Virus record (IMG/VR): IMGVR_UViG_2529292717_000013
Length of the DNA: 37,577 nucleotides
Source of the DNA: a virus
Taxonomy: Duplodnaviria > Heunggongvirae > Uroviricota > Caudoviricetes
Strand: one strand, 5' to 3'
Shown: piece by piece, positions 1 through 37,577 of the stretch
How positions within the stretch are numbered: the first letter of the stretch is position 1
How the letters are laid out: the number at the start of each line of letters is the position of its first letter
Position numbers and translations under genes: made by a program
Notes under the pieces: model-generated
What the model saw: only the letters and a program-made list of their open reading frames with translations
Told to the model about the DNA's origin: nothing
Database searches by the model: none

Positions 1-1002
1 TTACCCTCTATTGTCAAAAGGGTTCAATTCAACAGCAGCCTCTAAATGACCTGGAGCAAAATGCGCATAACGCATAGTCATTTTTATATCGCTATGCCCC
101 AGTATTTTTTGCAACACAAGAATATTTCCGCCCCGCATCATAAAATGACTGGCAAACGTGTGACGTAGCACATGAGTTAATTGCCCATCAGGAAGCTCGA
201 TCTTCGCTCTCTTAATTGCAGCGTCAAAAGCCTCATAACATGGTGAAAATAGCGCTCCTCGTTTTTTAGGAAGCATAGCCTGCAATTGAGGTGAAATCGG
301 TACAGTGCGGTTCTTCTTTCCTTTAGTTTTAACAAATGTGATTCGACCGGGCAGTACTTGAGATTGCTTTAATCCTTCTGCTTCACTCCACCGAGCACCA
401 GTCGCAAGCCCAATACGGACAACAACCCCCAAATCTTTATTCCGTGACTCATCACACGCAATCAGAAGGCGTTCAATCTCATCTACATACAGAAACGCCA
501 GTTCCTTTTCTTCCTCACGAAACTTGCGAATACCAGTCAGGGGGTTTTCACCAGACCACTCCCCAAGGCGCTTCAGTTCGGCAAAAACAGCATGTAGATA
601 TGACTGCTCGCGATTAACGGTTGCTTCACTAAGTTTTTTCTTCCCCTTGGGATTCCATTCTCCTGATAGCCTTCTTTCCCGATAAGTAGCAAACATATTT
701 TTGTCAAACTGCGAAGCAAATGGATCTCCCAGCCTGGAACAAATCGCCTCAAGTTTGACTTTGCGCTCTGCACCAGAGGACAAGGTTTTACCGTACATCT
801 CAAACCAACGAGCAATCAACTCAGAAAGACGAGGACCAGAACCATCTTGAAACTCGTCTCCAACTCTACTATTCATTAAACGGCGCTCATAAGAGAGCGC
901 CTCACTTTTTGTCGCAAACTGTTTACGAATGCGTTTTCCCGATGCCCCGTAGGGATAACATTCGCAAAGCCATTTACCTGATGGAATCTTACGAACCGAC
1001 AT
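1..1002 (-). CDS. int: tyrosine integrase (phage integrase family)
   Basis: 333-aa ORF; C-terminal catalytic region with HxxR and a terminal Tyr motif (LRHTFASHF...MRYAHF); position at the prophage end. Confidence 0.9.
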   Translation of the reverse strand: MSVRKIPSGKWLCECYPYGASGKRIRKQFATKSEALSYERRLMNSRVGDEFQDGSGPRLSELIARWFEMYGKTLSSGAERKVKLEAICSRLGDPFASQFDKNMFATYRERRLSGEWNPKGKKKLSEATVNREQSYLHAVFAELKRLGEWSGENPLTGIRKFREEEKELAFLYVDEIERLLIACDESRNKDLGVVVRIGLATGARWSEAEGLKQSQVLPGRITFVKTKGKKNRTVPISPQLQAMLPKKRGALFSPCYEAFDAAIKRAKIELPDGQLTHVLRHTFASHFMMRGGNILVLQKILGHSDIKMTMRYAHFAPGHLEAAVELNPFDNRG

Positions 1003-1007
1003 TTTAG

Positions 1008-1313
1008 TTACTTATCACATAAATCAAATGCAGCCTTAGTGACATCCCCCAGACTCTTTTTTAACCCTGGGGCGGCATCATTATCTAGCCAAAATGGATT
1101 ATTGTTATCTAACGGTAACGCACCAAATGTTTTACCTTTTATTCGAGCCAAACCTGTAAGTGCATATAACTTATTATCGTCAAAATTCATTACATAAGGA
1201 TTACCATCAAGACACTGTAATTGAACCTCATCAGTATTAAATGGCCACACCCCATTGAAACTCTCACGTTCAATGGTTTTAAAAGGCATTGCGACGGCGG
1301 AAAAAGAAAACAT
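1008..1313 (-). CDS. hypothetical secreted/periplasmic protein, lysogeny-operon cargo; a signal peptide is encoded in the adjacent frame upstream
   Basis: 101-aa ORF; a start at about 1354 in the -1 frame encodes MKVKKVQLLVTFYLCFLF, a typical signal peptide, across a T5 homopolymer. No family recognised. Confidence 0.5.
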   Translation of the reverse strand: MFSFSAVAMPFKTIERESFNGVWPFNTDEVQLQCLDGNPYVMNFDDNKLYALTGLARIKGKTFGALPLDNNNPFWLDNDAAPGLKKSLGDVTKAAFDLCDK

Positions 1314-1383
1314 AGATAAAAAGTAACTAATAGTTGAACCTTTTTAACTTTCATATCATTACCTCAATTTAGCTCAAGTAAGA

Positions 1384-2034
1384 TTACAAATTAAAAAACG
1401 CTCTAGAAATGACACCGCCTACCAACCCCCCTACGCAGATAAAGAATATTATTTCTTTTGGATAAAGTCGGATTAATTCTGAAGCACGAAGTCGGACTTC
1501 TGGTAAGGTCGAACTCTCTGTGTGGCTTGATGCCGATTGTTGCTCTAACCACGACAATGCAGACTGTAACTGAGAACGAGTAAGATCGTTTAAACGTCCT
1601 GTACCGAAATTGATATGGCAATACCGCAGAAGTTTTTGTCGAAGTCCACAGTCTTCACTGTTACGTAGTAATAAACTTACAAGAGCCTTACAGGCATCAT
1701 GATCTTTACATCGCTCAAGCATTGCATGCAGAAAACTCTCCGCTGTTTTATATTGATTTACTGTCATATCATCAATACCAGCTACACCAATCTCCGCATG
1801 TACTTTTTGCCAAATAATAAACGCTTCAGTATTGCTAGCTTCTGCAATAGCAGCAACCAAGCTATTTAGCTCCTTACGCTGAGCCTTAAGCAAAGGGCGA
1901 TCGTCATCATCATTATTCGAAGGGATTGCGATATTGACGGTATGAGAACCATCATATCGCTCTATCTGAATATTCTTTTCGTGAAAATCACGCCCAGCAA
2001 CGCGATTGTTTGAACCGTTTGAGTTGACGGCCAT
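1384..2034 (-). CDS. hypothetical C-terminally membrane-anchored protein, lysogeny-operon cargo
   Basis: 216-aa ORF; hydrophobic C-terminal helix (IIFFICVGGLVGGVISRAFF); N-terminus shares the motif NNR(V/I)AGRD(F/Y)xE with the repressor C-terminus. Confidence 0.55.
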   Translation of the reverse strand: MAVNSNGSNNRVAGRDFHEKNIQIERYDGSHTVNIAIPSNNDDDDRPLLKAQRKELNSLVAAIAEASNTEAFIIWQKVHAEIGVAGIDDMTVNQYKTAESFLHAMLERCKDHDACKALVSLLLRNSEDCGLRQKLLRYCHINFGTGRLNDLTRSQLQSALSWLEQQSASSHTESSTLPEVRLRASELIRLYPKEIIFFICVGGLVGGVISRAFFNL

Positions 2035-2049
2035 GTCACCTCCCTACTA

Positions 2050-2454
2050 TCACCTGCCCTTAGTTTCGTTATAGTCACGACCAGCGATACGGTTATTACC
2101 ACCAGAAATATTTAACTCACGTCCTGATGGCTGAGTTTCCTTTTCACTGATCGCACCTTTTAAAGCCCCAATCACCGCGTTTTTCACATCTAACGAAGCT
2201 GCTCGAAAGCGAGTAATCAACTCCTGCTCATCATCGTTATAAGTTTCAGGTGAGTGAATTCCCAACACAACATACTGAACATCAAGGCCAAAACGAGACA
2301 GCGCTGCCAAATACGCAGCATCAGGAAAGCTATCTCCTTTCTCATATCTAAGCTGAGTTAGCTTTTTGACTCCACCAATGTCGCTCATGGCTACTTGACT
2401 AAGTCCCAATCTTTCCCTTTCCTCACGCAACCGCTGACCAATATCATTTTTCAT
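2050..2454 (-). CDS. HTH_XRE-family immunity repressor (C/CI-like)
   Basis: 134 aa; N-terminal HTH (QRLREERERLGLSQVAMSDIGGVKKLTQLRYEKG); divergent from the early operon, same strand as int. Confidence 0.8.
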   Translation of the reverse strand: MKNDIGQRLREERERLGLSQVAMSDIGGVKKLTQLRYEKGDSFPDAAYLAALSRFGLDVQYVVLGIHSPETYNDDEQELITRFRAASLDVKNAVIGALKGAISEKETQPSGRELNISGGNNRIAGRDYNETKGR

Positions 2455-2463
2455 ACAAAAACC

Positions 2464-2492
2464 TTGACAGGTATCTTTTTTGATACCAAAAT
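2464..2492 (+). promoter_or_regulatory. candidate early promoter (TTGACA-N17-CAAAAT) overlapping a perfect palindromic operator GGTATC-T6-GATACC
   Basis: Read directly in the 75-bp divergent region between the repressor and the first early gene. Confidence 0.4.
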
Positions 2493-2529
2493 GATTTCAC
2501 GAGCTATTAGATGATCACAATATACCACT

Positions 2530-2736
2530 ATGAAACAAGTTCTTCACGATACCAGATCACGCATTCCGCGTAACACCGCCACAGGTCCAAGACTGGCACT
2601 TCGGCTGTCCCTCGAGGAGCGAGCCGTCATTGATGAAATGGCAGCTAAAGAACAACGCTCATCCTCTAACATGGCGCGCATGATCTTCCTTCGCGGCCTA
2701 GAACTAACCCAGAAAGAACAAAACAAATCTTCCTGA
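2530..2736 (+). CDS. hypothetical early protein, first gene of the early operon (possible small regulator)
   Basis: 68-aa ORF immediately downstream of the switch region. Confidence 0.5.
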   Translation: MKQVLHDTRSRIPRNTATGPRLALRLSLEERAVIDEMAAKEQRSSSNMARMIFLRGLELTQKEQNKSS

Positions 2737-2752
2737 TCAAGAGGCTAGTGGG

Positions 2753-2956
2753 ATGTCAGGTATAACCATCAATATCAATGTGAATGCCCCCTATGTATCC
2801 CTGCAGAAATATGCAGAGATAACAGGTATCCCTCTTAATACATGCAAAAAGATGTTGGCTGACGGTCGAATTATTATCCGCCCCAAACGCGCCAAAATGG
2901 AAAAGCCTGAAGTAAACCTTGTGGCGATGTTAAAAGACGCTTTGACTAACAGCTAA
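2753..2956 (+). CDS. Cox/Apl-like HTH excisionase-regulator (tentative)
   Basis: 67 aa; HTH-like segment YVSLQKYAEITGIPLNTCKKMLADGRI; second position in the early operon. Confidence 0.5.
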   Translation: MSGITININVNAPYVSLQKYAEITGIPLNTCKKMLADGRIIIRPKRAKMEKPEVNLVAMLKDALTNS

Positions 2957-2977
2957 AACAATGAACAGAGCACCATC

Positions 2978-3328
2978 ATGAAAAAAAACGCTAATAATCC
3001 ATACTCCAAATTTCGTAATGGCGTAGAACGCCATGTACACCACGTCGCTACCAGTGCATCACGTAGTAACAGTCGCTATAACCTGAACGAGACGCACGCA
3101 ACACCGGATGGCCACGCTGTAAAACAAATCGGCGAGCATGCCTGGCTGATTGAGAAAGCTGGAATCGTGGTCCACAAATGCCCACGCAATCCGTTTACCG
3201 GAAACCGCATTTTTGCTCTAAGCAGTGGCGACAATCAGTTCGGGCAGGATTTCACATTATACGAAGCACTTCGCACGGTTGATCGTCTGCTTCGCGGGCA
3301 AAGTTTTATTAAACAGGCTGATTTATAA
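2978..3328 (+). CDS. hypothetical early protein
   Basis: 116-aa ORF in the early operon. Confidence 0.5.
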   Translation: MKKNANNPYSKFRNGVERHVHHVATSASRSNSRYNLNETHATPDGHAVKQIGEHAWLIEKAGIVVHKCPRNPFTGNRIFALSSGDNQFGQDFTLYEALRTVDRLLRGQSFIKQADL

Positions 3329-3338
3329 CAGGTGCTTT

Positions 3339-3626
3339 ATGACCAAAGACCATGCACAAGGTGTATTTATCCGTTTTATTGATTTTCGCGGTGAACTGTT
3401 ATTACGTGCATCCGCTATTGACGGAGTGACTCCGGCGGGTAAAAACGGAGCCGACGAAGCCACTTACGTTTATCTGAACGGCACGCGACTGCTTGTGGAA
3501 CTTCCGTACCAGACCGTACGAGAAATCATTAGCGAAGCTGAAAAGGCACGCCAGGTTAATGGCGATGAACCCTATATCGAAATTATTTGTATGGATTCAG
3601 AAGCTGAAATACAGAAAGCAGATTAA
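3339..3626 (+). CDS. hypothetical early protein
   Basis: ATG at 3339 in frame with the track ORF 3225..3626; 95 aa. Confidence 0.5.
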   Translation: MTKDHAQGVFIRFIDFRGELLLRASAIDGVTPAGKNGADEATYVYLNGTRLLVELPYQTVREIISEAEKARQVNGDEPYIEIICMDSEAEIQKAD

Positions 3627-3634
3627 AGGGCGTT

Positions 3635-3880
3635 GTGATGGGCAAAGAATATAAAACTCTCATTAACAAAGCACTTGAGCGTTTTTATTTTCGCTTAAGT
3701 GCATCAGGCGCTCATGCTGAACGTGCGGCCCGTGACTCATTGACCAGAGCAATCCGAAGTCTGTATGACGTAGCTTTTTACGCTGATGATCTGGATGCAC
3801 TTAACGAACTTTCCGAGCTGATCTGTGCCGCAGAATGCGGGGAACATATTGAACCGTATAAGCTGGGGAATATCGCATGA
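3635..3880 (+). CDS. hypothetical early protein
   Basis: 81-aa ORF. Confidence 0.5.
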   Translation: MMGKEYKTLINKALERFYFRLSASGAHAERAARDSLTRAIRSLYDVAFYADDLDALNELSELICAAECGEHIEPYKLGNIA

Positions 3881-3990
3881 GTATATTTATCTCATGGCTT
3901 GTTCTGATTATTTCGGTGGCCTGCGCTATTGGGATTATGCGAATTATTCATTCAATAAAAAAGATTGAACGCTTTTTCACTGGCGAATAA
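3877..3990 (+). CDS. small hydrophobic protein (37 aa), tentative
   Basis: ATGA overlap with the upstream stop; MSIFISWLVLIISVACAIGIMRIIHSIKKIERFFTGE has one predicted TM helix. Confidence 0.3.
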   Translation: MSIFISWLVLIISVACAIGIMRIIHSIKKIERFFTGE

Positions 3991-4076
3991 CAGAACAAAT
4001 AAAACCACAGATTAAATAAGAAAATGTAAAAACAATCCGCATTCGCGGAGGTATTCGCACACGCCAAGGAGGCGTA

Positions 4077-4280
4077 ATGGCAATTAAGCATTTTCCTGTC
4101 GTTCGTTTTACCTCCAGAGGGCGGGAATACGAAGTCGACGAACGCCTGATTACCACAATCGACAAACACCGTTCAGAAAAGGATGCACATCACATCTATC
4201 TCACTGACGGCACTTACTTCTGCGCCACGAATGTGGTGCGGGTGAACCTTATCCGACAGGTACAGGAGTCACGCAGATGA
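4077..4280 (+). CDS. hypothetical early protein
   Basis: 67-aa ORF with a strong RBS (AAGGAGG) upstream. Confidence 0.5.
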   Translation: MAIKHFPVVRFTSRGREYEVDERLITTIDKHRSEKDAHHIYLTDGTYFCATNVVRVNLIRQVQESRR

Positions 4281-4522
4281 CCATTCTGGACTATATTGCC
4301 GCCAATCCGGGGTGTAGCGGTGGAGAAATCGCCGCAGCACTGAATACCCCAACCACAGCCATTAATGCGGAGTTACGCCGACTCTGGCGCAGCGGTTCAG
4401 TCATAAGAAAAGAGCGCAAAACAGGCGGTCGCTTTTCTTACCAGATAAACCCGATGCCGTTCGGGTGTGGCAATCCACTTACCAACATGTTTAACCAGCT
4501 ACTGAAGGAAGCCAGAGCATGA
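4277..4522 (+). CDS. hypothetical early protein
   Basis: 81-aa ORF, translationally coupled (ATGA overlap). Confidence 0.5.
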   Translation: MTILDYIAANPGCSGGEIAAALNTPTTAINAELRRLWRSGSVIRKERKTGGRFSYQINPMPFGCGNPLTNMFNQLLKEARA

Positions 4523-4818
4523 GCGCCATCAACCACAAGGAATTACGCGAACTGGCGACTGACCTGCAACGAATGGCAACGCCTCAAAAATTACTGGCGT
4601 TTCGCGCAATGCTCTCGCCGTCTGCTGTGCTGGCACTGCTGGATGAGCTGGAGCACGCCAGAACCACACCTCTCGCCATTCGCCTGACGCTCCGTCATGA
4701 AATCGAGGATTTCTGCGCGACGTTGGAGGCGCCAGGCGAACCGGAAACGCCGGAAGCAATACAGCAAGAGCTGCTGCAACGCATTGACAAGGTTTTTGAT
4801 TTTTTTCTGAACCACTAA
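4519..4818 (+). CDS. hypothetical early protein
   Basis: 99-aa ORF, translationally coupled. Confidence 0.5.
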   Translation: MSAINHKELRELATDLQRMATPQKLLAFRAMLSPSAVLALLDELEHARTTPLAIRLTLRHEIEDFCATLEAPGEPETPEAIQQELLQRIDKVFDFFLNH

Positions 4819-4940
4819 GAAACCAGAACATGCACACACAAAAAAACCGCTTGCCATGCCGCAATCAGTCAGGTTACATTTCCGCTGCACCTCATAAAAC
4901 GGGTGCCGGGTTTCGCAGCCCGCTGACAAACGTAGCGCAC

Positions 4941-4962
4941 AACCGCGCCAGCGGTTTTTTTG
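4941..4962 (+). terminator. candidate rho-independent terminator (AACCGC-GCCA-GCGGTT + T7)
   Basis: Stem-loop followed by a T-run, about 120 bp after the 99-aa ORF. Confidence 0.4.
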
Positions 4963-5140
4963 TGCGTACTGTATCGCCACGTCTTTTTCGCATCTGAATT
5001 ATGGTGGGGCGTACGGGGCCGACTTCGGTCGGGCCGGGTTCTGCGTTTGCCGGTACTGCGAACCTCGTACGTCTCGCCACCCACAGTTTCGCAGCTCTGG
5101 ATGGTGAGTTTTCACAACTTACACACGTAGAGGCCACACC

Positions 5141-5371
5141 ATGGCAAACCGCAAACAGCACCGCGCTATCGCGGAGCGTCGTCACATCCAGACTGAAATC
5201 AACCGCAGACTTTCCCGCGCATCACGCGTCGCGCAAATCATGCACATCAATATGCTGCATGAGCGCAGCCACGCACTATCAAACATTTATTCCGCCTCTG
5301 TTTTCAGCTATCTGGCGGATGATCTGCACGAGCTTCAACAGCTCATCCAGCAGCAAAACAAACTCCATTAA
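5141..5371 (+). CDS. hypothetical protein
   Basis: 76-aa ORF. Confidence 0.4.
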   Translation: MANRKQHRAIAERRHIQTEINRRLSRASRVAQIMHINMLHERSHALSNIYSASVFSYLADDLHELQQLIQQQNKLH

Positions 5372-5522
5372 TTCCTGTTCCGGGCCTTTCCTGCACCTTG
5401 CGGCGGGAGGCCTTCGCACATCTGTAACAAGAGGATTGCCGCAATGATTCTCGCCAACGACTTTCTTGAATACCTGCTCAACACAGAACGTGATCTTGCC
5501 GTCGCGTGCGTGACGTTATGAC

Positions 5523-5807
5523 ATGTACCTGAAATCCCTGCCTGTACCGCAGCTCGCTGACGGAAAGATTGTTATTGATGGTCGCTACATGATTGACAGC
5601 CACGAGGGAAATTACAGGCTTTACCGCATTGAAGGTGGCACCCCGTCCGTTATTGGCATTTACCAGCGCCCATCCTCTGCAATCGTCGATGTGATTGCCG
5701 ACAGCATCCGCATCACACATCGCCATGCCGACACAGAAGACACCGTGCTGGAAATTCAGCGGCTGGCTACAGTCTGCCGCGACACCCTGAATGGCATGAC
5801 GAAGTAA
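5523..5807 (+). CDS. hypothetical protein immediately upstream of gene A
   Basis: 94-aa ORF. Confidence 0.5.
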   Translation: MYLKSLPVPQLADGKIVIDGRYMIDSHEGNYRLYRIEGGTPSVIGIYQRPSSAIVDVIADSIRITHRHADTEDTVLEIQRLATVCRDTLNGMTK

Positions 5808-5813
5808 ATCACT

Positions 5814-8633
5814 ATGACGGCAGAGTACATCAGGGACTGGCAACAACCGCGCCACGCAGTGGGGCGTGAAGGAACGGGGATCCCCGCTCCTGAATCCGCG
5901 CTTTCCTCCTGGCTGGATGCCTACCGGGCAGAGAACGAGCGCCGCCAGGAAATGGCTGATGCGGCGTTCTCCGCCACGCCGCTGGGCAACCTGATTAATA
6001 AAAGCCTGGACGCACAGGAAAAACAGGACAAAACCATCACACTGGCAGGAGACGCCAGAAAACAGGCACGTGGCGCGGTGGATGAAGCCATGGCCTCGCT
6101 GCGCCTGCTGCCGTCCTATCTGCGCGATCCGCTTATTCGCCACCTCTCCTTCCTGCGCAAAAAACAGGAAGCCGATCGCCGGAAAGGCAAAAAGAGCTGG
6201 CAGGCTGAACGCTACGCGCGCGGGACCCTGCGCAAAATATTCGAACGTCTGGATCGCACTGACGGGCGCTGGCTGACACCGGGTTATCGCTCCCTTGCCG
6301 GGCGCGAACGCCTGGACGATTTGCTTTACCTGCCGCAGCTCAACAAGCACCAGATACAGACGCTGGCCACCATGACGGCGGCGATGTTCAGCAGCACCTT
6401 CGAAAAACTCTGCGATGGCTTTGGCGCGACTGATGGCGAGCTGACCATGGATGTAACGCTGAAGGCTTATCAGATGCTGGCCCGCATGGCGTTACACCTG
6501 CACGCCATGCCTCCACATTATGACGCACTGACAACAGACAAAGACCGGAGGAACGAACCGGACACGGAGCTGCTGCCGGGCGCAATCCTTCGCTTGACCT
6601 GTGCGGAATGGTGGAAACGCAAACTATGGCTGTTGCGTTGTGAGTGGCGGGAAGAACAACTCCGCGCCGCCTGTCTGGTTTCCAGAAAAACATCCCCCTA
6701 TCTGAGCCAGGACGCGTTAAGCGAGTTTCGCGCACAGCGCGAGAAAACACGCGATTTCCTGAAAAGTTTCATGCTGGAAAATGAAGACGGGTTCACGATT
6801 GATCTCGAGACGGTGTATTACGCGGGAGTAAGTAACCCGGTTCACCGTAAGGCAGAAATGATGGCCACCATGAAGGGGCTGGAACTTCTGGCCGAAGCCC
6901 GTGGCGACAAAGCGGTGTTTCTGACTGTCACCTGCCCGTCAAAATACCACGCCACAACAGAGAACGGTCATCCGAACCCCAAATGGAACGGGGCCACCAT
7001 GCGCGACTCCAGCGATTACCTGGTTAACACGTTTTTTGCGGCGGTCCGCAAAAAACTGAACCGCGACGGCCTGCGCTGGTATGGCATCCGCACGGTGGAG
7101 CCTCACCATGACGGCACTGTGCACTGGCATATGATGGTCTTTGCACATCCGGACGAGATTGAAACCATCGTGTCCCACGTCTGCGATATTGCCATTCAGG
7201 AGCCGCCACGAGCTGGGCGATGACATAACTCCGCGTTTTAAGGCGGAGTACGTGACGGCTCAAAAGGCACACCAACCAGCTACATCGCCACCTACATCGG
7301 AAAGAACCTGGACAGCCGCGCCGTGGATGGCATCGACCCGAAAACGGGCAAGCCACGCGTTGACCACGAAACCGGAAAATCAATGGCCGAGAGCGTGGAA
7401 CGCGCCATCGGCTGGGCGCGCCTTCACCGGGTCCGCCAGTTCCAGTTCTTTGGCATCCCCTCCCGTCAGGTGTGGCGTGAACTCCGCCGCCTTGCCAGCC
7501 AGATGGCACGCAACCCGGAAGGCCCGCAACGGCTGAAGGATGACGCAATGGATGCGGTACTCGCTGCCGCTGATGCAGGATGTTTTGCCACCTACATAGA
7601 GAAACAGGGCGGCGTACTTGTTCCACGCAAAGACTACCTGATTCGCACCGCCTACGACCTCGCCGATGAGCTGAACGATTACGGCGAACAGAGCGTACAG
7701 ATTTACGGGATCTGGTCACCACTCATCGGGGAATCCTCCCGTGTGTGCACGCATCCGGATAACTGGAAGCTGGTAAGACGCAAACCGGAAGCGGAAGACA
7801 GCGCCCGCGAAAATGGTTTTGACCTTCAGGGCGGCCCTGCCGCCCCTTGGACTCGTGGCAATAACTGTCCCCGTGTACAGGAAACAGGCAACAGCGGGAC
7901 AGAACAGTCGAAAGAACGGCCAGCACCGTGGCCGCAGCTTCCTGACGGCGTTGAAGTGAACGAATGGATGCGCTCACTGAAACGGCACGAACGCCGGGCG
8001 CTGATGCGTTCGCTTCGTGACAAACAGGTAAAAAACAGCAGTGATGAAATGCAGAGCTGGACACAGAGCCGCAAACAGCAGCGGCCTTTGCCTGATAACC
8101 ACGAATTACTCGCTAAAGAATGGCGGGAGTCTGCCGAATCTCTCGGCCTGCATATCGGTGAACAGCAGATGCAGCACCTGCTACGGGGCGGCAGCCTGTA
8201 CGTTGACGGCAGCATCATTGCACCGCAGGGATATGAAATTGTACGCAAACCGGATACCCGCCCGGACAGCCGAATCACGCAGCTCTGGCAGCACCTGAGC
8301 CGTAATCACGGCGTAAGCAGCACGGAGATCCGCCATAACCCGGTCGCCAGCTATCTGGCACAGCTGGGGGCATCAGACCCCGAAGCCGCCGCACGCCTGG
8401 CATCCGCACTTCAGCAGGATCAGAACACCATGAAAACACCCGTTACCGTGCTTTCTGACATGCTGCGCGCCATCCGCGACGCAGAGCACGCACAGAGAAT
8501 CAGTGAAACCACTGAACGCGCCAGCCGCAAAGCAGACCTGCTGCAGGGTGGCCTGACCAGTGGAAACAAAAAACAGACAGAAACGGGATCCACAAATCCC
8601 GTAAATGAGCAAAAAACGCGCCGCGATATATGA
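5814..8633 (+). pseudogene. A: replication initiation endonuclease A (rolling-circle initiator, GPA family); frame interrupted at about 7195-7270
   Basis: Track ORFs 5814..7223 and 7323..8633 are in the same frame, separated by in-frame TGA (7221) and TAA (7239), while the +1 frame is open across the gap. HWHMMVF and YIATYIGKNLD motifs present. Confidence 0.8.
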
Positions 8634-8678
8634 AGCGCGCACAAAACAGGCGAAAGCGGGATTTAAAAATCCCGTAAA
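8583..8678. promoter_or_regulatory. candidate ParR-binding site / parMR promoter region (two palindromes with ATCCCG half-sites)
   Basis: ACGGGAT-N6-ATCCCGT and CGGGATTT-AA-AAATCCCG; the motif AAATCCCGTAAA occurs twice; about 35 bp upstream of parM. Confidence 0.35.
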
Positions 8679-8709
8679 CGGTTAATTAACCAACATAAGG
8701 AAAATCGAC

Positions 8710-9669
8710 ATGAAAATTTGTATCGACGACGGCTCCACCAACATCAAGCTGGCATGGACTGAGAACGGCGAACGCCGCAACGCCATCAGCCCGAACAGCT
8801 TCAAGTCGGAATGGTCTGCGCCGTTCGGTGGCACGCATCCCGCGAACTACATGCTTGATGGCGTGCGCTATGGCTTTGATCCGGTCAGCGATCGTTTTGT
8901 CCAGACGACTGACACGCAATACCAGTACAGCGATGTGAATGTAATCGCCATTCATCACGCGCTGGTCAAATCAGGCATCACGCCACAGGAGGTGGATGTG
9001 GTTGTCACCCTGCCACTGAGCGAGTATTTCGACACAAACGCACAGCCGGACATGGCCAACATCAACCGCAAAAAAGCGAACGTCATGCGCCCGGTGGAGT
9101 ACCAGAACGGCGAAGCATTCACTATCCGTAACGTACGGGTTATGCCTGAATCCATTCCGGCTGGCTTTAAGGCACTGGCTGACATGAGTCCGTTTGAATC
9201 CCTGCTGATTGTGGATTTGGGCGGAACCACGCTGGATGTGGCAAAGGTTCAGGGGCAGCTGGCAGGTATCAGCCAGGTGTTTTGCGATCCAAACGTAGGC
9301 GTTTCCCTGATGGCTGATGCCGTGCTGTCGGTGATGGCCACTAACGGTATGCGTACCAGTCACCACATCGCCAATACCATTATTGAGCACCGTCACGATG
9401 AAGCCTGGCTGCGCCAGCACATTCACAATGACGCGCATTACAACAGCCTGATGGCGGTTATTCGTGAAAAGGAGGAGACACTGAAACAACGAGTGATCCG
9501 CGCGCTGGCGGGTTTTTCCGGTTACGGGCGGGTGATGGTTGTCGGTGGAGGGGCGGAGATTGTGGCACCCGCTATCCGCGAAGCCTGCGGAGTTAATGCG
9601 ACTTTCATCGCGGACGGGGTGCCACAGTTTGCTCTGGTTAATGGGCTGTACGCAATGAACAAGGAGTAA
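8710..9669 (+). CDS. parM: actin-like segregation ATPase ParM/StbA
   Basis: 319 aa; N-terminus MKICIDDGSTNIKLAW and downstream blocks closely resemble plasmid R1 ParM as remembered. Confidence 0.85.
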   Translation: MKICIDDGSTNIKLAWTENGERRNAISPNSFKSEWSAPFGGTHPANYMLDGVRYGFDPVSDRFVQTTDTQYQYSDVNVIAIHHALVKSGITPQEVDVVVTLPLSEYFDTNAQPDMANINRKKANVMRPVEYQNGEAFTIRNVRVMPESIPAGFKALADMSPFESLLIVDLGGTTLDVAKVQGQLAGISQVFCDPNVGVSLMADAVLSVMATNGMRTSHHIANTIIEHRHDEAWLRQHIHNDAHYNSLMAVIREKEETLKQRVIRALAGFSGYGRVMVVGGGAEIVAPAIREACGVNATFIADGVPQFALVNGLYAMNKE

Positions 9670-9673
9670 ACCA

Positions 9674-9985
9674 ATGACGACACCAACCAGAAGAATAAGT
9701 TTCTATCTGAAGCCAGCTGCCGTCAAGAACGAAGGAGAAGCATGCGCATGGCTGGACAGCCTTACACCAGAAGCCCGCAAAAGCGGCCAACGCGTGGCTT
9801 TTCTGGCCGGGCTGGCACTTCTGAAGACGAATCCGGCAGAGGCTTACCGACTGGCCGCATGGGCTGATGATGAGATGTTACCTGTGACACAAATCAGCTC
9901 AAAAAAGTTTGAAGCACAGTCTGCACCAGTGGCTAAGATAACCAGCCAGATGGCTGGGAATATCCGGGCGTTATTTCCTGGGTAA
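9674..9985 (+). CDS. parR: ParR/StbB-like centromere-binding protein
   Basis: 103 aa; RRISFYLKP...AFLAGLALLKTNP...IRALFP resembles R1 ParR; immediately after parM. Confidence 0.7.
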   Translation: MTTPTRRISFYLKPAAVKNEGEACAWLDSLTPEARKSGQRVAFLAGLALLKTNPAEAYRLAAWADDEMLPVTQISSKKFEAQSAPVAKITSQMAGNIRALFPG

Positions 9986-10105
9986 AAGCATCTGCGCGAA
10001 AAATGCTCACATTTATAGAAACAGTATCATTCCATTTGGCGCACTTACTTCAATAATCGATCTGTTAAACAAATAGATTGTCTATTATCTATCGATTAAA
10101 ACGAT

Positions 10106-10170
10106 CAATTATCTTGACAGTAATGTGCCTTTTTGTAAGATCGTTCGCATTGTGAGCGACAAGATAATTG
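10106..10170 (+). promoter_or_regulatory. candidate promoter (TTGACA-N16-TAAGAT) bracketed by an 11-bp inverted repeat CAATTATCTTG / CAAGATAATTG
   Basis: Read directly; the -35 hexamer overlaps the left arm. Confidence 0.35.
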
Positions 10171-10247
10171 CGCGGCATTGTCCATGCAAAACGCCCCAAT
10201 AGCAGCAACTATTGGGGCGTAGAACTCGGTCGGACTCACTTAACCTG

Positions 10248-10331
10248 ATATGCGTGCCTTCCGAAGTAAATCAAAATGTGCGTCGTATATTTTATTGCTT
10301 ACACGCACCTCTGTAAAGGCACGCATATTTT
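10248..10331 (+). terminator. large hairpin (13-bp perfect inverted repeat ATATGCGTGCCTT, 55-nt spacer with nested inverted repeat) followed by a T-run; candidate attenuator in the ORF89 leader
   Basis: Inverted repeat arms at about 10248-10260 and 10316-10328, then TTTTT; ends about 20 bp before the ORF89 start. Confidence 0.4.
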
Positions 10332-10349
10332 TCCTATGAGGTAAATAAA

Positions 10350-10619
10350 GTGCGGGCTAAAACAGGTATTTGCAAGAATCCTCATCGTTATAACCCAACA
10401 TTTCTGTCTCTCCCTGAATATCAAGGACAAGAAGGTCGGCACAAATGCGCTGCCTGTGCTTTTGAGCTAGGCATAAAAGATGCGCTTGAAGGACGCGCTA
10501 TGGCTCAGAATGATTTAGTTTTAGCTAACATTCCGTTTAGCCAGGCTGGAACTGTAAGGCACAGAGATGCTTATGAAGCATATGTTCGTGGTTGGCGATT
10601 AATACACAGCAACAATTGA
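10350..10619 (+). CDS. hypothetical Cys/His-rich small protein (hotspot cargo)
   Basis: 89-aa ORF with GTG start and GAGG RBS; CKNPHRY...HKCAACAFE suggests metal binding. Confidence 0.5.
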   Translation: MRAKTGICKNPHRYNPTFLSLPEYQGQEGRHKCAACAFELGIKDALEGRAMAQNDLVLANIPFSQAGTVRHRDAYEAYVRGWRLIHSNN

Positions 10620-10627
10620 TATTTTTG

Positions 10628-10651
10628 AAGCGCCGATAAGGCGCTTTTTTT
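10628..10651 (+). terminator. rho-independent terminator (AAGCGCC-GATAA-GGCGCTT + T-run)
   Basis: Directly after the ORF89 stop. Confidence 0.6.
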
Positions 10652-11179
10652 GTTTGCACGATAGTGCACAAGTTTGCACAATTTTTTTGAACGACTTTTT
10701 GTACTTCCGGCCCGCGTGGCGGCTGGATCCGTCAAGGATCCGTACGTGCACAAAAAACGCGTTTTTTCTACGCGCAGGTGACGGGGGAACAGCCCGCGTT
10801 TCAGGGGGTAAATAGCATTCCCTGAACGATGTCGCAGAGACACAACAGAATGGCCATATTTCTCACGCTGAGCATGAAAAAGGCGTGAGGGCTTTTGATT
10901 TGATGGGGTGAAAGGTAAGGCCGTCAAAATCGCACTGAGGCAGCGAGAACATACAGTCAACGTGGTGGGATTGCGTAAGAGTCTGACCGTCGATGGTGGC
11001 GATAAACTGGAAGGCGTCGTGAAATTATCTGATTGATACAGGAGCTGGAGAGTCGGGGCATAAATTTTTTATGCCCCGGCGAAGCAGCAGACAAGCGAAG
11101 CGCGTCAGCGATACGGCACCTTGCCGACCATACTTCGTAAGTGCAAAATACGAGCAAAGAAATCAATGGAGGCTGTCTT

Positions 11180-11704
11180 ATGGTCATTAATTACAAGCAG
11201 TTAAGAGAAAAACGGGAGCAGGTAAAGGAGAGCTTTCGCCGCAATGAAGATCTGACCCCGCTTGTACGCCTTGCCCAGGGCATTGTTGATGCTTATGAAA
11301 TCTCGCTGGAGCTGCCATCACAGACCTGGACAGATAGCGACGGTAATCGCCAGCATTACGTTTCATGCGGACTGGAAGCAGCCGAAGGATTTCGCAGAAT
11401 GCCTTTATCTCAGATCCCTGCCGCTACCCCCAAAGCAAGGGGCGGCAATGATGAGCGAAAACTGATTTTCAGCATTGAGACAGTGGTTGACGACACACCT
11501 GGCGAAGTCGCCTTCGTGCATACTCCTCTTTCGATCGCAATGTATAACGATGAAATACAGGTTCGCGTTAATAATAATATCGTGCCACTTAAAGAAGGTA
11601 ATTCACCCTACACCACCGTTTGTGAAGCCATTCAATATTACGTTTTCTCTGAAATTGATAATCTCAAGCCTGACGGCACCCAGAAAATGGTTCAGCTCTG
11701 GTAA
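11180..11704 (+). CDS. hypothetical protein (hotspot cargo)
   Basis: 174 aa from the ATG at 11180 with a GGAGG RBS 7 nt upstream; no family recognised. Confidence 0.5.
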   Translation: MVINYKQLREKREQVKESFRRNEDLTPLVRLAQGIVDAYEISLELPSQTWTDSDGNRQHYVSCGLEAAEGFRRMPLSQIPAATPKARGGNDERKLIFSIETVVDDTPGEVAFVHTPLSIAMYNDEIQVRVNNNIVPLKEGNSPYTTVCEAIQYYVFSEIDNLKPDGTQKMVQLW

Positions 11705-11735
11705 AAAGGACAGCCCCATCACGGGGCTGTTTTTT
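11705..11735. terminator. bidirectional rho-independent terminator between ORF174 and Q
   Basis: A-run, ACAGCCCC-atcac-GGGGCTGT, T-run. Confidence 0.6.
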
Positions 11736-12765
11736 CATCAAGAAGAGCATAAGAGTTAAAACGGATCACCTCTTCGCCAAGCCAGTCATTGATGTGCTTC
11801 ATGGCCTCCATAACGGGCATCAGCTCGTTAATTGCGTAAACCCGCGCGGCCTTCTCCACATCACCAAACGCACTTTTTTCGCCCGGCATCGCCCCCATCA
11901 GTTGCGGCGGAACACGGTGCGCAGCCAGCACATCATCACGGGATGCCGCCTTAACATTCATGAACTCATCTTTTGCGGTGATCTGCTGGAACGGCAAAAT
12001 TTGCACCCCCTCTTTGCCCCCGTTGGGCGCATGAATGAGCACGTTTTTAAACGCACCACCACCACGTGCCCCCTGTAGCGTTTCTTTCAGGGAGTCCATG
12101 CTTTCGCGGTTTACCTGCGCTGCACCGATGTAGATGATGCACCCGGCGTGGGATCCGTTGTCGTAGTACAGTTTTCTGAACATGTCCGCCGAATGAGAAA
12201 GGCTGGCCGAGAGTAATGCGCCAAGATATTCCGGCATGCCGTAGATTTCCTGGTTAATATCCGGATTCATCAGGTGGCACACTTTGCCAGGACGAAACTG
12301 AAACGCGTCCTTGCCATCCTGCACATACCACCATGATTCAAGATCGCTTCCGCGTCGCATGTATTTCGCCAGGGCGTGCCGTAATTTAAGCGGTTCGCCG
12401 AGCATATTGCTCCGAAGCTCAAGGAATGCGTTACCGAACACAAACCAGTCCAGCGCCAGCGCCGAGAAATCCTGCCGGGAAAGCAGCGGGTGCGGAATAT
12501 AGCAGCCGAGCAATACATTGCGCTTAAAGTAAAGCGCAGACTGATGCCAGGACGTTTGCCGGGCAGCTCTTGCCAGACCGTACCAGTCCACCGGGGTTTC
12601 ATACCACCGCCCGTTATCAGCACAGTACATATTGTCCAGCAGGTCATGCCCGGTCAGGCGATAAGGACCATCAAATGTGAATGCACTGAGCGATGATTCT
12701 TTCCTGAGCGCATCAGCGAGATCAATGCGTGAACTCATGCGCACTTTTTTATTTTTTCTGCTCAT
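11719..12765 (-). CDS. Q: portal protein
   Basis: 348 aa; homology to P2 gpQ by recollection; adjacent to and co-oriented with the large terminase. Confidence 0.9.
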   Translation of the reverse strand: MSRKNKKVRMSSRIDLADALRKESSLSAFTFDGPYRLTGHDLLDNMYCADNGRWYETPVDWYGLARAARQTSWHQSALYFKRNVLLGCYIPHPLLSRQDFSALALDWFVFGNAFLELRSNMLGEPLKLRHALAKYMRRGSDLESWWYVQDGKDAFQFRPGKVCHLMNPDINQEIYGMPEYLGALLSASLSHSADMFRKLYYDNGSHAGCIIYIGAAQVNRESMDSLKETLQGARGGGAFKNVLIHAPNGGKEGVQILPFQQITAKDEFMNVKAASRDDVLAAHRVPPQLMGAMPGEKSAFGDVEKAARVYAINELMPVMEAMKHINDWLGEEVIRFNSYALLDEKTAP

Positions 12766-14516
12766 CAGAACTCCATAACCGTGAAACGCTCGTTTTCTCC
12801 TTCGCCGCCAATCGGTTCATTAATGACAGCAAGCATGGTTGCCCACGCAAGGTCGCCGTGGCTGATCCCCCTCGCTCGGTCCGTTTCGTAAGTGATAAAG
12901 CCGCCCGGTGTTTTCACCTTACGCACGGCGTTAAAGGCCGCGACCAGCTCGCGTTCGGCACGATCGTATTCCCACCGCCCGGCACGCATTATTTGCAGCA
13001 TTTTCAGTACCAGCGACCGTTTTGATGACAGCGTGAAGGTGTACGGAATAGCAGCAGGGAAAAACCGTTTCACTATCTGATAAACGGCATCCCCGTGCCC
13101 GCCAGTCGCATCAATGCCGATGTGTTCCACGTTGTAGCGACACGTGAACTCTTCAATGACTCTGGCCTGTTCTTCAAACTCCAGCCCCTGAACGCGTCGC
13201 GTCTCCACCGTTCGAAAACGGCCACCAGGAACAGCCGGAGGAACCACCACGGACACCGCGCCGCTGTCGCCGTTTCCACTGCTGCCGTTTGCGTCATACC
13301 CAATCCATACCGGACGATTCCCCATCGGGCGGGGAGCAAAAGGTTTCCAGTCTTTCCAGTCGTCGTATCCATCAACACCGCAGCCAATCAGGATATTCAG
13401 GTTAAATGCCGATTCCCCTTCGCGGACAAACTCACACATATAGAGATTGCGGAACTCGTCTTCGGTGTTTTCATCACGAATTTCATCAATATCGGTGTGT
13501 TTCCAGCCGTGATTAACCACATCTTCCAGCGTGACAATTTGCCGCCACGTCCGGTCGGGGCAGATAAGTCCGTTATGCAGCGTTTTCCAGTCCACAGAAA
13601 AACGCTGGCGTTTATGCGCGGCCTTTTTCTCGTTCCAGCGGTCGCCGTTCCAATAGACGTATGCCTCGTGCGTTTCGGTGGATGGCGTGGAGAAGTAGGT
13701 GCGCCGCAGTCCGCTGAGGGTTGCCATAGCGCCAGCCACCTTGCGCAGTTCAGCAAAGCGACTGACCCAGAAAAATTCATCAAAATAAAAATTGCCTGTG
13801 TAGGACTGTGCCGTCGCAGCAGAAGTACCGAGAAAATGCAGTTCTGCGCCGTTGGAGAGGATGATTTTATCGCCCCCTTTCAGCTCCACATCAACTTCAG
13901 CCGCGGCCTTCTGAATAATGCTTTTAAACTGGAACGCCTGACGACGCGACGCAGACAAAAAAATCTGGTTACGCTGGTAAGGTTGTGCCACATCGTCACG
14001 CAGCGCCATCAGCAGTGCTTCCTGTGCAAAATACCAGGTCGCCCCAATCTGTCGGGATTTCAGGATCATCCTGTTACGTATCCCGGCTTCACTGCAAAGG
14101 GTCAGGGAGTCAAACCAGCCCCGCTGATGCCACTCCAGCCTGCTGATGATTTTTTCCCGCAGTGCGGCAATCTGCTCCGGCGTGAAATGATTTTTAAGTT
14201 TTTTCGCCCGGCCTTTCTTTCCTGTGGCCGTCGCATCCGGCTGGCCATCATGCAGTTTTTTAAGCTGCCGGGTCAGCAGGTCTATTTCCTTAAAGTCACC
14301 ACCTGTTTTATTCTGTTTTTCAGTAAGCTGGATGAGGCGCGCATCGATGGACTGCGTGACACGCTGCACGGGTGGCGTTTCATCCCACTGGTCGCGTTTT
14401 TTCCACGCATAAATCGTGTTCGGGTTTATTCCCATCAGACGTGATATTTCTGCGGGCGGATAACCCTGCCAGTAAAGTTGCCGCGCACGCTGGCGCACAA
14501 AAGCGTCCTGAATCAT
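12765..14516 (-). CDS. P: terminase large (ATPase) subunit
   Basis: 583 aa; P2 gpP-like. Confidence 0.9.
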   Translation of the reverse strand: MIQDAFVRQRARQLYWQGYPPAEISRLMGINPNTIYAWKKRDQWDETPPVQRVTQSIDARLIQLTEKQNKTGGDFKEIDLLTRQLKKLHDGQPDATATGKKGRAKKLKNHFTPEQIAALREKIISRLEWHQRGWFDSLTLCSEAGIRNRMILKSRQIGATWYFAQEALLMALRDDVAQPYQRNQIFLSASRRQAFQFKSIIQKAAAEVDVELKGGDKIILSNGAELHFLGTSAATAQSYTGNFYFDEFFWVSRFAELRKVAGAMATLSGLRRTYFSTPSTETHEAYVYWNGDRWNEKKAAHKRQRFSVDWKTLHNGLICPDRTWRQIVTLEDVVNHGWKHTDIDEIRDENTEDEFRNLYMCEFVREGESAFNLNILIGCGVDGYDDWKDWKPFAPRPMGNRPVWIGYDANGSSGNGDSGAVSVVVPPAVPGGRFRTVETRRVQGLEFEEQARVIEEFTCRYNVEHIGIDATGGHGDAVYQIVKRFFPAAIPYTFTLSSKRSLVLKMLQIMRAGRWEYDRAERELVAAFNAVRKVKTPGGFITYETDRARGISHGDLAWATMLAVINEPIGGEGENERFTVMEF

Positions 14517-14670
14517 TGCTCCCCCTGAGTAATTACAGGAAGATTACCCGCGCGCGAAACCGTTCTCCTTAACCCCCTGTTCTGGCCGTTTTCTTACAAC
14601 AAAAGCCCTTTGTATCAGCCTGTTACGCTTTGCCATCATGACTGAAGAACCAGTCAGAGGGGCAAAAACT

Positions 14671-15507
14671 ATGGCTAATGAAAAAAAGACATCCCGCAAA
14701 AAGTTTCGCGTGGCTGTCTCCGGATCAACTGTTGATGGCCGTGAAATCAGTCCGGTGCATCTGCGTGAAGCCGCCGAGAACTTCAACCCGGATGTTTACG
14801 CTGCCCGCGTGAACGTTGAGCACTATCTCTCGCCATGCCCGTCAAGCGAATTTTCCGCAATGGGCGATGTCACCGCACTGAGTACGGAAGACATTACGGA
14901 AGGTCCGCTGGCCGGACGTACTGCGCTGTATGCAGAAATCGAACCGACCGAGCGCATGAAGCAGCTTGTCGCGGACGGCAAGAAAATCTATTCCAGTATC
15001 GAACTGCACCCGCAGTTCTCCGTTAACGGGCGCGCCTATCTGGTCGGGCTGGCGATGACCGACACCCCGGCAAGCCTGGGCACTGAGCGCCTGAAATTCA
15101 CGGCACAGCAACGTCAGGCGGTGATGACGTTCAACAGTGTCCAGGGTGAAGCACCGCTCATTTCCGAAGCCATCGAGTCTGAAATCATCGAAATGGCAGA
15201 ACAACGCCAGGAAGAAGGCACCCAGTGGTTTAACCGCGTAATGGGGATTATTGGTCGTGGCCGCAAAGCGGATGACGCCAGTTTCTCCCGTATTCAGGAA
15301 GCGGTGGAAGGCGTCGCAACGTCACAGGCCGACATTATCGACCGTTTTAATGTGCTGGAAACCCGCCATCAGCAGGACCGCCAGAAAATCACGTCACTGA
15401 CCACAGAGCTGACAGCACTGAAGGAAAAACTGCGCACGCAGGACGGCGATCCGCAGAACCGCTTCACCGCAACGGGCGCAGCCTCCGACCAGCTGGCTGA
15501 CTTCTGA
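14671..15507 (+). CDS. O: capsid scaffolding protein
   Basis: Start at the internal ATG 14671 (MANEKKTSRKKFRVAVSG...) after a GAGGGG RBS; P2 gpO-like. Confidence 0.8.
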   Translation: MANEKKTSRKKFRVAVSGSTVDGREISPVHLREAAENFNPDVYAARVNVEHYLSPCPSSEFSAMGDVTALSTEDITEGPLAGRTALYAEIEPTERMKQLVADGKKIYSSIELHPQFSVNGRAYLVGLAMTDTPASLGTERLKFTAQQRQAVMTFNSVQGEAPLISEAIESEIIEMAEQRQEEGTQWFNRVMGIIGRGRKADDASFSRIQEAVEGVATSQADIIDRFNVLETRHQQDRQKITSLTTELTALKEKLRTQDGDPQNRFTATGAASDQLADF

Positions 15508-15529
15508 TAAGACAAAGGAGCAAATTTTT

Positions 15530-16582
15530 ATGAATCTGGTGATGTCAGATATTACCCGCAACAAGCTGGGTTGCTATATGGCGCAGCAGGCGTCGCTTAA
15601 CAATATCCCGGTATCTGCACTGGTATCGCGATTTACCGTGGAACCCTCGGTGCAGCAGCGTTTTGAAAACGCAGTAAAGGAGAGCACTGAATTTACAAAA
15701 AAAATTAACGTGTTCGGTGTGACTGACCAGAAAGGCGAAAAAATCCTCCTGGACACCACCGGGCCGATTGCGCGCACGAATACCAGTTATGACGGCACAA
15801 AACGCCGTAACCCGAATAACGTGGTTGATCTGAAAAACCGCAAATACCAGTGCGAACAGGTGAACTACGACACGTTTATTTCGTATCCGCAGCTTGATGC
15901 CTGGGCGGCACACCCTGATTTTCAGTCCCGCGTCAGCACACAGATTGCCCGGCAGGTGGCGCTTGACCGCATCATGATCGGTTTCAACGGCACGTCTCAC
16001 GCGGATGAGTCCAACTTCAGCACTAACAAGCTGCTTCAGGACGTTAACGTGGGATGGCTGGAGCACATCAGAACCGACGCCAGCGAGCGCGTTATGAATG
16101 ATGTAACGCTGACCTCCCGCAACATGGACAACACCGTGGCGCACGCGGGTAAATATGCGAACGCTGATGCACTGGTACAGGACGCGCGCTCATCCCTGCT
16201 GGATGAATGGCACAAGGAAGCTGACGACCTCGTGGTGATTATGGGGCGCAACCTGTTTAACTCGCTGCGTCTGCCCGTGCTGAACAGCATCAGCGGCCAG
16301 AATCCCAATGCGGAATTACTTGCCGGACAGCTCATCCTGTCATCGCGCGCCATTGGCGGGCTGGATGTATTCCTTGCGCCGTTCTTCCCGGATGCAACGA
16401 TGCTGATCACCTCGTTCAACAACCTGTCAATTTACTGGCAGAAAGGAACAATGCGTCGCCTGATGAAAGACGAGCCGGAATACAACCGCATCGCCACCTA
16501 CCAGTCCATCAATGACGCTTATGTCGTTGAAGACTATGGCAAGTGCGCGATGGTCACTGGCCTGAAGTTCGCCGACAGCTAA
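15530..16582 (+). CDS. N: major capsid protein
   Basis: 350 aa; P2 gpN-like. Confidence 0.9.
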   Translation: MNLVMSDITRNKLGCYMAQQASLNNIPVSALVSRFTVEPSVQQRFENAVKESTEFTKKINVFGVTDQKGEKILLDTTGPIARTNTSYDGTKRRNPNNVVDLKNRKYQCEQVNYDTFISYPQLDAWAAHPDFQSRVSTQIARQVALDRIMIGFNGTSHADESNFSTNKLLQDVNVGWLEHIRTDASERVMNDVTLTSRNMDNTVAHAGKYANADALVQDARSSLLDEWHKEADDLVVIMGRNLFNSLRLPVLNSISGQNPNAELLAGQLILSSRAIGGLDVFLAPFFPDATMLITSFNNLSIYWQKGTMRRLMKDEPEYNRIATYQSINDAYVVEDYGKCAMVTGLKFADS

Positions 16583-16627
16583 TCACCTCACGGCGGGCAT
16601 CATGCCCGCCTGTAACGGAGAGAAAAA

Positions 16628-17422
16628 ATGATTACTCCTGCACAGCAACACTGGCAGAACGTGATGGCACAGCGCGCAGGCCGGGCGAATGAAGGCGTGG
16701 ACCATGCCGCGCGTACCGCGCATGAAGAGGTGCTGTATCGTCTGCGTCTGGCACAGGCCCGGCTTAAGGGCGTACAGGCCAGAAGCGCGAAAGCCGCCAT
16801 CAAAAAAGAGTTATTGCCGGACTTTTCCGGCTGGATTGAGGGAACGCTGGAGGCTGACGGCGGGCAGCAGGATGAAGTGATTGCCACGCTGATGGTGTGG
16901 GCGATTGACTGCGGCGATCTTCCGCTTGCGCTGCGTATTGGTGCTATGTGGTCCGTCACAACCTCATCATGCCGGATAACTTTGGACGTACTGCTGCCAC
17001 GGTACTGACCGAAGAAATCTGTAATCCGGTACTGACGCAGGCCGGGACGGATGCCGACGCGGATTTGTCCGCCTTTATCGAACCACTGGACACCCTCCGG
17101 GAGATTGTCACCGACCAGGACATGCCGGACGAAGTGCGCGCCAAATTATGCAAGCGTGCGCCTTTGCCCGCCGTGGCCTGAGATGCGGACAGCATGGCCT
17201 TCACTGAAGCTGCTGCGCGAAGCGATGCACCTGAACCCGAACGCAGGTGTGAAACGCGAGATTGCAACCCTTTCCCGCGCCCTGAAAAAAGCCGATTCCG
17301 CAGCCGCACCAGAAGATGCCAGCACACCGCAGGCGCAGGACGAAAGCAGCAAAAGTAAAAAGACAACGCGGAAGCCTGCAACACGAAAAACCACCGCGAC
17401 GCAGAAGGCGAAGCGCGGTTAA
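16628..17422 (+). pseudogene. M: terminase small (endonuclease) subunit; two frame changes at about 16945 and about 17178
   Basis: Three track ORFs (16628..17008, 16948..17181, 17051..17422) in frames 2/1/2 each match consecutive segments of gpM, including MPDEVRAKL and AGVKREI. Confidence 0.8.
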
Positions 17423-17525
17423 CGACTGACCCCGTCAGCGGGCGGCGTGCGCGGTGTTCCGGTTTGACTCCGTGACCGTTTACACCGCGCACCCACCGCC
17501 CGATTTTTTTCAGGAGTGAACCCCC

Positions 17526-18020
17526 ATGAGTATGGTTGCCAGAACTGAACCAAGACCCGCAGAGGACGACATCACCGATACCGATGATGGTGATACCCGT
17601 ATTTCAGCGGGTGCATTCTGGCCGGATATTGTGCTGCGTGAGCTGCGTCTGGCGATACGACTGCCGGGCCGTGTGACCACCTCCCGCCTGCTGCATACCG
17701 CCACCGGGGCAGTGGCACACGTTACCCGCGAGCTGGAAGCGTGGCAGCAGGAACAGCAGGCGGCTGGCCATCAGACGCTGGCCGATGTTCCGGCACCCGT
17801 AATTAACGGAGAAAGCGTCAATCTCTGGCACTGGCGCAATGCGGTTTACACCGCCACACGCGCCCTGATTCTGGAGCGTTACCGCGATGCGGACACAACG
17901 GACAAGGGCGACCGCCGGGCGGACGCACTGGATATACAGACATCGGATTTGTGGCGCGATGTGAGCTGGGCCATCTCTGACATTCTGTGCCGCCCGCGAA
18001 TCTTTGCGGAGTTGTGCTGA
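17526..18020 (+). CDS. L: head completion/stabilisation protein
   Basis: 164 aa; P2 gpL-like. Confidence 0.85.
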   Translation: MSMVARTEPRPAEDDITDTDDGDTRISAGAFWPDIVLRELRLAIRLPGRVTTSRLLHTATGAVAHVTRELEAWQQEQQAAGHQTLADVPAPVINGESVNLWHWRNAVYTATRALILERYRDADTTDKGDRRADALDIQTSDLWRDVSWAISDILCRPRIFAELC

Positions 18021-18220
18021 TGAAAGTGAAGGCACTGGAAGGCGACACCGTGGATTCGCTCTGTTTCCGGTACTACGGCACGACGCAGGGCGTCACCGAA
18101 AAGGTGCTGGATGCCAACCCCGGACTCTGTCAGCAGGTATTTCTGGACGCCGGGCAGGAAGTGGAGATGCCGGAGCCGGAGAAGAAGAAACGAGAAATGA
18201 TTCAGTTGTGGGGGGAGTAG
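18020..18220 (+). CDS. X: tail protein X
   Basis: 66 aa from the ATG at 18020 (MKVKALEGDTVDSLCFRYYG); P2 gpX-like. Confidence 0.75.
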   Translation: MKVKALEGDTVDSLCFRYYGTTQGVTEKVLDANPGLCQQVFLDAGQEVEMPEPEKKKREMIQLWGE

Positions 18221-18222
18221 CA

Positions 18223-18546
18223 GTGAGCACCATTCAAACAGGGATCACAGAGCAGGTTATTGCGTGGCTCTTTGACCACCTGCCAACGGTGTATGCAGTA
18301 GGCGCGGCGGTCAGCATTTCCGCGCTGATGAGTCTTTATGACGGACGAACACTGGTTCAGACCGTAACGGGATCGCTGGCGTGCGGCGTTCTTGCCATGG
18401 CCGTGGCCGGGTCGTTGCGCTTCTTCGGGTTTCCTGAAGATGCCGTGACGTTTATCGGCGCATCAATCGGTTTTATGGGTGCAGAGAAAGCACGCGACAA
18501 GGTTATTGCGGCCTTTAATCGCAGGGTGAAGGAGAAAGACGAATGA
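18223..18546 (+). CDS. holin (class I, lambda S-like)
   Basis: 107 aa from a GTG after a G-rich RBS; three hydrophobic segments and a C-terminal basic tail resembling lambda S. Confidence 0.55.
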   Translation: MSTIQTGITEQVIAWLFDHLPTVYAVGAAVSISALMSLYDGRTLVQTVTGSLACGVLAMAVAGSLRFFGFPEDAVTFIGASIGFMGAEKARDKVIAAFNRRVKEKDE

Positions 18547-18935
18547 GCAACACATTTAAATTCAGCAGCCGGAGCGAAAAGAATTTGCAGGGCGTAAATC
18601 CTGATCTGGTGAAAGTGACCCGACGAGCACTGGAAATCTCGGAAGTGGATTTTGGTATCACCGAAGGGTTGCGCAGCCGTTACCGCCAGAAGCAACTTGT
18701 GGCCACAGGTAAGAGCCAGACCATGAACAGCCGCCACCTTACGGGACATGCCGTGGATGTTGTGGCTTATATCGGCAGCCAGGTGTCATGGGAATGGCCG
18801 CTGTACGAAAAAATCGCAGCAGCATTCAGACAGGCCAGCCGGGAACTGAATATTCCGGTGGAATGGGGCGGCGACTGGAAGACCCTGAAAGACGGACCGC
18901 ATTTTCAGTTACCACACGGAGCCTATCCGGCATGA
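18543..18935 (+). CDS. endolysin, peptidase M15 family (L-Ala-D-Glu / D-Ala-D-Ala peptidase type)
   Basis: 130 aa; SRHLTGHAVDV ... H motif pattern typical of M15 zinc peptidases. Confidence 0.75.
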   Translation: MSNTFKFSSRSEKNLQGVNPDLVKVTRRALEISEVDFGITEGLRSRYRQKQLVATGKSQTMNSRHLTGHAVDVVAYIGSQVSWEWPLYEKIAAAFRQASRELNIPVEWGGDWKTLKDGPHFQLPHGAYPA

Positions 18936-19339
18936 AGCTCTGGCCCACGCTTGGCGTCGCTTTCCTTCTGATTGCCGCATGGGGAACATCCATGCGTCTG
19001 TCGTGGTCGCTGGGCCGGGAGAACGCCAGAAACGAAGCGCAGGCCAGCACCCTGAAAAGTACCGCCGACACCCTGAATATCATCAGCACCGGGGTACAGG
19101 ATATGCAGCAGGTGCTGGCGCAACTCCGCGTGGAAAATCAGCAACGCAATCAGGACGGAGAAGCCAGACGTGAACAGCTACGCAACGATATTGCAAAAGA
19201 TGAATGCGCCCACGCTTTGCCTGACGCTCGTTTTACTGACAGGTTGCGCAGGCACGCAGAACGCGCCACTGCCAGCGCCGTCAGTCCGGCTTATACCGCA
19301 GACGCTGACCATACCGGTAACGCCTCCCCCCTTCCCTGA
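18932..19339 (+). CDS. i-spanin (Rz/LysB-like)
   Basis: ATG at 18932 (ATGA overlap with the endolysin); N-terminal TM helix MKLWPTLGVAFLLIAAWG, then a coiled-coil-like region. Confidence 0.6.
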   Translation: MKLWPTLGVAFLLIAAWGTSMRLSWSLGRENARNEAQASTLKSTADTLNIISTGVQDMQQVLAQLRVENQQRNQDGEARREQLRNDIAKDECAHALPDARFTDRLRRHAERATASAVSPAYTADADHTGNASPLP

Positions 19340-19490
19340 CACTCCCACATGGGGAAATCTCGGTATATGGGGCGACCGCCTTCTGGATGCACTGGAAACC
19401 TGTAACGCGGATAAACGGGCCATTGAATTACTGGAACAGCGCAGGCTGCAACGACTGAACAACGAGGACAACAACCATGCTGAAAACTGA
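19200..19490 (+). CDS. o-spanin lipoprotein (Rz1/LysC-like)
   Basis: Starts inside the i-spanin in another frame; lipobox LLTGC after a signal sequence. Confidence 0.6.
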   Translation: MNAPTLCLTLVLLTGCAGTQNAPLPAPSVRLIPQTLTIPVTPPPFPDTPTWGNLGIWGDRLLDALETCNADKRAIELLEQRRLQRLNNEDNNHAEN

Positions 19491-19942
19491 TTCCCTGCGT
19501 GAAGCCATGACCCGTTCATGCCGATGGTGTCAGGCCAACCCGGAAAAATTCACCATTTTCGTGGAGAGCGGCAACATTGAAACGACCGGAGAAACGCCCT
19601 CGTTTGTTTAACGCTATCAGATGGTGATGTTTGTCATGGATTACGCCGGGGAGCTGGACGACCTCACGCTGCCGCTACTGGCGTGGTTATCCGAAAATCA
19701 GCCACAGTTGTTGCTCAATCCGGAGCGTAATCAGGACATCAAATTCTCCGCCGTTATCAATGACGATGACAGCGCCGATCTCCTGTTTACGCTCCCTCTG
19801 CGGGAACGCGTTCGCATACGCGCACAGTCAGGGGACACCGCAGGCAGAACACCTGCCGGAGCCAAAACCCCGTCTGCCATCTTCCGAAGGCGACTGGTCG
19901 CATGTATTCCAGGATGTGACGTGGGGTGAAAGCGATGGATAA
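19477..19942 (+). pseudogene. R: tail completion protein R; in-frame TAA at 19609-19611 plus a frame change near 19830-19860
   Basis: MLKTDSLR... N-terminus like gpR; the stop aligns with a K/E position of homologues; the C-terminal HLPEPKPRLPSSEG is in another frame. Confidence 0.7.
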
Positions 19943-20570
19943 GGCATTCACCCGCGTGGATGAAACCTTTGAGGCTATCCGCGACAGCCTGAATCAGCAG
20001 GCCATCAATAACATCGCCAGAAAGCTGGCACAGGATTTACGTCGCGCCCAGCAGGCACGTATCCGGTCACAGAAAGCGCCGGACGGGACTGCATGGACAC
20101 CACGCAGACGCCGCGTAACCCGGATACAGGAGCGTATTCGCTTTATCTGGAATAACGAAGCACGCACGCTGAAAAACTGGCATCACGACACGGGGAAATA
20201 CGGGCGAACCATCACCGGGTGGGATGAGGATAAAAACAGCATCCGCACGTTTTACCGGGATGACATCGACCGCTTTCTGGAAATACGCACCCGGCGCATC
20301 AACCAGGACAGCACAAAGCGCGTCCCCATGTTCGTAAAACTGCGCACCGCCCGCTACCTGAAAGCCCGTGCAGATGCTTCCGGTGTGACGGTGGGTTACA
20401 GCGGCGTGGCCGCACGTATTGCACGCGTTCATCAGTTCGGTGAGCGCGATCAGGTTGCGCCGGGCATTTTCACCGATTACCCGGTACGTGAGCTGTTGGG
20501 CATCAGTCAGGCAGATGAACGCCTGATTTATAACACGGTGCTGGGCCGGATTGCGGAGGCTGTACGGTGA
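19926..20570 (+). CDS. S: virion morphogenesis / tail completion protein S family
   Basis: 214 aa; N-terminal ARKLAQDLRRAQQARIRSQKAPDGTAWTP and C-terminal HQFGERD pattern of the gpS family; longer than canonical gpS. Confidence 0.65.
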   Translation: MKAMDKAFTRVDETFEAIRDSLNQQAINNIARKLAQDLRRAQQARIRSQKAPDGTAWTPRRRRVTRIQERIRFIWNNEARTLKNWHHDTGKYGRTITGWDEDKNSIRTFYRDDIDRFLEIRTRRINQDSTKRVPMFVKLRTARYLKARADASGVTVGYSGVAARIARVHQFGERDQVAPGIFTDYPVRELLGISQADERLIYNTVLGRIAEAVR

Positions 20571-21289
20571 GCGCAGAACTCATGCGACTGCTGAGCAATA
20601 TCATCCGCACCGGGATCATCTCTGAAGTTGATGAGAAGTCCTGGCGCGTGCGCGTTCGCAGCGGCGAACTGGAAACAGGCTGGTTGCGCTGGAACACCAC
20701 GCGCGCGGGAGCCTTCAATGTGTGGCTGCCGCCATCACCAGGCGAACAGGTGGTAATTGCCTGCATTGGCGGCAACCCGGAAACCGCCATGATAATTGGC
20801 AGCCTGTGGAGTGATGCCAGTCCGGCACCCGGCAAAAGCCTGAAAGAAATCGTGATCAGCGCGCCGGACGGCGCGGTGTTCCGCTACGACGCGGACGCAG
20901 GCGCACTGAGCGCCAGCGGCATGAAAACGGCCACTTTACAGGCATCCGTCAGCGTGAAACTGGATACGCCCGTCGTGGAATGCACAAACCTTCTGAGAAC
21001 GGCGACGCTTGACGTCACAAAAGGAGGAAAGATGAGCGGCAATATCACGCACAGCGGCGGCAACTTCACCTCAAACGGCATTACCGTGCATACGCATAAA
21101 CACGGTGGCGTGAAAGGCGGCGCGATTCGACAGGAGGCCCGCAGTGACAACCCGCTACACAGGAATGAATCCGGACGGAACGGGAAACCTGAACGATATG
21201 GAGCACCTGAAACAGTCAGTCAGGGACATCCTGACCACCCCGCTGGCAAGCCGGGTTATGCGACGGGAATATGGCAGCCTTGTGCCTGA
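20567..21289 (+). CDS. V: baseplate assembly protein V (spike); 3' end probably frame-shifted, true stop likely about 21147
   Basis: GNPETAMIIGSLWS and THKHGG motifs; the last ~45 codons of the observed ORF read through the W start and look non-protein-like. Confidence 0.8.
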   Translation: MSAELMRLLSNIIRTGIISEVDEKSWRVRVRSGELETGWLRWNTTRAGAFNVWLPPSPGEQVVIACIGGNPETAMIIGSLWSDASPAPGKSLKEIVISAPDGAVFRYDADAGALSASGMKTATLQASVSVKLDTPVVECTNLLRTATLDVTKGGKMSGNITHSGGNFTSNGITVHTHKHGGVKGGAIRQEARSDNPLHRNESGRNGKPERYGAPETVSQGHPDHPAGKPGYATGIWQPCA

Positions 21290-21493
21290 TTTGATTGACG
21301 AACCCATGAATAACACCACGCGTCTGCAATGCATGAGTGCTGCCGTGATTGCGCTGACACGATGGGAACCCCGCATTGCCCTGGATGCCATCGACGTTGT
21401 CTGGAAAGCGGGAGGCCGCGCCGGGGTGACCTGTCGGGCACTGTCATGCAGACCATGCAGAATGTTGAGTTAACCATCACGCTAAGGGAGTAA
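21144..21493 (+). CDS. W: baseplate protein W (gp25-like); frame change at a G-run near 21435
   Basis: MTTRYTGMNPDG...RVMRREYGS...WEPR typical of gpW; the conserved C-terminus DLSGTVMQTMQNVELTITLRE is in the adjacent frame, ending at 21493. Confidence 0.8.
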
Positions 21494-21496
21494 ATC

Positions 21497-22380
21497 ATGC
21501 CCGCCGTTGACCTTTCACAGTTACCGGACCCCGCCATCATCGCGGAGCCTGACTTTGAGGCAATTCTGGCTGACACAAAGGCCATGATGATTGCGGCTTA
21601 TCCCGCCGAACAGCGTGAAGCCGTTTCCGCCGCGCTGGAGCTGGAATCGGAACCCCTTAACGTTATCGCTCAAACCATGTCGTTTCGTGAAATGCTGTTA
21701 CGCCAGCGGGTTAACGAGGGTGCACGCGCCTGCATGTTAAGCCACAGCGCCGGGACAGACCTGGACAACCTCGCGGGCAATATGAACACAAAGCGCCTGG
21801 TTATCACTCCGGCAACGGATACCACCGACGCGGTGATGGAAGCGACACCTCGCTGAGACTGCGGGCGCAACGGGCGTAGACGGCCTGAGGTTGCTGGCCC
21901 GTCAGGGCATACGAGTATTTTGCCCGCAGCGCCAGCGGTCTGGTGCGTGATGCGCGGGCTATCAGTCCGTCTCCGGCAAATGTGACGGTTTCCATCCTGT
22001 CCACTGAAGGCGACGGCACGCAACGGAGGCGTTGCTTAATACCGTTCGCGCCGTTCTGAATGCAGAGGATACCCGCCCGGTGGCCGACCGCCTGACCGTA
22101 CAGAGTGCCAGAATCGTGACATGGCGGCTGAATGCAAAACTGTACTTTTACCCCGGCCCGGAATCCGAACCTATTCTGGCTGCGGCGGAATCGTCGTTCA
22201 GGAAGTGGCTGGCTGAGCAGGGGCTTATCGGTCAGGACGTGGCGTTGTCGCCATTGCTGCCGCACTGCATGTGCACGGTGTGCAACGCGTGGAGATAATC
22301 GAACCCACACAAATATGGCCATCAGCGACATACAGGCGGCGCGCTGTGAGTCTTCACCATCAGCGAAGGTGGGCGAATGA
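21497..22380 (+). pseudogene. J: baseplate protein J; at least five frame changes
   Basis: gpJ-like segments are found successively in frames 2, 1, 2, 1, 0, 2, 1 (for example MPAVDLSQLPDP..., RAYEYFARSASG..., LNAEDTRPVADRLTVQ..., ALHVHGVQRVE...). Confidence 0.8.
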
Positions 22381-22904
22381 GTAATTCACTGTTACCGCCA
22401 TCAGCCAGCATTTCATGCGTTGTGCCGAAGCTGTCGGAACCGCATTACAGACATCCCGGTAGACCTCAACACCTGTGGTCGCCGGATACCTGCCCGGTGC
22501 ATCTGCTGCCTTATCTCGCCTGGGCATTTTCCGTTGACCGCTGGGATCGCAACTGGCCGGAAGAGACAAAGCGACAGGTGATTCGTGATGCATGGCTGAT
22601 ACACCGACACAAGGGAACCATCAGCGCACTGCGCCGGGCCATTGAACCACTGGGATACCTCATTCGCGTGTCTGAGTGGTGGGAGTTCGGCGGAGAACCG
22701 GGAACATTTACCGTTGAAGTCGGCACGCTGGACAGTGGCGTGACGGAGGAAATGTATCTGGAAATGGAGCGGTTGATTGCTGATGCCCGCCCGGTCAGCC
22801 GCCACATGACAGGGCTGAATATCATTCAGGAGATCCCGGGAGATATTTTCGCGGCGGCAGCAACTTACGACGGCGAAGTCATTACCATTTATCCAGACGA
22901 TTAA
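22377..22904 (+). CDS. I: baseplate/tail-fibre attachment protein I
   Basis: 175 aa; NPDTCP..LLPYLAWAFSVDRWD...GYLI..EWWE pattern like P2 gpI. Confidence 0.85.
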   Translation: MSNSLLPPSASISCVVPKLSEPHYRHPGRPQHLWSPDTCPVHLLPYLAWAFSVDRWDRNWPEETKRQVIRDAWLIHRHKGTISALRRAIEPLGYLIRVSEWWEFGGEPGTFTVEVGTLDSGVTEEMYLEMERLIADARPVSRHMTGLNIIQEIPGDIFAAAATYDGEVITIYPDD

Positions 22905-22906
22905 GT

Positions 22907-25077
22907 ATGAGTACCACAACACGAAAATTTAAAACCGTTATCACCAATACGGGTGCAAAAAAATTAGCTCAGGCAGCCGCGCCAGATGGTAAGCCTGTCC
23001 GCCTGACTCATATGGCCGTGGGCGACGGTGGCGGCACGTTGCCCACACCAGACAGTAAGCAGACCCGTCTGGTGCATGAGGTGTGGCGACACACGTTAAT
23101 CGCGTCATCCTGGACGCAACACATCAGAACCGCATTATTGCGGAGCTGGTTATTCCTCCTGAAACGGGCGGATTCTGGATCCGGGAAATTGGTGTATTTG
23201 ATGAGCACGGCGATTTAATCGCGGTGGGCAATACTGCCGAAAGTTACAAACCAACCGTTGCCGAAGGGTCCGGACGTACACAAACATTTCGCACCATTCT
23301 GACCGTATCCAGCACTGCCACCGTGGCGCTTACCGTGGATAACACCATGGTGATGGCCACAGTGGATTACGTGGATGACAAACTGAAAGAGCATGAACAG
23401 TCACGACGTCACCCGGATGCCTCGCTGACCGCAAAAGGCTTTGTTCAACTCAGTAGCGCCACTAACAGCGATTCTGAAACGCTGGCTGCAACGCCGAAAG
23501 CGGTTAAGGCCGCGTATGACCTGGCTAACGGAAAATATACCGCTCAGGACGCCACGACGGCACGAAAAGGGATAGTCCAGCTCAGCAGTGCAACCAACAG
23601 CACGTCTGAAACGCTGGCAGCGACACCAAAAGCTGTTAAGGCGGTAATGGATGAAACGAACAAGAAAGCGCCCTTAAACAGTCCTGCGCTGACCGGAACA
23701 CCAACAACACCAACTGCGCCAAAAGGTACTAATAATACTCAGATCGCAAGTACGGCTTATGTGATGGCCGCGATTGCCGCCCTTGTAGACTCGTCGCCTG
23801 ACGCACTGAATACGCTGAACGAGTTAGCGGCGGCGCTGGGCAACGACCCGAATTTTGCGACCACCATGACTAACGCGCTTGCGGGTAAGCAACCGAAAGA
23901 TGCCACCCTGACGGCGCTGGCCGGGCTTGCTACTGCGGCAGACAGGTTTCCGTATTTTACGGGGAATGATGTCGCCAGCTTGGCAACCCTGACAAAAGTT
24001 GGGCGGGATATTCTTGCGAAATCGACCGTTGCCGCCGTTATCGAATACCTCGGTTTACAGGAAACGGTAAACAAGGCTGGTAACGCCGTTCAGCGTTCCG
24101 GCGATAAAATGACCGGAGAACTGAAAATTGGCACGATGAATGCGCTGCGAATTTTTAATGATGCCTTCGGTCTTATTTTCCGTCGTTCAGAAGAGTACCT
24201 TCATTTCATCCCTACGGCTGAAGGACAAGGCGAAAACGGTGATATCGGCCCATTAAGGCCATTCGCTATAAATCTGAGAACAGGTGCTATATCTGTCAGC
24301 CACGGGGCCAAAATTGATGGTGGGCTGGCGCTTGGTACAGATAACGCACTGGGCGGTAATTCCATTACTCTCGGAGATAACGACACTGGTATTAAACAGG
24401 GCGGCGACGGTGTCCTTTTATTCTATTCAAATGGACAACTGGCATTTGGGCTTCAACCCGCATCTGCTGATTTTTATAAGCGGGTTGCATATATTCATCA
24501 GGGAATAATTCCTGATGGAAGTGGCGCATTTGCAGACCAGTTGAATAATGCCACCGCGCCTTTTGTTCAGACGCAGTTTGCCTGGAATCCCACTCCTGGT
24601 GGTCATTACGTGCCGATAGTTAAGGGCTTGTCCATTCGCAATGGACAGGGCTATCCCGGCGCGGTCAGCTTTGGGTATTTACTGACAGAACAGTATGGAT
24701 TTCCGGTTCCATGTATTCATATGCGTGGCGATGGCGGTAATGATGCTTTATGGCAGTTTAACCCGAACGATAAATCCTTTATTTCACCGGGTGCTCTTAT
24801 TGCGGGTGGCGTCCATTATAACACCGATGGAAATATATTTGGTGGGTGCTGGGGTTCAAACTTAAATGATTACCTGAATAGTTCTTTTATCAGAAATGTG
24901 CGTCTGGGAGGCAGACGTTCTGACGTATTATATCGCGGAGGACTTTGCGAACCAGGTAATGGTCATGTGACAACAGGATTGCAAATTATTGGTGAGGTTG
25001 ATGGAGATGACTGGATGGTGTCACGACCACTACAAAAATACATTTATGGTAACTGGTATAACGTTGAACAGGCATAG
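22907..25077 (+). CDS. H: tail fibre protein H; one frame change near 23097 separates the N-terminal about 60 codons
   Basis: N-terminus MSTTTRKFKTVITNTGAKKLA...HEVWRH then IIAELVIPPE in the next frame; two copies of the tail-fibre repeat SSATNS(D/T)SETLAATPKAVKA. Confidence 0.85.
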
Positions 25078-25092
25078 CCATCAGGAGAATAT

Positions 25093-25620
25093 ATGCAACA
25101 TCTGAAAAATATTACCGCCGGAAACCCCAAAACCATTGAGCAGTATCAGCTTACGAAAAAAGCTGGCGTTATCTGGCTATATACAGAAGACGGTAAAAAC
25201 TGGTATGACGAATTAAAAAACTTTCAGGATGATACTTTAAAAATAGCTTATGACCAGAAGGGGATTATTCGTTGTATTGAGAAAGACGTATCAATGCTTA
25301 ACCCTGACGGGTTAAGTGTTGTTGAGTTACCGAATATAACAGCCAACCGTCGCGCCGATATCTCGGGAAACTGGAAGTTTCTGGATGGTAAAGTAGTAAA
25401 GCGGGAATATACAAAACAGGAACTGCAACAGCAGGCAGAGTTACAAAAAGCCGCTTTGCTTTCCGAAGCGGAGTCTGTGATTCAACCGCTGGAACGTGCT
25501 GTCAGACTGAATATGGCAACTGATGAGGAACGCACACGACTGGAATCATGGGAACGCTACAGCGTTATGGTCAGCCGTGTGGATACTGCAAAGCCTGAAT
25601 GGCCACAGAAACCAAAATAA
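25093..25620 (+). CDS. G: tail fibre assembly protein (Tfa, gpG-like)
   Basis: 175 aa; C-terminal [29 protein letters not shown] pattern of Tfa proteins. Confidence 0.8.
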
Positions 25621-25631
25621 CAACAAATTAA

Positions 25632-25652
25632 GGCCCGTACGGGCCTTTTCTT
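25632..25652 (+). terminator. rho-independent terminator (GGCCCG-TA-CGGGCC + T-run)
   Basis: Directly after the tfa stop. Confidence 0.6.
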
Positions 25653-25683
25653 ATTCTGGTGGTTCCGGGAATGTTACAGGAAG

Positions 25684-25839
25684 AACCAAATAGCAAGGCT
25701 GATCAAAAACGGTCATGACAGGAAACAACTGGCGATCATTTACGACATCGGCATATCGACGATTTATCGTTATCACCCTGTAGGCGATATACAGGCTGAA
25801 GAAACAACCAGGCAGACTCAGGAAAATGAAAACCGCTAA
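25684..25839 (+). pseudogene. C-terminal remnant (about 50 codons) of a Hin/Gin/Cin-type serine DNA invertase
   Basis: Translation NQIARLIKNGHDRKQLAIIYDIGISTIYRYHPV matches the C-terminal HTH of Hin (EQISRLLEKGHPRQQLAIIFGIGVSTLYRYFPA, recalled); no N-terminal catalytic domain upstream. Confidence 0.6.
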
Positions 25840-25858
25840 TCTGACCATTAGCGGTTTT
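25831..25858. terminator. bidirectional terminator (AACCGCTAAT ... ATTAGCGGTT + T-run)
   Basis: Perfect 10-bp stem after the stop of minus-strand U. Confidence 0.5.
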
Positions 25859-25865
25859 GCGTTAA

Positions 25866-26360
25866 TCAAAACAGCCCTTTAACGGAGCTGGCCGCGCTGT
25901 TAAGGGATGATGTGACCTTATCTTTGAAGCCGGACAGCATATCACTGAACGATGAGGATTGCAGGCGCTCCCGCAAATCCTCATCACAGCGTTCAAGGGT
26001 CAGTGAAAATTCTATCTTTTTCGCCTTACCGTAGCGATCAAACTCGGAGCGGGTCGTATTCGTTTCAGTCAGTACATACATGCCGTAAATCTGCCCGACA
26101 CCATCAATCAGAGGCCAGGGGCGTCCTGTATATGCCTGCGTGGTCAGCAACGAAAGCGACACTTCGCCACCTGTAATTTCAGGATAAAGCACACCAGAAA
26201 GAACGATGCGATCATCACCTGCACCGATATACTGCCAGCTTGCTGAACGGTTAACGCGTTCATTTTTCACATGCCGCCAGCTTTTGTTTTGCTGTAACTG
26301 CTGATGCGGCAGCGTGCGCAGCTCAAAAACAAACATGCCGTAGATCATCATCATGACCAT
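25866..26360 (-). CDS. U: tail protein U
   Basis: 164 aa; FVFELRTLPHQ...WRHV...G.PWPLIDG pattern of P2 gpU. Confidence 0.85.
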   Translation of the reverse strand: MVMMMIYGMFVFELRTLPHQQLQQNKSWRHVKNERVNRSASWQYIGAGDDRIVLSGVLYPEITGGEVSLSLLTTQAYTGRPWPLIDGVGQIYGMYVLTETNTTRSEFDRYGKAKKIEFSLTLERCDEDLRERLQSSSFSDMLSGFKDKVTSSLNSAASSVKGLF

Positions 26361-26366
26361 GACTCC

Positions 26367-29201
26367 TCAATCTTTATCGTAAAAACTGCCACGCCCGGCA
26401 CGGGCGCGCCGTTCCATTTCTGCCCTGACCATTTCACCGACCAGTTTCGCCAGTTCGCGGGGATTCTGTGTAACAACGTTATGCAGATGAACATGAATTT
26501 CACCGCCAAATCCGGAGGCAACAGGCTCCCGGTTACGGGAAGTTGCAGGAACTGATGCCACTGGAGATCGTATGGCCTCTGCCACCGGGCGGGAGCTGGC
26601 CGCAACAACAGGGACCAGCGCCGGAGGCAGCGGAGCCGGAACCACGGGTGTGATATTAATTGCGGGGGCAGGCTTACTGACCTGCGCAATCTTCCGCTCC
26701 TGCCACTCCCCACGAACGGCAAGTGCGCGGGGCAGGTTCTTAAAGACAATATCGCCGGGGCCAATACGTTTTTTCGTCTCATCAACCAGCTTACCTGTGT
26801 TATCAGCAATTTTGCTGAGTCTGCGTAGCGTACCGGTATTGCTGTCTGTGAGTGGTTTGTTGTCTTTGGGTTTATCACCTCCGGTGCCATTGCCATTTTC
26901 CACAGGCTTCGGCGGATTGATTTTCGCCAGGTCTCCCTGAAACAGAGCAACCTTGTCCTGAAGAATGGCCGCACGCTGTGCGTCTTCGATTTTCTTGCTC
27001 GCCCTTTCAGCTTCATCCGGAAGGACGCCAAGTTTTTCAAGTATCCACGCCAGCGTATCCAGTAGCATTTTTGCAGGTGTCAGAACAAGCTGTAACGCAC
27101 CGCCAAGAACGTTACCGAATATCTCGCCAGCACTGGTACATTTATCCAGCGTTTCCTTGCTGGACTCCATCGGTGACAGCAGCGATTTAAACCAGTTAAA
27201 CACCTGACTTATCCCGCTTCCGATTGCGTCAAAAACAGGACCAAACCGTTCAAAGGTTTCGCGTAACGGGGCCAGCCGCTCCATAATCCCGCTGAACACC
27301 CCGGCATAAAACGCCTTGATGGGTTCCCAGTATTTCCAGATGAGAACCGCCGCAGCCACAAACGCAGCAGCAATCAATCCGACCGGGCTGAACAGCGCCC
27401 CGATAGCGCCCCCCAGTAACGAAACGGAACCCGTCACCATTCCCCATAGTGCTGGCAGGAGCCTGACAGCATTCATTGATCCGGTCAGGAGAGAAAAACC
27501 AAGACGCAACGTGGCCAGCTTCCCGTGAAGCACTCCAATAACCAGCGACAACGAGCCAACCGTTGCAGTCATTGCCAGCAGCGCACCGCCTGCTATCAGT
27601 AACTGGCGCGTCAGTACCGGATGGGCCTGTGCCAGCGCCGTCACCTTTGAGACCACCCGCGTGAGCCACTGCGTGACAGAACGCAGCGGACCATCAATCA
27701 GATCTGCAATGCGGATACGCAGCCCTTCCCATGCACTGCCGAGTGATTTCAGGTCGCCATCAAGGTTATTGGCCATAACCTTTGCCGTGCGTTCAGCCTC
27801 ACCGCGTGCGCCCTCAAGTTCTTTTCTCAGTTTGGGCAGGGAGCCGTCACCCGCCGCATCAACGAGAGCCATAAACGACGTGAAAGCCTCTTCCCCGGCA
27901 ATGTCCTTAAAGAACGATACCCGGTCAACTTCCCCGTATTTGCGGGTGGCTTTATAAAGGTCAGCCAGCAGATCTTCCATCGGGCGCATTTTGCCGTTCG
28001 CATCAGAGACGGACACACCCAGCTCTTTCAGCGCCTCTGCTGCTGCCTTTGGCGGTGATGCCAGACGAGCCAGGCTGGCACGCATTGCCGTCCCGGCATC
28101 ACTCCCTCTGATACCCATATTCGCCAGCACGCCGCCATCGCTGCGCCTGCTCCAGCGATATTCCCAGCTTACCCGCCACCGGACCGCATATTTCATGGTT
28201 TCGCCCAGTGCGCGAAGGTCAGTGTTGGTACGGGTAAACGCTGCAGTGAGTGTGTCACCGACCCGGTCCATCTGGTCAGCGAAGGCCGAACTGCGTCAGG
28301 ATATTTGAGCCAATATCGCCGTCTCGCCAGTCCATACCGCCAGCCGTTGCCATGCTCACACGCCGGGAAGCGCAGCCTGAATGGCCTGCGGTGTGAAGCC
28401 AGCCATTGCCAGAAATGCCTGCCCACTGGCGGCATCGCCTGCGGTGAACTGCGTTTCAGAGCCAAGTTTTAACGCCTGCTCACGCAGCGCCTTAAACTGC
28501 GGGCTGTTTTTGTCGATTCGCGTCAGTGCCTGAACGCGGGACATCTCTTTCCCGAACCCGATCGCAGGCTGCAAAAAACGCCCGGCAGCATAGCTGCCAG
28601 CCGCTGTCGCACCAATTGCCAGCGCACCACCTGTTTTCAGTTTTCCCGCTGTTTCCTGCGCACGCGAATACCGCTCACGCGCCCGCGTTACACGCGCAAG
28701 CGACTGCCGTTCGCGTTCAAGCTGGTTGTTGTACTGCTCGGTGCGTCTGATGGCCTGCTGGATGGTGTTATCGCTGCCTGTCAGGGAAATGCCGTGGCGT
28801 TTCAGCTCTCCGCCAAGCTCCCGCATTTTCTGAATTTCCCGTGTGCGCGATTCATTCAGGCGTTCAAGCCGGGTGCTTAACTGCTGCATCAGCTTTTGTT
28901 GCTTTTCGCTGAGCACTGTACCCGTGCGTTGTAACTGATTAAGGGCGTTAAGCTGGCGTCGTGCTTTCACGATACCCGCATCCGCTTTACTGACAGCGTC
29001 GCGGGCGCGCTCAAATGAACGCGCCTGACGCTCGAGATTTTTGATCGCCCCCTGCGTTCGCTGGATGGAGTCACCAAACTGCCCCATCAGGCGGCGGGCG
29101 TTTTCGGCAGGCCGGGTCAGCCTGTCAACGGCGCTGAAAGCGACCCGGATATCAAGAGTCTTCATTGTCTGCATTCCCGCTGCGAAGTGCCGCCCGCTCA
29201 C
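26367..29201 (-). pseudogene. T: tail tape-measure protein T; compensating pair of frame changes at about 28285-28355
   Basis: Track ORFs 28356..29201 and 26367..28271 are in the same frame; the conserved segment between them (VSMATAGGMDWRDGDIGSNILTQFGL) is in another frame. Confidence 0.85.
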
Positions 29202-29681
29202 GCCAGCTAACCACTTCGCCGGGCGTCATCATGAAGATTTCGGCGGGCGACCAGTTAAAAATAACGGCAATATCTGCCACAAAGTCTTCTATGTGCTCAA
29301 AGCACACAACCGTGATCAGGCTTCCGTCGCCTGTTCGTTCTTCCCGCCAGAGTCCGCACCGCTCAAAAAATTTACGGCAACCACACATAACTGAATAAAG
29401 TCACGGGATGCCATTTTTTTGATCGTCACTTCATCCAGTCGCGGTGATGTCACGCGTGACAGCAGCGTAAACATGGATTCCGCTTTCAGATTCAGCACAT
29501 CAGACAACGACAAATCTCGCAGAGATCCAGCCTGCTCAATAGCTCCGGTGATCTCCACATACGTGATTTTTTCGCCGCCTCGCTCAATTGGTTGGGTAAG
29601 TTTTACGCCACGCTCACTGGTTTCTTTCACAGTGTCAGCAACGACCGTGTTTTCGGTATCGATGTTTTTCGTCTCTTTCAT
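29152..29681 (-). CDS. E+E': E+E' tail assembly chaperone produced by programmed -1 frameshift
   Basis: The E' frame (track ORF 29152..29388) is -1 relative to E and continues as FFERCGLWREER...WRERAALRSG after the heptamer T TTT TTG. Confidence 0.65.
29316..29681 (-). CDS. E: tail assembly chaperone E
   Basis: 121-aa ORF between T and FII; contains the slippery site near its 3' end. Confidence 0.75.
   Translation of the reverse strand: MKETKNIDTENTVVADTVKETSERGVKLTQPIERGGEKITYVEITGAIEQAGSLRDLSLSDVLNLKAESMFTLLSRVTSPRLDEVTIKKMASRDFIQLCVVAVNFLSGADSGGKNEQATEA
29364..29370 (-). promoter_or_regulatory. programmed -1 ribosomal frameshift slippery heptamer T_TTT_TTG (E to E')
   Basis: Coordinates derived from the E and E' codon phases; X_XXY_YYZ pattern in the E frame. 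Confidence 0.6.
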
Positions 29682-29735
29682 CAGGAAACTCCTTTCAGTC
29701 AGAGGCGACGCACTGCGCCGCCTGCATATTACTTA

Positions 29736-30248
29736 TCAGCCAAGCCCAAGCGCGGAACGGATGCGATCGGGCACAATGTCCTTGCCGTCCTTCCGGTAAA
29801 TGAAGTTCAGCAGGTCAATCTCCCACAACGGACGATCGTTAACACTCAGCTTGTAGTAGGTGTTTTTAATGGCGTAAGTGTGTGATGTGGCTTCGCCCTG
29901 TTTGGCTTCCCCCATATCAATTTCTGTCACACGTCCGCGCATTTCGACTTCATACAGGTCGCTTTCTGCATCGGTGTAGTATTCACCCGCAAAACGCAGC
30001 AGCGTGCCGTCAATCGTGCCGCCATACTTCAGGAACAGCTCACGAACTGCGCCCCCCATGACAAAGCTCGCATCAAGCGCGGAGTCGTCCAGACCGAGAT
30101 CAATACTTACCGCACCCATCATGCCACCACCCCGGTAGCTGTCGGTTTTGCGCGTCAGCTTAGGCAGAGTGACGGACGTCACCTTACCCACTTCGTTTTC
30201 ACCATCCACAAACAGCGTAAAAAAGCGAAGATGTTTTGGCACAGCCAT
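29736..30248 (-). CDS. FII: tail tube protein FII
   Basis: 170 aa; MAVPKHLRFFTLFVDGENEVG...YRGGGMMGAVSIDLGLDD like P2 FII. Confidence 0.85.
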   Translation of the reverse strand: MAVPKHLRFFTLFVDGENEVGKVTSVTLPKLTRKTDSYRGGGMMGAVSIDLGLDDSALDASFVMGGAVRELFLKYGGTIDGTLLRFAGEYYTDAESDLYEVEMRGRVTEIDMGEAKQGEATSHTYAIKNTYYKLSVNDRPLWEIDLLNFIYRKDGKDIVPDRIRSALGLG

Positions 30249-31429
30249 CAGGCACCTCCCAGCACCGCAAATGCAGGTTCAAAGTATTCATCAGTAAACG
30301 TCTGGTAAAGCTCCATGTCTTCCAGTGGCGGAACAGGCGTATATTTGTAGCGAATACGCACACGCCCCTGACGTAAATCCGTGGTGCTGTTATCCACCAC
30401 GTCATACCAGCACTCCGCGCCAATCAGTTTCCCGGCAGTAACCAGTGAATCCAGTTTTGCCCTGATGGCACTGATAACATCCTTCACGTTCGCAGGCGTC
30501 AGTGGACTGTCGATGGTTTCAAACTGCGCTTCTGCAATTGAATCAGCCAGCACCTGTGCGGTTCGGGTATACACCTCAAAGATGTAGGCGTTCGTTTCCG
30601 GTGTGCGGTTGCCCCAGAAGCGGAACCCGTTGCGACGAATAATGGTCGTGATTTCTTTGTTGTTGAGGCTGTTGGCATCGCTGTCTTCGGCCTGCAACGA
30701 CCAGAACACATGCCTCGACATCCCCAGCACATTTTTAACCGGAACGTTGGACAGCGATTTGTGCCAGCCCTGCTCATGGTCAATGTACGCACGAAGGCCG
30801 CACGCATAAGCAGGCGCGGGGAACGTTTCGTTTTCGCCACTTTTCGGGTTGTAGGCGATGAAGTCCGGCCATAAGAGCATCACCTCACGTTCGTTGAATT
30901 TCTGGCGGTAGGTAATCGCTTCAGCCATCGTGTTACAGCCGTGACATGAGGCATACACAAATGCGCGCAGTTTACCCGCAATCACGCACAGGGATTTTGT
31001 CACCGCCTCCGTGTCCAGCTCCGGCGCGGCCAGAATACGCGGACGGTATCCGATGCTTTCATCCTGCTCTGCAACAAGCAGCGCATACATCCCCGTATAG
31101 CTGCCGTCATCCTCAGAACCACCGATAACCAGTTGATCCTGCGTTTTCGTCTTCTTCTTTGTGTTCAGCCACGCGAACGACGATCACCTTTGTGCTCACC
31201 TGGTCTGCGATGGCCTTAAGCGCACGATAAAGCGTCCCCGTTGTCCGCATTTTCCCAGCACGTCATTGACGCGGGTCAGCAGTGTGGGCTTGTTCAGCGG
31301 GAACAGCTTCGCGTCCGCATCATCCGCCGTTGCCACGATACCGATAACGCTGGAATCAACATCGTTAATCGCTGTTACCAGGTCGGTATTTTCCGTAACA
31401 CGGGCACCATGAAAACGAGTTTCACTCAT
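30248..31429 (-). pseudogene. FI: tail sheath protein FI; compensating pair of frame changes at about 31140-31245
   Basis: Track ORFs 31196..31429 and 30248..31090 are in the same frame; the conserved middle segment (TLYRALKAIADQVSTKVIVVRVAEHKEEDENA) is in another frame. Confidence 0.85.
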
Positions 31430-31585
31430 AGCTTCAGCCCCTTGTATCCGTTAAATGATTCGGCAACAATCATCACCCACCACGCGCGTAATCTCACCCC
31501 TGCGCCGTTCTCCCGCCACGGCGACAACAAAAAGCAGTACCCCCCTCCGCACGCACATGCGACCATGCCGCACAGGGAGGGAAAG

Positions 31586-32689
31586 ATGACCGACACCACC
31601 ATGCAATTGCTCAGTCAGGGCACAGACCCCGTGAAAATGCCGGATTTTGATATTCTCGCCGAGGGTAAAACGCTGTCCGGCGTGGCAGAACGCCTGATGA
31701 GCCTGTCACTGACCGACAACCGGGGATTTGAGGCGGACCAGCTCACCATCACGCTGGATGATGCCGATGGCCAGTTGCAGCTACCGCCACGGGGCGCGCG
31801 TCTGACGGTTCTCATTGGCTGGAAAGGAGAACCGCTGACAGAAAAAGGCACTTACATTGTTGATGAAATCGCTCACGAAGGACCGCCGGACAGGCTGACT
31901 GTTTCAGCCAGAAGCGCAGATTTTCGGGATGAATTTAACGTTAAACGTGAGGTGTCCTGGCATGATGTGACCGTTGAGCGTGTGGTATCCGCCATCGCTC
32001 ATCGGTACGGTCTGAAACCGCAAATCAGCGAAATGCTGATGGATATCGAAATCGACCACGCCGACCAGACCGAAGAAAGCGACATGTCCTTCTTACGCGC
32101 ATGGCGGAAATGCTGGGCGCAATCACCACGGTAAAAAGCGGAATCTGTTATTCATATGCCGGCGGTGGCGTGAACGCACAGGGCCAGCCGTTGCCATCGT
32201 TCGCCATCACCGCAGCAGGGCGATCGCCATCAGTTCCGCATTGCTGACCGCGAAGCGTATACGGGGGTACGCGCTTACTGGCTTGATCTTAATTACGGGA
32301 AAAAGAAAAAAGTCAGCGTGAAACGCCGCAAACCGCCAAAACCCAAAAAGGAGAAAAGCAGCAGCCGTGAAGGTGATTATATGGAAGGCGCGGAAGGAAA
32401 TGTGTTTGTGTTACGCAAGACTTATCAGAACGAGCAGGCAGCAAGACGCGCAGCGGCGGCAAAGTGGCAGCAGCTACAACGCGGAGCCGCATCATTCTCC
32501 ATCACACTGGCACGTGGACGAGCAGAACTCTACCCCGAAATGCATGGCACGGTAACAGGATTTAAAAGCGAGATTGATAATCAGGACTGGATTATTGCAA
32601 AAGCCGGGCACACCATTGATAACAGCGGCTTTACCACGCAGCTTGAGCTTGAGGCAAAAATCCCGGAATGGATAGCGGAAACAGAGTGA
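31586..32689 (+). pseudogene. D: tail protein D (late control gene D family); compensating pair of frame changes at about 32095-32225
   Basis: Start at the ATG after a GGGAGGG RBS (MTDTTMQLLSQG...); conserved segments in frames 2, 1, 2; C-terminal part is track ORF 32318..32689. Confidence 0.8.
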
Positions 32690-32731
32690 GCAACTTAGAA
32701 TAGCGGCAGCACCACGTTAAGGGAGGTCGCT

Positions 32732-32992
32732 ATGTTCCGTTGTCCGCTTTGTGGCGCATCTGCCCGTATCCGCACCAGTCGTCCGGAAAATGATTCAAAC
32801 ACCGTGCGGCAAAAGTATTACCAGTGTAACAACCTGGAATGCGGCATAAGTTTCTCAACACTGGAAGCTTTCCATAAATTCACATCGAAACACGCCTCCG
32901 GCGTTCACTCATCAGAAGGTATCCCGTGGCATGAGCTGCCAGCTTCACACAGGGGAAACAATCAGATGAGTTTGCCTTTATCTCAGAATTAA
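32732..32992 (+). CDS. ogr: Ogr/Delta-type zinc-finger late transcription activator
   Basis: 86 aa; MFRCPLCGASARIRTSR...YYQCNNLECGISFSTLEAF matches the Ogr C-x2-C...C-x4-C pattern. Confidence 0.85.
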   Translation: MFRCPLCGASARIRTSRPENDSNTVRQKYYQCNNLECGISFSTLEAFHKFTSKHASGVHSSEGIPWHELPASHRGNNQMSLPLSQN

Positions 32993-33182
32993 CAGGCAGA
33001 ATTGCCGGAGTAACAAAAAAGCGATAGATTACGCGCGGGTGCCTTTCGGCTGATGGTCGGAGGGAATACCCGAAGGCCAGATGTGGAAAGGCCCCGGAAA
33101 ACATTTCTGTTTAACCGAGGCCCTAACCGTCTAACCTTAGCAAGTGATAGGTTAGCGCCTCCCTGAAAAAGGAGCAAGCGCT

Positions 33183-33323
33183 ATGTCGCAAAAATCGCTT
33201 ACGGCCATCACGTTCTGCGTGACGGCAATCCTCATCATCTGGATGCTGCACGGTTCGCTGTGCGAAATACGGATGAGCTTCTGGGGAGCGGAGTTTGCGG
33301 CGTTCTTACAGTGTAAGCAGTAA
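33183..33323 (+). CDS. hok: Hok/Gef-family type I toxin (small membrane protein)
   Basis: 46 aa (below the track cutoff): MSQKSLTAITFCVTAILIIWMLHGSLCEIRMSFWGAEFAAFLQCKQ, with N-terminal TM and SLCEIR / AAFL motifs as in Hok proteins. Confidence 0.7.
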   Translation: MSQKSLTAITFCVTAILIIWMLHGSLCEIRMSFWGAEFAAFLQCKQ

Positions 33324-33385
33324 GGAAACCGCGACGGGGGAGCAATCCCCCGTCAATCGGTTGCCAGGGTAAGGTCGATAAGGCA

Positions 33386-33396
33386 CCCTATCTCAC
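33386..33396. repeat. left copy of the 11-bp direct repeat CCCTATCTCAC (putative target-site duplication)
   Basis: Abuts the left inverted repeat; identical copy at 34896-34906. Confidence 0.5.
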
Positions 33397-33510
33397 CAAT
33401 GCCGTTCAGTTAGTTAAGGAATTGAGGTTCGATAGCCCGAACCTCGCGCAGAGGCAATATGACCGAAAGCCTGATTCCTTAATGCCCAAGATGAGTCTCT
33501 ATTCATAAAA
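33397..33510. repeat. left terminal inverted repeat of the cassette
   Basis: CAATGCCGTTCAGTTA...ATGAGTCTCTATTCATA; internally folds as TTAAGGAAT...[GAGGTTCG-ATAGCC-CGAACCTC]...ATTCCTTAA. Confidence 0.6.
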
Positions 33511-33732
33511 GCGCTTAACTACTCGACATTGGCGGTGTATCCCCCGCATTGTCTGAATGCCGCCTCTTACCTTTCGCGGTCAACTGACGACTTCTAGTTC
33601 TAGAACGCCTTGATTTTTTGTACTTGTACATTGAAAAATAACCATAAATTGTTAGCCTGTGCAGTAGACTCAGTGGCGGTAACTGGTCAGCATGAAGTGT
33701 AAAGTGAATAACGAAGCTCTAAAATTATAGGG

Positions 33733-34566
33733 ATGGTCATGAATAATAAGCTAAAGGTAATTGAGTTAAATAGTCTTGATCTGTTTCGTAAAGAATTACT
33801 AACTACTATAAAGCCAGAGAAAGTAGAGAAATTACTTAGATGGTATCTTCAATCATATGGCGGTGTTAATTTCAAGTTCGGTTATGACAGACCAATTTTT
33901 AGAGCGCGAAAGTGCCCAAATGAATGCGGATATAATAACATCAGTGAGATATATCCCCCTCCACCAGAAAAATGTAAAATAGGCCGAATGAATGATGATG
34001 GACAAGCTATCTTCTATGGCGCTTATAGTATCGGAACAGCTTTAGCCGAAATTAATGCAAAAGAAGGGGATTATGTTCACATAGCTCACTTTAAGATGCC
34101 GGAAAATTCAGAGTCTGGAATGCGATGTTTTGCTATCGGTGAGGTCTTTAATGTGTATCACGGTGTAAATACAATTTCAATTGAAGTGTTTAATGAAATT
34201 CGCGACATCATTAGCAGAATTGGTAAGGACGACATCCGAGCTTTGCTATCATATTTGTATATGGATGCCCTTTCTGCTGAGTTGCTTAATAGTATCAATG
34301 CCCATGAGGTAAATTATATTTACTCAAGAATTTTTTGCCGTCTTCTTCTTGATAAATACCCTGATGTTGATGGCCTTATTTATCCTAGCGCTAAAATAAA
34401 AGGGGCCTCAAATATCGCTTTGCGCACAGAAACAGTTAAATCGAGAATGCATTTAGTTGCTAATCTTGTGTTTAAAGTAAATAAAATTTATCCATATGGA
34501 ATAGTAGATTTCAGTATAGTAAAACAAGCCAAAGGACATACATCAGATGGGCGCATCGTTTGGTGA
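33733..34566 (+). CDS. RES-domain protein (putative NAD+-targeting toxin-like effector), solo
   Basis: 277 aa, AT-rich; GRMNDDGQAIFYGAYSIGTALAE and DGLIYPSAKIKGASNIALRT resemble the R...E...S motifs of RES domains (recalled). No adjacent Xre-type partner. Confidence 0.5.
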   Translation: MVMNNKLKVIELNSLDLFRKELLTTIKPEKVEKLLRWYLQSYGGVNFKFGYDRPIFRARKCPNECGYNNISEIYPPPPEKCKIGRMNDDGQAIFYGAYSIGTALAEINAKEGDYVHIAHFKMPENSESGMRCFAIGEVFNVYHGVNTISIEVFNEIRDIISRIGKDDIRALLSYLYMDALSAELLNSINAHEVNYIYSRIFCRLLLDKYPDVDGLIYPSAKIKGASNIALRTETVKSRMHLVANLVFKVNKIYPYGIVDFSIVKQAKGHTSDGRIVW

Positions 34567-34726
34567 GCCAAACTTTTAGTTAGCTGATTGAAAAACCGAT
34601 GCGTCAGTTTGCACTGCATGTGGTGTATGGGAAGCGCGGGCTTGTAGTGCAGGTCATTTCAGAAGAAGCTAACGAGAAAGCTTAGACATACTGTGACTAC
34701 TAAACAAGCAGAAAGCCCGTGTTTAT

Positions 34727-34746
34727 GGGGGGGAGGGGGGGGGGGG
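34727..34746. repeat. homopolymeric tract G7-A-G12
   Basis: Read directly; lies inside the cassette just internal to the right inverted repeat. Confidence 0.7.
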
Positions 34747-34785
34747 CAATCCCCACAACAGGCGATGTCGATTAGTTAATACACT

Positions 34786-34895
34786 TGTATGAATAGAGAC
34801 TCATTTTTGTGCATTAAGGAATCAGGCTTTCAGTCATCTTGCCTCTGCGCGAGGTTCGGGCTATCGAACCTCAATTCCTTAACTGAACTACATTG
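34786..34895. repeat. right terminal inverted repeat of the cassette
   Basis: Reverse complement aligns to the left repeat with a few mismatches and one 4-bp indel. Confidence 0.6.
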
Positions 34896-34906
34896 CCCTA
34901 TCTCAC
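34896..34906. repeat. right copy of the 11-bp direct repeat CCCTATCTCAC
   Basis: Abuts the right inverted repeat. Confidence 0.5.
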
Positions 34907-35093
34907 AGCTCTAAATGCAAAAATCCCATGAAACTGTGGGTATTTCATCACACACTGACACTGCTCTACCTTTCTATATGTATCACTCTAAACCAGTTAA
35001 TCAATTGGCACTTATCAACAACAAAAAATCTGATAAAATCAAAATGTTTTGTAACAAATTTCAGCTTGTAGTGTTCCAAAGGAGACGGATTAC

Positions 35094-35426
35094 ATGGCAT
35101 TAATCAAATGTCCTGAATGCCAGAAAGAGGTCAGCGATTCAGCATTATGTTGCCCTGCTTGTGGTAAACAACTGAAAAAACTTAAGCGTTCATTTTTTGG
35201 AAAACTCATTAAATGGGCTTTTATATTTTTTAATATTTTTATGATCTATACACTTTTAGTTGGACTAGGAGGCGCTGATGAAATAATAAACAATACCACA
35301 TCCGATGCCGAAAAAGCTGGGGCAGTTATTGGTACGGGCTTAGGTTTAATTGCCATTGGAGGCTTATGGGTTATTGGCGATATCATTATCGGAATTTTAG
35401 TATTTCTTACTAAACCAAAGGGATAA
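35094..35426 (+). CDS. zinc-ribbon membrane protein (N-terminal CPxC...CPxC, two TM helices)
   Basis: 110 aa; MALIKCPECQKEVSDSALCCPACGK then hydrophobic segments; AT-rich. Confidence 0.55.
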   Translation: MALIKCPECQKEVSDSALCCPACGKQLKKLKRSFFGKLIKWAFIFFNIFMIYTLLVGLGGADEIINNTTSDAEKAGAVIGTGLGLIAIGGLWVIGDIIIGILVFLTKPKG

Positions 35427-35430
35427 TAAA

Positions 35431-36324
35431 ATGAAAAATATGATTTTTTCTATAGGTGCATTATTTATATCAATTAGTGTACTGCCTGTTCACGCAGCAA
35501 CTGAACATAAGAATTTCAATGCAGTGCTCCAGTGCCGAGCGATAGAAAACAATAAAGACAGACTTTCTTGTTACGATAAGTCAATACAACCGACTCGAAC
35601 GAAAGTTGCTGACAAATTTGAAAGCAGGGATCAATGCCCTGATGAGAAAGATGATGACAAACGTTTATCTTGTTATGATCGTTTTTTTTCTCCAACATTT
35701 ACTCCATCTGTAAACTCAAAATCTAAAACGGAAAAGCTAGTAACAACAGAGGCTCAGCAACCAAATCTTTCTGAAATATCTAAATGCCGAGCAGAAAATG
35801 ATAAAGAAACCAGACTAAACTGCTACGATAAACTATTCCCACAGGATGAAGCTGTTCAATCTGAATCACAATTAGAGAAAGCCACAGATGCAGGAAAATG
35901 GCACACGTCCATTACTACATCGCCAATTGATGATTCGAAAAATGTAATTTTATCGTTAGAAAGTGATGATTATATCAGAACTCCATTTGGAGAAGCTGTT
36001 ACTCCCACTCTGTTTATAGCTTGCCGAGAAAAGAAAACCGAAGTATTTCTTAGTTGGGATGTATATTTAGGCCTTGAACAAACCAGCATGCTGTATCGTC
36101 TTGATAAACAGAAAGCAGTTGAAAGAAACTGGCTAATATCTACAGATACAAAGGCTGTTTTTTATAAAGGTAATGATATTGATTTCATAAGAAAACTTGC
36201 CAACTCACATAAAATGTACACAAAAATAACCCCCTATAATGAAAGCCCTGTAAGTGCAACTTTCAATTTAAGCGGCCTGTCAAATGCACTAAAACCGCTT
36301 CAAGATGCTTGTAACTGGAAATAG
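35431..36324 (+). CDS. secreted protein with three RL(S/N)CYD(K/R) repeats
   Basis: 297 aa; signal peptide MKNMIFSIGALFISISVLPVHAA; repeats DRLSCYDK, KRLSCYDR, TRLNCYDK; AT-rich; 4-bp gap to the upstream gene. Confidence 0.55.
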   Translation: MKNMIFSIGALFISISVLPVHAATEHKNFNAVLQCRAIENNKDRLSCYDKSIQPTRTKVADKFESRDQCPDEKDDDKRLSCYDRFFSPTFTPSVNSKSKTEKLVTTEAQQPNLSEISKCRAENDKETRLNCYDKLFPQDEAVQSESQLEKATDAGKWHTSITTSPIDDSKNVILSLESDDYIRTPFGEAVTPTLFIACREKKTEVFLSWDVYLGLEQTSMLYRLDKQKAVERNWLISTDTKAVFYKGNDIDFIRKLANSHKMYTKITPYNESPVSATFNLSGLSNALKPLQDACNWK

Positions 36325-36342
36325 TATATACCTCCCCAATAT

Positions 36343-36385
36343 CAGATGACAAAACGCCCGTGAAAACGGGCGTTTTGTCATCTGT
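36343..36385. terminator. long perfect hairpin (19-bp stem, GAAA loop), probable bidirectional terminator
   Basis: CAGATGACAAAACGCCCGT-GAAA-ACGGGCGTTTTGTCATCTG. Confidence 0.5.
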
Positions 36386-36581
36386 AACTCGAAAATGTGG
36401 TCATTGCGTGGACATACGATGATATAAATCCTTTTATATCAAAAGATTAAACCACTATTATTTTCCTCAACAAGGATTTTCACGTTTGTGTTACCTGTAT
36501 GAGACGAGAGTTAACCGGACAAGTGTGCCATAATCTCGCGGCCAGGCATACTTGCGAAGATTTCAGGTATAAGGATACGTA

Positions 36582-37577
36582 ATGATACAACCTATTTCCG
36601 GCCCTCCTCCTGGGCAACCACCAGGTCAGGGAGATAACCTGCCGTCTGGCGCGGGCAATCAGCCTTTATCCAGTCAGCAACGTACTTCGCTGGAAAGCTT
36701 AATGACGAAAGTGACCTCACTGACGCAACAGCAAAGAGCAGAACTGTGGGCGGGTATCAGGCACGATATTGGTCTGTCGGGAGATTCACCGCTGCTTTCG
36801 CGTCACTTCCCTGCCGCTGAGCATAATCTGGCGCAACGTCTGCTGGCCGCGCAAAAAAGCCATTCTGCCCGCCAGCTTTTAGCGCAATTAGGGGAGTATT
36901 TACGTCTGGGGAATAATCGTCAGGCGGTCACGGATTATATCCGTCATAACTTTGGTCAGACGCCGCTGAATCAGCTCTCACCGGAGCAATTAAAAACCAT
37001 TCTCACCCTGTTGCAGGAAGGGAAGATGGTTATTCCGCAACCACAGCAGCGCGAGGCGACCGACCGTCCTTTATTACCGGCGGAGCACAATGCGCTAAAA
37101 CAGCTGGTGACCAAACTTGCGGCGGCAACGGGGGAACCCAGCAAACAGATCTGGCAATCGATGCTGGAACTTTCCGGGGTGAAAGATGGCGAGTTAATTC
37201 CAGCGAAACTGTTTAACCATCTGGTGACCTGGCTACAGGCGCGTCAGACGCTAAGCCAGCAAAATACGCCGACGCTGGAATCACTACAGATGACGCTAAA
37301 ACAACCTTTAGATGCCAGTGAACTGGCGGCGTTATCGGCATATATCCAGCAAAAATATGGTCTTTCTGCGCAATCATCGCTTTCTTCTGCCCAGGCCGAG
37401 GATATTCTTAATCAGCTTTATCAACGGCGGGGTAAAGGGATTGATCCGCGTGTTATGCAACCGCTGCTTAATCCTTTTCCACCGATGATGGACACGTTGC
37501 AAAATATGGCAACGCGTCCCGCGCTGTGGATACTGTTAGTCGCGATTATCCTGATGCTGGTCTGGCTGGTTCGTTAA
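36582..37577 (+). CDS. flk: flagellar regulator Flk (C-terminally membrane-anchored)
   Basis: 331 aa; Pro/Gln-rich N-terminus MIQPISGPPPGQPPGQ and C-terminal TM anchor, matching E. coli Flk as remembered. Confidence 0.7.
   Translation: MIQPISGPPPGQPPGQGDNLPSGAGNQPLSSQQRTSLESLMTKVTSLTQQQRAELWAGIRHDIGLSGDSPLLSRHFPAAEHNLAQRLLAAQKSHSARQLLAQLGEYLRLGNNRQAVTDYIRHNFGQTPLNQLSPEQLKTILTLLQEGKMVIPQPQQREATDRPLLPAEHNALKQLVTKLAAATGEPSKQIWQSMLELSGVKDGELIPAKLFNHLVTWLQARQTLSQQNTPTLESLQMTLKQPLDASELAALSAYIQQKYGLSAQSSLSSAQAEDILNQLYQRRGKGIDPRVMQPLLNPFPPMMDTLQNMATRPALWILLVAIILMLVWLVR

Follow-up and report, generated by a model that had tools for sequence, protein, structure and literature searches.

The closest described relatives of the prophage analyzed here are the P88-like prophages (Xuanwuvirus, P2-like Peduoviridae), which share its gene order and 96-98.5% of their nucleotides across the replication and late regions, and which occupy both the yecA/tRNA-Leu and the pdxB-flk loci in other genomes. 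In these relatives, the genes M, V, W, J, I, H, T, FI, and D are intact, whereas in the window (the whole stretch of 37,577 nucleotides that was analyzed), they are broken, and only by bases that have dropped out of the sequence. The defective prophage found at the yecA locus in the CS7 ETEC lineage (E2980 and ETEC-2264) is closer still, being identical over the left half, including a TAA codon in gene R, but it differs from the window in carrying an IS100 element beside T and in having no frameshifts.

A different type of precedent is provided by the consensus errors that arise at collapsed repeats or heterozygous sites, in which near-identical copies are merged and the errors are confined to the columns at which the copies differ. 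As in the present case, the flanks of such a contig may come from different loci, and sister assemblies show breaks or errors at the repeat concerned. The present case is unlike these errors in that a base is dropped, rather than an allele being chosen or an ambiguity code written, which mimics frameshifted pseudogenes. The frameshifts in the window are, very probably, an artefact of this type in a draft assembly, derived from two collapsed prophage copies rather than from gene decay. This reading is based on the coincidence of the dropped bases with polymorphic columns, the host flanks from two loci, the runs of consecutive sites, a discordant sister assembly, and the clean control stretches.

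Genomic context and host flanks

The window corresponds to contig AQDF01000042.1 of the draft genome of the enterotoxigenic Escherichia coli strain 2867750, which was assembled from 100-bp Illumina HiSeq reads (SRR446803) using the Celera Assembler (PMC5469772); SPAdes v3.6 was likewise used by the authors. The truncated products have the NCBI records EMV59254.1 and EMV59278.1 [Escherichia coli 2867750], and the gaps therefore belong to the deposited record itself. For the same reason, it is unlikely that ambiguity codes were stripped by the scanning pipeline, and the contig copy, written in the letters A, C, G, and T alone, does not differ from the window. The main divisions of the contig are:

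1..33400, no strand assigned: composite P2-like (P88-like, Xuanwuvirus) prophage from the integrase to ogr/hok, a probable consensus of two copies
990..5000, no strand assigned: left arm, matching the prophage at the yecA locus in E2980 and ETEC-2264 (100% identity, 0 gaps, 4011 bp)
7300..16900, no strand assigned: stretch of pure copy-1 (yecA-locus) type, an internal negative control, in comparison with the relatives L005 and L007
33400..37577, no strand assigned: right host flank with the RES cassette, a zinc-ribbon gene, TagO, and flk, from the other attachment locus (pdxB-flk)

The prophage matches phage P88 with 92% coverage and 97.3% identity, and its late genes are collinear with those of P2 (Q P O N M L X Y K lysB R S V W J I H G / U T E FII FI / D ogr), in agreement with both P88 and the E. 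coli prophages. The left host flank (ftnA-tyrP-yecA-int) represents the yecA attachment site at yecA/tRNA-Leu, while the order on the right is ogr-hok-RES-TagO-flk-yfcJ-fabB-mnmC. In ETEC-2264, the yecA-locus prophage lies approximately 430 kb from flk, in direct orientation, with pgsA, accD, folC, and the nuo genes located between the two loci. As the flanks come from two distant loci, the contig would therefore represent the collapsed consensus of two P2-like prophages.

Three portions of the contig provide clean controls against the complete genomes of the lineage. No drop-outs were found within the left arm (990..5000), the stretch at 7300..16900 is 99.98% identical to L005/L007 (2 mismatches, 0 gaps, 9601 bp), and the host flank is 99.95% identical to ETEC-2264 (3 mismatches, 0 gaps over 5937 bp). 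The first two of these portions (990-5000 and 7300-16900), which together make up approximately 13.6 kb of the left half, thus match the yecA-locus prophage of E2980/ETEC-2264 at 99.98-100% identity, and the three portions taken together amount to some 19.5 kb of unambiguous contig sequence that is free of indels (4011, 9601, and 5937 bp). A search for the second copy in the complete genomes of the lineage found no prophage at the flk locus of ETEC-2264, and the right arm found its best matches in genomes other than E2980 and ETEC-2264. The second copy was represented by proxies that are approximate only (CH4804 as L018, CYAN01000063 as L010, and FDAARGOS_1370 as L003), and L003, L010, and L018 differ by 7-50 mismatches per kb in places.

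Inventory of the dropped bases

Comparison by blastn with phage P88 and 7-17 relatives identified 41 deletion events private to the window, which remove 47 bases. Every private indel event (n = 41) is a deletion of 1-2 nt. The affected positions are:

5502..5514, plus strand: 1-nt drop-outs at one C/T and one A/T polymorphic column of the small ORF that precedes A
7203..7254, plus strand: drop-outs of 2 and 1 nt in the replication gene A (net -3), where the patch at ~5000-7250 has its right edge
16945..17201, plus strand: block in M (terminase small subunit), of 1, 1, 2, and 2 nt (6 bases in total)
19818..19825, plus strand: 1-nt drop-outs at one C/T and one G/A SNP column of R
21122, plus strand: one base lost close to the 3' end of V (A/G SNP column)
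21431, plus strand: one base lost close to the 3' end of W (G/A SNP column)
21841..22020, plus strand: first J block, with 5 consecutive sites of difference between L005 and L003, all dropped
22249..22473, plus strand: second block, with 4 sites in the last part of J and 3 in the first part of I
23095, plus strand: single drop-out in the tail-fibre gene H, at a column that is invariant (T) in 12/12 of the relatives available
28134..28359, minus strand: block of 7 events in the tape-measure gene T, removing 9 bases
31144..31245, minus strand: drop-outs of 2 and 1 nt in the sheath gene FI, at C/T SNP columns
31584, plus strand: drop-out in the FI-D spacer, between the ribosome-binding site and the D ATG (31586), at an A/G polymorphic position
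32092..32219, plus strand: block of six 1-nt events in D, at sites of difference between L010 (flk-locus type) and L005 (yecA-locus type)

The events and bases lost are distributed among the ORF upstream of A (2/2), A (2/3), M (4/6), R (2/2), V (1/1), W (1/1), J (9/9), I (3/3), H (1/1), T (7/9), FI (2/3), the FI-D spacer (1/1), and D (6/6). The drop-outs at 5502..5514 sit inside a patch that is not of the copy-1 type (~5000-7250), near the left end. Gene A is split into ORFs at 5814-7223 and 7323-8633, and T into ORFs at 26367-28271 and 28356-29201. The alleles around 19818..19825 in R switch from the L003 type to the L005 type.

The original prediction, made from the sequence of this stretch, had described M, T, FI, D, and A as genes in which the outer segments share a frame, and the losses do sum to a multiple of 3 in each of the five. 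Its description of R as carrying an in-frame TAA (19609-19611) together with a shift (net -2) was equally accurate. The list of intact genes holds for Q, P, O, N, L, X, FII, and ogr, in which there are no indels relative to P88, but not for I, which has lost 1 nt at each of the positions 22410, 22441, and 22473; these losses sum to -3 and leave the ORF open, with approximately 21 codons scrambled.

The supposed excess of compensating pairs proved to be fragile. The losses sum to a multiple of 3 in seven of the nine multi-base sets when these are defined by gene (p = 0.008, post hoc), and in five of nine when they are defined by physical block (p = 0.14), so the result depends on how the sets are defined. 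Under the collapse model, only chance accounts for the excess by gene. Functional compensation is ruled out, given that stop codons interrupt every affected gene except I.

Coincidence with polymorphic columns

The dropped bases coincide with the columns that are polymorphic among the relatives. In a comparison with up to 16 relatives, 39 of the 47 fall on such columns, and most of the others adjoin one. With 3-6 relatives, a strict count placed 31 of 46 dropped columns on polymorphic positions, against a background of 5.6% (P = 4e-28), while a count that takes runs into account placed 36 of 46, against 8.6% (P = 8e-30). In the coding sequence, 28 of the 46 drop-outs fall on codon position 3 (P = 1e-4). 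In M, all the drop-outs are on SNP columns (A/G, A/G, CC/GT, and CA/TG). In A, position 7254 is a C/A SNP site and the two bases at 7203 are non-polymorphic in the five relatives available, and these two bases, with the one at 23095, are the three that match no SNP in the relatives sampled.

The sites at which L005 and L003 differ across J and I occur, in order, as 12 resolved, 5 dropped, 4 resolved, and 7 dropped, and within each run, the sites are either all of one allele or all dropped, with the second block (22249..22473) containing all seven of the last run. The best match among the complete genomes over 21480-22520 (H39) shows 12 gaps and no substitutions. The clustering that had seemed puzzling in the original prediction may thus be explained by drop-outs that form runs of consecutive inter-copy SNP sites, in blocks of no more than 257 bp.

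The references were extended with unrelated complete genomes, found through the S protein, and no deletion of the window was present in the approximately 1000 complete E. coli genomes that contain the region. Programmed ribosomal frameshifting finds no support, given that the ORFs of the relatives are uninterrupted at all the drop-out sites, and the only conserved recoding site is the normal E/E' pair of P2.

A contig of a sister strain assembled with the same pipeline (AQDH01000093.1, strain 2866550, reads SRR446798) has drop-outs at positions equivalent to 32008, 32092, 32142, and 32156. Three of the six drop-outs in D of the window are common to this contig, in which 32008 is private and the bases of the L005 type are kept at the other three sites. 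The contig itself begins within D.

Proposed origin of the drop-outs

In the proposed mechanism, two directly oriented P2-like prophages, some 97-100% identical, one at yecA/tRNA-Leu and the other at pdxB-flk, would have been merged into a single chimeric consensus that tracks one copy or the other over most of its length. In short blocks (of up to 257 bp), the sequence of both copies would have been stacked, presumably at two-fold depth and with biallelic columns, and the consensus caller would emit no base at each column on which the copies disagree. The software step was plausibly a tie, or a mismatch converted into a pair of gaps, during the consensus refinement of Celera, the behavior of this consensus step at tied columns being the background to the proposal. 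Bases dropped at inter-copy SNPs, mostly in third codon positions, would therefore read as clustered frameshifts. Some blocks, the first in J among them, lie away from the allele switches, and a simple overlap of two unitigs does not account for these.

Alternative explanations

The decay of a recently inactivated, cryptic P2-like prophage, in which the indels would be real and some of the frameshifts compensating, was one of the two options offered in the original prediction, and it is highly improbable, finding support in none of the frameshifts and only in the inherited TAA codon in R. In favor of decay are this codon, the IS100 that adjoins T in E2980 and ETEC-2264 of the same lineage, which makes it plausible that the prophage is already defective, and the multiple-of-3 sums in seven of the nine genes with more than one dropped base. 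However, random loss would not bring 39-44 of the 47 missing bases onto SNP columns (P~1e-28), nor would it produce deletions only while leaving ~19.5 kb untouched in the same contig. The deletions are also absent from all the other genomes compared, the drop-outs of the sister strain form a different subset at similar sites, the contig fuses loci that lie 430 kb from each other and enclose essential genes, and the supposedly compensated genes remain cut by stop codons. The other option, a technical error, was right in spirit, but the mechanism appears to be drop-outs in a two-copy consensus rather than homopolymer error. The placement of the shifts at homopolymers was mostly mistaken: only 3 of the 47 dropped bases lie in runs of at least 3, the run lengths are mostly 1, and the changes are deletions only, while the length differences at the homopolymers 17504 and 17521 are intergenic polymorphisms seen in complete genomes as well. 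Ordinary base-calling errors, whether random or of the homopolymer type, in a low-quality stretch with no second copy involved, are thus extremely unlikely, despite the draft nature of this short-read assembly, which dates from 2013, and the clustering of the errors. Consensus indels are rare in high-depth Illumina data (a sister study from the same center reports a depth of >200x, a figure that does not refer to the 2867750 assembly; PMC4462620), the positions fall on natural SNP columns, and the blocks have no surplus of substitutions (0 over 21480-22520 relative to H39), which also argues against a low-quality stretch of reads.

The same artefact might have arisen from heterogeneity of another kind, such as a mixed culture, a contaminating strain, or a single polymorphic prophage, given that any 1:1 mixture of alleles would yield identical drop-outs. 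This is very unlikely, however, because the flanks of the contig represent two distinct and known P2 attachment loci, the two-type pattern recurs in strain 2866550, and the unique host flank has no drop-outs and just 3 mismatches to ETEC-2264 over 5.9 kb, which makes a mixed backbone improbable. A genuine hybrid prophage, produced when the two copies recombined, with the deletions resulting from mutagenic processing at former heteroduplex mismatches, is barely credible, as it would need either the loss of 430 kb, which would be lethal, or a rearrangement that has escaped notice, in addition to independent and differing events in the sister strain. The collapse of two prophage copies during assembly thus remains the preferred reading.

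Implications for the annotation of prophages

Artefactual frameshifts deposited in GenBank (e.g., EMV59254.1 and EMV59278.1) would be scored as pseudogenes, and both prophage-completeness tools and pseudogene surveys would derive a "defective prophage" from them. The signature should be easily screened in older drafts with several related prophages, by searching for deletions of only 1-2 nt that lie off homopolymers, on inter-copy SNP columns, and in blocks of approximately 250 bp or less.

The nonsense codon in gene R

19609..19611, plus strand: TAC>TAA nonsense codon at codon 45 of the tail gene R, with the same stop in L005 and L007

This TAA is a genuine, inherited lesion, and the sole one among the disruptions seen. 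In biological terms, it belongs to the yecA-locus prophage of this ETEC lineage. The stop is annotated as an "internal stop" in both L005 and L007.

Identity and origin of the sequence

The window comprises a P2-like prophage flanked by host DNA. Among phage records, Escherichia phage P88 (Xuanwuvirus) is the closest (97.3% identity and 92% coverage over 14000–33000), and its annotation has the same gene order. The same late region is found in approximately 1000 complete E. coli genomes, none of which exceeds 99% identity over the 19 kb tested. The truncated A fragment that results from the frameshift is encoded by only one contig in the searched collection, AQDF01000042.1 (79,727 bp; NCBI GCA_000354815.2), the copy of which matches the window exactly and has no letters other than A, C, G, and T. 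In NCBI, EMV59254.1 and EMV59278.1 (Escherichia coli 2867750) represent the truncated A and J products, and the gaps are therefore present in the deposited record itself. Strain 2867750 is a CS7 ETEC from Bangladesh (AQDF00000000, reads SRR446803; Table S1, PMC5469772), sequenced as 100-bp HiSeq 2000 reads and assembled with the Celera Assembler (methods, PMC5469772).

Distribution of the missing bases

Alignment with P88 recovered 54 indels (blastn), and nearly all of those in the conserved replication and late regions are deletions of 1–2 nt in the window. Comparison with 7–17 relatives defined a window-private set of 47 bases missing in 41 events.

Table. Window-private missing bases (drop-outs) by location.
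ORF upstream of A: 2 events, 2 bases
A: 2 events, 3 bases
M: 4 events, 6 bases
R: 2 events, 2 bases
V: 1 event, 1 base
W: 1 event, 1 base
J: 9 events, 9 bases
I: 3 events, 3 bases
H: 1 event, 1 base
T: 7 events, 9 bases
FI: 2 events, 3 bases
FI–D spacer: 1 event, 1 base
D: 6 events, 6 bases

The clustered frame disruptions of the original prediction were largely correct, and its description agrees with this list, except for the state of I and the siting at homopolymers. I, which was described as intact, has three drop-outs (sum −3), and its ORF stays open, while homopolymer runs of at least three nucleotides hold only 3 of the 47 dropped bases. Both homopolymer differences, at 17504 and 17521, are intergenic; at least the second is common to complete genomes, and the window has no indel at either position relative to the yecA-locus prophage of E2980. 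D also has an in-frame 9-nt insertion at 32336.

When the multi-base sums are taken by gene, seven of nine sets are divisible by three (p = 0.008, post hoc), whereas by physical block (sums of 2, 3, 6, 2, 5, 7, 9, 3, and 6) this is true of five of nine (p = 0.14), with the split between J (9) and I (3) arising from one five-site and one seven-site block. Stops still cut all the affected genes except I. The proposed excess of compensating pairs is thus not robust, and the multiples of three are treated as chance.

Coincidence with allelic differences

The frame disruptions are an assembly artefact, and not a biological feature. Compared with three to six relatives, 31 of 46 dropped columns are polymorphic under strict placement, and 36 when gaps may slide within a run, against a background polymorphism of 5.6% and 8.6%, respectively (P = 4e-28 and 8e-30). 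Widening the comparison to up to 16 relatives gives 39 polymorphic columns of 47, and most of the rest adjoin a SNP column in the raw alignments; among the relatives sampled, a known nearby SNP is absent only for the two bases at 7203 and the one at 23095. Two-base drop-outs correspond to adjacent SNPs (CC/GT at 17182, for example), and 28 of the 46 coding drop-outs affect the third position of a codon (P = 1e-4), where synonymous differences between phage alleles would be expected. None of the relatives compared shares a deletion with the window. The 21480–22520 interval has 12 gaps and no substitutions relative to the best-matching complete genome, and is therefore not a low-quality stretch.

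The drop-outs are also arranged in runs. The sites in J–I that separate the E2980 type from that of FDAARGOS_1370, an approximate proxy for a second prophage copy, behave as a unit within each run, which is either resolved to a single allele or dropped entirely: 12 resolved, five dropped (21841–22020), four resolved, seven dropped (22249–22473), and then resolved. Every physical block spans at most 257 bp, a size in keeping with 100-bp reads taken from inserts of approximately 300 bp.

Two attachment loci in one contig

The left flank of AQDF01000042.1 reads yecR-ftnA-tyrP-yecA-int, and the window matches the yecA/tRNA-Leu prophage of the complete ETEC genomes E2980 and ETEC-2264 with 100% identity over 990–5000 and 99.98% over 7300–16900, without gaps. 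Beyond approximately 18.5 kb, the consensus is a mosaic that no single relative matches. The right flank reads ogr-hok-RES-zinc ribbon-TagO-flk-yfcJ-fabB-mnmC, exactly where other genomes hold a second P2-like prophage, and its flk–mnmC portion is 99.95% identical to ETEC-2264, without gaps. The yecA-locus prophage of ETEC-2264 ends on the right at ~2.159 Mb, approximately 430 kb from flk (2.589 Mb) and in the same orientation, and a real junction would imply the deletion of this interval, which contains pgsA, the nuo genes, accD, and folC. Given that pgsA, accD, and folC belong to the essential genes of E. coli K-12, the contig is interpreted as chimeric through a collapsed two-copy repeat.

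Taken together, the comparisons show that the drop-outs are limited to differences between co-assembled copies, in short blocks of a chimeric short-read overlap-layout-consensus contig. Within these blocks, the sequences of both prophage copies would have been layered together, and the consensus step may then have removed the tied columns or, alternatively, converted mismatches into gap/base pairs that were subsequently called as gaps. The reading of sequencing or assembly error was thus right in kind, but not in mechanism, given that bases were dropped where the copies differ, rather than through homopolymer-type error. The decay of a cryptic prophage, by contrast, is unsupported as a source of the frameshifts. 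Contig AQDH01000093.1 of strain 2866550, from the same study and pipeline, begins within D and extends into the flk flank; its D lacks bases at 32008, 32092, 32142, and 32156, and at 32159/61, 32211, and 32219 it is of the E2980 type. At 32008, the window carries the base of CYAN01000063.1 (flk-locus type), and six of its bases are missing within 32092–32219; all seven sites are differences between the flk- and yecA-locus types. A consensus artefact predicts such overlapping but differing subsets, which inherited mutations would not yield. In practice, the drop-outs as a whole are of use mainly as a recognizable signature of such an artefact.

The nonsense codon in R

The in-frame TAA reported in R is present (TAC>TAA at 19609–19611, codon 45) and is a real lesion, common to E2980 and ETEC-2264, where R is annotated with an internal stop. 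As R is a P2 tail-completion gene, the prophage at yecA in this CS7 ETEC lineage can probably no longer make tails and is likely to be defective already. Both genomes also have an IS100 between U and T.

Additional features

1008–1313, − strand: DUF2511/YebY-like protein
1384–2034, − strand: 216-aa protein
19976–20519: substitution patch in S
26934–27894: substitution patch in T
29152–29681, − strand: E (121 aa) and overlapping GpE-family ORF (51 aa)
33412–34884: RES cassette (~1.5 kb), bracketed by a 78-nt inverted repeat (33412–33489/34807–34884, 96% complementary)
33733–34566: RES-domain gene (Pfam RES, E = 4.5e-12)

The two integrase-adjacent cargo genes span 1008–2034. The 216-aa protein, a "membrane protein" in the E2980 annotation, matches Pfam Flk_N, the domain of the host flk (36582–37577), in the precomputed table of the collection, a match not reproduced in our own Pfam scan at E ≤ 0.01. 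The E and GpE-family ORFs are a normal P2 tail-chaperone pair with programmed −1 frameshift readthrough, conserved in all relatives and outside the artefact. The S and T patches consist of substitutions that none of the first seven relatives has, and they resemble natural recombination patches derived from an allele outside the sample; the S protein is unchanged and identical to a widespread one (2209 blocks of the collection), and many of the T substitutions have multiple-of-three spacing.

No Xre-type antitoxin ORF of at least 50 aa was found upstream of the RES gene. FDAARGOS_1370 lacks the cassette between hok and the zinc-ribbon gene, whereas W284 and CH4804 have it. In CYAN01000063.1, from another draft assembly, a 1-nt gap of its own, matching window position 33959, splits the RES gene into ORFs of 80 and 192 aa, which indicates that draft-specific indels here extend beyond the AQD* assemblies.

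Follow-up and report, generated by a model that had tools for sequence, protein, structure and literature searches.

Tail gene order in P2 and its relatives

In the record of phage P2 the genes FI, FII, E, E', T, U and D form a single rightward operon, the F operon, read from the promoter pF. Two other P2 late promoters, pP and pO, lie back to back and drive packaging and head genes; one activator site (3057-3087 of the P2 record) is placed between the pP start at 3016 and the pO start at 3127, about 55 bp from each. The consensus of the late-promoter activator site is TGT-N12-ACA (PMC3931495). The P2 gene order is kept in phage Cartapus, in a Klebsiella Gegavirus, in Pseudomonas phage Dobby and in Ralstonia phage RsoM1USA. 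Cartapus (Elveevirus), whose D product is 52% identical to that of the locus described here, is the nearest comparator with canonical order that has been found. It carries H, tfa, tfa', H' and a Gin-like invertase gene (76% identity to the invertase of P88) directly before the tail-shaft block, and in it FI-FII-E-T-U-D-ogr are all on one strand, as in P2.

A different layout is visible in annotated public genomes, for example in those of P88 and SEN4/5, and is in this sense already known. In the annotation of P88 (Xuanwuvirus P88, NC_026014) the plus strand carries H, tfa and, past a minus-strand run of U, T, E', E, FII and FI, also D. PhiSM, P884B11 and PhiR44_2 have the same strand layout, and so have the Salmonella phage SEN5 and its companion SEN4 (Senquatrovirus). 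Both P88 and PhiSM are viable and form plaques (PMC5285337, PMC6456863). The inversion is not discussed in the P88, PhiSM and SEN4/5 papers.

Gene map of a P88-type prophage

The DNA analyzed here, referred to as the window, is the whole 37,577 nucleotide stretch of IMG/VR record IMGVR_UViG_2529292717_000013. It is a P88-type prophage of E. coli, in the genus Xuanwuvirus of the family Peduoviridae, and its insertion site adjoins flk. Most of the prophage is covered by collinear matches to P88 with identities of 92-98%, and differences are confined to the tail-fibre tip and to some accessory genes. Genes were placed by tblastn with P88 and P2 proteins and by Pfam, and hairpins by a terminator scan (Table 1).

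Table 1. Features of the tail-gene region, in window coordinates. Promoter elements and start sites are predictions.
Feature	Position	Strand	Evidence or remarks
H, tail fibre	22907-25077	+	tblastn with P88 gp39 and P2 H
tfa, tail fibre assembly (P2 G homologue)	25093-25620	+	Pfam Caudo_TAP, E = 8.8e-35; 74% identity to P2 G
Terminator-like hairpin closing H-tfa operon	25630-25647	+	7-bp stem then T run, 10 nt past tfa stop
Invertase remnant	25684-25833	+	tblastn to P88 invertase residues 149-183; Pfam HTH_7, E = 3.4e-9
Terminator-like hairpin closing FI-to-U operon	25829-25858	-	12-bp stem then T run, 8 nt past U stop
U, tail gene	25866-26360	-	Pfam Phage_P2_GpU, E = 5.5e-39; 99% identity to P88 gp44, 46% to P2 U
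T, tape measure	26367-29165	-	tblastn over P88 gp45 residues 1-935; Pfam PhageMin_Tail on P88 orthologue
E', tail chaperone	29155-29307	-	tblastn with P88 gp46
E, tail chaperone	29316-29681	-	tblastn with P88 gp47; 32% identity to P2 E
P2-type -1 slip site T_TTT_TTG	29370 to 29364	-	heptamer in correct phase of E frame
FII, tail tube	29736-30248	-	Pfam Phage_tube, E = 7.5e-47; 100% identity to P88 gp48
FI, tail sheath	30248-31429	-	tblastn over P88 gp49 residues 1-394; sheath Pfam domains on P88 orthologue
FI-D spacer	31430-31585		156 bp
Predicted pF -10, GATGAT	31469-31474	-	predicted start site near 31462
Dyad-symmetric Ogr-type site, TCT-N12-ACA	31509-31526		centre 31517.5; one mismatch to TGT-N12-ACA
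Predicted pD extended -10, TGc GACCAT	31558-31566	+	predicted start site near 31573
D, baseplate hub / late control	31586-32689	+	tblastn with P88 gp51 and P2 D; Pfam Phage_GPD on P88 orthologue
ogr-type late activator	32732-32992	+	Pfam Ogr_Delta on product of 32732-32989, E = 8.7e-16; 42% identity to P2 Ogr

H, which comes last among the large genes of the rightward baseplate/fibre operon, carries a frameshift near 23095. The tail-shaft block follows in the opposite orientation. P2 proteins match it by tblastn at 31-47% identity, in P2 internal order and all on the minus strand. The P2-type slip site is kept as well and, as the E' frame runs on to 29155, an E+E' product made by -1 frameshifting is predicted from the sequence. 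D lies on the strand opposite to U and 5.2 kb away from it, an arrangement incompatible with the P2-style co-transcription of D downstream of U. D is followed by ogr, as in P2, and the ogr product features a Cys4 zinc finger (CX2C-X24-CX4C). The tail-shaft operon is a variant of the P2 F operon arrangement, in which FI-to-U are opposite in strand to D and to the other tail genes. An earlier note, made from the letters of this DNA, had described FI-FII-E-T-U as inverted relative to P2 and D as separated from U and starting 156 bp from FI; tblastn and Pfam placements bear out both statements. A 72-aa ORF at 25651-25869 on the minus strand overlaps the invertase remnant and the terminators, and was judged spurious.

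Spread of the inverted layout

Positions 25687-33394 of the window align to P88 as one collinear match, at 96.3% identity, which spans the block and both its junctions; PhiSM, P884B11 and PhiR44_2 also align over both junctions in single collinear pieces. Positions 25099-33388 have a single collinear match in E. coli strain 4238 too; in its complete genome the same layout is annotated, every gene of the locus is intact, and the same invertase fragment is called a pseudogene by PGAP. About a fifth of complete E. coli genomes (1,102-1,110 of 5,426) contain the region or the FI-D junction in one piece.

The same order is found well beyond E. coli. All the informative loci in Enterobacterales genomes, defined as those holding both genes, are inverted (43/43, D identity 65-99%, about 25 genera), and so are all the loci found in IMG/VR viral contigs (80/80, with D 61-99% identical). 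The opposite orientation was found at none of these 123 loci with D at least 61% identical. The alignment scan of viral contigs returned only relatives with D at or above this value, and the boundary with canonical phages is bracketed by annotated phage records. SEN5, in which the layout is inverted, and SEN4 have D 62-64% identical to that of the window. The earlier note implied an unusual rearrangement of this genome, or possibly a misassembly. It is instead the normal, inherited layout of the P88-like lineage, as the sequence comparisons indicate, and neither a recent event nor an artefact. Because the inversion is shared by all close relatives, while more distant ones keep the P2 order, it is judged from these sequences to be old, derived and fixed.

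An inherited layout that is standard in a very common group of enterobacterial prophages has little value as a discovery. It is of use as a caution, in that the label 'P2-like' does not imply P2 gene order, and the annotation of prophages and checks for misassembly need P88, not P2, as reference.

The FI-D spacer

The early suggestion that the divergent FI-D spacer would need promoter activity both ways fits with the finding of conserved signals for both directions. The search for exact TGT-N12-ACA sequences, proposed in the same note, gave five matches in the window and none in the spacer, below chance expectation; what the spacer contains is the TCT-N12-ACA variant, which is an exact TGT-N12-ACA in many relatives, SEN4 and SEN5 among them. 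When one mismatch is allowed, 163 matches are found in the window against about 172 expected. The motif by itself is uninformative, and the comparative footprint alone made the site credible.

This footprint comes from 107 distinct FI-D spacers, for which D starts were set by a windowed in-frame search. The activator site is found at a fixed offset in all (107/107); it is exact in 45, has one mismatch in 59 and two in 3, and the triplets are conserved while the N12 stretch varies. In 40 non-redundant relatives anchored on the site, conserved positions are A(-11), T(-7) and G(-14) on the pF side, and TG(-15/-14), A(-11) and T(-7) on the pD side. The two -10 hexamers both end 48.5 bp from the dyad centre and are mirror images, which predicts starts for which the site is at about -55.5. 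This geometry resembles that of P2 pP/pO, where one dyad-symmetric site is similarly about 55 bp from two back-to-back starts (predicted ones in the window), and the P-O spacer of the window has the same motif and the same design. The P2 pair drives packaging and head genes, whereas the pair in the FI-D spacer would drive the tail-shaft genes and D-ogr.

Conservation of these signals and the analogy with P2 suggest that one Ogr-type site is probably common to both divergent promoters, and that the FI-D spacer most likely drives FI-to-U leftward and D-ogr rightward. Ogr bound at the site, which lies some 55 bp upstream of each of two divergent extended -10 promoters, would activate together the sheath/tube/tape-measure operon and the D-ogr operon, as in P2 pP/pO. 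This would give four late transcription units. Two of them would diverge from the P-O spacer (P-Q to the left, O-to-tfa to the right) and two from the 156-bp FI-D spacer (FI-to-U to the left, D-ogr to the right), while the tfa and U ends converge, each with a terminator of its own.

Alternatively, the layout may be standard but D-ogr be driven independently of the shared site, by a separate constitutive or early promoter, or by just a promoter of ogr's own; the conserved right-hand elements would then have another role. The -10 hexamers of the window are weak, the D-side one included, and the predicted D leader is short (about 13 nt only). A sigma-70-like match is found inside D, upstream of ogr (32552-32581), and P2 ogr is shown with its own promoter in the P2 record. 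D, however, encodes an essential structural protein, which has to be produced late. Furthermore, the 40 non-redundant spacers conserve TG, A(-11) and T(-7) at a distance mirroring that of pF, and the same geometry serves two promoters in P2 pP/pO and in the P-O spacer of the window. We regard independent expression of D-ogr as unlikely, at odds of about one in five.

A shared site also suggests how D may have come to be expressed after the inversion. The rearrangement may have brought the symmetric Ogr site of pF beside a D gene left promoterless, and the site may have been co-opted for a second, rightward promoter; we lean towards this scenario. If it is true, these phages have gained another bidirectional late promoter resembling pP/pO, and ogr, as part of D-ogr, is in a direct, Ogr-dependent positive feedback. 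They would also provide a natural case of a symmetric activator site making the inversion of a large operon tolerable. No published description or mapping of the FI-D promoter pair has been found. The interest of the spacer is modest, and lies in its resemblance to a second bidirectional Ogr-dependent promoter and in its being a simple, testable case of operon inversion accommodated by a symmetric activator site.

Origin of the inversion

The reading preferred here is that of a standard, inherited layout, derived from an old inversion in place and accommodated by a FI-D spacer working like P2 pP/pO. We assign to it a probability of roughly 0.85. The FI-FII-E/E'-T-U block would have been inverted in place long ago, bringing along its late promoter pF, through breaks immediately upstream of pF and between the U and D genes. 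The clade affected would include the P88 lineage and a wide surrounding group of enterobacterial P2-like phages. U and D align over their full length with canonical homologues, and comparison with canonical phages shows that the pF site, which in P2 also lies upstream of FI, moves together with FI. Proteins of the block are 45-50% identical to those of canonical relatives, a divergence about equal to that of D, I and J.

The block might have been replaced rather than inverted, if an ancestor took up by illegitimate recombination a foreign FI-to-U cassette, in reverse and equipped with its own promoter. Phage genomes are mosaic, and the tail fibre end of this very prophage has been swapped in from a Mu-like phage. 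Yet FI, FII and U have diverged from canonical relatives as much as their neighbours D, I and J, the breakpoints fall exactly at a gene boundary leaving U and D still full length, and among 526 phage records none pointed to a donor lineage whose FI-to-U genes are closer. Replacement of the module is, on these grounds, improbable.

The invertase remnant and the tail-fibre switch

The earlier note had placed an invertase remnant at one inversion junction. Of the 195 residues of the P88 invertase only the C-terminal HTH_7 domain survives in the window, and the catalytic resolvase domain is deleted. The loss is part of a larger one. P88 positions 25449-27423 are missing from the window. The invertible tfa'/H' segment of P88 is gone, and so are the initial three quarters of the invertase gene. 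The fibre tip and tfa of the window also differ from those of P88, being Mu-like. The Mu-like Yersinia phage vB_YpM_3 matches window positions 24500-25687, which include the C-terminal part of H, at 99.4% identity, the fibre tip and tfa corresponding to the S/U genes of the Mu-like phage. A possible gix-like half-site noticed at 25668-25690 was discarded, the stretch being the 3' end of a Mu-like U' gene that continues the vB_YpM_3 match.

These features recall the G segment of phage Mu and its Gin switch, as the fragment belongs to the Gin/Hin family. In the window the switch is dead, alternative fibre genes and catalytic domain having both been deleted, and the Gin-type switch never included the FI-to-U block. 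An intact invertase gene is found at the same place in P88, where the block is inverted, and in Cartapus, where it is canonical, while inverted SEN5 has none, and neither SEN4 nor SEN5 carries an invertible fibre segment between tfa and U. The fragment is the leftover of a tail-fibre switch unrelated to the inversion of the block, and is not to be taken as the cause of the rearrangement.

That the adjacent serine invertase inverted the block, recently or in a programmed way, with the block as invertible segment and the fragment as junction mark, is accordingly very improbable, even though the fragment does sit at the U-side junction and intact invertases are found there in P88 and other relatives. 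No inverted repeats with one arm near 25620-25870 and the other near 31430-31585 were found in the window, nor at the equivalent places in P88, and beside the segment the window has no intact invertase gene. No locus out of 123 with D above 60% identity has the block in the other orientation, and the matches from about 1,100 E. coli genomes all run the same way. D would be promoterless in the other orientation only if pD were nonexistent, yet the pD signals are conserved. The invertase keeps its orientation and its place in canonical Cartapus, flanking the H'/tfa' invertible fibre segment, and many inverted loci besides that of SEN5 are devoid of it.

Damage private to this copy

That the block was misoriented during assembly is a negligible prospect, for although the window shows signs of poor quality, with about 41 private 1-2 bp deletions, both junctions lie within single collinear alignments to the independent P88, PhiR44_2, PhiSM and P884B11 sequences, and recur in loci of many genera and in some 1,100 complete genomes of E. 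coli.

The private deletions are scattered in clusters along the window. By translation, two in-frame stop codons are found in each of FI, T and D, which the earlier note does not mention; they arise from 1-2 bp deletions found in no relative, and other genes are broken too. The stretches concerned are 28134-28359 in T, 31144-31245 in FI and 32092-32219 in D. If the sequence is accurate, the operon yields no functional tail in this copy.

Gene order in the window and in P88

Throughout its prophage part, the window is collinear with and 92-98% identical to Escherichia phage P88 (Xuanwuvirus, Peduoviridae); it belongs to the P88-like phages. Genes were positioned by tblastn with P88 and P2 proteins and by Pfam scans. 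Tail proteins are 31-47% identical to their P2 counterparts (tblastn), the P2-type slip site for E+E', T_TTT_TTG, is found in the correct phase on the minus strand (29370 to 29364), and a gene encoding a zinc-finger protein of the Ogr/Delta type lies 3' of D. In the P2 reference record FI, FII, E, E', T, U and D form a single rightward operon from the pF promoter. Relative to P2, the window therefore has its FI-to-U block in reverse orientation and D detached from U, as the earlier note had read it, and exactly 156 bp (31430-31585) separate the starts of FI and D. The tail-shaft genes are standard for the P2 type, but the co-transcription of D after U seen in P2 is lacking.

Window residues 25687-33394 correspond to P88 27424-35138 in one unbroken match (96.3% identity) covering the U-side junction, the full block, the FI-D spacer, D and ogr. 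P88 is annotated with the same layout, H and tfa (+), U, T, E', E, FII and FI (-), D (+), and carries between tfa and U alternative tfa' and H' genes (-) followed by an invertase gene (+).

Coordinates of genes, predicted signals and small deletions in the window
Feature	Position	Strand	Remark
H	22907-25077	+	tblastn/Pfam
tfa	25093-25620	+	tblastn/Pfam
U	25866-26360	-	tblastn/Pfam
T	26367-29165	-	tblastn/Pfam
E'	29155-29307	-	tblastn/Pfam
E	29316-29681	-	tblastn/Pfam
FII	29736-30248	-	tblastn/Pfam
FI	30248-31429	-	tblastn/Pfam
D	31586-32689	+	tblastn/Pfam
ogr	32732-32992	+	tblastn/Pfam
Terminator-like hairpin after tfa	25630-25647	+	convergent junction
Terminator-like hairpin after U	25858-25829	-	12-bp stem, convergent junction
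Predicted Ogr-type site	31509-31526	dyad	centre 31517.5; TCTCCCGCCACGGCGACA
pF -10, GATGAT	31474 to 31469	-	predicted start ~31462, 55.5 bp from dyad centre
pD -10, TGc-GACCAT	31558-31566	+	predicted start ~31573, 55.5 bp from dyad centre
Deletions (1)	5502-7254, 16945-17201, 19818-19825, 21122-22473, 23095		vs P88/strain 4238
Deletions (2)	28134-28359, 31144-31245, 31584, 32092-32219		vs P88/strain 4238

Distribution of the inverted layout

At least 80% of window 24500-33200 was found in one collinear place in 1,102 of 5,426 complete E. coli genomes, and the FI-spacer-D junction (31000-32400) is unbroken in 1,110 of them. The complete genome of E. coli strain 4238 aligns to window 25099-33388 as one piece; its annotation reports the same order and the same truncated HTH pseudogene, with T, FI and D intact. 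When the P88 D protein was compared to one genome per species, 47 loci were identified. All 43 that have both FI and D are organized as J+ I+ H+ ... U- T- E- FII- FI- D+ ogr+, with D 65-99% identical. The hosts belong to Salmonella, Serratia, Symbiopectobacterium, Edwardsiella, Erwinia, Pantoea, Kosakonia, Klebsiella, Raoultella, Brenneria, Pectobacterium, Rouxiella, Citrobacter, Enterobacter, Kluyvera, Yokenella and other genera. The block is similarly inverted at 80/80 IMG/VR loci (D 61-99% identical) and in Salmonella phage SEN5 (Senquatrovirus; D 62-64% identical). The inverted layout is thus the standard of the lineage, the outcome named beforehand as refuting the earlier reading, and is not peculiar to this genome. 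P88 and PhiSM can be induced and form plaques (PMC5285337, PMC6456863), so the layout is functional. It is real but ordinary, and already present in annotated public genomes. The P88, PhiSM and SEN4/5 papers pass over it without comment.

Origin of the inversion

Among annotated phage records, the canonical P2 order is kept where D is about 52% identical or less, as in Escherichia phage Cartapus (Elveevirus), a Klebsiella Gegavirus, P2, Pseudomonas phage Dobby and Ralstonia phage RsoM1USA. The P2 order is accordingly ancestral, and the inversion derived in one large enterobacterial clade. Cartapus features H, tfa, tfa', H' and invertase, and after these FI-FII-E-T-U-D-ogr on a single strand; the orientation of FI-to-U is the sole difference from P88 in this arrangement. 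U and D align over their full length to canonical homologues, which places one breakpoint at the U/D boundary. A TGT-N12-ACA motif is found 5' of FI in the canonical Cartapus, Gegavirus and P2 and likewise in P88 and SEN5, so that the other breakpoint falls upstream of pF. Import of a foreign module would be the alternative to inversion in place. FI, FII and U are 45-50% identical to those of canonical relatives, a divergence similar to that of D, I and J, which favours inversion in place.

The invertase remnant

An invertase remnant had been noted at one junction. The fragment is there, but belongs to a tail-fibre switch and not to the inversion of the block. Residues 25684-25833 (+) encode only the HTH_7 domain of a serine invertase, about residues 149-183 of 195 (tblastn, Pfam). 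P88 25449-27423, comprising tfa', H' and the 5' three quarters of the invertase gene, is absent from the window. Window 24500-25687, which includes the C-terminal part of H, tfa and the next 67 bp, is 99.4% identical to the S/U region within the invertible segment of the Mu-like Yersinia phage vB_YpM_3; the same junction is also present in E. coli strain 4238. The fibre switch is frozen by loss of the alternative fibre genes and of most of the invertase, and the remnant is a relic of that switch. An intact invertase is found at the equivalent position in P88 (inverted) and Cartapus (canonical), and none in SEN5 and many other inverted-layout loci. Inverted repeats with one arm per junction were found in neither the window nor P88, and the opposite block orientation occurs in none of the relatives with D at least 61% identical. 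The remnant as a scar of block inversion is rejected, its position being shared with canonical Cartapus, the invertase being absent from SEN5, and bracketing repeats being missing; all three marks of an invertase-driven invertible segment (intact invertase, flanking inverted repeats, both orientations among close relatives) are lacking.

The divergent FI-D spacer

TGT-N12-ACA is the consensus of the four Ogr-dependent late promoters (PMC3931495). The search for it proposed earlier found no exact copy in the FI-D spacer, and the motif by itself hits the window no better than chance. T(G/C)T-N12-ACA occurs at a fixed place in 107/107 distinct FI-D spacers (exactly in 45, with one mismatch in 59 and with two in 3). 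Its centre is 78.5-88.5 nt away from the start codon of FI and 62.5-83.5 nt away from that of D, and 12 variable nt separate the conserved triplets. In 40 non-redundant spacers anchored on this dyad site, the top-conserved flanking positions on both sides are G(-14), A(-11) and T(-7) of an extended -10 element, with exactly 48.5 bp between the dyad centre and the end of each -10 hexamer. The P2 record places a single activator site (3057-3087) between the start sites 3016 and 3127 of the divergent promoters pP/pO, and the FI-D spacer, with its predicted start sites, resembles this pair in every sequence-testable feature. The conserved site, the mirrored -10 elements, the P2 precedent and the presence of ogr together suggest, with a probability of about 0.6-0.65, that one shared Ogr-type site drives both transcription units. 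Ogr bound at the single dyad would direct leftward transcription of FI-to-U and rightward transcription of D-ogr. This putative second bidirectional Ogr-dependent promoter is the sole mildly new element.

The P-O spacer (14517-14670) is a second divergent late-promoter region, with TCT-N12-ACA at 14581-14598 and -10 elements TAATCT (14546 to 14541, -) and TGc-CATCAT (~14631-14639, +) about 48-49 bp from the dyad centre, reproducing the FI-D geometry within 1 bp. The listed ORF start 14638 probably lies inside a -10 element; in the P88 annotation the scaffold gene starts at the equivalent of 14671. CGCGCGC-rich runs are found directly 5' of the extended -10 on the D side (31548-31557), where most relatives also have one, and, in the window, beside the leftward P promoter (14547-14555).

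Condition of this copy

Translation of FI, T and D reveals two in-frame stop codons per gene, caused by deletions of 1-2 bp. About 41 such deletions were counted versus both P88 and E. coli strain 4238. They also hit M, R, V/W, J, I, H and A, shifting the frame in M, R, J, I, H and A. Those tested occur in no complete E. coli genome; for 31000-32400, the closest E. coli genome shows 98.6% identity and has 10 nt more than the window. The contexts are non-homopolymer, the deletions are clustered without excess substitutions, and within one gene they often total a multiple of three. They may be either sequencing errors or decay; if real, the prophage would be incapable of building tails.

Additional features

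Compared to P88, the Lys/Pro-rich linker of D has a 9-bp in-frame insertion (CCAAAACCC, 32336-32344), which resembles natural variation in length rather than an error. The 3' part of D contains a sigma-70-like promoter match, GTAACA-18-GATAAT (32552-32581), about 150 bp upstream of ogr; a consensus match only, it could be the counterpart of the separate ogr promoter of P2. A small Hok/Gef-family toxin ORF is found 3' of ogr (33184-33324), which the P88 and E. coli strain 4238 annotations call MokW-like or Hok/Gef. The early region (8710-9985), judging from its collinearity with P88 gp17-gp18, hosts ParM-like and partition-protein genes, an unusual cargo for an integrating P2-like phage.

The right end (33300-37577) is E. 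coli chromosome adjoining flk (99.4% identity). The window starts exactly at the integrase stop codon and ends exactly at the flk stop codon. Between prophage end and flk lies low-GC DNA (35-45% GC; 33700-36324 and 36582-37577), annotated in near-identical E. coli genomes as encoding a RES-family NAD+ phosphorylase, a zinc-ribbon protein and a TagO-like protein.

Follow-up and report, generated by a model that had tools for sequence, protein, structure and literature searches.

Positions 25687-25839 (+) of the window, i.e. of the whole 37,577-nt stretch of DNA analysed in this study, carry the last 50 residues and the stop codon of a serine DNA invertase of the Gin/Hin family (153 nt, codons 150-199). 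We consider it very probable that this segment, in which only the helix-turn-helix (HTH) domain survives, is the dead remnant of an invertase gene left by a deletion that locked the tail fibre of the phage. The homology, the exact junction, the missing parts, and the existence of intact and invertible relatives were all observed directly.

The invertase remnant and the deletion junction

The reading frame containing the remnant extends without a stop from 25621 to the TAA at 25837-25839 (+) and gives the translation QQIKARTGLFLFWWFRECYRKNQIARLIKNGHDRKQLAIIYDIGISTIYRYHPVGDIQAEETTRQTQENENR, i.e. QQIKARTGLFLFWWFRECYRKN joined to QIARLIKNGHDRKQLAIIYDIGISTIYRYHPVGDIQAEETTRQTQENENR. The two remaining frames over the remnant are closed, and an ATG at 25671 lies in a different frame and is followed by a stop after 15 codons. 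The remnant peptide is matched by the Pfam resolvase HTH domain HTH_7 (PF02796; E=3e-9; 37.3 bits, the cut-off being 23.8 bits), and the HTH-coding 3' end of the invertase gene contains conserved stretches such as TCGACGATTTATCGTTAYCACCC. In a tblastn search with the intact 199-aa invertase of Escherichia coli O169:H41, residues 150-199 were placed at 25687-25836 with 100% identity (E=3e-29). These results bear out the initial annotation, which had described a relic of a Gin/Cin/Hin-type invertase with only the C-terminal HTH (about 50 codons) left. The extent that it had given (25672-25839) is right at its end and wrong at its start: alignments of the window with intact genes place the beginning of invertase homology at 25687/25688, and the preceding DNA (25651-25686) belongs to a second chaperone gene, tfa'.

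No other part of an invertase was detected in the 37.6-kb window by tblastn with the O169:H41 invertase and the Mu-type Gin, both of which matched from residue 150 onward only; the first approximately 200 nt of the gene are missing, and there is no further invertase elsewhere in the window. The catalytic Resolvase domain with the active-site serine (PF00239), present in the relatives, was not found in the remnant by Pfam analysis. Between the tfa stop codon and the HTH the invertase frame contains no ATG, GTG or TTG, and no promoter-like site was detected in 25400-26000. According to Rfam there is no known RNA within the remnant; the only matches in the window, both above the gathering score, lie in the early region, where isrK (4887-4961, +, 69.6 bits) is located beside a C4 antisense RNA (4997-5084, +, 80.4 bits). 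A minus-strand ORF of 72 aa (25651-25869), lying antisense to the remnant and the U terminator with its end in the tfa' stump, was dismissed as a mechanical ORF; it has been called as a gene in one assembly and has no Pfam match.

The flanking genes agree with the initial annotation. Upstream of the remnant lie the tail fibre gene H (22907-25077, +; Pfam Phage_tail_fib and Phage_fiber_2) and the expressed tail-fibre-assembly gene tfa (25093-25620, +; 175 aa; Caudo_TAP, E=9e-35), the protein product of which occurs in identical form in P88-like, Mu-like and lambdoid contexts. H is intact in relatives (723 aa) and frameshifted near 23094 in the assembly of the window; its variable C-terminal part, from 24031 onward, is the formerly invertible cassette. 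A bidirectional terminator hairpin (25630-25647), kept at the same place in relatives, separates tfa from the former tfa'. Downstream, the terminator of the convergent U operon, identified by a terminator search (25829-25858, -), overlaps the stop codon of the remnant and is followed by U (25866-26360, -; Phage_P2_GpU, E=5.5e-39), the first gene of the convergent tail block, with the tape-measure gene alongside it, also on the minus strand. The remnant is located, as first annotated, between the tfa and U terminators, and since it is flanked by both of them and has no in-frame start codon, it is probably silent. Other genes recognized in the window comprise an integrase gene at the left edge (1-1002, -), a ParM/StbA-type actin-like segregation gene within the prophage (8710-9669, +), a RES-domain gene near the right end (33733-34566, +) and, past the latter, a gene for VasI (type VI secretion), presumably of the host (35431-36324, +).

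Megablast of 25000-26400 against phage genomes gave matches that divide exactly at 25687. On the left side, the Mu-like Yersinia phage vB_YpM_3 is 99.4% identical over 25000-25687, and its intact tfa' starts here and ends with ...VLPVTFPEPPE*; by this match, 25651-25686 (-) is the left stump of the deletion and consists of the last 12 codons (VLPVTFPEPPE*) of the inverted tfa'. The right side is 93-96% identical to P88, P88_4B11, other members of Xuanwuvirus and Citrobacter phage phiSM, in which the successive genes are annotated as 'DNA invertase', 'tail protein' and 'tape measure'. At the junction nt 36-37 of tfa' are joined to nt 448 of the invertase gene, the sequence of which resumes from CAAATAG. 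The window reads ...GGGAATGTTACAGGAAGAAC/CAAATAGCAAGGCTGATC..., the tfa' of vB_YpM_3 ...GGGAATGTTACAGGAAGAACCGAGGTATC... and the intact invertase gene ...AGAACAGCATGAG/CAAATAGCAAGGCTGATC..., and in the alignment the microhomology at the join amounts to 1 nt at most.

The deletion is approximately 2 kb long, and the catalytic domain, the right crossover site, nearly all of tfa' and the alternative fibre end have been lost with it. Neither a second tfa nor an alternative fibre C-terminus was found in the window by tblastn, the queries matching only the expressed H and tfa; such alternative C-termini, for which the initial annotation had suggested a check, are present in the relatives. The proposal that the switch is now locked or deleted is consistent with this set of absences.

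Intact and degenerate switches in related phages

The window is P88-like: outside the fibre cassette, P88 and P88_4B11 are 93-96% identical to it over 21389-32388. Its gene order is that of Xuanwuvirus (V W J I H tfa, invertase slot, convergent U T E FII FI, then D; more than 90% identity to P88). P88 is an inducible P2-like phage (PMC6456863), and tail-fibre inversions by prophage invertases have been surveyed (PMC9881135). In the P88 family H and tfa point rightward and are followed by a second tfa and a partial fibre gene pointing leftward, by a rightward gene for an invertase of 195-199 aa, and by U, T, E and the tube and sheath genes, again leftward. The convergence of H-tfa with U-T, which had been taken for an inversion junction of the tail block, is thus the normal layout of Xuanwuvirus.

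Intact invertases occupy this position in P88, P88_4B11, Citrobacter phiSM, hundreds of E. coli genomes and about 60 of a sample of 80 IMG/VR relatives; 14 of the remaining loci have other cargo or nothing in the slot and four carry relics, which indicates that loss of the switch is common in the P88-type family. At loci with an intact invertase the chaperone pair was found in one orientation 18 times and in the other 16 times, as an active switch would produce. The relatives therefore supply what an ancestral invertible tail-fibre switch, as postulated earlier, calls for (an alternative C-terminus, an inverted tfa', paired sites and both orientations), and this points to the deletion as the event that locked the fibre of the window.

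In the loci with cargo or an empty slot (L021, L029, L034, L036, L044, L052, L054, L064-L069, L072, L074), the space between H/tfa and U is filled with unrelated AT-rich DNA, or tfa is directly followed by the U terminator; the cargo of this slot is variable. The intact invertase of the P88 type is itself a mosaic, with approximately 97% DNA identity to the Mu-type gin over nt 1-380 and a Hin-like HTH thereafter (L005 4554-5153 compared with L002 7130-7747; 42% amino-acid identity to Gin in the HTH part). The protein of O169:H41 matches Gin of Mu (PDB 4m6f) with E=2e-101, and its residues 139-185 match the Hin DNA-binding domain 1HCR. The variable fibre end with tfa (24031-25687) shares 98.9% identity with the G segment of vB_YpM_3 and 98.3% with a side-tail-fibre cassette of lambdoid prophages (L093/L095; 24031-25687, and 23433-25687), in which the neighbouring invertase gene is cut to a 64-aa Resolvase-domain ORF. 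One cassette is thus common to Mu-like, lambdoid and P2-like phages.

Inverted-repeat search in P88_4B11 identified typical gix/hix-like crossover sites of 26 bp, TTATCGAATACC TC GGTTTACAGGAA within H and TTCTCGTAAACC GA GGTTTTAAATAA near the invertase gene. The first is matched exactly in the window at 24038-24063 (+), inside H, where it forms an orphan left site. Scored with a position weight matrix built from 11 real half-sites, under which real sites reach 28-32 bits, it obtained 28.3 bits, as against 7.9 bits for the second-ranking 26-mer of the window. The right-hand site, located in relatives about 50-55 bp upstream of the invertase start, is deleted, and no other match to the degenerate consensus is present in the window. 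Paired gix-like sites near H/tfa, a search for which the initial annotation had suggested, occur in inverted orientation in the relatives, and the window retains a single one. The best site-like 26-mer of the invertase gene, TGATCAAAAACG GT CATGACAGGAAA, lies inside the HTH-coding remnant (25700-25725) and scores 2.9 bits in total and 7.6 bits for its left half (P about 0.02), as compared with 28-32 bits for real sites.

A gix/hix half-site, TTACAGGAA, had also been proposed at the 5' edge of the remnant. This sequence (25674-25682) is the same as the outermost 9 nt of the genuine site (24055-24063) and occurs in three copies in the window, as compared with 0.13 expected. It is nevertheless coding DNA of tfa' (minus strand, ...LPVTFPEPPE*), and the best surrounding 26-mer scores 7.5 bits against the 28-32 bits of real sites. 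The same sequence occupies the same spot in the intact tfa' of vB_YpM_3, the real sites of which are elsewhere; the other tfa' allele has GTTACTGGCAG there, showing no conservation; and the invariant inner ACC is lacking. For these reasons we reject it as a half-site and treat the resemblance as coincidental.

The same junction as in the window was found in one IMG/VR contig, in one metagenome contig and in at least eight further E. coli assemblies, and in these relic-bearing relatives J, H, T and the other tail genes are full length. The relic is carried, for example, by the strain of assembly GCA_000356345. It was absent from all 5426 complete E. coli genomes and was not found among the GTDB species representatives. 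Contig AQDF01000042.1 of assembly GCA_000354815.2 matches the window with 100% identity over 8528 nt. The window differs from each relic-bearing relative by 23-27 small indels of patchy distribution, which break J, H, T and the sheath gene (patches of 1-2-nt deletions at 17151-17200, 19817-19824, 21121-23094, 28131-28358 and 31147). Given the identity with AQDF01000042.1, this points to assembly errors or strain-specific decay, and because of the many frameshifts the copy in the window may not be a viable phage. The region 25093-26360 shows no indels in comparison with the relic-bearing relatives.

Equivalent relics have been annotated in other genomes. That of E. coli 4238 (M5T38_RS06110) is recorded as a pseudogene ('helix-turn-helix domain-containing protein, missing N-terminus'), and some assemblies annotate the window-type stretch as a 70-aa protein from a non-canonical ATT (P0001). 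The left stumps of the window and of 4238 each match a known tfa' allele perfectly, namely that of vB_YpM_3 and an SK1144/O169-type allele, respectively, and differ in length by 1 nt. Either two separate events would have produced these junctions, or one junction was moved between the alleles by homeologous recombination stopping at heterology.

Origin of the junction and clustering of truncation points

The arrangement is best explained by descent from a P88-type prophage (genus Xuanwuvirus, P2-like) equipped with a host-range switch resembling the G segment of Mu. In such an ancestor a Gin/Hin-family serine invertase would have flipped approximately 2.7-3 kb between the 26-bp site in H and its inverted counterpart immediately preceding the invertase gene, so swapping the fibre C-terminus along with its assembly chaperone. 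A single deletion of approximately 2 kb would then have fused tfa' nt 36-37 to invertase nt 448, taking the invertase promoter, start codon and catalytic domain, the right site, the alternative fibre C-terminus and almost all of tfa'. In gin, hin and cin, a Fis-dependent enhancer is located in about the first 200 nt of the gene; by analogy with Gin and Hin, the enhancer is presumably gone with the lost 5' part. The fibre would have been fixed permanently in the orientation from which the H C-terminus and tfa now present are expressed. Since the same relic sits in otherwise intact prophages, phages of this lineage are probably viable with a fixed fibre.

The deletion itself most probably arose by illegitimate recombination, with 0-1 nt of microhomology, and not by the action of the invertase. 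Two other origins of the breakpoint were considered and rejected. A microhomology-mediated deletion does not fit, as only 0-1 nt are shared and the nearby 6-nt repeat AAGAAC lies 8 nt off and is inconsistent with the product; nor does the junction coincide with the end of the homology to Gin, which stops near nt 380 and not at nt 448.

An alternative, to which we assign only a very small probability, is that the invertase made the deletion by recombining two directly oriented quasi-sites, located in the 3' end of tfa' and within its own gene, with TTACAGGAA as part of a quasi-site. The use of quasi-sites by Cin has been described in older literature; our literature search on Cin quasi-sites turned up nothing relevant. 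Apart from the excess of TTACAGGAA copies mentioned above, this reading draws on the parent tfa' allele, which reads GAACC GA GGTAT at the breakpoint, identical to the central 11 nt of the real site, and on the junction of the window (AACC/AA/ATAG), which falls where a 2-bp staggered cut would be expected. However, the tfa' breakpoint yields a 26-mer of -11 bits (only within the top 4% of window 26-mers) and the invertase breakpoint one of -34.5 bits (worse than 83% of all 26-mers), as compared with 28-32 bits for real sites. Moreover, the same register fails to reproduce the junction of E. coli 4238, and half-site-like sequences beside the other junctions are inconsistent. As for an accidental similarity or an assembly artefact, for which the many small indels in the assembly of the window might speak, this reading has virtually no probability left: it is already refuted by the 100% identity to an intact invertase over 150 nt and 50 aa, by the identical junction in independent assemblies, IMG/VR and a metagenome, and by the indel-free alignment of 25093-26360.

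The proteins retrieved with the remnant as query were all short, HTH-only and from E. coli or Salmonella. Across P88-like and P1-like phages, no fewer than five unrelated sequences adjoin the 600-nt invertase gene on its left within nt 445-457, where the HTH begins (the window at 25687, L004, L100-L109, L017, L127, L172 and L210); simple random deletion would not predict such a clustering. The junction at nt 445 (L104-106) has a pectate-lyase fibre cassette on its left. At nt 448, the left-hand sequence is the 36-nt tfa' stump in the window type, another tfa' allele, 1 nt shorter, in E. coli 4238, and an 865/911-aa fibre cassette in the P88-like L100-103, L127 and L172 as well as in the P1-like L107/108, the copies of which adjoin lydA/darA. 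An alternative H C-terminus is joined at nt 455 (L109), and other sequence at nt 457 or before (L017, L210). The DNA to the left of the junction in the L100 and L104 types gave no match in the phage collection. Junctions also occur elsewhere, at nt 287, about nt 525 (SK1144 type) and, at the protein level, about nt 300-345, and some lineages retain just 75 nt of the invertase gene or none. The clustering is partly a matter of ascertainment, as a search with an HTH query is limited to remnants in which the HTH is nearly complete, and recombination moving one old junction between alleles explains another part of it. Explanations of the coincidence of unrelated flanks by quasi-sites, microhomology or a homology boundary were tested and found no support.

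There is perhaps a slight chance that the repeated HTH-exact truncation marks a hot spot at the boundary between the catalytic domain and the HTH, or else that selection favours a 'docking arm' or protein made of the HTH alone, through which non-invertible fibre cassettes can be swapped between phage families. Less probable still, and in our opinion improbable, is that the HTH-only remnant is a retained functional module, either a small DNA-binding protein occupying gix-like sites, which might for example block the invertases of co-resident prophages at the orphan site in H, or a cis-acting DNA element; the shared domain boundary would then reflect selection. The joining of at least five different flanks at the HTH start is what such a module would lead one to expect, and the isolated 52-residue domain of Hin is known to bind hix half-sites specifically (1HCR structure). 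In addition, one relic type (L100-103, L127, L172 and the P1-like L107/108) has a GTG after GGGAGG and is annotated as a protein of 53 or 44 aa; 8 of the 5426 complete E. coli genomes carry it. The window and 4238 types, however, have no in-frame ATG, GTG or TTG and are confined between two terminators without a promoter-like site. The remnant begins at residue 150 and hence lacks the GRRPK minor-groove arm preceding helix 1, which studies of the Hin domain have identified as necessary for tight binding. Furthermore, among the relic alleles unlike any intact allele sampled (those of the L100, L104 and L017 types), most substitutions in the HTH are non-synonymous (including, in the L100 type, replacement of the conserved glycine of the HTH turn by serine), as expected for a drifting pseudogene, and both the lineages with 75 nt or nothing left and the contribution of ascertainment to the clustering weigh against a retained module. 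For the window type, no support emerged for a functional protein consisting of the HTH alone.

Comparison with known invertible segments

The Din family of enhancer-dependent serine DNA invertases comprises Gin (G segment of Mu), Cin (C segment of P1), Pin (P segment of e14) and Hin of Salmonella, and Din-family invertases switch tail-fibre C-termini. The intact relatives have the plan of the Mu G segment: a constant fibre part, a 26-bp site, a variable part with its chaperone, an inverted second set, a second site and the invertase gene. The window differs in retaining only the 153 HTH-coding nt and one site, so that nothing in it can invert. It is further set apart from Gin by its Hin-like HTH part (42% identity to the Mu-type protein there) and from Mu by its P2-like genome, in which the FI-U tail block converges on H-tfa. 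In genome type and locus it agrees with P88, P88_4B11 (Xuanwuvirus, Peduoviridae) and Citrobacter phiSM, with a U/T flank 93-96% identical and an identical H crossover site; these phages, in contrast to the window, which lacks approximately 2 kb, keep tfa', the alternative H C-terminus, the right site and an invertase of 195-199 aa.

The locus closely resembles the annotated E. coli relics (M5T38_RS06110 of 4238 and WP-type HTH proteins of 42-70 aa), which represent the same gene, in the same position between tfa and U, truncated at the same point or within a few nt of it. It differs from them in its left-hand DNA, which in those relics comes from a different tfa' allele or from fibre cassettes of other kinds that lack tfa, and one type among them has a plausible GTG start. 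With no catalytic domain, second site, second cassette or start codon, the remnant is not a functional Din invertase and the locus is not an invertible segment. Its HTH domain is homologous to that of these enzymes, and its sequence marks it as a descendant of a Din-family invertase of the Mu G-segment type. The switch, its occurrence in P88-like phages and relics of this sort are already contained in annotated public genome records, and the remnant (the last quarter of the gene) is an ordinary, already annotated kind of pseudogene.

The remnant in itself matters little. It records the loss of a host-range switch in a lineage that now makes a single fibre type, which is of use in predicting receptor specificity and in annotating such stretches as pseudogenes and not as 'HTH proteins'. 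The locus also illustrates the circulation of one fibre cassette among Mu-like, lambdoid and P2-like phages; only the clustered truncation points, if real, would reveal something new about the exchange or decay of fibre modules.

Follow-up and report, generated by a model that had tools for sequence, protein, structure and literature searches.

The stretch of DNA analysed here (37,577 nucleotides, hereafter the window) carries a real, essentially intact hok/sok-type module, of which the only unusual point is that the standard mok leader frame is missing. Taken as a whole, it is very probably a hok/sok accessory locus lying directly after ogr in a P88-like (Xuanwuvirus, Peduoviridae) prophage beside flk, equipped with the RNA switch set out below. 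The preliminary description of this DNA had proposed a hok-like type I toxin locus with an mRNA of the hok/mok/sok type, to be checked by folding the 5' and 3' regions, by searching for a Sok-like antisense promoter opposite the leader and by comparison with chromosomal hok loci. Its interpretation is supported, as protein, leader, 5'-3' pairing, 3' hairpin and antisense features all agree with it, while three points need amending: mok, the part played by the hairpin and the place of the prophage boundary. The locus itself is already known and matters little, being annotated in RefSeq, catalogued and widespread in E. coli prophages, with its peptide already cloned. hok/sok is the best-studied type I toxin-antitoxin family and its leader open reading frame (ORF) is treated as essential in textbooks; if the missing mok start is confirmed, an abundant type I toxin-antitoxin branch would regulate its toxin without a leader ORF.

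The toxin is encoded by a single short gene:

33183-33323, + strand: hok toxin gene, 46 aa (ORF list, Pfam, PHROG, RefSeq)

The encoded peptide, MSQKSLTAITFCVTAILIIWMLHGSLCEIRMSFWGAEFAAFLQCKQ, holds both motifs by which it had first been noticed, SLCEIR at residues 25-30 and AAFL at residues 39-42, and passes the threshold of the Pfam HOK_GEF profile (PF01848; 29.9 bits, E 4e-7, profile positions 5-42 of 42, gathering score 22 bits); PHROG 251 matches it with 80.6 bits. Scores against the NCBIfam HokA equivalog NF007290 (34 bits, missing the cut-off of 89) and the Hok subfamily NF007279 (21.6 bits, missing the cut-off of 73) are far too low, so the protein falls in the Hok family yet is none of the named Hok proteins, and by sequence we assign it to a separate cluster of the Hok/Gef family, outside the named HokA-E. 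The RefSeq entry, WP_000078916.1, reads 'Hok/Gef family protein'; the PHROG-derived label 'MokW-like host killing' is a misnomer, because the ORF encodes Hok and not Mok. Values of dN/dS for hok against its relatives range from 0.09 to 0.63, below 1 in all pairs, indicating a peptide under selection, which we count as support for a hok/sok locus.

The same peptide appears as Hok 72_1621 in Table S2 of Escalera-Maurer et al. (bioRxiv 10.1101/2025.08.07.668861), where it belongs to cluster 72, is listed with high abundance and was cloned as plasmid LRP137 for a toxicity assay; its coding DNA is separated from the hok gene of the window by one synonymous change (TTG in 72_1621, CTG in the window). 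All residues conserved in more than 80% of Hok peptides are present by our reading of the alignment, namely M1, C12, T14, L26, C27, E28 and E37 (M1, C16, T18, L30, C31, E32 and E41 in the logo numbering of the preprint). In the available text of that preprint, 42 of 45 homologs were toxic and the three named non-toxic exceptions are sequences other than 72_1621, so that a peptide identical to ours is, from the literature, reported among the toxic homologs (bioRxiv 10.1101/2025.08.07.668861). The survey covered the coding sequence only and explicitly left Mok, Sok and the mRNA ends aside; 72_1621 is known there as a coding sequence.

The genomic setting is that of a P88-like phage. On the 5' side of hok lie tail gene D and then ogr (32732-32992, Pfam Ogr_Delta), which is on the same strand as hok with no terminator-like site between the two. 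The ogr-then-hok order is found in P88, P88_4B11, Chuche, PhiR44_2, 500465-2 and 520873, and positions 32700-33396 are 96-99% identical to the first five of these and to a Citrobacter phage. The hok segment is present in 1750 of 5426 complete E. coli genomes, annotated as Hok/Gef family protein, and distant copies with 74-87% identity sit after the lom or J gene in lambdoid/Stx prophages as well as on IncI1 and IncF plasmids. Species-representative genomes, one for each species, were scanned too and gave 5 loci, from Escherichia, Salmonella and records titled Planococcaceae and Vagococcus, the last two of which are probably contamination.

On the other side, the preliminary description had placed the locus against the right end of the prophage, which is true of the phage group and false for the window. 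Homology to the K-12 chromosome (the pdxB-flk intergenic region, upstream of flk) resumes only at 36459, and the sequence therefore places attR near that position, ~3.07 kb past the 3' end of hok. Between hok and attR come a cassette with a RES-domain gene and then a zinc-ribbon gene and a VasI/TagO-like gene, the latter two inside the P88_4B11 genome record. In cargo-free relatives, hok and its terminator are the last features before the chromosome, and in E. coli S65EC serS begins 300 bp downstream. We read hok as marking the end of the conserved P88-type backbone, and the hok-to-attR stretch as variable cargo, for which, as for Hok itself, PADLOC gave no match.

Prophage retention is the likeliest role for such a locus, with help in lysis or in the exclusion of other phages as a possible one. 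Going further, the module might be a lysis or exclusion accessory and no stabilization device at all: read-through from ogr late in the cycle, or loss of Sok on induction, would let Hok speed lysis or abort the infections of other phages. We regard this as possible, though doubtful. R1 hok/sok has reportedly been seen to act against T4 infection, and the window offers a suitable arrangement, with hok on the strand of ogr, 10 nt past the ogr stop codon, and a variable cargo region at its border. hok is also enriched about four-fold in prophages (bioRxiv 10.1101/2025.08.07.668861), and hokW-sokW of the Stx2 prophage Sp5, a proven prophage hok/sok, doubles Sp5 release after mitomycin C (PMC8621323). 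HokW is, however, a different Hok of 51 aa, HokC/D-like (MKQQKAM...) and not the cluster-72 peptide, for which reason we set hokW-sokW aside as a direct homolog; Stx phages additionally carry a cluster-72 copy downstream of lom with 82% DNA identity to our locus. A section heading of the preprint moreover states that hok is not enriched near defence systems (bioRxiv 10.1101/2025.08.07.668861), and PADLOC found nothing at the locus. In papers on E. coli W and Salmonella prophage transcriptomes, 'hok' occurs only incidentally. The question of lysis or exclusion concerns the biological role and is compatible with the mechanism that we propose for the RNA.

The RNA elements were placed by aligning K-12 hokB and hokC, R100 hok (the coding sequence of which equals that of R1 hok) and relatives to the window. 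The sense-strand elements are as follows:

33002-33030, + strand: putative hok promoter, -35 TTGCCG (33002-07), 17-nt spacer, -10 TAGATT (33025-30)
33037-33388, + strand: core of the full-length hok mRNA, 5' GGGUGCC through fbi
33037-33051, + strand: tac-like 5' element, pairing with fbi (full-length) or ucb (truncated) in minimum free energy (MFE) structures
33086-33095, + strand: ucb-like box GGAAAGGCCC, the alternative partner of tac without fbi, from folds of 33037-33357 and of nascent transcripts
33117-33161, + strand: predicted antisense-target hairpin of the truncated mRNA, with CTAACC/GGTTAG repeats and loop 33132-45 exposed
33155-33181, + strand: predicted hairpin hiding the hok ribosome-binding site (RBS), in which the anti-Shine-Dalgarno strand GCGCCUCC pairs with GGAGCAAGCGC
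33333-33354, + strand: 9-bp GC-rich 3' hairpin GACGGGGGA-gcaa-UCCCCCGUC, from the MFE fold and as covariation helix 15
33373-33388, + strand: fbi-like 3' element, pairing with tac, its box GGCACCC ending at 33388

The hok promoter candidate starts 10 nt after the ogr stop codon, and its TAGATT occupies the position of TATAAT, TAGGAT and TAGATT just 5' of the conserved GCGGGTGC in K-12 hokC, hokB and relatives. With a consensus score of 8/12 it lies under the threshold of a strict sigma-70 scan, which returned no promoter on either strand of 32900-33750, and both this promoter and the antisense one described below therefore rest on homology and conservation. Downstream of it, Rfam RF01794 matches 33037-33196 on the + strand over its full length (43.6 bits, E 2e-7, model positions 1-157 of 157), below the gathering score of 59; the family is named 'sok', but its consensus represents the hok mRNA from its 5' end to the hok AUG. 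DNA homology with the hok loci of Stx phages covers 33016-33388, and the 356-nt hok RNA folds with a predicted -159.5 kcal/mol (z = -6.85).

In the MFE structure, 15 pairs join tac to fbi and close the full-length RNA, a helix that is 95.2% paired across 36 alleles, with variation nearly all of the G-C to G-U kind. The hok Shine-Dalgarno AGGAG (33170-74) lies inside the GCGCCUCC/GGAGCAAGCGC hairpin, the helices of which (7 and 8) are 98-99% paired across the same alleles. When the last 35 nt are removed (fold of 33037-33357), tac pairs with GGAAAGGCCC instead and a new hairpin forms at 33117-61, its loop complementary to the predicted 5' tail of Sok. The CTAACC...GGTTAG inverted repeats already seen in the leader (CTAACC at 33123-28 and 33131-36, GGTTAG at 33150-55) fall within this one hairpin of the truncated-mRNA fold. 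The folds predict both the tac/fbi end pairing and the alternative tac/ucb stem, and a tac/ucb conformational switch after 3' truncation has been described for R1 hok (PMC9841398).

Across the 36 distinct alleles, 94.3% of the cells of the whole fold hold standard pairs. Double changes affect 24 pairs, compared with 10.5 +/- 2.0 in shuffles (0/500) and 7-21 when partners were slid, although the alleles are close relatives and the structure was derived from the window, so that covariation counts and energy consistency are not independent. The set is also shallow: besides the 5 loci of the species-representative scan, 80 IMG/VR loci all encode the identical peptide. These compensatory changes support the predicted hok mRNA fold without proving it. 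Applied to the alleles, RNAalifold predicted the local tac/ucb fold at the 5' end instead of the end-paired one, a result that agrees with two alternative structures without choosing between them.

The perfect hairpin noted after the ORF is indeed present at 33333-33354, with four of its nine pairs compensatory and 98.8% pairing across the 36 alleles. No U run follows it on the + strand, and the sole terminator-like call in 32900-33750 is this hairpin read on the minus strand. By analogy with the R1 model (PMC9841398), its most likely role is not that of a terminator: it would block 3' exonucleases and in this way set where the processed, active mRNA ends; the removable tail beyond it measures ~34 nt.

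Opposite the leader, we find the elements expected of an antisense RNA:

33149-33177, - strand: putative Sok promoter, -35 TTGCTC (33177 to 33172), 17-nt spacer, -10 TAACCT (33154 to 33149)
33141 to 33085, - strand: predicted Sok-like antisense RNA, ~57 nt, its ends set from the K-12 sokC/sokB positions

The search for an antisense promoter opposite the leader thus gave candidate hexamers, which overlap the hok Shine-Dalgarno region; scoring 6/12, they were not picked up by the strict scan. In the alignment, the -10 falls on TATCCT of R100 hok/sok (AGGATA in reverse complement), and the complements of the promoter, AGGTTAG and GCAAG, are invariant in the 36 alleles. The predicted RNA takes the same position relative to the hok start codon as annotated K-12 sokC and sokB, and it consists of a variable 5' tail, a hairpin GGCCUCGG...CCGGGGCC and UUUCC as a short U tail (fold z = -4.7). 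Among 29 alleles, standard pairs make up 98% of the hairpin when it is read as antisense and 80% when it is read as sense, several C-A mismatches of the mRNA becoming G-U pairs in Sok; in every allele the antisense version is the more stable one, by 5-18 kcal/mol. The ~20 nt between the Sok promoter and the Sok hairpin form the most variable stretch of the leader in the 36 alleles, and such a hypervariable 5' tail is the pattern expected of a recognition sequence.

The predicted order of elements is that of R1/R100 hok/sok (parB): promoter, tac, ucb, antisense target, Shine-Dalgarno hairpin, hok, 3' hairpin, fbi and terminator. The putative antisense promoter overlaps the Shine-Dalgarno region, as that of R1/R100 does, and the toxins share SLCEIR and E-AAF. 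The window differs in being carried by a prophage and not a plasmid, in a leader 27 nt shorter (146 nt, against 173) and in a Hok of 46 aa, against 52, with HG in place of the TRK before SLCEIR. Of the chromosomal loci compared, K-12 hokB/sokB and hokC/sokC share with the window the conserved 5' GCGGGUGC and, where Sok is predicted in the window, its placement with respect to the hok ATG, and hokB also has the GGCACCC fbi; they differ in mok, as the K-12 loci carry annotated mokB and mokC, with an ATG 57-58 nt before hok that the window lacks.

In R1, the mok AUG occupies nt 116-118, 58 nt before hok (PMC9841398). At the aligned position the window has TAAC where R1 has TATG, with no ATG, GTG or TTG, and no ORF of the window (as given by the ORF list) overlaps the hok start. 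The mok-like overlapping frame named in the preliminary description is thus absent, but an antisense promoter and terminator are predicted and the identical peptide is reported to be toxic, which leaves the proposal of that description unrefuted by the rule it had set itself. Two other upstream ATGs do exist, at -130 and -102 relative to hok:

33053-33166, + strand: 37-codon upstream ORF from ATG -130, in a frame that overlaps hok in many relatives
33081-33134, + strand: 17-codon ORF (MWKGP...) from the conserved ATG -102, its length and frame not conserved

Because no start codon stands at the mok position, we propose that control acts, as we think, on the hok RBS directly and not via a mok leader ORF. 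Predicted opening energies of the hok RBS across the 36 alleles are 13.2 kcal/mol in the full-length RNA, 9.6 in the truncated RNA and 13.5 in the truncated RNA with Sok, the direction of the two changes being consistent in 35/36 and 36/36 alleles. In R100, the hok site is flat (17.7, 17.1 and 18.2 kcal/mol) and the mok site opens instead (12.6 to 7.8), so that the site opened in silico by truncation is that of hok in the window but that of mok in R100. For a thermodynamic prediction, 4-5 kcal/mol is a modest difference, and we take the energies as a hint, not a demonstration, of direct hok control in the branch to which the window belongs. More tentatively, the cluster-72 hok loci, whether after ogr in P88-like phages or after lom in Stx phages, could be a mok-less hok/sok variant in which fold-back and Sok act on the hok RBS by competing for the anti-Shine-Dalgarno strand (GCGCCUCC, for which GAGGCC in the Sok-target hairpin and the hok Shine-Dalgarno would be alternative partners), with no leader ORF needed; the terminator-less ogr-hok gap might then tie Hok to late-phase transcription.

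The two upstream ATGs suggest another solution, which we consider unlikely: a mok-type coupling through a different leader ORF, starting at ATG 33053 or, in other alleles, at 33081, whose ribosomes would unwind the anti-Shine-Dalgarno hairpin and hand over to hok, and which Sok would block. For the family, such coupling is possible because a long upstream ORF overlaps hok in 34 of 62 distinct alleles, where an upstream ATG opens 61-87 codons running into hok. The ATGs themselves are conserved (-130 in 58/62 and -102 in 61/62 distinct alleles), and ATG 33081 would lie right at the edge of a Sok duplex. For R1, ribosomes have to translate mok as far as the hok Shine-Dalgarno and no further (PMC9841398). 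In the window, the 33053-33166 frame terminates at TGA 33164-66, a codon that reads CGA or GGA in relatives and that leaves 3 nt to the hok Shine-Dalgarno; few loci have this TGA (6 of the 95 sampled), and a stop so placed could still permit termination-reinitiation coupling.

Several observations weigh against this coupling. Neither ATG is at the mok position, and both lie in the tac/ucb stem region, so that structure alone could conserve them. ATG 33053, 16 nt from the mRNA 5' end and without a Shine-Dalgarno, has a predicted opening cost of 18-24 kcal/mol, and the site of ATG 33081 becomes no more accessible when the RNA is truncated (11.4 to 13.6 kcal/mol); on these predictions, neither upstream ATG behaves as a regulated start site. 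The frames also vary widely among alleles encoding an identical Hok, from 1 to 87 codons for the two upstream ORFs and from 1 to 79 codons for the one from ATG -102. An open +2 frame across hok, which we considered as a sign of selection for mok, was rejected, as the frame stays open to at least +83 in 86% of random synonymous recodings.

Under direct control of the hok RBS, the switch would run as follows. The weak promoter TTGCCG-17-TAGATT would make a hok mRNA starting near 33037, as in the R1 model. In the full-length RNA, the 15 tac/fbi pairs would close the ends and the hok Shine-Dalgarno would be held in GCGCCUCC/GGAGCAAGCGC, both features being predicted and covarying. Slow 3' trimming, again by the R1 model, would halt at the hairpin 33333-54 and remove fbi, upon which, in silico, tac pairs with GGAAAGGCCC at 33086-95 and the freed GAGGCC takes the anti-Shine-Dalgarno strand, building the CTAACC/GGTTAG hairpin; this fold lowers the predicted opening cost of the hok RBS by ~4 kcal/mol. 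A Sok-like RNA of ~57 nt from TTGCTC-17-TAACCT would pair with 33085-33141 and restore the anti-Shine-Dalgarno hairpin, and the duplex presumably also triggers RNase III cleavage, as modelled for R1. Once Sok synthesis stops, through prophage loss or induction, the unstable Sok would decay and Hok would be made, a timing that we infer. Going by the toxicity reported in the available text of the Hok survey, this 46-aa inner-membrane peptide would then arrest growth or kill the cell.

What sets the 3' end of the window apart from that of its relatives is an insertion:

33397-34895, strand not assigned: cassette of 1499 bp with ~115-bp terminal inverted repeats, carrying the RES-domain gene
33386-33396 (left) and 34896-34906 (right), strand not assigned: 11-bp target duplication CCCTATCTCAC flanking the cassette
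34925-34949, + strand: first + strand terminator-like site after hok, moved 1.5 kb from fbi by the cassette

The cassette had been placed about 65 bp downstream of the toxin gene, which is roughly right, as it starts 73 bp after the hok stop codon. It was inserted 8 bp after fbi, and the 11-bp duplication keeps fbi intact; the relative L024 shows the empty site with a single copy of CCCTATCTCAC. In cassette-free relatives and in R100, an intrinsic terminator follows 8-30 nt after fbi. The window has no + strand terminator-like site in 32900-33750, and hok transcripts may run on into the RES gene because the first such site is now at ~34925. The displaced terminator could alter 3' end formation and hence the whole switch.

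If the mok-like coupling were true, the TGA of the window might silence hok. We consider improbable a silenced relic, in which the toxin gene is intact and Hok is no longer expressible in this prophage, as in several K-12 chromosomal hok loci. The rare TGA allele in the mok-like frame, the 1.5-kb cassette between fbi and terminator, the damaged look of the prophage (six 1-nt deletions in gpD when compared with P88_4B11 and with E. coli WAT) and the IS186 flanking K-12 hokC would speak for it. Against it, the weight of the TGA hinges on a hypothetical role of mok; the hok ORF with its Shine-Dalgarno, tac and fbi, the 3' hairpin, the predicted Sok hairpin and the two putative promoter regions are all intact; the segment 33010-33400 is 100% identical in other genomes; the duplication leaves fbi untouched; and 66 genomes, as well as the phage record P88_4B11, have the form with the cassette.

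Two further ideas about the cassette were discarded. An apparent second hok remnant within it (GGGGGAGCAATCCCC at 33336-50 and GGGGGGGCAATCCCC at 34740-54) gave a local alignment score of 25, where shuffles averaged 21 and reached up to 29, and is attributed to chance. Nor does the cassette look like a widespread mobile element, as no more than 66 of 5426 complete E. coli genomes contain its inverted repeat, apparently always at the hok-adjacent site.

Between hok, the 46-aa Hok/Gef toxin ORF, and attR, the right end of the prophage, the window holds an inserted cassette and a separate cargo unit:

33397-34895, cassette of 1499 bp with terminal inverted repeats and a target duplication
33733-34566, RES-domain gene (277 aa), the sole gene of the cassette
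35094-36324, cargo unit of two genes, located after the cassette and before attR
36459-36480, attR region, the prophage/chromosome junction upstream of flk

Each end of the cassette is formed by a terminal inverted repeat about 115 bp long (33397-33511 and 34784-34895), and an 11-bp target duplication (CCCTATCTCAC) flanks the whole. Between its ends (33397-34895) there is no transposase and no Xre-type partner for the RES-domain gene, and the cassette found no match in PADLOC, PHROG or NCBIfam. Among 5426 E. coli genomes its repeat turns up in just 66, apparently at the same site every time, and one of the sampled hok loci, L024, represents the empty site, without the cassette. Downstream of the RES-domain gene, still within the cassette, lies a long run of G (GGGGGGGAGGGGGGGGGGGGG, 34727-34747), which could be either a slippage-prone stretch or an assembly artefact.

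The first gene of the cargo unit encodes a zinc-ribbon membrane protein of 110 aa (PHROG 6586) and the second a secreted protein of 297 aa, the C-terminal half of which resembles the type VI secretion-associated protein VasI/TagO, with a score of 78.8 bits that falls short of the cut-off (124). The unit is followed at about 36340-36375 by a strong terminator, and both genes also occur in the genome record of the related phage P88_4B11. Homology to K-12 then begins in the attR region, at TATTTTC(C/A)TCAACAAGG; as the first base of the window falls at the integrase stop codon, attL lies beyond it.

Among the IMG/VR provirus contigs with this hok (L021-L100), around half stop exactly 3 nt past its stop codon, which indicates that, to boundary callers, the phage genes end with hok; they thereby drop its 3′ UTR, the terminator and fbi, the 3′ element of the hok mRNA that pairs with the 5′ tac.

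The hok of the window belongs to Hok cluster 72, another copy of which, with 82% DNA identity to it, lies directly downstream of lom in Stx2 phages (L003 from E. coli ERL06-2497, and Stx2a phage records). Since a separate hokW-sokW locus has been described on the Stx2 prophage Sp5 (PMC8621323), at least some of these phages may carry two different hok modules. Furthermore, records titled Planococcaceae and Vagococcus (L016 and L017) contain the hok of the window at 98% protein identity; the Planococcaceae record is a metagenome-assembled genome, and hok in both is most likely enterobacterial DNA contamination.

Elsewhere in the window, six deletions of one base each, crowded into 130 bp (32089-32219; also position 31583), disrupt tail gene D when it is compared with P88_4B11 and the prophage of E. 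coli WAT, the latter being near-identical elsewhere with gene D intact. These differences reflect either a patch of sequencing errors or a defective prophage.

Follow-up and report, generated by a model that had tools for sequence, protein, structure and literature searches.

A transposase-less cassette with IS4-type ends carries a solo RES-domain gene in a P88-like temperate phage of Escherichia coli

The cassette, its phage setting and its empty sites

The element that hosts the cassette, sampled here in a 37.6-kb stretch of DNA (the window), is an infectious P88-like (P2-family) temperate phage or E. coli prophage, and the cassette occupies its accessory region, between the hok/sok locus and attP (the ogr–attP interval). 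In phage P88_4B11, for example, the order runs gpD, ogr, hok, cassette, zinc-ribbon gene, TagO-like gene and int. The cassette consists of two inverted arms around a 1.23-kb core, which holds one gene, coding for a RES-domain protein, with its own upstream region, and the whole is bracketed by an 11-bp direct repeat (Table 1).

Table 1. Features of the cassette and of the adjoining hok/sok locus, in window coordinates
Feature	Position	Strand	Basis or remark
hok/sok locus (3′ boundary is the insertion target)	33037..33396	+	RefSeq annotation
11-bp target-site duplication CCCTATCTCAC, left copy	33386..33396		occurs once in empty sites
Left arm, IS4-type MITE-like unit, 135 bp	33397..33531	+	gapped alignment; folding; end-motif match
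Upstream region, presumed promoter and 5′ UTR	33620..33738	+	~110 bp conserved in arm-less Lelliottia orthologue (alignment)
RES-domain gene, long form, probably 275 aa	33739..34566	+	mechanical ORF starts at 33733
Weak terminator-like hairpin overlapping RES stop codon	34558..34573	+	
Poly-G tract of variable length, then GGGG-GCAA-TCCCC hairpin	34727..34746	+	
Right arm, IS4-type MITE-like unit, inverted, 133 bp	34763..34895	-	gapped alignment; folding; end-motif match
11-bp target-site duplication CCCTATCTCAC, right copy	34896..34906		abuts right arm

Within the hok/sok locus the hok coding sequence lies at 33183–33323 (RefSeq annotation), the 3′ element AAGGCACCC (33380–33388) is complementary to the 5′ element GGGTGCCTT (33038–33046), and an Rfam match to sok (E 6e-8) falls below the gathering score. 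More than 1000 other hok loci are homologous to this one up to 33396 and no further, and this break is the edge of a widespread hok module. The same break was considered as the phage attR and rejected: in the phage record, the zinc-ribbon and TagO-like genes on the far side of the cassette still belong to the phage cargo, and attP follows them.

An earlier note on this DNA described identical 11-bp direct repeats at both ends, and exactly two copies of CCCTATCTCAC are indeed found in the window, each abutting an arm. These are also the sole matches when one mismatch is allowed, where 0.30 matches are expected by chance and two of 100 shuffles reach two. The single-repeat empty sites that the note asked for exist as well: E. 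coli NR1430 and 124 other complete E. coli genomes (125 in total), together with four phage records, carry a hok-to-zinc-ribbon junction in which the cassette flanks are joined with one CCCTATCTCAC, and PhiR44_2, 500465-2 and Shae_phiSM are among the phages with such a site. Comparison with the empty site sets the duplication at exactly 11 bp, and an exact repeat that is single in unoccupied sites is the mark of transposition. With inverted ends, a passenger, one outer duplication and an empty site, and without a transposase, the cassette fits a non-autonomous composite or mobile insertion cassette; its anatomy, duplication, empty sites and position inside the phage are direct observations.

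A cassette with both arms is present in 66 E. coli genomes, and in 66 of 66 it sits at one insertion site, so that the search for other copies of the inverted repeat, as proposed earlier, recovered many cassettes and no second location. Occupation of a single site suggests one old event, and nothing indicates that the cassette is mobile at present. Moreover, among the real empty sites none comes nearer than 94% identity to the reconstructed one; this and the uniform location give no hint of movement after the founding insertion, although about half of E. coli genomes contain IS4. The E. coli cassette thus looks like one old insertion that is now carried by the phage.

The core offers few other landmarks. 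The segment had been singled out as AT-rich, and GC content is indeed lower inside the cassette (0.34–0.40) than in the phage structural genes (0.50–0.57), but the downstream phage cargo genes are equally AT-rich, so composition does not set the cassette apart. A consensus promoter scan gave no strong plus-strand match for the RES gene, and its promoter is therefore a presumed one; an AGGGA Shine–Dalgarno sequence precedes the ATG at 33739. Alignment with arm-less orthologues shows homology as far as about 50 bp past the RES stop codon. Further downstream, the poly-G tract has a different length in each of seven copies compared, and the hairpin that follows it resembles the hairpin after hok (repeat D7).

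Arms with IS4-type ends

The arms are inverted repeats far beyond chance. They were initially put at about 105 bp and about 92% identity, of which the repeats themselves stand, at a greater length (135 and 133 bp) and about 90% identity. A repeat search aligns 33412–33489 with 34807–34884 (78 nt, 96% identity) plus flanking pieces (I2 and I7), and gapped alignment carries the homology, with two small indels, over both arms in full (Table 1), to the tip of the inner terminal repeats, where it ends. Both arms fold, as previously described, into nested hairpins (-18.2 and -16.9 kcal/mol; z -2.5 and -2.3). Each arm has, at its outer and inner ends, inverted copies of an IS4-type repeat that pair when folded: the left arm has CAATGCCGTTCAGTTA[GTTA]AGG at its outer end and CAATGTCGAGTAGTTAAG (reverse complement) at its inner end, and the right arm has CAATGTAGTTCAGTTAAGG (reverse complement) and CGATGTCGATTAGTTAAT, respectively. 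All four ends match AATGNNGNNNAGTTAAG, two of them with two mismatches, each at most 1 base from the arm boundary.

Searches of 5426 E. coli genomes, PLSDB plasmids, INPHARED phages, IMG/VR, JGI metagenomes and GTDB representatives yielded neither a solo arm nor an autonomous IS with these ends. Specifically, the arm alone, searched in sensitive mode against the E. coli genomes, returned the two known arms of each of the 66 cassettes and nothing else, and the whole cassette had no match among PLSDB plasmids. A gapped pattern of both arm ends, run over IMG/VR and JGI metagenomes, returned no solo MITE and no autonomous IS, only the same cassette at four loci and a one-armed Enterobacter-type version. 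The latter has a left arm only, 142 bp long, whose own two ends are identical at 15 of 18 positions, and its prophage shows neither a right arm nor a second copy of the flanking 11-mer. One further candidate, the only match of the arm 20-mer TCAGTTAAGGAATTGAGGTT in GTDB (one genome per species), came from an AT-rich Vampirovibrio MAG and was set aside as chance, there being no further similarity.

Comparison with the IS4 of K-12 suggests where such ends come from. Over their first 18 nt, the arm ends are identical to K-12 IS4 end A at 13–16 of 18 positions, and the inner motifs are as close to the complete 18-nt IS4 end (13–15 of 18) as the outer ones are; the two ends of K-12 IS4 are themselves identical to each other at 16 of 18. 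The end consensus of the IS4 subgroup is -AATR--------WTW----, with direct repeats of 10–13 bp (De Palmenaer 2008, Table 1, PMC2266710). The 11-bp duplication lies inside that range, and AATG at positions 2–5 with TTA at 14–16 occurs in three of the four arm ends and in both ends of the Enterobacter arm, while the right inner end of the window cassette starts CGATG, one mismatch to the consensus. The cassette is thus like K-12 IS4 (insG) in its terminal 18 nt and in its duplication (12 bp for the K-12 copy), and unlike it in having no transposase gene and no similarity past about 20 nt of the ends. As the similarity is confined to those 20 nt or so, the source would be a relative of IS4 and not IS4 itself. 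RES is the sole gene between the ends and no DDE transposase with a YREK motif is encoded there, so that this is a non-autonomous element rather than an IS.

We read the cassette, with a probability of roughly 70%, as a non-autonomous composite of two IS4-derived MITEs (IS4 family, IS4 subgroup) with a RES cargo. Each arm is a short non-coding unit with IS-family terminal inverted repeats, as a MITE should be. Dispersed solo copies with duplications of their own, a second mark of MITEs, were not seen in our searches: the arms occur only in the cassette or in the Enterobacter remnant, and no target duplication belonging to either arm was found. As there is no solo arm and no autonomous IS, it is by structure alone that the arms present themselves as formerly independent MITEs.

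A classical mobile insertion cassette would share much of this structure: one IS4-subgroup IS with long (~135 bp) structured ends, in which the RES gene replaced the transposase gene and the inner motifs are subterminal binding sites or hairpin elements. The lack of a solo arm in any search suits this derivation, MIC231 provides a precedent within the IS4 family (PMC2266710), and end B of K-12 IS4 is a hairpin in which the terminal repeat is directly followed by its inverted copy, so that inverted subterminal copies may be normal there. However, the arm homology ends at the tip of the inner repeat, and the inner motifs resemble the IS4 end just as the outer ones do, which is expected of complete miniature elements; the divergence of the arms (~10%), a weaker point, is above what is usual for one recently degraded IS. 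We consider derivation from one IS somewhat unlikely.

Elements of the composite kind are already known. The TIME-COMPs, composites of two Tn3-derived miniature elements, have an experimentally proven architecture (Szuplewska et al. 2014, PMC4133298), and the cassette resembles them in its two transposase-less miniature copies around an unrelated core, in its one outer duplication and in needing a transposase in trans; in TIME-COMP1, too, the arms point in opposite directions and are not quite identical (PMC4133298). In contrast, TIME-COMPs have Tn3 ends and a 5-bp duplication, their transposition has been demonstrated with trap plasmids and solo TIMEs exist, whereas the present cassette, with its IS4-subgroup ends and longer duplication, is known from sequence alone. 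Mobile insertion cassettes are similar in their inverted repeats, passenger genes, flanking direct repeats and want of a transposase (PMC2266710; PMC5444012). Two examples are MIC231, an IS231/IS4-family derivative in Bacillus cereus, hence of the same IS family, with 10–12-bp duplications (PMC2266710; PMC5444012), and the qnrS2 cassette of Aeromonas plasmids. MIC231 is bounded by the ends of one IS231-type element and belongs to the Firmicutes, whereas the cassette has IS4-subgroup ends, terminal repeats on both sides of each arm, an enterobacterial phage host and a RES passenger. Within the literature that was searched, there is no direct precedent for an IS4-derived MITE composite or for a solo RES defence gene.

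The RES protein

The longest ORF in the cassette runs from 33733 to 34566, and its start is probably the ATG at 33739, as in all homologues and RefSeq. It is the sole cargo, as the earlier note had it, with probably 275 aa in place of the 277 aa given there, and the ORF scan bears out that neither a transposase nor an Xre-type antitoxin is encoded inside. The assignment to RES, which had been made from R/E/S motifs and would have fallen with the lack of a RES fold, is upheld: residues 77–232 match Pfam RES (PF08808) at 46.7 bits against a cut-off of 23.2 (E 4.5e-12), and the protein has the RES/ART (ADP-ribosyltransferase-like) fold. R85 (in a GRMN motif), Y95, E106 and S219 are invariant in 26 homologues; in NatT, a solved toxin, R82 is among the catalytic residues. 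A profile (HMM) search of PDB sequences gave no match even at E <= 10, which makes the fold comparison the only link to solved RES toxins. The protein has no match in PADLOC-DB 2.0 at E <= 0.1, no family in PHROG and nothing informative in NCBIfam.

The gene is under purifying selection (dN/dS 0.08–0.20), and 681 full-length relatives (50% clusters) are found at E <= 1e-10. Arm-less orthologues occur in Lelliottia, Citrobacter, Aeromonas and an E. coli/Salmonella conjugative-type element (with relaxase and TraD genes), among others, so the inverted repeats are not conserved flanks of the gene, which would have told against mobility. The RES gene is frameshifted in phage P88_4B11 (LR595891 and its RefSeq copy), which is the only sequenced phage record with the cassette.

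In the Xre–RES systems (MbcTA, ParST, NatRT, P. putida Res–Xre and VPA0770/0769) an HTH/COG5642 antitoxin gene lies upstream, whereas the cassette has none: no ORF for an antitoxin (HTH plus toxin-binding domain) is found in the 200 bp upstream of the RES gene or elsewhere in the cassette. The protein also exceeds those toxins by about 100 aa and has two helices at its N-terminus and a helical insert near residues 150–208. It could still be half of a toxin–antitoxin pair, with a small RNA or micro-ORF in the cassette, or a gene elsewhere in the prophage, as antitoxin, and so form an addiction module that stabilises the prophage as hok/sok does. Characterised RES toxins are all neutralised by a partner (PMC11535050), some 110 bp before the gene and 50 bp after it are retained even by orthologues without arms, and the cassette adjoins another post-segregational killer, hok/sok. 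Against this, the cassette has no other ORF of at least 40 aa and no Rfam family, no neighbour of the RES gene is conserved across nine other contexts, and the sole Xre-type protein in the window is a phage repressor-like gene (2050–2454). A hidden partner thus seems quite improbable, and a toxin or anti-phage role for the solo protein is a candidate one.

Proposed origin and significance

That the inverted repeats instead bound an invertible (phase-variable) segment, or reflect a recombination artefact, is very improbable: repeats of 133–135 bp could support inversion by homologous recombination and a variable poly-G tract lies inside, but the copies in 66 genomes, in the phage record and at four IMG/VR or metagenome loci all run collinear with the window over the element and both flanks, no inverted form being seen, and inversion does not sit with the exact duplication and single-copy empty sites. 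The cassette as a composite of two IS4-derived MITEs, in contrast, agrees with the earlier proposal of a transposase-less unit mobilised in trans, which gains support from the empty sites and from the orthologues that lack the repeats. We propose that an IS4-subgroup transposase acting in trans would have used the two outermost ends, and that the unit would have been pasted into a staggered 11-bp cut at the 3′ boundary of hok/sok, in a single insertion event in E. coli, after which the cassette may have spread passively with its phage.

By its fold and conserved residues, the RES protein may be an NAD+-consuming toxin of the MbcT/NatT/ParT/Res type. Its retention by selection without a linked antitoxin suggests that it stays inactive until triggered and acts as a conflict effector, which would serve the lysogen or the phage, for example through abortive infection or exclusion of other phages. 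What we infer here comprises the identity of the acting transposase, the past of the arms as independent MITEs, the enzymatic activity and the role in defence.

As variable cargo in a P2-family prophage, with a possible action against competing phages, the cassette is like the P2-like ‘moron’ loci and defence hotspots (Rousset et al. 2022, PMC9122126). It is unlike them in its ogr–attP location, in its apparent arrival by transposition and in a cargo of no known defence activity. The hotspots in question are reportedly at other P2 map positions (the Z/fun and tin/old regions).

A broader proposition, which we regard as doubtful, is that the long-form antitoxin-less RES proteins (~270–320 aa; 681 clusters at 50% identity) act as immune effectors, each encoded by one gene and depleting NAD+ once triggered, and would be the first RES-based anti-phage system. 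If so, the cassette would show that such effectors are moved between temperate phages by paired IS4-type miniature elements, and that defence cargo can be gained by transposition and not by recombination at hotspots. In any case, this is a sizeable uncharacterised RES subfamily that is selected for without a linked antitoxin, and the prophage-borne solo RES gene is an obvious candidate for testing, with natural controls in the related cassette-free phages PhiR44_2 and 500465-2 and in the frameshifted copy of P88_4B11. The filled and empty sites provide a clean natural record of the entry of a transposase-less IS4-type composite with a toxin gene into an infectious temperate phage, and transposition by such a composite is a seldom documented way for phages to gain cargo.

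Insertion site in a P2-family phage

The cassette, a transposase-less unit with IS4-type ends, lies at the 3′ edge of the hok/sok locus of a P88-like phage, where its insertion duplicated 11 bp. The window corresponds to an E. coli prophage of the P2 family, and in the Xuanwuvirus P88_4B11 (LR595891, 37.1 kb) the gene order gpD, ogr, hok, cassette, zinc-ribbon gene, TagO-like gene and int places the cassette within the phage genome, in an accessory region between ogr and attP, such that the phage itself carries it. A phage–host junction was suspected here, since more than 1000 E. coli matches stop exactly at 33396, and was rejected: they come from further hok modules, located on plasmids and in P2-like remnants elsewhere in the chromosome, and the hok module ends where the homology breaks.

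Features of the window around the cassette and at the prophage ends
Feature	Position	Remark
integrase	1-1002	minus strand
tail genes, then gpD	gpD ~31570-32689	upstream of ogr
ogr	32732-32992	Pfam Ogr_Delta
hok/sok locus	33037-33396	downstream of ogr; precedes cassette
sok match	33037-33196	Rfam
5′ element GGGTGCCTT	33038-33046	within hok/sok locus
hok CDS	33183-33323	within hok/sok locus
3′ element AAGGCACCC	33380-33388	within hok/sok locus
direct repeat, left copy	33386-33396
left arm	33397-33531
RES ORF	33733-34566
poly-G tract	34727-34746
right arm	34763-34895	inverted
direct repeat, right copy	34896-34906
zinc-ribbon membrane protein gene	35094-35426	after cassette
VasI/TagO-like gene	35431-36324	after zinc-ribbon gene
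flk	36582 onwards	host gene

The earlier note read the 11-bp direct repeat at both cassette edges, CCCTATCTCAC, as a target-site duplication. The repeat finder recovered both copies and no third in the window (chance expectation with one mismatch, 0.30), and unoccupied sites bear the reading out. Specifically, the same prophage end in E. coli NR1430 has the zinc-ribbon gene directly after hok, with a single CCCTATCTCAC and the same sequence on both flanks. This uninterrupted junction is found in 125 of 5426 complete E. coli genomes, as well as in phages PhiR44_2, 500465-2 and Citrobacter phage Shae_phiSM, while 66 of the 5426 carry the cassette with both flanks (full 1701-bp query, 98-99% identity); filled and empty sites together show the pattern left by an insertion that duplicates an 11-bp target. 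Because all 66 copies share one site, and the reconstructed empty site of the window lineage has no real match above 94% identity, the insertion looks like a single event that is not recent.

Within the hok/sok locus, the 3′ element AAGGCACCC is the exact complement of the 5′ element GGGTGCCTT. Fold-back pairing of 5′ and 3′ ends is expected of hok mRNAs, and the complementarity looks like such pairing. The target duplication covers the last three bases of AAGGCACCC, and the left copy stays intact; hok transcripts in filled phages may now extend into the structured left arm.

Two further observations concern the surrounding genes. The zinc-ribbon and VasI/TagO-like proteins are phage cargo (PHROGs 6586 and 1848); their genes also occur with an ogr-hok fragment on the ETEC plasmid NZ_CP023347, where an 86-bp deletion between CTCAC microhomologies adjoins the duplication sequence. 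Against three close relatives the window lacks seven single bases in gpD, which leaves the gene as two ORFs. The cause is either assembly indel errors or decay of this prophage copy, and homopolymer lengths in the window are to be read with that in mind.

Arms with IS4-type ends

Reading of 33200-35100 and the repeat finder both recovered the inverted repeat around a single long ORF that the earlier note had described. The AT-rich core (GC 0.34-0.40; the adjacent phage cargo genes are as AT-rich) and, on folding, the nested hairpins in each arm (z ~ -2.4) were likewise confirmed. The proposed arm length of about 105 bp was too short, as gapped alignment gives the longer homology tabulated here, at ~90% identity; close to its outer end the left arm has 4 extra bases (GTTA). 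Between gene and right arm lies a run of G residues, G7 A G12 in the window, whose length ranges from 5 to 20 nt and differs in every copy compared; slippage, phase variation and sequencing error at the homopolymer are candidate causes. The GGGG-GCAA-TCCCC on the 3′ side of this tract is similar to the hairpin after hok (33336-33350).

The 11-bp duplication suggested a comparison with IS4, whose K-12 copy has a 12-bp duplication and the ends TAATGCCGATCAGTTAAG and TAATGCCAGTCAGTTAAG. On the outside, away from the RES gene, the cassette ends are CAATGCCGTTCAGTTA[GTTA]AGG and CAATGTAGTTCAGTTAAGG; against expectation, the two arms also proved IS4-like at their inner ends, which read inwards as CAATGTCGAGTAGTTAAG and CGATGTCGATTAGTTAAT. 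Over the first 18 nt the arm ends match IS4 end A at 13-16 positions, where the two IS4 ends match each other at 16/18. The motif AATGNNGNNNAGTTAAG has two zero-mismatch matches in the window, each within 1 base of an arm boundary, against ~0.005 expected by our own estimate, and the remaining two arm ends match it with two mismatches. The ends are also compatible with the IS4-subgroup consensus, -AATR--------WTW----, and 11 bp lies inside the subgroup's 10-13-bp range of direct repeats (PMC2266710). The homology between left and right arms ends at the inner-repeat tip, and the duplication surrounds the whole unit only, neither arm having its own. Given IS4-type ends on both sides, the fit to the consensus and the stop at the inner tip, each arm is built like a complete miniature element derived from IS4, and the cassette like a composite of two of them, mutually inverted.

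Alternatively, the arms may be the extended, structured ends of a single IS that has degraded; end B of K-12 IS4 also forms a hairpin at the IS end, reading CCAGTCAGTT AAGC AACTGACTGG (4091-4122 of the K-12 stretch compared), a terminal repeat followed directly by its own inverted copy. The composite type of element is already known. TIME-COMP elements have the same architecture, shown experimentally, but are built from Tn3-derived miniature elements (PMC4133298), and MIC231 is a precedent within the IS4 family for a transposase-less passenger cassette (PMC2266710).

The RES-domain cargo and its relatives

The RES gene probably starts at ATG 33739, which follows an AGGGA Shine-Dalgarno and gives the 275 aa found in RefSeq and all homologues. 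Its RES-like character, proposed earlier from motifs, is confirmed by Pfam RES (46.7 bits; cut-off 23.2), and a confident AlphaFold2 model (26 homologues; pLDDT 89.6, pTM 0.86), for which the nine best Foldseek PDB matches are all RES toxins, has the RES fold; HMM search of PDB sequences gave no match, which points to a distant subfamily. Residues invariant in the 26-homologue comparison include R85 (GRMN motif), Y95, E106 and S219/K221, at the level of sequence the Arg-Tyr-Glu-Ser pattern expected of RES domains. Relative to canonical RES toxins (145-190 aa), the predicted model has two extra N-terminal helices and a helical insert at ~150-208. NatT has an inserted ‘Flap’ with regulatory use (PMC11535050), and by this likeness a regulatory role for the additions is a reasonable guess.

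The gene is under purifying selection (dN/dS 0.08-0.20 against four orthologues), and 681 clusters passed E <= 1e-10 in a profile search of 1.84 billion representatives, those listed being mostly 260-330 aa and matched over most of the profile. PADLOC and PHROG gave no match, and NCBIfam none that was informative. No transposase or antitoxin-like ORF was found in the cassette, in agreement with the earlier note, nor any neighbouring gene shared across nine genomic contexts; no antitoxin gene is linked to RES. Just one sequenced phage record has the cassette, LR595891, which also exists as a RefSeq copy; there a 1-bp deletion in a C-run (equivalent to window 33961) frameshifts RES, so the gene is dispensable for phage growth; the frameshift is compatible with a cost. 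Five further copies set against the window have RES intact.

An Enterobacter cloacae P2-like prophage has a related version, which encodes RES at 89% aa identity and likewise follows closely on ogr, with a complete 142-bp left arm (own two ends matched at 15/18) and the same arm-to-gene junction as in E. coli. Its flanks differ, hok is absent, and neither a right arm nor a second flanking 11-mer copy was found in this prophage. In E. cloacae P2-like prophages this one-armed version lies directly 3′ of the ogr terminator; it is a recombinant, or else the element has become associated a second time, independently, with the ogr-attP region of P2-like phages. Arms are absent altogether from RES orthologues at 57-83% identity in Lelliottia, Citrobacter, Leclercia, Buttiauxella, Aeromonas, Neptunomonas and Rheinheimera, and in a conjugative-type element (relaxase, TraD genes) of E. 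coli and Salmonella. For the one aligned as DNA, from Lelliottia, similarity runs from ~110 bp upstream to ~50 bp downstream of the gene and no further; what the IS4-type ends captured as a transferable unit is thus the gene together with its control region. The 57%-identical paralogue of the conjugative-type element is widespread in E. coli (274 contig-index blocks) and adjoins a MobA/MobL relaxase; a 176-aa ORF 250 bp upstream of it is missing from all other contexts.

Mobilization and possible function

The arm occurs in the 66 E. coli genomes, exactly two per genome, in P88_4B11 alone among phage records, and in IMG/VR and JGI metagenomes only as the same cassette or the Enterobacter relative; 72,556 plasmids gave no match, and a 20-mer match among species-representative genomes was dismissed as chance. 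None of these collections yielded an autonomous partner. Roughly one in two E. coli genomes has IS4 (2480-2687 of 5426), yet there is no second cassette site, which leaves IS4 a possible helper; the original helper was probably an IS4 relative from another host. The arms would once have been independent MITEs, and the unit would have moved by cut-and-paste through an IS4-subgroup transposase acting in trans.

The earlier description and interpretation stand, and to them we add the IS4-subgroup assignment, the two-miniature-element anatomy, the location in an infectious phage, one old insertion in the population (66 filled against 125 empty genomes) and a broad family of long-form solo RES proteins. 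The RES protein may act by NAD+ phosphorolysis or hydrolysis, or by ADP-ribosylation; it would be latent until triggered, and its benefit may lie in an abortive-infection, exclusion or addiction function.

Follow-up and report, generated by a model that had tools for sequence, protein, structure and literature searches.

A cargo gene pair of a P2-like prophage encodes a zinc-ribbon membrane protein and an exported VasI/TagO-family protein with three cysteine hairpins

Results and discussion

Two coupled, AT-rich genes under purifying selection

The stretch of DNA analysed here (IMG/VR record IMGVR_UViG_2529292717_000013; 37,577 nucleotides, hereafter the window) consists of a P2-like prophage plus flk. 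Towards its right end lie two genes on the + strand, ORF1 (35094-35426, 110 aa) and ORF2 (35431-36324, 297 aa), whose stop and start are 4 nt apart, in agreement with the tight coupling claimed in the original prediction. The AT-richness it described also held when measured: the GC content was 0.36 in ORF1 and in ORF2, against 0.529 for window positions 1-33000 and 0.523 for flk. When compared with the ST131 allele, which is 94.6% identical, the dN/dS ratio was 0.19 for ORF1 and 0.16 for ORF2 (0.07 in the C-terminal half of the latter and 0.37 in its repeat half). These values indicate purifying selection and therefore that both are real, constrained genes.

A Shine-Dalgarno sequence, AGGAG (35081-35085, + strand), was read directly 8 nt 5' of the ORF1 ATG. 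A consensus scan gave a candidate sigma-70-like promoter at 35012-35039 (+ strand; TTATCA-16-TAAAAT with an upstream TG), about 55 nt before ORF1; the match was weak, and the region held no more such sites than its shuffled versions. Downstream of ORF2, an inverted repeat of 38 nt, GATGACAAAACGCCCG-TGAAAA-CGGGCGTTTTGTCATC (36345-36382, + strand), GC-cored and followed by T's, is likely a bidirectional intrinsic terminator that closes the ORF1-ORF2 operon; this repeat was read by eye and is absent from the output of the simple consensus scan. A search of Rfam returned a sub-threshold sok-like match beside hok only and no match upstream of ORF1.

ORF1 is a zinc-ribbon membrane protein

ORF1 is a small inner-membrane protein in which an N-terminal zinc ribbon is followed by a glycine-rich, two-helix membrane hairpin. 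The ribbon (residues 1-27) has a CxxC-x10-CxxC arrangement at residues 6-23 (C6, C9, C20 and C23); among 31 relatives C6, C20 and C23 were invariant and C9 was conserved in at least 90%, and the Pfam model Zn_ribbon_3 scored 23.7 bits, just below its cut-off of 27. A basic juxtamembrane stretch stands between the ribbon, which probably faces the cytoplasm, and the first helix. By the AF2 model and hydropathy, the membrane helices span about residues 34-66 and 71-105, and the hydrophobic stretches about residues 38-62 and 75-107; the second helix is rich in glycine (AGAVIGTGLGLIAIGG), and the protein ends with a T(K/R)PK motif. ORF1 was assigned to PHROG 6586, and a fold search of its model against viral structures gave no significant match.

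In its membrane part ORF1 resembles DrpB (YedR) and the TM2-domain proteins, which are also small, two-helix, inner-membrane proteins with the juxtamembrane motifs RSxxGK...W before the first helix and T-R/K-P-K/R after the second. The TM2-domain proteins encoded beside two-repeat VasI genes share with ORF1 the N-terminal zinc ribbon as well, whereas DrpB lacks it. The similarity to DrpB is too weak for homology to be claimed: the NF038392 (DrpB/YedR) model scored 18.7 bits against a cut-off of 50 (E 0.0016), and hhalign of the ORF1 profile with K-12 DrpB gave a probability of 25.6% (E 7e-4). A match to PF28000 on a relative of ORF1 was likewise graded as weak.

ORF2 is an exported VasI/TagO-family protein

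The N-terminus of ORF2 resembles a signal peptide, as had been predicted (residues 1-22, positions 35431-35496, + strand; MKNMIFSIGALFISISVLPVHA/AT, with cleavage after VHA inferred from sequence). The statement that no characterised family could be recognised proved mistaken for ORF2. The Pfam VasI model (PF11319) matched it with 91.5 bits (gathering cut-off 26.5; E 6.7e-26), its best stretch aligning residues 118-296 with all 184 profile positions; RefSeq names the protein 'type VI secretion system-associated protein TagO', and the copy in phage PhiSM has been published, where PhiSM's own ORF1 is tabulated, without experiments, as a 'T6SS VasI family protein' among the cargo (PMC6456863). 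The original view that the function is open does agree with the literature, as a 2026 review gives the role of TagO/VasI as 'Unknown' (PMC13584744). A PHROGs search with ORF1 and ORF2 matched only families annotated 'unknown function', a literature search by the RefSeq protein accessions found no papers, and a sequence search of ORF2 against solved structures gave nothing meaningful.

The mature protein is disulfide-rich and consists of three hairpins on flexible linkers, followed by a beta domain of IalB fold. In the AF2 model, built with 63 relatives, three helix-turn-helix hairpins and low-confidence linkers precede a confident C-terminal beta domain (residues 152-297, positions 35884-36321, + strand; PHROG 1848), with a pLDDT of 87-96 for residues 161-297 and of 76 for residues 151-160. 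The eight cysteines of mature ORF2 form four conserved pairs (35/47, 69/81, 119/131 and 198/294), the last of them within the beta domain, as expected of a periplasmic disulfide-bonded protein.

The three repeats of the form RL(S/N)CYD(K/R) noticed in the original prediction are present as RLSCYDK, RLSCYDR and RLNCYDK, starting at residues 44, 78 and 128; they are not evenly spaced, as had been stated, since the gaps are of 34 and 50 residues. Each motif has an additional cysteine 12 residues ahead of the motif cysteine, so that the unit can be written Cys-x11-RLxCYD. Hairpin 1 comprises residues 29-51 (35515-35583, + strand; C35...RLSC47YD, with AF2 helices at 29-35 and 41-51), hairpin 2 residues 63-85 (35617-35685, + strand; C69...RLSC81YD, with an AF2 helix at 75-85) and hairpin 3 residues 113-135 (35767-35835, + strand; C119...RLNC131YD, delimited from the AF2 model and the alignment of relatives). 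The RLxCYD motif was invariant or nearly so across 63 relatives, and it is therefore not a chance repetition.

Relatives of about 210 aa have a single hairpin, those of about 250 aa have two and those of about 297 aa three, and it is hairpin 2 that is missing in the two-repeat forms. Hairpin 3 is common to all relatives and has its counterpart in positions 1-20 of the Pfam VasI model, with C119, R128, L129, C131 and D133 invariant; this hairpin, the nearest to the beta domain, is the ancestral unit. The unit is also found beyond this family. When a profile of the 31-residue hairpin was searched against 1.84 billion representative proteins, 173 were recovered with one to six copies each, and a Pfam scan of 90 of them identified 56 VasI proteins, five with Sel1 repeats, three phospholipases A1 (OMPLA), one TonB C-terminal domain and one protein with pentapeptide repeats. 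Its presence in such different proteins shows it to be a mobile module of exported proteins.

ORF2 shares with VasI/TagO (PF11319, TIGR03360, VCA0118) the signal peptide, a Cys-x11-RLxCYD hairpin at the N-terminus and, at the C-terminus, the beta domain with its conserved cysteine pair, but it differs in having three hairpins instead of one, in being a P2-like prophage gene beside attR and not part of a T6SS cluster, and in the coupled gene for a zinc-ribbon membrane protein directly upstream. The pair is thus a phage-borne variant of the named VasI/TagO family, in which the hairpin has been tripled and a dedicated partner sits in the membrane; we hold its identity and architecture as described here with high confidence.

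An alternative is that the pair is a host-interaction or envelope fitness factor with no relation to phages or T6SS, in which ORF2, as a periplasmic or surface protein like IalB, would aid the lysogen in the gut in adhesion, invasion or the robustness of its envelope and ORF1 would be a DrpB-like membrane partner, possibly septal. ORF2 does have a weak similarity to the Pfam IalB model (E 0.0012), the membrane part of ORF1 has the DrpB/YedR-like traits described above, and human and animal isolates of E. coli commonly carry the module, ST131 included. However, both matches fall under the curated cut-offs (19.4 bits against a gathering threshold of 22.1 in the case of IalB, PF06776), ORF2 is only 17% identical to the IalB structure (PDB 3dtd), and IalB lacks the RLxCYD hairpins. 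Moreover, the ORF2 sequence shows neither a lipobox nor a signal for the outer membrane or for surface export, and the module also occurs in plant-associated and environmental Enterobacterales (Dickeya, Brenneria and Pantoea), which argues against a role specific to mammals. We consider this explanation unlikely.

The pair is cargo of the prophage

The original prediction placed the two genes as an island between the prophage and flk. To map the attachment sites, the K-12 pdxB/flk junction, where the two genes are 98 bp apart, was compared by BLAST with the window and with the left end of the same prophage in CH4804. The left flank matched up to query position 249 and the right flank from position 228, which corresponds to window position 36459. 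The 22-bp overlap represents the duplicated attachment core, and it sets attR at 36459-36480, a core of about 22 bp duplicated from the 5' end of pdxB and the pdxB-flk junction, downstream of both genes. Everything from the integrase gene (window 1-1002) through position 36458 is therefore inserted DNA; the earlier placement was wrong and the pair lies inside the prophage.

The gene order in the window is D, ogr, a hok/sok-like locus, a RES-domain gene, ORF1, ORF2, attR and flk. The ogr gene (32732-32992, + strand) and the hok/sok-type toxin locus (+ strand; sok-like RNA at 33037-33196 and hok-like ORF at 33183-33323) form a block, 32732-33323, that stands ahead of the pair in all the E. coli copies examined. 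In the packaged genome of Xuanwuvirus P88_4B11 the pair is 99.7% identical and is situated between ogr and int, that is, beside attP, and it is also present in the Escherichia phages 500465-2 and PhiR44_2, in Citrobacter phage PhiSM (about 94%) and in Klebsiella phage 3LV2017 (66%). Because it lies inside the att boundaries and in packaged phage genomes, the pair is phage cargo: a 'moron' operon of a P2-like temperate phage (Peduoviridae), located between ogr/hok and the attachment site. The deviant GC content and the variable presence among similar phages are likewise traits of a moron. A plasmid-borne fragment carrying ogr, hok, ORF1 and ORF2, the last of them frameshifted, was found as well. 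The earlier proposal of horizontal acquisition thus stands, with the difference that the vehicle is the prophage itself, as shown by the position between ogr/hok and attR, by the packaged P88_4B11 genome and by the occurrence with ogr and hok on a plasmid.

Among 5426 complete E. coli genomes the pair was present in 240, in 66 of them with at least 99% identity and in 174 with 90-95%, so it is accessory; a housekeeping family conserved in all relatives, which would have spoken against the original prediction, is not what was found. The ogr-hok end was present in 1179 of the same genomes. Three prophages integrated at other att sites, those of UTI89, an O111:H8 strain and 99_0849, had an empty or nearly empty slot, with host genes following hok and, in 99_0849, one short hypothetical ORF in between.

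These counts bear on the idea that the pair is an accessory of the phage life cycle, acting from the periplasm of the producing cell to help the phage itself in lysis, release or injection and not to serve the lysogen. Spanins are combinations of an inner-membrane and a periplasmic protein, and the pair recalls them in this respect; in addition, it follows the late-gene activator ogr on the same strand. But it is missing from about 80% of the E. coli genomes with the same ogr-hok end, which implies that the life cycle does not need it, and a complete lysis cassette, with holin, endolysin and LysB/LysC, is part of the prophage already. The AT-rich composition and the pair's own terminator are moron-like, and the pair is kept in decayed prophage remnants of Enterobacter mori and Izhakiella. 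A role of this kind is very improbable.

Linkage of ORF1 and ORF2

The same order of ORF1 and ORF2, with a short gap or an overlap, was found at the ends of P2-like prophages in Klebsiella, Raoultella, Enterobacter, Dickeya, Brenneria and Salmonella. The two parts also occur as fusions: in P0050, from an enterobacterial prophage, the zinc ribbon is joined directly to the signal-anchor of VasI, and an ORF of 347 aa from Desulfobulbaceae combines two TM segments, a zinc ribbon, a further TM segment and the VasI beta domain in a single protein. Furthermore, the two-repeat VasI gene of E. coli adjoins a gene for a TM2-domain protein that also has a CxxC..CxxC ribbon and two TM segments, the two genes being convergent and not an operon.

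The linkage is not obligate. Relatives of ORF1 lacking a VasI partner are found in Haemophilus and in Pantoea, in the latter between cueR and copA, a site also used by P2-like prophages, and in Pantoea coffeiphila a three-repeat VasI gene follows ogr directly, without ORF1. Translational coupling, co-inheritance across Enterobacterales, the zinc-ribbon, two-TM neighbour of the two-repeat form and the two independent fusions suggest that ORF1 and ORF2 may act together as one unit of the inner membrane and periplasm; the solitary relatives of ORF1, the three-repeat VasI gene lacking ORF1 and the convergent genes of the two-repeat form count against this reading.

Relation to type VI secretion

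Given the name that ORF2 bears, the pair could be a phage-carried T6SS accessory, an extra VasI/TagO that tunes the T6SS of the host as a fitness or virulence conversion gene. The clear membership in Pfam VasI and the RefSeq designation favour this explanation, and Magaziner et al. placed the PhiSM copy among the cargo genes for T6SS-related virulence (PMC6456863). In V. cholerae the VasI protein VCA0118 is exported and, although dispensable for the secretion of Hcp and VgrG-1, it raises killing efficiency, as amoebae and E. coli are killed less efficiently without it (PMC3166118).

On the other hand, ORF2 remained below the cut-off of the NCBIfam VasI equivalog TIGR03360 (78.8 bits against 124.2), no T6SS gene was found in the 37.5-kb window, and every close relative examined was at the end of a P2-like prophage, none of them in a T6SS cluster. 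Neighbourhoods were inspected at 31 species-level loci from GTDB genomes. At the enterobacterial loci P2 markers (tail, D and ogr genes) were accompanied by ORF1, while the other 20 of the 31, non-enterobacterial and 26-49% identical, had neither P2 markers nor the zinc-ribbon partner. No T6SS family was among the 25 commonest Pfam families beside these 20 distant relatives, where Abi_2, Abi_alpha, SIR2, AAA_21 and N6_Mtase were scattered with one or two raw hits each among 91 ORFs. In addition, VasI-domain genes were found in unrelated temperate phages of Brucella, Roseibium, Pasteurella and Klebsiella. We therefore regard a T6SS accessory role as improbable.

Possible function in the lysogen

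Two temperate phages, Brucella phage BiPBO1 and Klebsiella phage ST11-VIM1phi8.1, have their VasI-domain gene immediately 3' of the repressor gene on the same strand. Genes expressed in the lysogen classically occupy this position, as rexAB does in lambda, to which these VasI genes may be likened. A further analogy, drawn from general knowledge, is with phage exclusion pairs. Imm and Sp of T4 act in superinfection exclusion at the level of the envelope, and the ORF1-ORF2 pair would resemble such proteins in joining a small inner-membrane protein to a periplasm-facing one, and in being accessory and variable between related phages. Unlike in these analogies of form and place, no sequence or profile similarity to exclusion or defence proteins was detected: PADLOC-DB v2 gave no match for ORF1, ORF2 or the RES-domain protein. 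The available text of a 2026 preprint on P2 defence hotspots does not have the ogr-attR slot among the hotspots it names.

Our best overall explanation, put forward at somewhat less than even confidence, is that the two genes are a cargo pair of a P2-like phage that would be made in the lysogen, as their position suggests, and form a unit altering events at the lysogen's envelope. More specifically, the unit might serve superinfection exclusion or defence by disturbing contractile injection machines as they arrive, either in the periplasm or at the inner membrane; the machines targeted would be phage tails and possibly the T6SS. Expression in the lysogen and defence are hinted at by the VasI-domain genes that follow repressors, by the slot shared with hok/sok and a RES-domain gene, by the Abi_2, Abi_alpha, SIR2, AAA_21 and N6_Mtase neighbours of the distant relatives, among whose 25 commonest neighbouring families no T6SS family figures, and by the relatives by fold that occur in T4-like phages. 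Against defence stand the data on VCA0118, the sole experiments on the family, which concern the efficiency of T6SS killing and not protection (PMC3166118). We hold an exclusion or defence function to be possible, leaning to the doubtful side; even so, among the immunity, adhesin and envelope-stress roles that had been suggested at the outset, one resembling exclusion or immunity would fit the genomic context best.

A broader version of this proposal would make ORF1 and ORF2 a previously unrecognised, phage-widespread envelope exclusion system that senses or blocks contractile injection machines (myophage tails, T6SS spikes or both) in the periplasm, with the Cys-x11-RLxCYD hairpin as a general periplasmic docking module common to OMPLA, TonB-C and Sel1 proteins. 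We offer it as a speculation that is more probably wrong than right by a good margin.

Conclusions

In summary, temperate phages of several bacterial orders repeatedly carry the VasI/TagO domain as cargo, apart from any T6SS, and as such cargo it has a membrane partner of its own and varies in its number of hairpins. As both P88 and PhiSM can be cultivated and carry the two genes naturally, adding or removing them in E. coli offers a simple system for studying the role of the domain in the envelope. If the pair did not act in exclusion, it would be one more conserved phage moron; if it did, a new envelope-level defence would join the cargo repertoire of P2. Furthermore, should the pair prove to be an envelope exclusion system, this would give a hint of the function of VasI/TagO inside T6SS clusters too.

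Variable cargo at the prophage end

The gene order at this end of the P2-like prophage is D, ogr, hok/sok-like locus, RES-domain gene, ORF1, ORF2. Another variable slot lies between D and ogr, and its cargo differs among prophages: across four loci (L003, L007, L056 and L057) it comprises a 1023-nt hypothetical gene, an alpha/beta hydrolase, a PIN-domain protein and a YecA-family protein. Directly 3' of ogr we observed a type I toxin locus of the hok/sok type (33037-33323), consisting of a hok-like ORF of 46 aa (33183-33323) and a sub-threshold Rfam match to sok (33037-33196; 43.6 bits against a cut-off of 59). The ogr-hok block is carried by 1179 complete E. coli genomes.

The RES-domain gene (33733-34566; Pfam RES, E 4.5e-12) resides in a 1.5-kb segment (33397-34895) that the ST131 allele of this prophage end lacks, and no Xre-type antitoxin gene was found among the genes adjacent to it. 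Inverted repeats of 78 nt each, 96% complementary, bound the segment (33412-33489 and 34807-34884; 125 nt at 91% by BLAST), and a run of about 20 G residues (34727-34747) is located just inside the right repeat. The segment has the look of a cassette that is mobile or invertible.

The prophage end also occurs on the 146-kb E. coli plasmid p103605_146 (L004, 7232-9248) as an ogr-hok-ORF1-ORF2 fragment, in which ORF2 bears a frameshift and a Cys47-to-Tyr change.

ORF1 and ORF2 domains in other genomes

A zinc ribbon and the VasI beta domain are joined, together with one or more membrane helices, in a single polypeptide in two independent natural fusions, one in an enterobacterial prophage (P0050; L011, 6001-6732) and the other in a Desulfobulbaceae locus (L040, 6392-7435).

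Relatives of ORF1 also stand alone. In Pantoea (L013-L015) an intact solitary relative, 70% identical, lies between cueR and copA; in L015 it is immediately followed by a P2-like integrase, and in L011 copA is abutted by the end of a P2-like prophage. The Pantoea gene is possibly a prophage-end relic that has become domesticated. A copy with 66% identity in a member of the Pasteurellaceae, Haemophilus paracuniculus (L012), points to horizontal transfer.

In Brucella phage BiPBO1 (gp67; L058, 2471-3076) and Klebsiella phage ST11-VIM1phi8.1 (L059, 2426-2929), two temperate phages unrelated to each other, a VasI-domain gene immediately follows a repressor gene and shares its strand. In Photobacterium phosphoreum (L016, 8001-9513) a VasI gene encoding a single hairpin, outside any T6SS context, is situated about 500 bp upstream of a gene of the lysozyme inhibitor family LprI.

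The Cys-x11-RLxCYD hairpin itself is present in one to six copies per protein (P0152-P0297), and the proteins bearing it include some with Sel1 repeats, phospholipase A1 (OMPLA), TonB_C or pentapeptide repeats. As a module, the hairpin is widespread among exported proteins.
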